The notes under the pieces were generated by a model. It was not told where the DNA came from. It saw only the letters and a program-made list of their open reading frames with translations, and did not search any database. Below are positions 1-20,000 of a DNA stretch of 20,000 nucleotides, piece by piece. The stretch is from the IMG/VR virus record IMGVR_UViG_3300037524_001600, one strand, 5' to 3'. The position numbers and the translations under genes were made by a program. How positions within the stretch are numbered: the stretch's first letter is position 1; the number at the start of each line of letters is the position of its first letter. This stretch comes from an uncultured virus (IMG/VR IMGVR_UViG_3300037524_001600) (Duplodnaviria; Heunggongvirae; Uroviricota; Caudoviricetes).

Positions 1-367
1 GCTCCACGAAGTCCCGGGAGATCTTCGCCAGCCCGTCCTTCTGCGTCACCAGCTGCTGCAGATTGACCTTCGTGCCGCCATAGGTGCGGGCGGTCTTGAC
101 GTACGTCAGGTAGTCCGAGGCGTACGTTGAGGTCGTTCCCGCGGTGCTGTCCGTCAAGGACGCGACGTTGATCGTCGGGTTCATCGGCTTGAACCAGCGG
201 AGCTGACCGACGTAGGTCTCGGTGTCGCGGTTCACGTTCGGGTTGTCGCTGACGATGCCTGTGCCCGAGAGCTTCTTGGCATTCGTGTATGCTTCATCGG
301 TGTAAGCGCCGATCGCCTCCTGGAGGACGAAATTCGTGGCGCCGCCGACGTCGGTGCGAGCGGTCAT
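1..367 (-). CDS. Major capsid protein, N-terminal part (runs off the window edge)
   Basis: Not in the ORF track; translated by hand from ATG at 367: MTARTDVGGATNFVLQEAIGAYTDEAYTNAKKLSGTGIVSDNPNVNRDTETYVGQLRWFKPMNPTINVASLTDS..., open to the edge. SD-like AAAGGA just upstream. Directly follows the scaffold gene, the canonical MCP position. Confidence 0.8.
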   Translation of the reverse strand, partial: MTARTDVGGATNFVLQEAIGAYTDEAYTNAKKLSGTGIVSDNPNVNRDTETYVGQLRWFKPMNPTINVASLTDSTAGTTSTYASDYLTYVKTARTYGGTKVNLQQLVTQKDGLAKISRDFVE

Positions 368-390
368 TCTGGTGTTTCCTTTAGGTTAGG

Positions 391-1056
391 TCATGTGGGC
401 GCACGCCTTAGCTGCCCGGCGGCGGCGCGTCGTAGTACTTCGTCCTGCGGTAGAGCGAATAGCGAAGAGCTGGATCCGGACGTATCGGGCGGCAAAGAGT
501 CCCCGGCCGAGCCCGTTCCGGTAGATGTTTTGGATTTGAACAGAAAGGAGTTGTTCTCGTCCTCGGCGAAAGTCTTGATGAAGTCAGGCACGCTGACGCC
601 GGATTTGTGCACCCACTCGCCCTGCTCGTTCTTGACGAGTAATGCCGTTATCTCCTTGAAGGCCATGTCGAACGACCTCGCGTTTCTGAAGGGCAGAGCC
701 TGCATCGCGCCCTTCACGGTGATGTCCCGCGTAAGCTCGATGTTCCTCTGCTCCAGCTCCTGCCTTGCCGCGCGCTCGGCCGCCAGCTCCTGCTCGAAGG
801 CCTCGCGATGCTTCCCCTCATCTTTCAGCCGCTGGACCTCGGCCGCGCGCAGATCCGCCTCGTACTTGGCCAGCTTCTTGATGGCCTCGTCCCGGGCTGC
901 GTACGCCTTGTCCAGATTCGCCTTTATCGGCGCCAGCTGCGCTTCCACGAGTTTCTGGAGGCGATCCTGCGAAGGGTCGCCTCCGGTATTCTCGCTCGAG
1001 CTCTCAGCGGACGATTCCGCCGCCGATTCTTCCGGTTTGCTCTCTGTATCGCTCAT
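391..1056 (-). CDS. Head scaffolding protein (221 aa)
   Basis: Start moved from 1119 to ATG 1056 (MSDTESKPEE), which follows GAGGAA. Acidic low-complexity N-terminus, long coiled coil and G/S-rich C-terminal linker (FLFKSKTSTGTGSAG); lies between the MuF gene and the capsid gene. Confidence 0.8.
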   Translation of the reverse strand: MSDTESKPEESAAESSAESSSENTGGDPSQDRLQKLVEAQLAPIKANLDKAYAARDEAIKKLAKYEADLRAAEVQRLKDEGKHREAFEQELAAERAARQELEQRNIELTRDITVKGAMQALPFRNARSFDMAFKEITALLVKNEQGEWVHKSGVSVPDFIKTFAEDENNSFLFKSKTSTGTGSAGDSLPPDTSGSSSSLFALPQDEVLRRAAAGQLRRAPT

Positions 1057-1068
1057 CTGTATTCCTCT

Positions 1069-1129
1069 GAGTACAACTCGATGTGACCGACGGCACAGCC
1101 GCGGCCGGCTTGTTTCCAAGGCACAGTCT
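1069..1129. repeat. Three mini-hairpins sharing an ACA/TGT triloop in the scaffold leader
   Basis: GAGT-ACA-ACTC (1069-1079), CGGC-ACA-GCCG (1091-1101), AGGC-ACA-GTCT (1119-1129, one imperfect pair). Confidence 0.45.
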
Positions 1130-1151
1130 GTTTTTGTGCAGACTCTCGCCT

Positions 1152-1167
1152 GGGTTAATTCAACGGG
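1152..1167 (-). promoter_or_regulatory. Candidate phage-specific promoter, copy upstream of scaffold/capsid
   Basis: Minus strand CCCGTTGAATTAACCC; 14/16 identical to 19605-19620; intergenic, about 95 nt upstream of the scaffold start. Confidence 0.55.
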
Positions 1168-1173
1168 GTGCGA

Positions 1174-4100
1174 TCAGTTGACTCCATACCACCCGAAATT
1201 CTCGAAGAAGTCGTCGGGAATTTCCCTGAGCACATCTTCCCTCGTCAAAATGTCCGAATCTTTCATCAGTTTCCCCCCGATTCTGGACTTGCCGGGGACC
1301 GGTATCAGGCCCAGTTCTATGGCCTCTTCCAGATACGCGTCGTATTTGGCCTTCGGCAGCCCCCTCGCCCTCATCTCGTCCAGAGTCAGCCTTATGACGT
1401 TTCTATCCATAGCCCTGGCATATATTTCCCGCAGGGCCGCCCGGGCCTTGATCATGTCGGCCGCGTTGGTGAAGAAAGCGTCGTGCACCGTGGACGTCTG
1501 CACGCCGCTGCCCCGGCCCCACAGATGGAACCGTTTGACCAGCACCGCGTCGTTGGAGTGATTGCCGTTCACCGCGAACGCCGTGCGGGCCTTGGTTGTG
1601 TCGGCGATGTCGTTGATCTTGCCCGACTTGTTGATGGCCTGCTCCCACCAAGTGGCCTCCGTCTTCTGCGGCACCTGTAGGATGTTCTTTATCCAGTTGC
1701 CGGCCTCGTCGCGGTAATTCAGCCGCTCCTCGAAGGACTGCGTGAAATGCTGCTCCAGCACTTTCCCGTCGAAATTGACCCAGGGCACGTTAGTCCAGCT
1801 CTTCGGGAGCTTGTTGGCATACAGGACCGGCACGCCGTCGAATCCGACCTCGCGGCCCAGCGCCCTCTTCTCGAAGTCGGGTATCGGTACGGGAAAGTCG
1901 AATTTGAGATAGGTGGCCCCGGTGCGCCTGGTCTCCGGAAGCTCCACGCCGTAAACTATGTCCCTCAGAGTGCCCTGCGGGTTCCAGAAGGCGAGCCGCT
2001 TGAGCAGCTTCTCGCTTACCGGCTCACCCGCCTTCAGGCCCAGCATCTCGCTGAGCCTGTCGGGCAGAACGTACCCCTTCTTCCTGGTGCCGAGCACGGC
2101 TATCTTTCCGATGGACTCCCAGTCGAATGCGGCCTGCGACGGCTTGGCCTCGTTCAGGAACTCCTCGGCCAGTCTTCCAAGGAACCGCGTGAAATTCTTC
2201 AGCACAGGGACCTGCTCCTGCAGGTGCTCGCTCATTATGGCCGCTATCTGCTTGAAGTCGTCCGGCGTCACGACGCGATCGTACGCGGAGGACATTTTGT
2301 CGACCAGGTCGCGCGTCTTGGAGTCCAGAAACCAGAGCTCCTCCATGATGTCCTCGCCGGGGCTCACGCCCCTGTCGAAGATGTCCTTGACATTCTTACG
2401 CAGCTGGGAGAGCTCCTCGTACAGCTCTGGGTCCAGCTTCTCGTACCTGGCCATCCTGGCCGATATCTCCGCCAGCACCGTGTCCCTGTCCGACGTCTTC
2501 ACGACGAGAGTTCCCGTGTCCTTCTCCAGGACCTTCGACAGCTTCCCCTCGACGTTCAGGGTGCCGGTGCGCTCCCCTGCGCCGTACAGAGTGACCATGT
2601 TCTGCGCCTTGGCGGCCTTCCGCAGGTCTTTCTCCGTCAGGCCCAGCCGCTCGTTCATGCGTCTGAACCTCGGATCGTTGTACGTGGCCGCCGCGATCTC
2701 GTCGTACAGGCGCTTCTTATAGGACGTGGGCACCACGTTGCTCAGCTCCGCCAGCTGCTTGTTCCGCGTGGTGAGGGCTATTATCTGCGCGCCGGAGGAC
2801 GAGGCATCCTGCTCCAGGGCCAGCGCGGTCCTATAGCCGGACAGCGTCTCAAGGGCGCCCTTGGTGTAGTCCCCCCTGAGAAAGTTGTCCAGTTTGGCCG
2901 TCTCCATGGCCAGACGGAAGAACTTACCCAGCTCCTCCCCATCCACTCGGGCCACCAGATCGGAGTCCAGCACGGCGCGTATGTCGTTGGGCTTTCCCCT
3001 GAGCATGTGATTTCCCAGGCGGACCAGCTCCGGCCTCCATCTCTCGGCGATCTTCTGCCTCCCCGTGAAGGTCAGCGAGTCGTGCCTCCCCTCGAAGTAA
3101 TCGCTCAGCCCGCCGAGAAAAGAGCCCACCTGGTCCTGGAAGTTTCGGAAGTCCCTCGGGCTGAACGCCTTCGCCTCCGCCGTGTTCAGGAACGGTCTGA
3201 ACGTCTCGCCCGCCTGCGGGCCGACCAGCCCGCGCTCGTAGATGCGCGCCCTGTGGTCCAGGAACGGCATGCTGGAGAACTTCTTGTCGCCGTCCACGAG
3301 CCATTCCATCGCCTTGAAGCGCTCGTAAGAGTCCCCGCGGGAGGCGATGTACTTCCGGTACGTGTTCAGGTCCTCGTACCTCTGCGCCGCGCCCCTGTCG
3401 TCCCGGAAGTATAGGAGCTTTCTCACGAAATCGTAGTAATCGCGGTCCACGCGGAACTCCGCCCTCGCGGCCCAGTTCAGGGCGTCCGCCATCTCCCGGT
3501 CGACGGCGGACTCGGGAAACTCCGAGAAGCTGGAGGAGGACACGATCGGGATACGGGTGTCCTCCAGGCCCAGAACACCTCTGTCCATGAAGTATGTCTT
3601 GTATCCGGGGCGCACTATGAGCCTGTTCTTCGGGTCCACGATGTTCACGCGCAGGCCCAGCTCCACCCGCCTGGACAGCGCCGCGTATTCCAGCAGCCGC
3701 TTGTCCCTGAGCTCCACGTAGTACGACAGCGTGTCGTAGTACGGACCGAAGTACTTGCCGCTCATTCTGCTCTTCATCCTGCGCTTCTGCACGCCGAAGG
3801 TCCCGAGCGAGAACAGCTTGTCCATCTTCTTGGCCTCCATCAGACGGAGACCCAGATTGAACCACTGATTCCTTGACCCGTTCAGATTGGCCATGTTGTA
3901 CAGGTCCCGGCCCAGTGAGACGGCCAGCGAGTCCCTGTCGGGCGAATCCGCCAGGCTGAGACGATGGGCGAACCGCAGGTAGAACTGCTGCAGGTCCCTC
4001 TCGGACAGTCTCGCCCTTATCTTCAGGGGAATCTTGTAGTCGAAGATGTCGCGCATCTCGCGGGCGATCTTCGGGGCCGTGCTGTCCTCCCAGAGATTCT

Positions 4101-5835
4101 TCGCCAGGATATTCCCGAGAAATCCGTCGTGCAGCTCCTGCAGGGAGGTCGCGCCGAGCACCGGATCTACGTACGCGTCCAGCTGCAGCTTGCGCAGCAC
4201 GTCCGAGTCCTTGCGTATCTGCGTCTCGATATAGTCCGACACGTTGGTCACGTCGAACTTCATCTGCGCGTTGGAGGCGGCCTTGAAGCTGACCCAGGGC
4301 TCCGGGTTCCGCCGGTACCTGGAGAACAGTATGCGCAGATTCTCCGCCACCACCGCTCTCTCGTTGACGCCCATGCGGTCCTCCAGGGCGGCCACGGTCT
4401 TCCCGATGAACTCCGCGTCCCGCGGGAGCAGGTCGGCGCTGTCCCCGACGCGCCTCATGGCGGACTCCAGAACCTCCGGTTTCGGCTGGTACACCCGCAC
4501 GTCGTCGTACCTGCGCGTGAACGGGTTGAACACCGTCTGATCCTCTCGCGGAGGCGACGCCAGCACCCGGTTCTTGGTGGCCCTCTTTACGTTGAGCAGC
4601 AGTCCCCTGTAGTTGGTCAGGGACAGATTACCGTCCAGGTCGCCTGACTGCAGCAGGTAGTAGTCCACGAGGGTGCGGGCCAGCCTGTCGTCCGAGATGA
4701 AGTCGTCCGGGGAGGAGGCGCCCAGCTGCATCGCGTCTAGACGCGCCTTGGCGGCGGCGAATCTGCGCGTGTCTCCGGGCACCAGGTATCCGGAGTCGGT
4801 CAACGCCCTGAGCTCCTTTATGCCCAGAGAGTTGCCCTCGTCATTGGTGAATTTGGACAGGTGCAGCTGCCCGCTCCTGAACAGGGATACCTTCTCGTAC
4901 TCCCCGAGGTGCCTCAGCTGAACCTCGCGCGTCTGTCTGGATAGCCAGTCGTGGTAGCTTTCCCGCATCGGTGTCTGGCCGTCGTAGTAGGCCATCTGCT
5001 GCCGCGTCAGGCCCCTAACGTTGTTCCGGCGCACCTGCGCCACGCCCTCCAGAGACGCTATGTCCGCCCAAGACTTGAACACCGGGACGGTGGTGGACCG
5101 GCAGTTGTAGTGAGCCGGCGGCAGGTGCTCCGTGTCCTCCGGGGGATACACGGTGCCGTCCCTGTGAGCGCACAGCGGGGTGGTCCTGGAGTCCAGTATG
5201 GCCACGTATTGCCACCCCCGTATGGCCCTGGCGTTGGCGGCGTACACGGCGTGATCCGCCTGGGCCCTGACGCTCGTGACGGCCGTGACCACCAGGGCCC
5301 TGGAATGCATGCGTGTTATCTTGTGCACGTTGCCGCGCCTGACCTCTCTGGCCATCTCCTCCATGCTCAGGCCCTCGGCCATCCCGCGGCGTATCAGCGC
5401 CTCTATCCTCTGACGCTCCGAGATGCTGACGCCCGCCCACCCGGCGGCCAGCGTCCTGTCCGAGTACAGCGGCCTCTGCAGGACTATCTCCTCGGACACG
5501 CGGCGCTCCGGGCGAGCCGTCCGCCAGATGCGGCCGACCGCGGCCTCCACGGTCTGGTACGCGTAGGAAAGCTGGTCGGAGGCCAGGTCCAGCAACGAGC
5601 GCCTGGTGACCGAGTACACCTCTCGGTACGTGCCCCTCAGCTCCCGGTCCACGGCCTCTCTGAGCCGCTCCAGCCCGCGCTGGGAGCGTTCCGCCTCCCG
5701 CACGAGGCGCTCCAGGCGCACAGCGTGGCCGTCCACAAGCAATTCCACCTTCCCGGCGACCCGCCTCTCGTACAGGCGGACCATCGCCGCGCGGTCCACG
5801 GCTCTGTCGAACACCGCCGTGTTGGCGTTGGTCAT
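1174..5835 (-). CDS. MuF/SPP1 gp7-like minor head protein fused to a T7-type single-subunit DNA-dependent RNA polymerase (1553 aa)
   Basis: N-terminal MuF signature WQYVAILDSRTTPLCAHRDG...PPAHYNCRST (aa ~205-248). C-terminal RNAP motifs in T7 order: DHRARIY (D860), motif A EQDASSSGAQ (D1010), motif B RKAAKAQNMVTLYG (R1072-x3-K1076-x7-Y1084-G), NGNHSNDA (H1426), motif C TVHDAF (D1452). One uninterrupted ORF with an ATGA overlap on the portal stop. Confidence 0.92.
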   Translation of the reverse strand: MTNANTAVFDRAVDRAAMVRLYERRVAGKVELLVDGHAVRLERLVREAERSQRGLERLREAVDRELRGTYREVYSVTRRSLLDLASDQLSYAYQTVEAAVGRIWRTARPERRVSEEIVLQRPLYSDRTLAAGWAGVSISERQRIEALIRRGMAEGLSMEEMAREVRRGNVHKITRMHSRALVVTAVTSVRAQADHAVYAANARAIRGWQYVAILDSRTTPLCAHRDGTVYPPEDTEHLPPAHYNCRSTTVPVFKSWADIASLEGVAQVRRNNVRGLTRQQMAYYDGQTPMRESYHDWLSRQTREVQLRHLGEYEKVSLFRSGQLHLSKFTNDEGNSLGIKELRALTDSGYLVPGDTRRFAAAKARLDAMQLGASSPDDFISDDRLARTLVDYYLLQSGDLDGNLSLTNYRGLLLNVKRATKNRVLASPPREDQTVFNPFTRRYDDVRVYQPKPEVLESAMRRVGDSADLLPRDAEFIGKTVAALEDRMGVNERAVVAENLRILFSRYRRNPEPWVSFKAASNAQMKFDVTNVSDYIETQIRKDSDVLRKLQLDAYVDPVLGATSLQELHDGFLGNILAKNLWEDSTAPKIAREMRDIFDYKIPLKIRARLSERDLQQFYLRFAHRLSLADSPDRDSLAVSLGRDLYNMANLNGSRNQWFNLGLRLMEAKKMDKLFSLGTFGVQKRRMKSRMSGKYFGPYYDTLSYYVELRDKRLLEYAALSRRVELGLRVNIVDPKNRLIVRPGYKTYFMDRGVLGLEDTRIPIVSSSSFSEFPESAVDREMADALNWAARAEFRVDRDYYDFVRKLLYFRDDRGAAQRYEDLNTYRKYIASRGDSYERFKAMEWLVDGDKKFSSMPFLDHRARIYERGLVGPQAGETFRPFLNTAEAKAFSPRDFRNFQDQVGSFLGGLSDYFEGRHDSLTFTGRQKIAERWRPELVRLGNHMLRGKPNDIRAVLDSDLVARVDGEELGKFFRLAMETAKLDNFLRGDYTKGALETLSGYRTALALEQDASSSGAQIIALTTRNKQLAELSNVVPTSYKKRLYDEIAAATYNDPRFRRMNERLGLTEKDLRKAAKAQNMVTLYGAGERTGTLNVEGKLSKVLEKDTGTLVVKTSDRDTVLAEISARMARYEKLDPELYEELSQLRKNVKDIFDRGVSPGEDIMEELWFLDSKTRDLVDKMSSAYDRVVTPDDFKQIAAIMSEHLQEQVPVLKNFTRFLGRLAEEFLNEAKPSQAAFDWESIGKIAVLGTRKKGYVLPDRLSEMLGLKAGEPVSEKLLKRLAFWNPQGTLRDIVYGVELPETRRTGATYLKFDFPVPIPDFEKRALGREVGFDGVPVLYANKLPKSWTNVPWVNFDGKVLEQHFTQSFEERLNYRDEAGNWIKNILQVPQKTEATWWEQAINKSGKINDIADTTKARTAFAVNGNHSNDAVLVKRFHLWGRGSGVQTSTVHDAFFTNAADMIKARAALREIYARAMDRNVIRLTLDEMRARGLPKAKYDAYLEEAIELGLIPVPGKSRIGGKLMKDSDILTREDVLREIPDDFFENFGWYGVN

Positions 5836-7373
5836 CTAGCAGGCGGCTTCGTCTCGGCAGACAATTCTGCCGCGTAGTCCATCTCCCGCGCCCTCTTCTC
5901 CAGCAGAATGTCCATGTCCGCCTGGATCTCCTGCATGCCCTGCTTGTCGTCGTACTCCGAGGGCAGCATGTCGTTCTGCTTGAGCAGCTGCAGCCAGACA
6001 GAGCGCGGGATCTTGCCCGAGTCGTACCACTCGGTGGCCAGCCTCAGCCAGTCGGCGCCCAGTGGCGTCTGGTTGAAGTCCTCGGAGAGCGTGCATGACA
6101 CCTCGGCGGCCGGAAACTCGGTGCCGTACCGCCAGGTCAGCATGAGGGAGATTACCTGCGACATAACGGCGCCCACGCGCTCGTTCAGGGACCCCAGCTG
6201 GGCCGTCTGCGCCGCGTTGCGCAGGTGCAGGGCCACCCCGGACTGGTCCGTCTCCGGCGTGAGCATACGGACGCCCAGCTTCGCTATCTCCTCTATCGAG
6301 GATGCGATCGCCCTGTCCATGTCCTGCAGCGCGGCGGTGGGGGTCTCCAGCACGCTGGCCTTCCCGTCCGGCGGCAGCTTCAGCCACGTGCCCAGCCCGC
6401 TCTCCACTATCTCGTCGAATTTCTCGTCAGTGATGTCGGCGCAGATGACCGGGGTATAGGTGGCCGCCCCGTACAGCAGGTGATTCCTGCGGCTCATCTT
6501 GTTGTACAGGGCCACCTCCTTGTTGATAATCGGCATGAGGGCGGGCTCCCTGGTGGCGATGCTGCCGTTCAGCGGCCAGGCCGGGATGTACGGCAGCGGC
6601 GCGCCCTCCATCAGCGGGACAACCGTCTCCTGCAGCACGAAGCCGGATTCTCCGGAGGCATTCTCCTCGGCCTGCGACTCGGGCTTCCTGTAGACCCTGA
6701 CGCGGTACGCGCCCCCCGACACGTCGTGGACGCGGACGGTGTCCACGAACCGCGGGTGGAACTCGTCCGACGCTCGGTCCTCCACCAGCTCTCTCGTGAC
6801 CACCATCCCGAGAACCAGCCTGCCGGTCATGTCCTTGTTGATCCGCCAGTTTATCACTTTCTCGGCTTTCCACACCACCGGATACGGCCTGTACTGCCTG
6901 CGCTCGTCCCGCGACAGATCCTCGTCCTCCACCTGGGGATAATCCACGTAGACCCAGGCCCTACTGGTCTGGATTTCCTCCCAGAGGGCCTCGTCCATGA
7001 ACGCCGACAGGGTGCAGCCGTCCTGGCCGAATTCCTTGAGTATCCACTCGGAGGCGTCTTCCGGAACTGACTCCGGCAGCGCGACCACCGGCGGCTTCCT
7101 GAGCAGCCCGCCCACCACCATCTTGGCGAACTCCGCCGTTATGCCCGGCAGCTCCGCCTCCGACCTGTACCAGTTGTACTGCGACTGGCTCATGGTCGGG
7201 GAGAACGGGGTCAGCAGATTGCTGAACGTGAACGAATCCAGGATCGCGTCCAGGCTCTTCACCGTCTGCTCCCCGGCGCACAGCGCTCTGGACCTCTTCC
7301 ACAGCGGCACCCTGCGCTGGTACTCCACGCACGGCGTCGCGACGGTCTTCACAGCTCCGGGGGCGACCGTCAT
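5832..7373 (-). CDS. Portal protein (DUF4055/SPP1-like type, 513 aa)
   Basis: Size, position immediately before MuF-scaffold-MCP, and segments resembling this portal family (RAWVYVDYP, RPYPVVWKAEKVINWR, PLPYIPAWPLNG, QSGVALHLR). Confidence 0.85.
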   Translation of the reverse strand: MTVAPGAVKTVATPCVEYQRRVPLWKRSRALCAGEQTVKSLDAILDSFTFSNLLTPFSPTMSQSQYNWYRSEAELPGITAEFAKMVVGGLLRKPPVVALPESVPEDASEWILKEFGQDGCTLSAFMDEALWEEIQTSRAWVYVDYPQVEDEDLSRDERRQYRPYPVVWKAEKVINWRINKDMTGRLVLGMVVTRELVEDRASDEFHPRFVDTVRVHDVSGGAYRVRVYRKPESQAEENASGESGFVLQETVVPLMEGAPLPYIPAWPLNGSIATREPALMPIINKEVALYNKMSRRNHLLYGAATYTPVICADITDEKFDEIVESGLGTWLKLPPDGKASVLETPTAALQDMDRAIASSIEEIAKLGVRMLTPETDQSGVALHLRNAAQTAQLGSLNERVGAVMSQVISLMLTWRYGTEFPAAEVSCTLSEDFNQTPLGADWLRLATEWYDSGKIPRSVWLQLLKQNDMLPSEYDDKQGMQEIQADMDILLEKRAREMDYAAELSAETKPPAR

Positions 7374-7374
7374 C

Positions 7375-7551
7375 TCAGGCCTTCATCAGCTCGTTGAACT
7401 CGGCGATTGTTCCCGAGAACGTCTCCTGGCCGCACGAGGCCACGATGCGTCCCTCCCCGGCCGGACGGATGTCCCAGTCCGAGGGATTCCTGTTAGAGAA
7501 CCGCATCGGCGCCTGCTCCGGCTCCCTGTCTTTCCTCACGTCTATCTTCAT
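7375..7551 (-). CDS. Small hypothetical protein (58 aa) immediately upstream of the portal
   Basis: Not in the ORF track. SD AAGGAG then ATG 7551; MKIDVRKDREPEQAPMRFSNRNPSDWDIRPAGEGRIVASCGQETFSGTIAEFNELMKA*; fills the gap and stops 1 nt before the portal ATG. Confidence 0.75.
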   Translation of the reverse strand: MKIDVRKDREPEQAPMRFSNRNPSDWDIRPAGEGRIVASCGQETFSGTIAEFNELMKA

Positions 7552-7563
7552 CTCAGCTCCTTG

Positions 7564-9687
7564 TCACGTTACCACGAAATATCTGGCGCCAGCCACCCGC
7601 GCCGCGGAGGTCTGGAAGCCAGCGCCTGCGAAAAACTGCGCGGAGGCGTCCGATCCCGAGTAGGACTCCCCGGCCTGCGCCGCACCCATCCCGTACGAGA
7701 CAGACACCTCCGAGTGCAGAGAGGCCTGCAGAGACAGGCCGGCCCCGGCCCCGTGGGCGGAAGAGGCCGCGAGGACCGCCCCCGCCGAGTACAGATCAGC
7801 GGCGCCCGCGGCGTGATCCGACGCCGCGCTCGCCGCGGAGTCCGTCTGGGAGAAGAATCCCGCCCCCGCCCCCGCGGCCAGCGCGGCCGGGAGTGCGGAG
7901 GAGGCCTGATGCGAGTGCCCGGCACCGACACCGTGCCCCGACAGCACGGGATAGGACGCGGACGGCTGGAACAGCGCGCCGGCCCCCGCCGGGCTCAGGA
8001 GGGTTACAGGCAGGGAAAGATCGCCGATGCTGATGCCGCCGGCCCCGGCGCCGAAGGACACCGACACACCGTACGAAGACTGCGTCCCGAAGGAGACGGC
8101 CGCGCCGACCGACACGGCGTGCGCCGCTGTGGAGCCGGTGTCGCCGTCCCCCGAGTACCCCGCACCCGCCGCCGCGGAGCACACCTCGTGGTACACGGCC
8201 GCGGTTCCGGCCGAGTAGCCGGCGCCGACTCGCCAGTCCTGAGACAGCTCCTGCGCCGCCGCGGAGGAGTCCGAGATCCCGGCGGACGAAGAATGGCTGC
8301 CCAGCAGGACGGCGACAGACAACGGATCGAACCCCGCGCCTGTCCGGCCCTCCGAGGACGCGACCAGGACGGAGGATCCCTGCGCAGTGCCCCCCGCCCC
8401 GGCCGCCGCGGACAGCGTCGCGGCCCGAACCACGTAGGAATCCGCCTGGAACCCTGCGCCCGAGGACGAGGAAGCCTCCGCCAGCACGGACGCGACGGCG
8501 ACCGCATAGGAAGAGACGCCCGCCCCGTGCTCGGAGGTTTCCTCCGACAGAGAATACAGCAAGAACGCGGAGGATGCCCCGGCCTGGGCGCCCGTCTCGG
8601 ACAGCAGTACCGCTGCGGCGGAGGCCGCGTCGGAGGCGCCCGAGGAGCCGCCCGCATCGGCCCGAAGGGCGGACTGCGCCGATACCGAGTCGGAGGCGCC
8701 GAGGGATTCCTGACCGGATGCCGCCGCGACCGACAGCGCGGCGACGATGTCCGAGGCCCCGGAAGATTCCTCCGCGGAGACGGAGAGCGCGGCGGAGGCC
8801 TGCGCCTGGGCTCCCGCCCCGGCCGCGGGCGCGTGCGTCCTGTTCTGGTCCGCGACCGCCTTGACGTCCAGGACCGCCCACGACACGCGGAGGTCCAGCG
8901 ACGCGCTCGGTATCACCGTACCGTCTGTAGACCCGGAGGCCGCCGCGCCGCCCGCATGGGCCGCGCCCAGCACCAGCGAGCCGGCGGCAGAGCCGGCCGG
9001 CGCGCCCCCGCTGCTGTGGTCGCCCGACAGAACGGGCGCCGCCGGCCTCACCGCGACGGTTATGGCGACCCACTCGTCCGAGGCCGAGATGGTGAACGAA
9101 TTGGGATTCTCGCTGGAGACCGCGTTGTCGCGCGTCGCCATGCCGAATCCGACGCCGTTTGTCGCGTTACTGACCGTCGTGGAATATTGATTATCCGCGT
9201 AACTGAGCGGCCACCCCGAGACTGTGCGGTTCGCGTCGCAGCCGAACGAGGCGATCCAGAGCGTGTCCTCTGTGACCCAGTTGGCCGGATCCAGCACGGG
9301 CGGATTGGGCGTGGTGCTGGTGCCGACGGCCACGTCGCCGACGACGGCGTCGGCCCAGGCGGATCCGCCGTACCACCCCGCCGCCGGGATCCGCGCGGTT
9401 CGGAATATCGCGGCCTCCGACGTGCCGGCGGTGACGTTGACCGTGGAGCCCTCGCTGCCGGTCGCCTTCTTCCCGTAGACTACGTGCAGGACCGCCGAGT
9501 TGTTCGTGCCGGCGATCAGGGTGTACTCGGTCGTCAGCGTCCCGGACAGCGCCGGATTGCCGTCGAACGTGCAGAACACCAGCAGCAGGTCGCCGGACGA
9601 GATCCCGGCGGGCAGCTGTATCGTGTGACTGGTACCGCTGGTCGCGTCGGTGCCGCTCGTGCTGGCGGCGATTGTAGGGAAGGCCAT
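7564..9687 (-). CDS. Putative virion fibre/decoration protein (707 aa): beta-rich N-terminal domain plus long Ala/Ser/Gly-rich quasi-repeat region
   Basis: Start moved to ATG 9687 (MAFPTIAAST), TGATG overlap with the upstream stop. N-terminus SHTIQLPAGISSGDLLLVF; C-terminal ~480 aa of recurring GAGAG/GASD units. Confidence 0.65.
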   Translation of the reverse strand: MAFPTIAASTSGTDATSGTSHTIQLPAGISSGDLLLVFCTFDGNPALSGTLTTEYTLIAGTNNSAVLHVVYGKKATGSEGSTVNVTAGTSEAAIFRTARIPAAGWYGGSAWADAVVGDVAVGTSTTPNPPVLDPANWVTEDTLWIASFGCDANRTVSGWPLSYADNQYSTTVSNATNGVGFGMATRDNAVSSENPNSFTISASDEWVAITVAVRPAAPVLSGDHSSGGAPAGSAAGSLVLGAAHAGGAAASGSTDGTVIPSASLDLRVSWAVLDVKAVADQNRTHAPAAGAGAQAQASAALSVSAEESSGASDIVAALSVAAASGQESLGASDSVSAQSALRADAGGSSGASDAASAAAVLLSETGAQAGASSAFLLYSLSEETSEHGAGVSSYAVAVASVLAEASSSSGAGFQADSYVVRAATLSAAAGAGGTAQGSSVLVASSEGRTGAGFDPLSVAVLLGSHSSSAGISDSSAAAQELSQDWRVGAGYSAGTAAVYHEVCSAAAGAGYSGDGDTGSTAAHAVSVGAAVSFGTQSSYGVSVSFGAGAGGISIGDLSLPVTLLSPAGAGALFQPSASYPVLSGHGVGAGHSHQASSALPAALAAGAGAGFFSQTDSAASAASDHAAGAADLYSAGAVLAASSAHGAGAGLSLQASLHSEVSVSYGMGAAQAGESYSGSDASAQFFAGAGFQTSAARVAGARYFVVT

Positions 9688-10304
9688 CAGACGCTCGCCA
9701 CGAATTCCAGGTCCAGCGCGGTGTAGTCCGAGATCGCGTCGCGCTGCTCGCCGGTCAGCTCCAGCACGCGCACGTCGTCGGCCGCGAGATCGGCGATGAC
9801 CCACTCGGCGATCTGCGCGGCGCCGGAGTGCAGGCGCACGGTCAAAGTGCCGCTCGGCGTGTAGCCTGCCGGCGAGGCGACGGCGATCGCGTGCAGTGTG
9901 GGGCCGGGATCGTCGAGCTGCGTCAGCGCGACGCGCGCGGTGGCGGCGCCGGTGGCGCGGATGTAGCTCGCGTCGTCGCGGGCGTGCTCGTCCAGCGCCT
10001 CGTACAGCGACGCCTCCGTAGACGTCCAGCCGGAATTGGAGTCGTCGGCGACCGGGCGCCCGAAGCGGGCGTGCAGGGCGGACGACGCGGAGCCGGCGGT
10101 CGCCGGAACGACATCCGCGCCGAATAACGCGAGCGACGGCACCATAGCAACAGACGCAATGACCTGTGAGTCATGCGATCCGGTAAGTATTGCGCCGCCG
10201 CTGTCTGTCTCGTTAAAAAATGGGCCGCCCGGGACCTGGAATTCCAGCCCGCTCTGCCCATCGTCGATGAACGGGCCGCCTGGAATCTGGTACTGGAGCC
10301 CCAT
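9687..10304 (-). CDS. Putative virion structural or fibre-associated protein (205 aa)
   Basis: Likely ATG 10304 (MGLQYQIPGGPF), 7 nt after the upstream stop; tandem N-terminal repeat GLQYQIPGGPFIDD / GLEFQVPGGPFFNE. Confidence 0.6.
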   Translation of the reverse strand: MGLQYQIPGGPFIDDGQSGLEFQVPGGPFFNETDSGGAILTGSHDSQVIASVAMVPSLALFGADVVPATAGSASSALHARFGRPVADDSNSGWTSTEASLYEALDEHARDDASYIRATGAATARVALTQLDDPGPTLHAIAVASPAGYTPSGTLTVRLHSGAAQIAEWVIADLAADDVRVLELTGEQRDAISDYTALDLEFVASV

Positions 10305-10311
10305 CTCGGCA

Positions 10312-11895
10312 TCAACTGACAATCAATTGAGGGTTGGCGTATACGGTCTTGCTTGCCTTGAACAGCCGCAACCGGCCGACGAACGGACCGATCTCCTGCG
10401 GCGTGAACGTCACCGACACTTTCTGCTTATTCGGATTGCTTATTCCGGTCGTCGTCCACGTCGCACCGCTTGAGGGCAGGTCCGAGCCGAGCGCAGGATA
10501 ATCCGGTGCGCTAGAATACCAGCGGCCGTACGGAGTGCCAGATGTCGTCAGCGCGATGACCTCTAGCACGAGATCGCTCGCTTTCAAAGCGGTAGCGGAG
10601 TCGTGCAGCAGCTCGACAGTAACCGTAACCGACGAGCCGACCGCCGTATTGAACGGCGAAACCAATTCGCCGGAATTCAGCGAAGTTGCCGGAAACGACG
10701 CTGCGGAGTTGGAGGCCAACGCCCACGAGATCGGCGTGACGCCGTTCGAAGCGCCGCCGGTCATGACCCGCGTCGTCTCGCTGACCACGGAACCGACGCC
10801 GGTATGCCGCGCCTTTCGGTACTGCGTGTCAGCGGAGTCGCAGTTGTCCATGTCAACAATCACTTCCGGTCCCGTGACGGAAGTAACGACGCCGGCCAGA
10901 GAGGCGTTCAGCTTGCACGACCTGAACAGTATCCGCGCAGTTCCCGTTGTGTTTATTCCGCTGACCAAATAGCAGCCCGATCCGAGTCCCGTCAGGTCGT
11001 ACCCGTCCGCGACACAGACAGCCCCGTTCACGTTGGGGGCGAACAGGCTCACAGGCACGTCGGACAAGGCGTGAAACAGCGGCAGGGCCGAGAAAGAGCG
11101 CAGCGTCAGAGACTGCGACTGCACCGAGAAGGCGTAATTGCCGAATGACGAGAAATAGAACTGGACATCCTCAAGGATTACGTCATGCCTGTCGTCGCGG
11201 CCAGCCGCGCCCACCGAGCATTGGACGCCCGTCCCGGTCGCGGTGTTCCTGATGAGCGAGCGCCGAATGGTGGTTCCCTCATTGGCCGCCGCCTGCGCGA
11301 CCGAGAGGTTGTAATTCGCGTTCTGCGCGTTGCCGAACTCGTAGTCGATCCCGTCGATGAACAGCGCCCCCTGAATCGACGCCGACCCGCTGTAGGTGGT
11401 TGTCACCTTCGCCCCTTCGGCAAAGGCCGTCGGCGGCGCGGCCGAGTCGTCAACGGAAATGGCCTTGACTGGATTGGTTGCGGTGCTCGGACCTACGAGC
11501 GCAAGCTGCACCGCGGTGCTCTCGTTGTGCGAGCTAGATACCCACACGTTATCGCCAGCCGCCAGCATGCCTGACGATCCGCACACGTACATCATGATCG
11601 GCGTGGCAAATGTCCAGTCCGCCGTCGTGCCGCTGCTGAATCCCGGCTGCCGCGCCCTGAAGACCGCGGTTCCGCTCGTCACCGTCGTTGAGTCCTTCGT
11701 GACGGAGGCGGGCCATGTCGGATTGCCCGCCGCGGTCGTTCCTGCGGTTGTGCACTCCCAAACCCACCGTCTCGCGATGCCGTAGTTCGTGCCGGTGTCA
11801 CCCGTGGCCGGCACGATCCGCTGCCCGGTCGAGTACGCGGTCGAGGCGGCGAATTGCGTGACGCCGCTGCCAGACTTCACGTAGTAGTCGGCCAT
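10312..11895 (-). CDS. Putative receptor-binding/tail spike-like protein (527 aa)
   Basis: Thr/Ser/Gly-rich and beta-rich; N-terminal FAASTAYSTGQRIVP...WVWECTTAGTT...PTWP module of the kind seen in phage fibres; central part looks like beta-helix repeats. TGATG overlap with the upstream gene. Confidence 0.6.
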   Translation of the reverse strand: MADYYVKSGSGVTQFAASTAYSTGQRIVPATGDTGTNYGIARRWVWECTTAGTTAAGNPTWPASVTKDSTTVTSGTAVFRARQPGFSSGTTADWTFATPIMMYVCGSSGMLAAGDNVWVSSSHNESTAVQLALVGPSTATNPVKAISVDDSAAPPTAFAEGAKVTTTYSGSASIQGALFIDGIDYEFGNAQNANYNLSVAQAAANEGTTIRRSLIRNTATGTGVQCSVGAAGRDDRHDVILEDVQFYFSSFGNYAFSVQSQSLTLRSFSALPLFHALSDVPVSLFAPNVNGAVCVADGYDLTGLGSGCYLVSGINTTGTARILFRSCKLNASLAGVVTSVTGPEVIVDMDNCDSADTQYRKARHTGVGSVVSETTRVMTGGASNGVTPISWALASNSAASFPATSLNSGELVSPFNTAVGSSVTVTVELLHDSATALKASDLVLEVIALTTSGTPYGRWYSSAPDYPALGSDLPSSGATWTTTGISNPNKQKVSVTFTPQEIGPFVGRLRLFKASKTVYANPQLIVS

Positions 11896-12401
11896 CAGAC
11901 CGACTCCTCGACCAGCATCGCCGCGTACCTATCGTGCGCCGGGGCGATGCGAGAAGACACGAGCGCGTTCCATTGCGTGGTATTTAGACTTTTGCCAAAG
12001 TGAAGGTTATAGCTGGCGCGCACGGCGTCGCTGGTCAGCCAGCCGTGGAGCACTTCCTCGTACAGCCACCACAGAAGCCGGGCGTACACCAGCTTGTCGC
12101 CGCTCCACGTTGCATCGACGGCGCCCCAAAATGCGTCGGCGAACTCGGCGTTGGTCTGATGCTGCAGCGAGATCGGGCCGGGATCGGAGTAGATCGTCCT
12201 GCGCTGCTCATCGCGCTTTAGCGCGTTGTTCAGATAGGGCACCCGCGCCTCCATGGCCGCGGAATGGTCCGCCTCGGCCGCGGCCAAGTATCGATGCTCG
12301 ATCGCACCTCCGGTCGTCAGCGCGTGCGTCTCAAGTACGTACACCCGGCCGTCTGATTGGGTGTGCGGGTCAACAGACAGCACACTTGAGGCTACCGGCA
12401 T
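11895..12401 (-). CDS. Hypothetical protein (168 aa), possibly a partner or chaperone of the adjacent fibre
   Basis: Tiles the minus-strand operon; stop overlaps the next start; normal globular composition. Confidence 0.65.
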   Translation of the reverse strand: MPVASSVLSVDPHTQSDGRVYVLETHALTTGGAIEHRYLAAAEADHSAAMEARVPYLNNALKRDEQRRTIYSDPGPISLQHQTNAEFADAFWGAVDATWSGDKLVYARLLWWLYEEVLHGWLTSDAVRASYNLHFGKSLNTTQWNALVSSRIAPAHDRYAAMLVEESV

Positions 12402-12416
12402 ATTCGGCCCCCGATG

Positions 12417-13034
12417 TCAGCCCACGTCCAGAGACAGCGACACGCTAACATTGAGCTGGTCGCCGTCGCCGGAGATCACCTTGTCGGACGAAAACGCCGC
12501 GACGGAGTAGATCAGGCCCGTCGTCGCGTACCGGGTGCCCGCCGAGGCCACGAAGCTGCCCTTCAGCGTGCCGGCCTCCGTGAAGACGAAGTTGACGGCG
12601 GAGGAGGAGTCCAGCACCACGGGATCGGCGTTCGTGGGCTCCCCGAACGAGACCGTGCCGCGGGCGGTGCCGGCCGGGGTGTCGTAGTTGGGAGCCTGCG
12701 ACGCCCCGGCCTCGCGCCAGCCGTTGCTGCCGGCGATCTGCGCCGCGGTGTCGGTCTTGGCTATCGCCGTGTAGCTCACCGACGATATCAGGCCTATATA
12801 CCACGTGGTCACCTGCGTCGCGCCGTCGAAGCCGACGTCCAGCAGGTGCTGGCCGCCCTCCTGCGTGACGAGGTTCCCGACGGTCCAGTCGTCCAGCAGG
12901 ATCCCCCGCCTGTCGAGGTGCTTGAAGCGGAAGGAGAAGTGCGGCGCGCGGGCGCGTCCCGGGGCGCGATGCCTTTCGGCCAGTACTAGGCCCGCCCTCG
13001 CGGTCATGCCCGCTCTGAGCTTTCTCATGCGCAC
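12417..13034 (-). CDS. Virion structural protein, paralogue B (about 205 aa; start may be ATG 13028)
   Basis: Shares W-x3-N-x-VT-x-EG-x2-LLDV-x-FD-x-ATQ-x-T-x-WY-x-GLISS-x-SYT and APNYDTPAGT with 13039..13656. Confidence 0.7.
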   Translation of the reverse strand: MRMRKLRAGMTARAGLVLAERHRAPGRARAPHFSFRFKHLDRRGILLDDWTVGNLVTQEGGQHLLDVGFDGATQVTTWYIGLISSVSYTAIAKTDTAAQIAGSNGWREAGASQAPNYDTPAGTARGTVSFGEPTNADPVVLDSSSAVNFVFTEAGTLKGSFVASAGTRYATTGLIYSVAAFSSDKVISGDGDQLNVSVSLSLDVG

Positions 13035-13038
13035 CCCG

Positions 13039-13656
13039 TCACGGCGTGTAGACCAGATCGAGGGACACGGTGACCGTGACCTTCAGCTGGTCGTTGTCCA
13101 CCACGGCCTTGTCTCCCGAGAACAGCGCGGCGGAATAGAGCGGTGCGGTCGTGGAGAGCCGGGTCGCCCCGGCCGCGATGAATGCGCCCTTCACGGTCCC
13201 GGTGTTGGAGAACGTGATGTCCACGGTGGCGGACGACGACAGGCTGACGGGGTCAGTGCCGGTCGGCTCCGCGAACGAGATCTGCGCCCGATCGGTGCCC
13301 GCCGGCGTGTCGTAGTTCGGCGCGTACGTGGCGGAGCACTCGGCCCAGCCGTTCCCCGCGGCCGACAGGCTCGCCGCCGTGTTGCCGATGGCGGGAGGGG
13401 TCGTGTAGGAGGCCGAGGAGATCAGCCCCAGGTACCACGACGTGATCTGCGTCGCGGCGTCGAAGTACACGTCGAGCAGAGAGTAGGCCCCCTCCGTGGT
13501 TACGATGTTCTCGGCGGACCATCGGTCTATCTCCAGCCCGCCGCGCAGGTGCACGAACTCGTAGCGGAACCTGGGCACCGCGCTGAACGCGCCGCTCCCG
13601 GCTCCGCGGACCGCCCGCGCCTCGGCGGTCATGCCGATCTTTCCGTTGTCTTTCAA
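13039..13656 (-). CDS. Virion structural protein, paralogue A (205 aa)
   Basis: TTG start after GGGAG; beta-rich; tandem paralogue of 12417..13034. Confidence 0.7.
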   Translation of the reverse strand: MKDNGKIGMTAEARAVRGAGSGAFSAVPRFRYEFVHLRGGLEIDRWSAENIVTTEGAYSLLDVYFDAATQITSWYLGLISSASYTTPPAIGNTAASLSAAGNGWAECSATYAPNYDTPAGTDRAQISFAEPTGTDPVSLSSSATVDITFSNTGTVKGAFIAAGATRLSTTAPLYSAALFSGDKAVVDNDQLKVTVTVSLDLVYTP

Positions 13657-13678
13657 TTCTAGCTCCCGGTTGTTGTAG

Positions 13679-13852
13679 CTAACGCGATTTCTCGCCGCAC
13701 TGCTGGACCCTGATCTCCAGCTCCACGATTCTGTCTGCCATGCGCAGACACCACCTCTGCATGGCGGCTATCTCCCGCCTCATAAGAGCGTTCTCCCCGG
13801 ACAGTGCCGAGATTCTCTCGCGCAGCAGGGGCTCGTCGTCCCGCCCCGTCAT
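13679..13852 (-). CDS. Small coiled-coil hypothetical protein (57 aa)
   Basis: Not in the ORF track. ATGA overlap with the upstream stop; MTGRDDEPLLRERISALSGENALMRREIAAMQRWCLRMADRIVELEIRVQQCGEKSR*. Confidence 0.6.
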   Translation of the reverse strand: MTGRDDEPLLRERISALSGENALMRREIAAMQRWCLRMADRIVELEIRVQQCGEKSR

Positions 13853-14082
13853 CCGGGATCCCCGGGCGCCAGCTCCCGCGTCTCCGCGGAGGCGACCACG
13901 TCGCAGTGCACCACCCTGCCCACCGTCTTGATCACCGCGACCATCGGGCCGCGCTCGTCTACCTGAAAGATCTCCAGGGAAGTGATCCCGCGGATCTCCT
14001 CCCCGGTCTCCGCGTCCGTAACCACCGTGCGGGCGCCGGCCGGACGCTCCTCGTGGACCACCCGGACGCGGCGCACCGCCAT
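13849..14082 (-). CDS. Small hypothetical protein (77 aa)
   Basis: Start moved from 14256 to ATG 14082 (MAVRRVRVVHEE), TGATG overlap with the upstream stop. Confidence 0.6.
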   Translation of the reverse strand: MAVRRVRVVHEERPAGARTVVTDAETGEEIRGITSLEIFQVDERGPMVAVIKTVGRVVHCDVVASAETRELAPGDPG

Positions 14083-14483
14083 CAGTCGCCCCAGGGCCGG
14101 CTCTTGCCGCGCTGCCTGTTGGTCTCGGCCGCCGTGACCCTGGCGTCGAGCCACTGCACGCCCTTCCGCAGGATCTGGTTGACCCCGGCGAACGTGTGGT
14201 GCTCGGTCAGCACGGCCGGCTGCCCGTTCCAGCTCCACTCGATCGAGTAGGGGCACCTGGCCCCGCAGGTCTCGGGGTTCTGGCGGCGGCTGGCGTAATC
14301 CAGCGTCTCGAAGCCCGAGCGCTCAAGGGCCCGCGCCTGCGCCTCGGTCATGCCGAAGAACTGGCTCTGCTGGCAGTACACCTTGGAGCCCTGGTAAAGC
14401 ACGCACAGCTGCGTGTTCACGTCGACGGCCAGGGCGGGCCCCGAAAGCAGCGCCGCGAGCAGCAGCGCGAAAATCCTCTTCAT
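14082..14483 (-). CDS. Secreted/periplasmic hypothetical protein (133 aa)
   Basis: Sec-type signal peptide MKRIFALLLAALLSGPALA with an A-x-A site; four Cys in the mature part; SD AAGGAG; ATGA overlap with the upstream gene. Confidence 0.75.
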   Translation of the reverse strand: MKRIFALLLAALLSGPALAVDVNTQLCVLYQGSKVYCQQSQFFGMTEAQARALERSGFETLDYASRRQNPETCGARCPYSIEWSWNGQPAVLTEHHTFAGVNQILRKGVQWLDARVTAAETNRQRGKSRPWGD

Positions 14484-14719
14484 TTCTGCTCCTTTATCAG
14501 TGGGTTCTCGGGGAGCCTGAGCCCCCTCGCGCCCCCGCCCATCATTCCCGCGAGCTTGGACTCGAGGACGGCCTGGGTGGGGTCTAGATCGTTCATTCCC
14601 TTGAGCTGCATCGCCAGGGCCGCCAGCTGCAGCACCTGCGTGGCCTGCTGGTTCGCCACGGCGTTAAGGGCCATGAGGTCCCGGACGAATTTGTCCGTGT
14701 CGCTTGATTCTACGGGCAT
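14480..14719 (-). CDS. Reb-like small helical protein 2 (79 aa)
   Basis: SD GGGAGG; contains ALNAVANQQ, resembling the NAVxxQQ motif of Reb proteins; aligns without gaps to 14778..15095 (12/37 identities). Confidence 0.55.
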   Translation of the reverse strand: MPVESSDTDKFVRDLMALNAVANQQATQVLQLAALAMQLKGMNDLDPTQAVLESKLAGMMGGGARGLRLPENPLIKEQK

Positions 14720-14743
14720 CTCTCAGCCTCCCGGCGCGGGCGC

Positions 14744-14771
14744 GGCGGGGCCCCGCGGAGGCGGCCCCGCC
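14744..14771 (-). promoter_or_regulatory. GC-rich stem-loop between the two Reb-like genes (no U-tract)
   Basis: GGCGGGGCC (14744-14752) and GGCCCCGCC (14763-14771) form a perfect 9-bp inverted repeat with a 10-nt loop, 6 nt after the stop of 14778..15095. Confidence 0.6.
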
Positions 14772-14777
14772 ACTCCG

Positions 14778-15095
14778 TCAGACCGTCACCGGCGGGGTGA
14801 CACCGGCGGCCTTGCCGGCCTGCTGCGACGACGCGATGGCCGACGCCAGGGAGGCGAAGACCTGCGCGAGATCGTTGCCCGTCAGGACCTTGCCGACCGA
14901 CACAGCCTCGGTGGCGTCCACCTCGACCAAGGACTTCACGACCGCGCCGACCGAGGCCTCGCGGATGCTGTTCATCGCCCGCTGGTGCGCCACGGCGTCG
15001 TTGTAGGCCAGGCCCATCGCGAACGCGGCGGCGTCCCCGAGGTTCTTGGTGTTGACGTTGCTGACGCTGTCGATGATGCCTTCGTTTGCTGCCAT
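14778..15095 (-). CDS. RebB-family-like (R-body) protein 1 (105 aa)
   Basis: ANEGIIDSVSNVNTKNLGDAAAFAMGLAY matches the Reb N-terminal pattern as I recall it (N-x2-I-x-D-[SA]-V-x3-N-x-K-x-L-G-x-A-x-A-x-A-M-G-x2-Y); small, Ala-rich; SD GAGGAG. Confidence 0.7.
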   Translation of the reverse strand: MAANEGIIDSVSNVNTKNLGDAAAFAMGLAYNDAVAHQRAMNSIREASVGAVVKSLVEVDATEAVSVGKVLTGNDLAQVFASLASAIASSQQAGKAAGVTPPVTV

Positions 15096-15179
15096 CAGAT
15101 AACTCCTCTAGAGTTGCTACGACTGCGCGCCTGGATCGTACCGGGCGCTATGCGCAGGGACGCGCATCCTGTGCCGGGC

Positions 15180-15608
15180 TCAGAAGTCCAGAGCCACGGA
15201 GAAAGAAGAGACCTGTCCCGAGAGGGACTCCAGCTCGACCCACACCCAACTGCCCGCGGGCACGGCGGCCTGCGCCAGCGCGGCAGAGTCGCCGGAGGTC
15301 TGGCTGGTGACGACCGCCGAGGACACGTGGGACAGCGGGGACGGGTCGGAGCGACTGGCCGCGCTCCTGACGGAGTACGTCACGGACGGCGCCGATCCGG
15401 ACACGACGGCCCGCACGGCGGAGAGCACGATCTGCCCGGACGCGTAGAAGACGGTGACGGAGTCGGGGGCGAACGGGGACGCGACGGTGAGGGCCTTCGT
15501 CCCCAGCGGCCTCTCCGCCTTGCCCTCGTTGAGATTCACGACGTTGGCGTCCGCCTCGGCATTGGTCAGCGGGGAGCCCTTCCCCGCCCTCGTGACGATG
15601 TCTACCAC
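15180..15608 (-). CDS. Short fibre-like virion protein (142 aa)
   Basis: N-terminus IVTRAGKGSPLTNAEADANVVNLN resembles a common phage fibre attachment segment; beta-rich C-terminus. Confidence 0.6.
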   Translation of the reverse strand: MVDIVTRAGKGSPLTNAEADANVVNLNEGKAERPLGTKALTVASPFAPDSVTVFYASGQIVLSAVRAVVSGSAPSVTYSVRSAASRSDPSPLSHVSSAVVTSQTSGDSAALAQAAVPAGSWVWVELESLSGQVSSFSVALDF

Positions 15609-15612
15609 GGCG

Positions 15613-16074
15613 TCACGCGGGCGCGAAGGCGACCTTCCAGGTGACCGTCAGGGAGTCGCCGGCGCCCTTGTTTATGACGCCGAAGGTGGACCTGCACATC
15701 ATGGCGCCGGAGGAGCCAGAGTTGAACAGCCCGGCTTCCCTCAGCGCGCCGGTGCACACGCCCGCTGGGAACACGGCGACGTGCTGCACGGAGTCGTTGG
15801 CCTTACTGGTGGTCACCCGGGACAGGCTCTGCAGGGCCACGCGGCCGGTCTCGGCCAGCAGCGCCGTCTGGTCCTGGTCGGCCGCGGTTTCGTCCGAGCC
15901 CAGGGCCATGTGCGACACCACCGACTGCGAGGCATCCACCAGCCTGCTGGTCACCAGAGCCAGGCCCGACGCGACCACGAGGTTGGCGGCCCGCCTCCCC
16001 GCGATCACCCTGCCTGCGGGGTCCCTTAGGACCAGCACCAGATCGCCCCTGGCGCCCACGCGATTCACGATCAT
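15613..16074 (-). CDS. Virion structural protein, tail-collar/fibre-attachment-like (153 aa)
   Basis: NLVVASGL...SHMALGSD...QTALLAE...GALREAGLFN...LTVTWKV pattern typical of phage tail-collar-like proteins; SD GAGGTG. Confidence 0.65.
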   Translation of the reverse strand: MIVNRVGARGDLVLVLRDPAGRVIAGRRAANLVVASGLALVTSRLVDASQSVVSHMALGSDETAADQDQTALLAETGRVALQSLSRVTTSKANDSVQHVAVFPAGVCTGALREAGLFNSGSSGAMMCRSTFGVINKGAGDSLTVTWKVAFAPA

Positions 16075-16083
16075 CAGCTCACC

Positions 16084-16488
16084 TCAGAAGGAGACGGATA
16101 TTCCGTAGTAGCCCGGCTCGACGTAGTCCCAGGCGACGTAGTTCTGCATCTGCAGCAGGCCCGGGTCGGAGGCCGCCGACAGGTCCGACCGCGCCGCGGA
16201 CATGGACCACGACAGCTGATCCAGGGCGCCGCCGACATCGGTGCTCTGCAGCTCCCCGCCGAGCTGCGGCAGGATCTGGTCCGAGAGCAGCGCGCCGTCC
16301 GGAAGGTACAGGAATCTTGCGGGATCGAACCCGCGCCTGCCCGGCCTGAAGTCGGCAGAGACGGAGGCGGGGGAGGGAGAGCCCGGGGCGGCGTACTCCG
16401 GCGAGGAGGGTCCGTCGTAGTCCTGCCCCCCGGGCCTCCCGTAAGACGGCGTGCCGGGCCCGCCGTAGACAACGTCCAGGTCGTCCAC
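16084..16488 (-). CDS. Hypothetical acidic, Pro/Gly-rich protein, probably structural (134 aa)
   Basis: GTG start 1 nt after the upstream stop; C-terminal aromatic motif NYVAWDYVEPGYYG. Confidence 0.55.
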   Translation of the reverse strand: MDDLDVVYGGPGTPSYGRPGGQDYDGPSSPEYAAPGSPSPASVSADFRPGRRGFDPARFLYLPDGALLSDQILPQLGGELQSTDVGGALDQLSWSMSAARSDLSAASDPGLLQMQNYVAWDYVEPGYYGISVSF

Positions 16489-16489
16489 G

Positions 16490-17080
16490 TCAGGGCACCT
16501 GGTCGGCCGGGCTGAATAACAATTCCACGACGCCCCTGACCGGCTTCCAGGTGCGCCTGTACACGGCGTCCTCCGGCTCGGTGACGCGCAGCTCGAAGAA
16601 GCCGTATACGTTGACGTCCACCGTGGGCTGCTGGTCGTAGCCGGAGCCGAGGGTGCCCGGGAACTGCACGTACACGGTCCTGGGATCGTGCTCCTCCCAG
16701 AGCGGGTCGTCCGGCGGGGGCGTCGCGGACACCCTGGCCACCCCGGAGGACAGCTTGTAGGTGACCCCGCCGTGCGTCACGGTCTCCTCCCTGTTGTACG
16801 CCTGCGCGGCGTCCCAGGCGCCCCGGGGCGTGGGGACCCTGACGCCCAGCGCCACTTTGGATGGGGACACGGACCTGACGGAGGACGGCGGCTCCTCCTG
16901 GCCGGGAACGTTCTCCGCCTCCAGCACGACCGCCTCGTACTCGTAGCCGAGAGACGCGTCGTCCAGGAACTCGAGCGTAACGGGGAACTCCAGCTGCTCC
17001 CCCATCACTATGGACCACAGGACCGCGCCCGCGTCCTTGATGAGGTCAGACCTCAGGTCCCGTATCAGCGCCCTGGCCAT
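16490..17080 (-). CDS. Putative virion structural protein with an inserted CBM5/12-like module (196 aa)
   Basis: SD GGAG; beta-rich; internal RGAWDAAQAYNREETVTHGGVTYK...PPPDDPLW resembles small carbohydrate-binding modules. Confidence 0.6.
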   Translation of the reverse strand: MARALIRDLRSDLIKDAGAVLWSIVMGEQLEFPVTLEFLDDASLGYEYEAVVLEAENVPGQEEPPSSVRSVSPSKVALGVRVPTPRGAWDAAQAYNREETVTHGGVTYKLSSGVARVSATPPPDDPLWEEHDPRTVYVQFPGTLGSGYDQQPTVDVNVYGFFELRVTEPEDAVYRRTWKPVRGVVELLFSPADQVP

Positions 17081-17096
17081 GGCTCCGCACCGTATC

Positions 17097-17450
17097 TCAT
17101 TTCTTCCTTCCCTCCGCCTCGGCGTGCGACCTGATCGCGAGGTCCAGCCTGTCCAGCTGGGACTCGAGCTCCCTGAATCGCACGTCCAGTATCTCCTTTT
17201 GCGCCAGCCAGTCCGCCCTGCGGAACCGGTCGTCGGTCCTGACCATCACCTGGCTCTCCAGGGCCGCCACCCGGCGGACGAACTCCTCCATCCGGTACTC
17301 CGCCCTGCGCGTGTAGTTGTGCACGCTGAATAGCAGGAAGATGCCCACGGACAGCAGCGTGACCGTGAAGGCGCGCAGTATGAACAGCTCATCGAGAAGA
17401 AGTGTGCGAAATTTTCTCGACAAGTCTCTCCAGCCGCTGGAATCTGTCAT
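17097..17450 (-). CDS. Single-TM plus coiled-coil membrane protein, paralogue 2 (117 aa); possibly lysis-related
   Basis: Strong SD AAGGAGGTGA before ATG 17450; hydrophobic span LFILRAFTVTLLSVGIFLLFSV; heptad-like C-terminus. Confidence 0.7.
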   Translation of the reverse strand: MTDSSGWRDLSRKFRTLLLDELFILRAFTVTLLSVGIFLLFSVHNYTRRAEYRMEEFVRRVAALESQVMVRTDDRFRRADWLAQKEILDVRFRELESQLDRLDLAIRSHAEAEGRKK

Positions 17451-17676
17451 CTATCACCTCCTTCTCTCTCCGCCACTCCGACACCGAGAAGTGTGTGCTG
17501 GTGGAGGCGTTCACTTGCGACTGCAGCGTGAGGAGCCTCTCCTCGAATCTGCCGACTTTGTCCCTGAGATCCACGAGCGCGTTCCCGTTCCACAGGAGCA
17601 GGGCCAGCAGCACGGCCGCGATGACGGTCTGTATGTGCTGCTCGAGAGCCGACCGCGGCCTCTCCTGCTCGTCCAT
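17389..17676 (-). CDS. Single-TM plus coiled-coil membrane protein, paralogue 1 (about 95 aa); possibly holin- or spanin-like
   Basis: SD GAGGAGG then ATG 17676 (GTG 17682 is an alternative); TM span IQTVIAAVLLALLLW; coiled-coil C-terminus. Confidence 0.7.
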   Translation of the reverse strand: MDEQERPRSALEQHIQTVIAAVLLALLLWNGNALVDLRDKVGRFEERLLTLQSQVNASTSTHFSVSEWRREKEVIDDRFQRLERLVEKISHTSSR

Positions 17677-17688
17677 CGACACCTCCTC

Positions 17689-19041
17689 TCAGAAACCGAA
17701 GCCCCGGGAAGCCACCTTCTGCCCCCTGCGTATCGGAAAGAGGTACTCCACGGCGTAGCGGACGCCGTCCGAGAAATGCTCCACACCCTCCTTCTTGTCT
17801 AGGGTGGCCGTGTCCGGGTTATTCTCAGACCAGGAGGTGCGCTCCAGGGACGCTATCAGGCCGGTGCACCTGGGATGCACGTACATCCTTACGTCCCCGG
17901 CCGCCGTCTTCAGCAGGCGGTTCACCGCGGCGACGCTGTCCACGATCGGAGGGGCCGACTGCCTGGACAGGCACTGTATTCCGTGCGATTCCAAGATGCT
18001 GAAGTCCGTCTGGCCCACCGGGGCGGACGTCTTCCTGGCCTTTCCGGACGGGTCCGGGTAGCCGAAGATCCTGTGACCGCGGTACCTCTCCTTCAGGGCC
18101 ACGGCCAGCGTCTCGGTGTCCGGATGGCCCTTGAACTCCTCCAGCCAGTGCGCCTGCTTGCCCCTGAGGGCGAATGCGGACGAGCACTGCAGGCCCACGT
18201 TGAAGTCTATGCAGACGTGGACGTCCTCGCCGTCCCTGGCCCTGTCGCCCGAGGGCGGCCTGAAGTCCTCCAGGTCCCTGCGGACGTGCACGGACCTGTC
18301 GAAGCAGTAGAAGACGTTATTGCCGGAGCCCTTGAAGCTGGCCTCGTACTCTCGGGCGAACTCCAGCGGGTCCACCGTGTGACGTATCCGATCGATCTCC
18401 TCCGCGTCCAGGAACGGGGAGGACCTGTAGTCGTACCTGTAGGACCGCCACTCGGGATCGATCTCCCTGAAATTGTACATGTCGTACAGGAAGTCGTAGC
18501 CCTTCGGGGTGGACACCGCAAGGGCTCTGCCCGGGGACTTCGCGCCGAGCTCCGCGGCCCTCTTCCTGGACCACCTAGTCAGCACGGTGGGCTGCAGTAT
18601 GCCCTCCCACGCCTCCCTCGGGGTGAGCCCGCGCCTCCACGAGGCCAGCTCGTCCAGGGCCAGGAAGTAGGCGCCCTTGCCGCGCATCCTCTCGACGGCC
18701 TCGTAGGACACGAGCCTTAGCTCCACGTTCCTGCCGAACATGAACCTGCCGTCGTCCCTAGAGGCCTTGGCCAGGCGTCCCTCCATGCCCAGCTCGTACA
18801 TGATCAGCGGCCAGTAGATGTCCGTGACCTGGTCGTACGTCGGCGCGACGATGTAGGCGTACTTGTTGGGCACGCTCCAGTCCAGCTCCAGCAGCTCGTA
18901 GCACGCCGCCACGGCGCAGGTGGCCGTCAGGTACGACTTGCCCCAGCCCCTGGAGCAGACCACCACGGAGAATCTCGCCTTCCTGTCCACGAACAGGTCC
19001 GAGAACACCTCGGACTGCCCGGGGTGCAGGTCTATGCTCAC
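17689..19041 (-). CDS. terL: Terminase large subunit (450 aa)
   Basis: Start moved to GTG 19041 (GTGA overlap with the upstream stop). LHPGQ motif, Walker A VVCSRGWGKS, Walker B FLALDE, coupling motif STPKG, RNase H-like nuclease motifs CIDFN and HFSDGVRY. Confidence 0.95.
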   Translation of the reverse strand: MSIDLHPGQSEVFSDLFVDRKARFSVVVCSRGWGKSYLTATCAVAACYELLELDWSVPNKYAYIVAPTYDQVTDIYWPLIMYELGMEGRLAKASRDDGRFMFGRNVELRLVSYEAVERMRGKGAYFLALDELASWRRGLTPREAWEGILQPTVLTRWSRKRAAELGAKSPGRALAVSTPKGYDFLYDMYNFREIDPEWRSYRYDYRSSPFLDAEEIDRIRHTVDPLEFAREYEASFKGSGNNVFYCFDRSVHVRRDLEDFRPPSGDRARDGEDVHVCIDFNVGLQCSSAFALRGKQAHWLEEFKGHPDTETLAVALKERYRGHRIFGYPDPSGKARKTSAPVGQTDFSILESHGIQCLSRQSAPPIVDSVAAVNRLLKTAAGDVRMYVHPRCTGLIASLERTSWSENNPDTATLDKKEGVEHFSDGVRYAVEYLFPIRRGQKVASRGFGF

Positions 19042-19466
19042 GGGCGGGAGGCCAGGTTTATCACCAGCGGCGCCGCGTTGCTCTCCACATTGACCGTCTC
19101 GGGCACGCGCCCGTAGCCGTACCGCAGCAGGGACTCCCCGACGCGGATCATCTGCTCCCTGACCGCCGCGTGCGCCTGCGCGCTGTACCTGCGGGCGTTC
19201 CCGTTGCCGTCCAGGGGCGTGATATCGCCGCGCTGCCACCTCTCGTAGCGCTCGTTGTCGGCCCTAAGCTTCTCGTACAGGTTGACGAGCTCTTTTATGG
19301 GGTCGTATCTGAGCTCCGACAGCCTGGCCACGGACCTGAGACCTCCTCTGGGGAATCGCTCCTGCCTCACCGGAGAATACTTTTCCGGCATCCTCGGCTC
19401 GTCCGGGAAATCCTTGCAAATCAGCGGGATGCCGGCTTCCCCTTGCGTTTCATGGCGGTCCGTCAT
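19038..19466 (-). CDS. terS: Probable terminase small subunit (142 aa)
   Basis: Immediately upstream of and coupled to terL; helical core ending in a beta-like tail (APLVINL); SD GAGGGG. Mainly a positional call. Confidence 0.65.
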   Translation of the reverse strand: MTDRHETQGEAGIPLICKDFPDEPRMPEKYSPVRQERFPRGGLRSVARLSELRYDPIKELVNLYEKLRADNERYERWQRGDITPLDGNGNARRYSAQAHAAVREQMIRVGESLLRYGYGRVPETVNVESNAAPLVINLASRP

Positions 19467-19480
19467 TCCTGCCCCTCAGA

Positions 19481-19581
19481 GTGTCCCCCCGGGAGGTATC
19501 CACCCGGGGAGATATACATATAAGAAAACTTACTACGGTGTCCCCCAAGTGTCCCCTTAGAGGGGGGACCCGGGGGGACAT
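19481..19581. repeat. GTGTCCCC direct and inverted repeats flanking an AT-rich island upstream of terS
   Basis: GTGTCCCC at 19481, 19538 and 19549; inverted GGGGAC(A) at 19564-19569 and 19574-19580; AT-rich ATATACATATAAGAAAACTTACTA at 19512-19535. Confidence 0.65.
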
Positions 19582-19585
19582 CCTA

Positions 19586-19960
19586 TCATCTGGGAGGGCT
19601 CTCCGGGTTAACCCAACGGGCTCGGGATGACGCGGGCGCGCCTCCCGCGCAGTAGACCCTCCTCTCCCACCGGTCCTTGCACAACCTGCCGGCGCAGCTC
19701 TTGTGCTCGTTCGGCAGCCACTGCATGTTGTGCGGCGCGTCGCATCCCCCGCACGCCAGAGGCACCACGTGGTCCACCGACCACCCGGGGCATGGTCCGG
19801 ACGGCAGCCCCGTGGCGGGGCACGCGTACATGCCCCTGAACAGCTGCCTCTCGGCCGCGCTCCTCCGTATCTCCCCACGGGCGTCCCTGGGGACCGCGGC
19901 GGGGTCGTGACACACTCTGGGGTCGGCCAGCAGCGCGGCCAGCAGCAGGATCTCGGTCAA
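19586..19960 (-). CDS. HNH endonuclease-family protein (124 aa)
   Basis: VDHVVPLACGGCDAPHNMQWL is an HNH core, preceded by CPATG...CPGW; TTG start after GGAGGG. Confidence 0.75.
   Translation of the reverse strand: MTEILLLAALLADPRVCHDPAAVPRDARGEIRRSAAERQLFRGMYACPATGLPSGPCPGWSVDHVVPLACGGCDAPHNMQWLPNEHKSCAGRLCKDRWERRVYCAGGAPASSRARWVNPESPPR
19605..19620 (-). promoter_or_regulatory. Candidate phage-specific promoter, copy upstream of the terminase unit
   Basis: Minus strand CCCGTTGGGTTAACCC followed by GGAGAG; 14/16 identical to 1152-1167; about 140 nt upstream of the terS start, inside the 3' tail of the HNH ORF. Confidence 0.5.
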
Positions 19961-19972
19961 GTCGCCCTCCGG

Positions 19973-20000
19973 AAAAAAAAAAAAAAGGACCCCTCCCCGC
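19973..20000 (-). terminator. Probable intrinsic terminator (3' arm and U-tract; 5' arm outside the window)
   Basis: Minus strand GCGGGGAGGGGTCC followed by 14 T (A-run at 19973-19986 on the plus strand). Confidence 0.55.

Follow-up and report, generated by a model that had tools for sequence, protein, structure and literature searches.

The only MuF head protein of this phage carries a predicted intact T7-type RNA polymerase (RNAP), and we consider it probable that this enzyme is loaded into the capsid, injected, and transcribes the first phage genes without the host RNAP. The fusion protein of 1553 aa (172 kDa) is encoded by a single gene on the minus strand of the analyzed window (1174..5835, stop codon at 1174–1176), which comprises 20,000 nucleotides of the IMG/VR record IMGVR_UViG_3300037524_001600; the record is about 52% complete. 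The gene was delimited by the ORF list and by Pfam and PHROGs matches and sits in the late head operon between the genes for portal and scaffold. The portal gene (5832..7373, minus strand; phrog_145, E 3.2e-65) shares 4 nt with the beginning of the MuF-RNAP gene, the scaffold gene (391..1056, minus strand) was recognized via phrog_206 of PHROGs, and the gene for the major head protein is located immediately past the low end of the window. The scaffold gene likely starts with the ATG at 1056–1054, which is preceded by a GAGGAA ribosome site. A first-pass annotation of the same DNA had placed one frame of 1553 aa into a slot between portal and scaffold genes upstream of the major capsid gene without giving a strand; the ORF list and the neighbors identified by PHROGs agree with this placement, the strand is minus, and the described fusion of MuF to a T7-type RNAP is confirmed. 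The order from portal to MuF-RNAP is the same in 42 of 65 related loci, these 42 being the ones with both genes whole, and the MuF-RNAP gene was the single MuF match in all five records searched, four of which are complete or nearly so.

The N-terminal part of the protein (aa 1–348; 4792..5835, minus strand) represents a MuF/SPP1-gp7-like head module, as judged from Pfam, PHROGs and invariant residues. The Phage_Mu_F domain (PF04233) covers aa 142–249 (positions 5089–5412) with E 2e-14 and 54.7 bits vs. a cut-off of 29.6, and the head morphogenesis family phrog_241 spans aa 1–345 (E 4.9e-64), in line with the earlier assignment of the domain to the first ~350 aa. The module contains the motifs DSRTTPLC (aa 215–222) and PPAHYNCRS (aa 239–247), which contain C222 and C245, the sole cysteines of the module, and its invariant residues are T187, N201, D215, T218, C222, P239, P240, H242, C245, R246 and S247. 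It is followed by a flexible hinge (aa 349–355; 4771..4791, minus strand), the sole internal segment with a pLDDT below 50 in a model of aa 1–600, and by a helical extension (aa 356–562; 4150..4770, minus strand) N-terminal to the T7-superposable part, which showed no fold match. Because a Foldseek search of the aa 1–600 model against PDB yielded nothing at an E-value of 0.001 or below, no solved counterpart was found for either the MuF module or the extension. Prediction of a complex between the portal (513 aa) and the MuF module (350 aa), using alignments of 20 rows each, resulted in a score of 0.16 (mark 0.32). In SPP1, the gp7 protein is targeted in few copies to the interior of the procapsid by binding strongly to the portal, aids the onset of infection and is dispensable; co-ejection of MuF cargo is for most fusions a proposal and not demonstrated (PMC6316719).

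The C-terminal part (aa 563–1553; 1177..4149, minus strand) corresponds to a complete T7-type single-subunit RNAP including the N-terminal domain, palm, fingers, thumb and C-terminal end, as derived from an AF2 model, Foldseek, VIA and profile searches. It was recognized by RNA_pol (PF00940) with E 6.5e-11 and 42.1 bits vs. a cut-off of 22 in Pfam and by the RNA polymerase family phrog_414 of PHROGs (E 5.6e-18), and thus both Pfam domains proposed in the first-pass annotation scored above their cut-offs. The AF2 model of aa 381–1553 reached a pLDDT of 81.6 and a pTM of 0.76, and the model of the RNAP part matched a T7-type RNAP in Foldseek with E 6.5e-18. In VIA, T7 RNAP was matched with Z 29.2 and an rmsd of 5.6 over 575 aligned residues (model residues 186–1173 vs. 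T7 residues 35–883), mitochondrial RNAPs with Z 25–28 and the N4 mini-vRNAP (3c2p_B) with Z 19.4, all matches being confined to model residues 183–1173. The proposed superposition on T7 RNAP and N4 mini-vRNAP therefore assigned the C-terminal part to the T7-type fold. It also agrees with the suggested route separate from N4 as far as the polymerase is concerned, which shows greater structural similarity to T7 and mitochondrial RNAPs than to the N4 vRNAP (Z 29 vs. 19); its virion role is what we infer. All 50 entries among the VIA matches listed are single-subunit RNAPs. A reading as family A DNA polymerase was rejected, since DNA polymerases are absent from these 50 entries and the Tyr-Gly pair of T7 is kept in motif B. 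PDB chains searched with the single sequence yielded marginal matches only (E 0.07), and a profile of 31 sequences was needed to retrieve T7 RNAP, which was then found at E 2.7e-24 with motifs A, B, C and H784 aligned; the same profile detected N4 RNAPII weakly (E 1e-6), and gp50 was not listed at E 0.01 or better.

The catalytic motifs are all encoded on the minus strand. DHRARIY (aa 860–866; 3238..3258) aligns to the D-W-R-G-R-V-Y segment of T7 RNAP, the catalytic Asp of motif A, D1010 (2806..2808), to T7 D537, and in motif B, RKAAKAQNMVTLYG (aa 1072–1085; 2581..2622), the pattern R1072-x3-K1076-x7-Y1084-G1085 equals T7 R627, K631, Y639 and G640. Further downstream, H1426 of NGNHSND (aa 1423–1429; 1549..1569) aligns to T7 H784, and H1451-D1452 of motif C (1480..1485) to T7 H811-D812. 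The first-pass annotation had located all the motifs it named correctly, including both catalytic Asp residues. Seven residues (D1010, K1073, K1076, Y1084, G1085, D1429 and D1452) are invariant in all 31 aligned sequences, which share 20–73% identity; R1072 is outside the invariant columns. Between motif B and H1426, the model contains some 200 additional residues of low confidence. According to the alignments, the RNAP part keeps every catalytic residue and is predicted to be catalytically intact.

The survey of the fusion that had been proposed turned up numerous relatives in metagenomes and isolates. PF04233 and PF00940 occur together in 116 of the best 119 metagenomic relatives, counted as independent protein clusters, in a search covering proteins of at least 854 aa. 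MuF is present in all 30 relatives of the full-length alignment down to 20% identity, and the uninterrupted architecture was found in 62 viral contigs. The same fusion at the same gene position is present in the cultured roseophages DSS3_VP1 and DSS3_PM1 (QGH74596.1, 32% identity), where it is annotated just as a "minor head protein-like" protein. In EBPR siphovirus 1, the homologue has the same architecture and position (59% identity) and is split into gp47 and gp49, annotated as "head protein" and "hypothetical protein"; this gene is broken at motif B, where an HNH-bearing element is inserted that matches a group I intron below threshold (40.5 bits). Other relatives contain group I introns located exactly at motif B, NHSND and motif C, and we count such introns in catalytic motifs as a sign of selection on the polymerase. 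Judging by these sequences, the fusion is real and old. A search of genome contigs with a single MuF-RNAP protein recovered two loci, both in one metagenome bin, and therefore gave no evidence of a host or a prophage. We found no published description of a MuF-RNAP design in a search of openly accessible papers, and the Naomviridae paper does not mention RNA polymerase anywhere.

There is no cysteine in the 1308 residues following the MuF motif, and the same applies to 121 of 128 relatives. Cys is likewise absent from the tape measure, capsid and scaffold proteins of the same phage, and the terminase contains nine. Ordinary RNAPs of related genomes contain seven to nine Cys. In N4, gp50 lacks Cys in its 3500 aa, and RNAPII contains 4 + 9. 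By analogy to the N4 virion RNAP, the Cys-free polymerase part favors an interpretation as the signature of an ejected protein.

A second RNAP is encoded in DSS3_VP1 and in the related genomes G001, G002, G005 and G011 (PF00940, E 1e-66 to 1e-82), and in G004 its gene is split, the best piece scoring E 7.6e-33. These ordinary RNAPs score 218–272 bits with PF00940 vs. 42 bits for the fused enzyme. The possibility that the fused RNAP is a recent copy of the phage's own RNAP was rejected, with BLASTP giving ~29% identity over 52 aa and hhalign E 1.2e-8. All genes are co-directional, and in most complete relatives the ordinary RNAP gene follows a block of early genes, an arrangement suggestive of a polymerase relay. 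In the DSS3_VP1 record, the block preceding this gene occupies positions of about 35.8–42.4 kb. Because G003 (98% complete) showed neither a second RNAP nor a repeated motif, such a relay is not universal.

A promoter-like motif, CCCGTTGAATTAACCC, was carried over to the window from complete relatives and is located 6 nt past the stop codon of the MuF-RNAP gene (1152..1167, minus strand). The relatives contain a 19-mer repeated six to seven times per genome, with one copy at the same place, the corresponding 19-mer of the window spanning 1151–1169, and from these sequences the motif is most likely the promoter of the second, ordinary phage RNAP. A weaker copy with two mismatches (19605..19620, minus strand) was found upstream of a small gene preceding that of the large terminase; none of 200 shuffles gave two or more motif matches. 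A repeat search within the window alone revealed no promoter-like family. A different 22-mer is present in three copies ahead of the ordinary RNAP gene in three of five genomes tested, G001 and G005 among them, and it is our guess that it belongs to the fused enzyme as a candidate promoter. Hairpins with YGT loops ahead of the scaffold gene were rejected as N4-like hairpin promoters, as they are essentially limited to a single site in each genome and directly adjoin the ribosome-binding site.

The proposal of a capsid-loaded, injected enzyme is based on the sole MuF gene being fused, its late position, the Cys-free polymerase part and the second RNAP in most relatives. During head assembly, the MuF module would bind to the portal and, in the manner of SPP1 gp7, bring the 172-kDa protein into the procapsid in a few copies. 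Upon infection, MuF-RNAP would exit the head with the DNA, refold and transcribe the first genes without host RNAP. These genes would include that of an ordinary T7-like RNAP of 740 aa in most relatives, and probably also in the missing half of the genome studied here, for which the motif at 1152–1167 predicts a second RNAP. The ordinary RNAP may then use a distinct promoter, the highly conserved ACCCCGTTAAATTAACCCT and variants of it, which precedes the replication genes as well as those for scaffold and capsid. The two polymerases would act as a relay comparable to that of N4 but assembled from different components. A point against this scheme is the very long tail, with a tape measure of 2999 aa, which the 172-kDa protein would have to traverse in an unfolded state.

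We considered whether the polymerase may act late and never be injected, either free or after cleavage at the hinge, boosting late transcription while MuF alone serves the head. The location in the late head operon, the hinge at aa 349–355 as a possible cleavage site, and G003-type phages without another RNAP, in which the enzyme may transcribe beyond the early genes, would all suit this explanation. However, gp50 of N4 is also encoded by a late gene, no prohead protease was recognized between the portal and capsid genes, and all 30 distant relatives of full length retain the fusion, which speaks for a need of the parts to stay joined. Moreover, a cytoplasmic enzyme would have no reason to lose all Cys, whereas related free RNAPs keep seven to nine, and we regard a purely late role as unlikely. 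Single-subunit RNAPs also serve in genome entry, as in T7 and N4, and in replication priming, as in mitochondria and T7. The fused enzyme may accordingly be packaged and injected with a main task other than gene expression, acting as a genome-entry motor or primer of DNA replication. The co-directional gene order suits transcription-driven entry, and enzymes of this type do both jobs elsewhere, but an origin-like element adjoining a candidate promoter was not found. Either task is compatible with early transcription and probably combined with it, nothing separating the two; as the main purpose, we judge them improbable.

We consider it very improbable that the polymerase part represents an inactive relic of structural or DNA-binding function, serving only as bulk cargo or as a head-internal protein. 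The Pfam score of 42 bits is weak for an RNAP, and the low-confidence insertion of ~200 residues between motif B and H1426 would fit a relic, but the catalytic residues are invariant over 31 sequences at 20–73% identity, the fold covers all of T7 RNAP, and homing introns target precisely the catalytic motifs. For an artificial joining of two separate genes through errors in sequencing or assembly we found no point in favor, and the recurrence of the architecture in 116 of 119 clusters, 62 viral contigs and two sequenced isolates refutes this explanation, leaving it a negligible probability. Returning to the injected enzyme, we lean slightly towards the view that a group of long-tailed phages (GC 32%–66%, global, very large, including the dU-DNA-containing Naomviridae) evolved a virion RNAP independently of N4 by hanging a T7-type enzyme on MuF, with early transcription, and in G003-type phages perhaps all transcription, independent of the host RNAP.

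To our knowledge, virion-borne RNAPs are confined to few lineages, namely N4-like, crAss-like and jumbo phages. If the proposal is true, a further independent solution exists in hundreds of uncultured siphovirus clusters and one cultured marine phage family, and MuF would be able to load and deliver an active enzyme of 130 kDa, beyond small toxins, which bears on phage engineering for protein delivery. It would explain the unannotated "minor head protein" of 1500 aa, may account for the first reading of the dU-containing Naomviridae genomes, and predicts early transcription resistant to rifampicin. For biotechnology, the enzymes would also provide a novel and deeply divergent single-subunit RNAP family together with new promoters. 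Phage DSS3_VP1 and its host Ruegeria pomeroyi DSS-3 render the model directly testable.

Compared to known systems, the polymerase part agrees with T7 RNAP in its entire fold and shares motifs A, B and C with it, along with H784 and the motif B Tyr. In contrast to T7-type RNAPs, which are free, early, Cys-containing enzymes of 740–890 aa, it is fused to a head protein, encoded late and extended by ~200 residues. Packaged and injected polymerases for early genes are also present in crAss-like phages and jumbo phages of the phiKZ/AR9 type, but these are two-barrel (multisubunit-type) enzymes and neither T7-type nor fused to MuF. The MuF-RNAP phages would share with them the principle of a virion RNAP, differing in polymerase type and in the MuF fusion. 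For Chimallinviridae, a packaged, injected polymerase for early genes is described in PMC12390700. Like MuF polymorphic toxins, the protein carries MuF at the N-terminus, is encoded beside the portal gene and has a C-terminal cargo (PMC5576092, PMC5512222, PMC6316719), but this cargo is a polymerase of 1200 aa instead of a small toxin, RNase or ADP-ribosyltransferase. Where a toxin would be expected, the C-terminal part is an RNAP, and the next downstream gene codes for the scaffold. The accessible text of PMC5576092 on MuF toxins does not contain the word 'polymerase', and the accessible part of PMC5512222 lists many MuF fusions without naming an RNAP among them and describes virion RNAP modules as confined to N4-like phages. 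The N4 virion RNAP, gp50, is an established case of an enzyme that is packaged and injected for early transcription; it consists of 3500 aa, possesses an injection region of its own at the N-terminus, an encapsidation region at the C-terminus and a zincin-like domain, and has no MuF (PMC5512222). The fusion protein studied here shares with gp50 a Cys-free single-subunit RNAP encoded among late virion genes, and with N4 as a whole a second T7-like RNAP, which is encoded in the early region in N4 as well as in most relatives. In contrast to gp50 and its giant architecture, it consists of 1553 aa with MuF and RNA_pol domains only, and while N4 is a podovirus, the MuF-RNAP phages are long-tailed.

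The 1553-aa product of the fused gene (1174–5835, minus strand) combines a phage head module with a T7-type single-subunit RNA polymerase (MuF-RNAP). An HMM search placed both Pfam families above their cut-offs in one frame, as the first-pass annotation had proposed: Phage_Mu_F matched at aa 142–249 with 54.7 bits (cut-off 29.6) and RNA_pol with 42.1 bits (cut-off 22). PHROGs likewise assigned a head-morphogenesis family to aa 1–345 (E 4.9e-64) and RNA polymerase families to the region around aa 996–1099. An AlphaFold model of aa 1–600 (pLDDT 85.9) contained a single internal disordered segment, aa 349–355, which we take as the predicted hinge joining the MuF module to the remainder. The model of aa 381–1553 (pLDDT 81.6, pTM 0.76) gave structural matches to single-subunit RNAPs only, with Foldseek E values of about 1e-18 to the human mitochondrial and T7 enzymes. 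Its RNAP fold was borne out by superposition in VIA-align on T7 RNAP (Z 29.2, 575 residues, rmsd 5.6, T7 residues 35–883), on the yeast and human mitochondrial RNAPs (Z 25–28), and on N4 mini-vRNAP (Z 19.4) and N4 RNAPII (Z 14.2). A DNA polymerase fold for the C-terminal part can be dismissed, none being present among the 50 VIA entries shown, all of which are single-subunit RNAPs.

A profile of 31 family members recovered T7 RNAP at E 2.7e-24 and confirmed both catalytic aspartates named in the first-pass annotation, D1010 and D1452. It aligned the DxRGRxY motif (D860–Y866) to the D-W-R-G-R-V-Y segment of T7, D1010 to D537, R1072, K1076, Y1084 and G1085 to R627, K631, Y639 and G640, H1426 to H784, and H1451-D1452 to H811-D812. 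Across the 31 sequences, which share between 73% and 20% identity with the window protein, there is no variation at D1010, K1073, K1076, Y1084, G1085, D1429 or D1452. Relatives show interruptions of the polymerase-coding part at a small set of recurrent positions, near residues 988–999, 1075–1084 (motif B), 1105–1109, 1424/1425 (NHSND) and 1452/1453 (motif C). In six of the nine loci searched (L018, L020, L046, L059, L066 and L072), eight of these breaks hold a group I intron that passed the Rfam threshold; the interruption in L001 lies at 12176–12402. Some of these introns carry HNH genes, the sites being exactly motif B, NHSND and motif C. For EBPR siphovirus 1, the group I intron match at the break was sub-threshold (40.5 bits) and adjoined an HNH gene; one interrupted gene is hence annotated there as gp47, gp48 (HNH) and gp49. 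No group I intron was found in the window's copy of the fused gene. Homing elements lodged in catalytic motifs are in keeping with an essential, conserved enzyme.

The fusion is widespread, and a survey of the databases showed that it is neither an assembly artefact nor rare. From 8000 scored candidates, a word-indexed search retained 372 protein clusters with E ≤0.001; in 116 of the best 119 relatives listed, PF04233 and PF00940 occurred together, and the other three contained RNA_pol alone (1096–1302 aa, possibly truncated). An exhaustive search of 1.84 billion representatives returned only 156 matches at E ≤0.001. The distant long matches begin at about their residue 700 and hence likewise possess an extended N-terminal region. 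MuF was present in all 30 full-length alignment members and RNA_pol (E ≤0.001) in 27 of 31 members. A relative of the fused protein is encoded on 62 viral contigs, the related loci having a GC content of 32% to 55% and the window 59–74%. Whole-protein coverage occurs in only four deposited phage records: EBPR siphovirus 1 (59% identity; annotated "head protein" and "hypothetical protein") and the roseophages DSS3_VP1 (two records; protein QGH74596.1) and DSS3_PM1, with 32% identity and the annotation "minor head protein-like protein".

The virus record around the window comprises 36,389 bases, with an estimated completeness of about 52%. Codon-position GC and family matches place all genes on the minus strand, which is the only item the first-pass annotation had omitted; every detail it gave of the fused gene stood. 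In transcription order, an HNH endonuclease-like gene is followed by a small gene, the large terminase gene (17689–19239), about 20 small or unassigned genes, the portal gene (5832–7373), the fused gene, the scaffold gene (391–1056), and the genes for major head protein, adaptor, tail terminator and major tail protein. This order, which ends in a 2999-aa tape measure protein encoded outside the window (G000:C1:89–9088, on the same virus record), makes the phage a long-tailed siphovirus. The tape measure proteins here and in the related record G001 (4352 aa, 20077–33135) are very long, which implies unusually long tails; in another, G002, the gene seemingly spans the contig ends via 105-nt tandem repeats. 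Upstream of the portal gene, a 746-aa Ala/Ser/Gly-rich repetitive protein (7564–9804, minus strand) and a 527-aa protein (10312–11895, minus strand), both without family match, are possible tail fibre or host-recognition proteins. The same region holds a pair of neighbouring 205-aa paralogues (12417–13034 and 13039–13656, minus strand), both of them phrog_8123, of unknown function.

The fused gene overlaps the portal gene, precedes the scaffold gene, and occupies the slot of gp7/MuF in SPP1-like phages; this order is common to the 42 of 65 related loci with both genes whole. The fused protein is the sole MuF homologue in all five records searched (the window's own, G001, G002, G003 and DSS3_VP1), four of them complete or nearly so, and therefore any MuF role in the head falls to it. 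In SPP1, a strong portal interaction brings gp7, in few copies, into the procapsid interior, and gp7 aids the onset of infection; toxins joined to gp7-like proteins have been suggested to take this route too (PMC6316719). Both cysteines of the fused protein fall within invariant motifs of MuF; the next 1308 residues are free of cysteine, as is the corresponding stretch in 121 of 128 full-length relatives. Cysteines are also lacking in the tape measure, capsid and scaffold proteins of the window phage (terminase, nine; portal, five) and in the 3500 residues of N4 gp50, the established injected polymerase, while the N4 RNAPII subunits have four and nine and the ordinary, unfused RNAPs of G001, G002 and DSS3_VP1 eight, nine and seven. 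T7 RNAP requires a free C-terminus. The MuF module being N-terminal, the polymerase C-terminal end, which is conserved (consensus WYGxGx), stays free. Such convergent, indirect evidence supports the predicted capsid delivery of the fused RNAP, which we regard as a putative virion RNA polymerase carried as cargo by MuF.

Relatives also encode a second RNAP of about 740 aa, which Pfam recognises strongly (E 1e-66 to 1e-82 for intact genes). It occurs in DSS3_VP1 (annotated "RNA polymerase"), G001 and G002 (both 100% complete), G004 (92% complete; gene interrupted, two match pieces, better E 7.6e-33), G005 and the 74-kb contig G011. It was not found in G003 (67,865 bases, 98% complete), which has the fused polymerase, nor in five records too incomplete (50–68%) for the absence to count. 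We considered the fused RNAP as a recent copy of the ordinary one; because the two enzymes of one genome show only a distant likeness (29% identity over 52 aa, hhalign E 1.2e-8), this origin was rejected. Gene direction is uniform throughout G001 and DSS3_VP1, and the ordinary RNAP gene lies behind a small-gene block beginning directly after the tail genes. A relay from the fused to the ordinary RNAP is probable, though not universal, as G003 lacks the latter.

Two repeat classes in G001, both strand-specific and intergenic, are candidate promoters. Seven copies of the 19-mer ACCCCGTTAAATTAACCCT precede the scaffold and capsid genes, the replication genes and the early block; the 19-mer occurs six times in G002 and, in 18 of 41 evaluable loci, no more than 900 nt past the fused gene. 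It is absent from G003, where exact k-mer counts found no repeated promoter-like motif. Its window counterpart, CCCGTTGAATTAACCC (1152–1167, minus strand), lies six bases past the fused-gene stop codon despite the high GC content, and a weaker copy lies at 19605–19620 (minus strand); none of 200 shuffles gave two matches. Because the motif and the second RNAP occur together in five genomes and are both missing in one, we read the 19-mer as a putative promoter of the ordinary RNAP, which predicts a gene for this enzyme in the missing half of the window's genome. The exact 22-mer GTATCTTATATGAAGTACAATA occurs in G001 three times (52996, 53885 and 54599), only within the small-gene block over the 1.7 kb that precede the ordinary RNAP gene, as well as in G005 (1217, 2106 and 3279) and G002 (64051), and is absent from G004 and G011; it is at most a candidate early promoter, possibly of the fused polymerase. 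In the scanned part of DSS3_VP1 (MN602266, 12251–75087, plus strand), the 14- to 16-base motif ATAGGGTGCGTTAAAG occurs six times (19202, 19237, 45926, 46393, 46551 and 59196), two copies lying directly ahead of the portal gene, and is a candidate phage-RNAP promoter. Small Y-G-T-loop hairpins, GAGT-TGT-ACTC and CGGC-TGT-GCCG (1069–1079 and 1091–1101, minus strand), stand directly upstream of the scaffold ribosome-binding site, and at the same place in L002 and L013–L088. Of 39 related loci, 37 carry one or more such hairpins within the final 100 nt upstream of the scaffold gene, and 28 carry two or more; they stand on the coding strand only, with stems that vary yet stay paired. They probably form an RNA element in the leader of the scaffold/capsid mRNA; with essentially one site per genome, a general promoter is unlikely.

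The design is apparently undescribed: the full-text literature searched, with subscription journals outside its coverage, yielded no description of a MuF-RNAP fusion. Iyer et al. 2017 list many MuF fusions and state virion RNAP modules for N4-like phages only (PMC5512222), "polymerase" appears nowhere in Jamet et al. 2017 (PMC5576092), nor "RNA polymerase", "MuF" or "virion" in the Naomiviridae paper (PMC8323127), nor "RNA polymerase" or "RNAP" in two later papers mentioning the roseophages (PMC12669031, PMC12697855). The fused polymerase is directly testable in cultured DSS3_VP1. We rejected a MuF toxin as its identity, and also membership of the N4 gp50 family, from which its architecture differs; the match of its polymerase domain to N4 mini-vRNAP (Z 19.4) may or may not reflect kinship. 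By its predicted function, the nearest system is the N4 relay with gp50; by descent the fused polymerase is a deep branch nearer the T7 and mitochondrial enzymes, and its carrier is MuF.

Follow-up and report, generated by a model that had tools for sequence, protein, structure and literature searches.

A Reb-family gene pair within a mobile cassette of an uncultured tailed phage, and its possible relation to R-bodies

The window, as the whole 20,000-nucleotide stretch of DNA analysed here is called, belongs to a 36 kb virus record that represents about half of a genome, and in which a terminase, a portal, a scaffold and a Mu-F/RNA-polymerase giant protein are recognised. The original prediction had placed two R-body (Reb)-like genes inside a phage morphogenesis region, and this setting was borne out by PHROGs matches to terminase, portal, head morphogenesis and scaffold genes within the window. 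The features on which the analysis rests are the following.

391-1119, scaffold (PHROGs match)
1174-5835, head morphogenesis (PHROGs match)
5832..7373, minus strand, portal protein (phrog_145, E 3.2e-65; also DUF4055)
13679..13852, minus strand, 57-aa coiled-coil ORF, coupled through an ATGA overlap
13849..14082, minus strand, 77-aa ORF, translationally coupled, its ATG (14080-14082) overlapping the stop of the 133-aa gene
14082..14483, minus strand, predicted signal-peptide protein of 133 aa with a hydrophobic N-terminus, third conserved gene of the cassette
14480..14719, minus strand, RebS, ORF of 79 aa, predicted truncated Reb paralogue
14720..14777, minus strand, G+C-rich spacer between RebL and RebS, 58 nt, with a 13-bp stem
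14778..15095, minus strand, RebL, ORF of 105 aa, predicted full-length Reb-family protein with a C-terminal QQxGKxAGVTPPVTV tail
17689..19239, minus strand, large terminase subunit (phrog_2, E 3.2e-30)

The portal protein shares 43-46% identity with its counterparts in EBPR siphovirus 1, Pelagibacter phage Kolga and DSS3_VP1. Sequence comparison identifies the carrier as an uncultured siphovirus-like phage, kin of the first two of these and of the Naomviridae. The Reb genes lie on the strand that carries all packaging and virion genes of the window, among small fibre-like genes (phrog_5417 and two copies of phrog_8123), with the terminase on one side and the portal on the other.

The 105-aa ORF begins with MAANEGIIDSVSNVNTKNLGDAAAFAMGLAY, as had been quoted. 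Against the Pfam RebB profile (PF11747, gathering cut-off 24), RebL scores 32.4 bits with an E value of 9.7e-8, residues 7-61 falling on profile positions 1-66 of 68, and it reaches 30.4 bits in a six-frame search of its own record. RebS obtains only 14.4 bits (E 0.041, profile positions 35-65 only), so that the Reb call passed the profile check for the longer protein and failed it for the shorter one. By BLASTP, RebL aligns over nearly its whole length with RebB of the Caedibacter plasmid pKAP298, an established R-body protein (33% identity, E 3e-10), the two having in common the N-terminal motif (I/V)xDSVxxxNxKxLG(D/E), and a precomputed PF11747 match exists for nine of the 12 RebL homologues found. 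An identical protein is present on an 80-kb contig. The AlphaFold2 model of RebL is all-helical (pLDDT 75.8; helices 5-57, 61-72 and 74-99), as Reb proteins are reported to be in the available text of PMC13430693. A Foldseek search of BFVD and the PDB with this model gave no match at E <= 0.001, and a sequence search of the PDB for a Reb or R-body structure, carried out with the single protein and with a 90-sequence profile, returned none, the profile giving 0 hits.

The available text of PMC13430693 lists as motifs of primary Reb proteins a QITD flanked by two conserved prolines, KXXXD/E, NAV and QQ(Q), the last two being described as not absolutely conserved. In RebL, the KXXXD/E motif is present as K17-N-L-G-D21, while GIID (residues 6-9) stands in place of QITD; the protein has no proline before residue 101, hence none flanking this first motif. 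At the aligned positions of domain 3, D33-A-V is found for NAV and H37-Q for QQ.

The 79-aa ORF contains ALNAVANQQ as claimed, and a recount by eye of its ungapped alignment with RebL confirmed the 12/37 identical residues. A gapless BLASTP alignment of the two proteins gave 15/50 identities (E 3e-5, as a single comparison), and hhalign of the two families (5 against 11 sequences) gave an E value of 9.4e-5 with a probability of 58.9%. With an HMM of 90 diverse RebL relatives RebS scored 26.0 bits, the best of 2000 shuffles reaching 11.2, and the score was 26.1 bits after the five close relatives of the window had been dropped from the model. All five members of the RebS family match RebB weakly (best E 0.024). 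It is on this profile evidence, and not on the Pfam cut-off, that RebS is counted as a Reb homologue. The protein retains the central NAV..QQ segment, in which N19-A-V and Q24-Q both match the domain-3 motifs of primary Reb proteins, together with the next helix, and it lacks the N-terminal domain 1 with its QITD and KXXXD/E region. Judged from these comparisons, RebS is a diverged, N-terminally shortened paralogue of RebL and not a member of PF11747. Orthology with the Caedibacter protein RebD was considered and rejected (E 3.4). Reb proteins are in general alpha-helical, of 7-15 kDa, with few or no Cys and Trp residues; RebL and RebS, of 105 and 79 aa, have neither Cys nor Trp and show these general traits.

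Both ORFs have the properties of genes. The GC3 values of 0.94 and 0.85 are similar to those of the neighbours, Shine-Dalgarno sites (GGAG and GGGAGG) lie 7-9 nt upstream of the two ATGs, and dN/dS values calculated against the orthologues in two other viral contigs, L002 and L003, were about 0.33-0.45 for RebL and 0.23-0.56 for RebS. Sequence evidence of this kind identifies RebL and RebS as real genes under purifying selection. In metatranscriptome contigs, which as RNA-library products can neither prove nor rank transcription, RebL was covered without mismatch in four of four runs and RebS in two of four. Between positions 12000 and 17600, the search for sigma-70-like promoters found 0 promoter-like sites, and that for terminators a single terminator-like site on the wrong strand, without excess over shuffles. 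The spacer between the two genes folds at -43.2 kcal/mol, which is not beyond shuffles (z -0.54), and its stem therefore gives no sign of function; the hairpins before and after RebL were likewise no more stable than shuffled sequences. As a side observation and a weak hint only, the RNA-library contigs of two runs stop at 14776.

The interval of 14480..15095 that had been proposed does hold the Reb pair, but it proved too narrow, for the conserved unit takes in 14082-14483 as well. The start of the 133-aa gene overlaps the stop of RebS (ATGA at 14480-14483), and overlaps of this type chain RebS, the 133-aa gene, the 77-aa ORF and the 57-aa ORF. The N-terminus of the 133-aa protein reaches a maximal Kyte-Doolittle score of 2.17, and the protein is represented by only 4 clusters among 5.8 billion proteins. 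Its AlphaFold2 model (pLDDT 79.9, pTM 0.70) retrieved in Foldseek only TEAD-type rows at E >= 0.06, the wide VIA-align search gave Z values of at most 5.0 and no convincing match, and the Atlas offered no usable lead. No Pfam or PHROG match was obtained for the 77-aa ORF in its longer 135-aa reading, and the 57-aa ORF shows weak leucine-zipper-type Pfam matches below the cut-offs. The L002 and L003 contigs stop short of the 77-aa ORF, and the membership of these two small ORFs in the cassette is uncertain.

RebL and RebS, separated by 58 nt, are adjacent paralogues in the manner of Reb loci, and the pair is found also in L002 and L003. By blastn, L002 matches window positions 15116-14103 at 67% DNA identity, the match opening 21 nt before the RebL start and extending to the end of the contig; in L003, the three cassette genes are present with their order kept. 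When the flanking proteins of the window were compared with those of L002 and L003, a single weak portal-portal match (L003, 23% identity, E 6e-6) was obtained and otherwise none. RebL, RebS and the signal-peptide gene thus form a compact, translationally coupled cassette. Because two further viral contigs carry this unit in unrelated surroundings, its behaviour is that of a mobile accessory module (a moron) rather than that of a core virion gene.

RebL belongs to a large subfamily of Reb proteins, not remarked before, whose hallmark is a conserved C-terminal QQxxKxAQTTPP tail. A subfamily profile search retrieved 305 cluster representatives at E <= 1e-3, of which 112 at E <= 1e-10, and TPP occurs within the last 25 residues in 115 of the 150 matches listed. 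Among 90 members, 36 have a PF11747 match at E <= 0.01 (best 5.6e-25), 72 have the KXXXD/E motif, and QITD is exact in two, the looser [IV]x[DE][STA][VIL] being present in 55; the most conserved residues of these 90 sequences lie in the N-terminal N-x-K and the C-terminal tail. An HMM built from 85 members, the relatives of the window having been removed, scores Caedibacter RebB at 44.8 bits, RebA at 30.8 and RebD at 24.6.

The IMG/VR and GTDB genomes were scanned with degenerate DNA patterns of the subfamily tail. In IMG/VR, all matches to the two tail patterns (12/12 and 20/20) were Reb-like ORFs, at varied genome positions, and the subfamily was found in 34 contigs. In GTDB, six of ten matches were Reb-like ORFs, four of them amid phage genes (integrase, endolysin, major tail with tape measure, and head protein), and each of the four host genomes has one such locus and no other; prophage copies were seen in Nitrosomonas and Competibacteraceae assemblies. 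All retrieved contexts with recognisable surrounding genes are phage or prophage, and there is only one Reb-like gene at most phage loci. A search of metagenome contigs with queries A1 and A2 found no relative, a result that says little, as the A2 search of viral contigs missed the carriers L002 and L003.

Comparison with the known R-body systems brings out both kinship and distance. With the locus on Caedibacter taeniospiralis pKAP298 the cassette has in common small all-helical proteins encoded by adjacent paralogues on a mobile element, with similar lengths (RebB and RebL both of 105 aa, RebD of 81 and RebS of 79), and the DSVxxxNTKxLG motif at the N-terminus of RebB and RebL. RebL differs in lacking about 11 residues between its first and central segments (domains 1 and 3), and in having IID, DAV and HQ where QITD, NAV and QQ are printed, whereas the Caedibacter proteins lack the C-terminal QQxxKxAxxTPP tail of RebL. 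The Caedibacter carrier is, moreover, a plasmid with a few phage-like genes, while the cassette described here is borne by a tailed phage that has terminase, portal and capsid genes. The chromosomal reb clusters of free-living bacteria, such as rebP1/rebP2 of Pseudomonas aeruginosa PA14 and that of genome G068, consist likewise of tandem paralogues of the same family. The G068 cluster has four of them, of 88-94 aa, with canonical QITD and QQQ motifs; they match the subfamily model only over positions 1-63 to 1-84, and hence lack the tail. Cellular R-body loci have several paralogues, whereas the phage loci mostly have one. In a quick tree, which is unrooted and weak in its deeper forks, seven of the eight sampled cellular Rebs formed one clade (SH-aLRT 100) nested among the tail-bearing proteins.

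According to the accessible part of PMC13733733, the products of clusters of the rebP1/rebP2 type are the major R-body subunits, and cellular reb clusters are accompanied by regulators of their own; no regulator was recognised in the phage cassette, unlike in these clusters. Two classes of "secondary" Rebs are described in the available text of Dorr, Ghosh and Schweikert (2026, PMC13430693): S1, in which the domain-3 motifs alone are kept, and S2, which is near the primary proteins in domains 1 and 3 and has an extended proline-rich C-terminus. By this printed description only, RebS fits S1 (NAV 19-21, QQ 24-25) and RebL fits S2 loosely.

The explanation that we consider the best overall, and that we hold tentatively, with somewhat less than half of our confidence, is that the phage Reb cassette makes an R-body-like polymer in infected or induced cells. 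The cassette would probably be expressed together with the late genes, to judge from its strand and its position among them. Since all characterised members of the fold polymerise, RebL would most likely self-assemble in the cytoplasm into a helical polymer of the Reb type, an R-body-like ribbon in which RebS may be a minor or modifying subunit. Several observations weigh against this reading: the exported third-gene product does not fit a cytoplasmic ribbon, RebL deviates from the motifs of primary Reb proteins, phage loci mostly have one Reb-like gene where cellular R-body loci have several, homologues adjoin the terminase or portal gene in six lineages, and the scan around the cassette yielded neither a sigma-70-like promoter nor a terminator. 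More speculatively, the polymer might act once a protist has swallowed the cell, extending on acidification and damaging the food-vacuole membrane, and progeny phage or sister lysogens could thereby be protected. The stx gene of Shiga-toxin phages, a late-expressed lysogenic-conversion moron, offers a parallel of logic only: it too is an accessory element, carried by a tailed phage on its late strand next to genes for structure or lysis, and its product, freed on prophage induction, has been reported to be active against grazers, as the present cassette could be against eukaryotic grazers upon induction. There is no sequence relation between the two, and the cassette differs in having no detected promoter or terminator of its own. 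A far-reaching extension, which we regard as improbable, would make R-bodies at root a phage weapon, a pH-triggered spring of tailed phages that breaks the food vacuole, with the phage-like particles as real vectors and phages as the agents that scattered reb genes across bacteria.

Four other accounts of the locus have to be weighed against an R-body-like polymer. That the Reb likeness reflects chance or the composition of alanine-rich helices, or that the ORFs are no genes, is hardly credible: the short length of the proteins, their high content of A, V, L and Q and the score of RebS, which by itself stays under the Pfam cut-off, would favour it, yet the above-threshold Pfam score of RebL, its specific N-terminal alignment with Caedibacter RebB and the shuffle test with RebS contradict such a reading, and purifying selection, neighbour-like codon bias and the conservation of both genes over many contigs speak against it as well. 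It is more plausible, although still clearly unlikely, that the Reb-like proteins serve in the virion or in its assembly, for example as head-completion, portal-associated or fibre-associated proteins, their helical self-association being used to build the particle. A homologue directly adjoins the large terminase or the portal gene at ten loci (L003, L007, L013, L036, L039, L041, L050, L051, L054 and L055), and this adjacency, which could mean a role in head assembly, amounts to six independent lineages, as five of the ten cases have near-identical Reb proteins and count as one. In L008, L016 and L018 a homologue has the major tail protein on one side and the tail chaperones on the other, in L015 it comes after a tail-fibre gene, and in the window the genes are embedded among fibre-like genes on the late strand, with a strong ribosome-binding site. 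The position varies, however, with neighbours that include HNH and ribonucleotide reductase genes (L010), a regulator and an endonuclease (L006), Erf (L040), exonuclease VIII and ParB (L045), a methyltransferase (L046), an integrase (L024) and endolysins (L022, L044, L053). Movement of the cassette between unrelated backbones would not be expected of a partner-adapted part of the particle, and tblastn with three family members found 0 matches in 50,697 deposited phage genomes, from which it follows that the Reb-like gene is not a common structural gene.

A somewhat better case, which we would nevertheless call doubtful, can be made for proteins that keep the Reb fold without forming large polymers, and that, being small, soluble and helical, would act in host takeover, superinfection exclusion or anti-defence, perhaps along with the exported partner from the cassette. 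The moron-like distribution at module boundaries and beside homing-type endonucleases would suit this account, as would the frequency of membrane, lipoprotein or secreted neighbours (in the window and in L002, L003, L006, L011, L024 and L025), the alteration of several printed Reb motifs in RebL and the single copy at most loci. Against it, the characterised family members are all structural subunits of R-bodies in the available texts of PMC13689365 and PMC13430693, and the conserved N-x-K and tail, with K17, K95 and P102 invariant across 90 sequences, resemble assembly contacts more than the binding surface of an arms race. Very unlikely in our judgement is a Reb polymer made for lysis, whose ribbon would extend when the holin collapses membrane potential and cytoplasmic pH, and would help to tear the envelope from inside. 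Endolysin or holin-like genes adjoin the Reb-like genes in L022, L044 and L053, small membrane proteins do so in L024 and L025, and the window itself yielded no recognisable endolysin or spanin. Polka and Silver are said to have found in 2016 that spheroplasts of E. coli can be ruptured by R-bodies when the pH is shifted. A recognised endolysin is, however, adjacent at only three of 38 loci (34 from IMG/VR and four from GTDB); the virus record is incomplete, so that the phage may carry its lysis genes elsewhere, and in DSS3_VP1, a related phage, the region that matches the window includes an ordinary endolysin.

R-bodies have reportedly been linked to phage-like particles from the work of Preer in the 1970s onward. 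The phage Reb pair described here ties R-bodies to phages at the sequence level, in the way that previous surveys had sought in vain. A bona fide phage with a three-gene Reb cassette, together with a tail-bearing subfamily, provides concrete sequences with which it can now be tested whether phage Rebs build R-bodies, whether reb genes are moved by phages and whether phages interfere with protist grazing; should the proteins prove to be soluble or parts of the virion, they would still constitute a new phage protein family with a Reb fold. In the literature, no Reb homologues in phages were reported by a 2013 survey, and a 2026 study, in its accessible part, calls the phage link tempting and direct evidence for it absent (PMC13689365). 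The word "phage" does not occur in the main text of PMC13430693. Three further papers (PMC6775973, PMC11566119 and PMC10688885) were set aside, R-body work appearing in their reference lists only, or "killing trait" being used in another sense. In the available text of a 2026 preprint, HNH endonucleases, a GH24 lysozyme and holins near rebP1 homologues are presented as candidate R-body toxins (PMC13733733), and we suggest that some of these neighbouring genes may simply be prophage genes.

The two ORFs that the original prediction had read as an R-body (Reb)-like gene pair, RebL (105 aa) and RebS (79 aa), are present exactly as quoted, and their ungapped alignment, with 12 of 37 residues identical, is lengthened by BLASTP to 15/50 (E 3e-5). 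Both are preceded by good Shine-Dalgarno sites, have GC3 values similar to those of neighbouring genes (0.94 for RebL and 0.85 for RebS) and are under purifying selection, with dN/dS of 0.33-0.45 and 0.23-0.56, respectively, against the orthologues in two other viral contigs. The proposed Reb homology was borne out by the Pfam profile, RebL scoring 32.4 bits on RebB (PF11747; cut-off 24). RebL shares 33% identity with RebB of Caedibacter plasmid pKAP298, a proven R-body subunit that is also of 105 aa (E 3e-10, a single 11-residue gap), and a precomputed PF11747 match is carried by 9 of the 12 close RebL homologues found. RebS reaches 14.4 bits, under the same cut-off, and this weak match recurs in 5/5 members of its family. 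By hhalign, RebS and RebL match with an E value of 9.4e-5, and an HMM built from 90 RebL relatives gives RebS 26.0 bits, while 2000 shuffles stayed at or below 11.2 bits; the score is practically unchanged once the window's own relatives are dropped. At the level of sequence profiles, RebS is thus settled as a paralogue of RebL. Its start aligns at RebL residue 21, and it therefore comes without the N-terminal domain. Orthology of RebS with Caedibacter RebD was rejected on sequence comparison.

Among the diagnostic Reb motifs printed in 2026 are QITD with flanking prolines, KXXXD/E, NAV and QQ(Q) (PMC13430693). RebL keeps KXXXD, has IID, DAV and HQ instead of the others and lacks the early proline, whereas RebS has NAV and QQ only. 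Being over the Pfam cut-off yet departing from these motifs, RebL is assigned by profile to the RebB family as an atypical member, RebS being a truncated relative. For RebL, AlphaFold2 predicts three helices (pLDDT 75.8), in agreement with reports on Reb proteins. The model found no structural match in BFVD or the PDB, a sequence search of the PDB found no Reb structure, and PHROGs gave a weak match only, to the unannotated family phrog_32040 (E 6.2e-5).

The source record, of which the window makes up bases 13036-33035, is linear, with 36,389 bases and an estimated completeness of ~52% (CheckV), and by a codon-position G+C test all credible genes lie on the minus strand. In transcription order those of the window include:

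17689-19239, minus strand: large terminase (PHROGs annotation)
17389-17682 and 17097-17450, minus strand: two overlapping paralogues of 97 and 117 aa directly after the terminase, each with an N-terminal membrane helix and then a coiled coil
after these two paralogues: CBM5/12-like protein
15613-16074, 15180-15608, 13039-13656 and 12417-13034, all minus strand: array of small fibre-like proteins around the Reb cassette
14778-15095, minus strand: RebL
14480-14719, minus strand: RebS
14082-14483, minus strand: 133-aa signal-peptide protein
13849-14082, minus strand: 77-aa ORF
13679-13852, minus strand: 57-aa coiled-coil ORF
12401-7375, minus strand: ORFs of 168, 527, 211, 746 and 58 aa, with no match in Pfam or PHROG
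5832-7373, minus strand: portal
1174-5835, minus strand: 1553-aa Mu-F head-morphogenesis protein directly after the portal (PF04233; phrog_241, E 4.9e-64)
after the Mu-F protein: scaffold protein

The portal shares 43-46% identity with those of EBPR siphovirus 1, Pelagibacter phage Kolga and DSS3_VP1 (Naomviridae). With DSS3_VP1 the phage has in common the order portal, giant head-morphogenesis protein (1463 aa there, also directly after the portal), scaffold-position gene and major head protein; the terminase-portal interval of DSS3_VP1 likewise holds fibre genes, plus lysis genes. From this order and the portal similarity, the description of the surroundings as a phage morphogenesis region proved correct. 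Beyond its N-terminal Mu-F domain, the 1553-aa protein matches T7-type single-subunit RNA polymerases (PF00940 at residues 1401-1491; phrog_414 at residues 996-1096), and is possibly an RNA polymerase that is packaged in the virion and ejected. The 97- and 117-aa paralogues, for which no family match was found, are possibly lysis or membrane proteins of a holin- or spanin-like kind. Within the fibre-like array, one member matches phrog_5417 and weakly also a tail-collar fibre N-terminus, one has an N-terminus of the GKGSPLTNAEADANV type, and two are 205-aa paralogues, both phrog_8123; lying between terminase and portal, the array looks like a modular host-recognition region. Outside the window, a single 2999-aa ORF spans the left quarter of the record (89-9088, minus strand) and is probably a giant tape measure, since it follows the genes for head and connector; the plus-strand ORFs passed by the GC3 filter at that end are its antisense. 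At window positions 19986-20000, 8/15 bases differ from the record, the rest being identical, with no bearing on the finding.

RebS, the 133-aa gene, the 77-aa ORF and the 57-aa coiled-coil ORF are joined by ATGA start-stop overlaps, and RebL sits 58 nt ahead of them. Orthologues of RebL occur in two IMG/VR contigs, L002 (78% identity) and L003 (75%). In L002 the match to the window holds at the DNA level, beginning 21 nt ahead of the RebL start codon, spanning RebS and reaching into the 133-aa gene as far as the contig end. L003 carries RebL and RebS, and its final 112 bases code for the N-terminal part of this signal-peptide protein. The flanking proteins gave a single weak match to these contigs, portal to portal in L003 (23% identity, E 6e-6), and the gene upstream of the cassette is a phrog_399 structural protein in L002 and the contig's own portal gene in L003. 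With three genes kept amid almost wholly non-matching flanks, RebL, RebS and the predicted exported protein are a unit that travels between phage backbones. The signal-peptide protein has 4 clusters only among 5.8 billion proteins, one of them on an 8225-base contig; the contig of one RebL homologue is also of 8225 bases. Its structural model is confident (pTM 0.70), and no known-fold match was found for it.

The RebL relatives form a wide phage-borne subfamily. Their profile reached 305 cluster representatives at E <= 1e-3 among 1.84 billion, mostly ~100-120 aa long and aligned over their full length. The subfamily bears a C-terminal tail with the consensus QQxxKxAQTTPPxT; across an alignment of 90 members K17, K95 and P102 never vary, and TPP falls within the last 25 residues in 115 of the 150 representatives listed. 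A PF11747 match at E <= 0.01 is seen in 36/90 members (best 5.6e-25), so the subfamily grades into canonical Reb, and its HMM gives Caedibacter RebB, RebA and RebD 44.8, 30.8 and 24.6 bits, respectively. Two degenerate DNA patterns of the tail were searched in IMG/VR, and the first also in GTDB genomes. The IMG/VR stretches (12 + 20) held Reb-like ORFs by HMM in 32/32 cases and the GTDB stretches in 6 of 10, with recognisable phage genes around four of these six:

Nitrosomonas assembly 1: major tail protein, Reb, tail chaperone, tape measure
Nitrosomonas assembly 2: endolysin, membrane protein, 126-aa ORF, Reb
Nitrosomonas assembly 3: Reb gene after a head protein
Competibacteraceae assembly: integrase, 80-aa ORF, Reb, protease-capsid fusion

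Each of the four genomes has one such locus and no other. A wider sample of 400 genomes of the same class gave a match in 3; in one of these, four tailless paralogues of the cellular type stand in tandem and have canonical QITD and QQQ. A quick tree (141 rows, 109 columns, SH-aLRT support only, midpoint root) placed 7/8 cellular Rebs in one clade (support 100), nested among tail-bearing sequences via weak forks. It suggests that the two groups are related and gives the relation no direction.

The position of the Reb-like gene differs among phages:

immediately adjacent to terminase or portal: L003, L007, L013, L036, L039, L041, L050, L051, L054, L055
flanked by the major tail protein and its chaperones: L008, L016, L018 (one lineage)
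following a gene for a tail fibre: L015 and the related L005
beside endolysins: L022, L044, L053
next to genes for replication, recombination, nucleases or an integrase: L006, L010, L011, L024, L040, L045, L046
without annotated neighbour: 8 loci

Five of the ten terminase/portal loci (L041, L050, L051, L054, L055) have near-identical Reb proteins, and the ten therefore represent six lineages. Most loci hold a single copy and four hold two in tandem (L005, L010, L015, L043). Conserved small partners vary by lineage, with a 71-80-aa protein upstream in L006 and L024 and a 125-128-aa protein downstream in L005 and L015; membrane, lipoprotein or secreted proteins are common neighbours. The L008/L016/L018 prophage lineage, with its unusual insertion point (Reb-like ORF at L018:7704-8039), includes a 1.3-Mb Nitrosomonas contig. 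In three loci (L009:3691-4131, L012:435-914, L036:3987-4403) the uncharacterised phrog_644 lies no more than ~3.6 kb away from the Reb-like gene, directly before it in L036 only, and might be a Reb partner or mere shared backbone.

The Reb-family members characterised so far are all R-body structural subunits (PMC13689365, PMC13430693, PMC13733733), and the most conserved positions of the subfamily lie at both ends of the helix bundle; for these reasons the likeliest activity late in infection, put tentatively at somewhat under an even chance, would be that RebL self-assembles into a polymer of the Reb type. The sole basis of this central claim is homology, and the departures of RebL from the printed motifs, the single copy at most loci and the exported cassette partner speak against it. 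Speculative roles would be to protect against grazers, to assist lysis or to serve in particle assembly. The Reb-like proteins may instead be structural components of the particle, as their genes tend to lie near the beginning of the late operon, although the varied positions described here point to an accessory gene inserting at module boundaries and not to a fixed virion part. From this finding R-body biology gains a concrete, cheap experiment on a fifty-year-old question.

Transcription of the cassette in nature has a weak hint. Metatranscriptome contigs identical to RebL occur in four wetland-labelled runs (X5 14776-15001; X6 14921-15152; X7 14815-15137; X8 14776-15148), each with a separate study code though possibly from one campaign, and RebS is covered in two (X5 14489-14674; X6 14475-14727, the latter with one differing letter). 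Such contigs cannot rank genes, DNA may occur in RNA libraries, and the runs were found using this very stretch. A search around the cassette gave neither a sigma-70-type promoter nor a terminator, and a G+C-rich hairpin after RebL is no more stable than shuffles.

Raymann et al. (2013) found no Reb homologues in phage genomes and no prophage sign at reb loci, with a caveat on undersampling (PMC3583457). In 2026 the phage link was called tempting but unproven by Dorr et al. (AEM; PMC13689365), and the word 'phage' is absent from the main text of Dorr, Ghosh and Schweikert (BMC Genomics; PMC13430693). A full-text search of openly available main texts found no published report of Reb homologues in phage genomes, and tblastn with three query proteins gave no match among 50,697 deposited phage records. 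On the literature and databases searched, the phage-borne tail-bearing subfamily and the three-gene cassette are new. A preprint counts an HNH endonuclease, a GH24 lysozyme and holins, all encoded no more than 10 kb from rebP1 homologues, among candidate toxins delivered by R-bodies (PMC13733733). The HNH endonucleases, endolysins and holin-like genes adjoining Reb-like genes in L010, L022, L044 and L053 are ordinary phage genes, and some of those rebP1 neighbourhoods may therefore be prophages.
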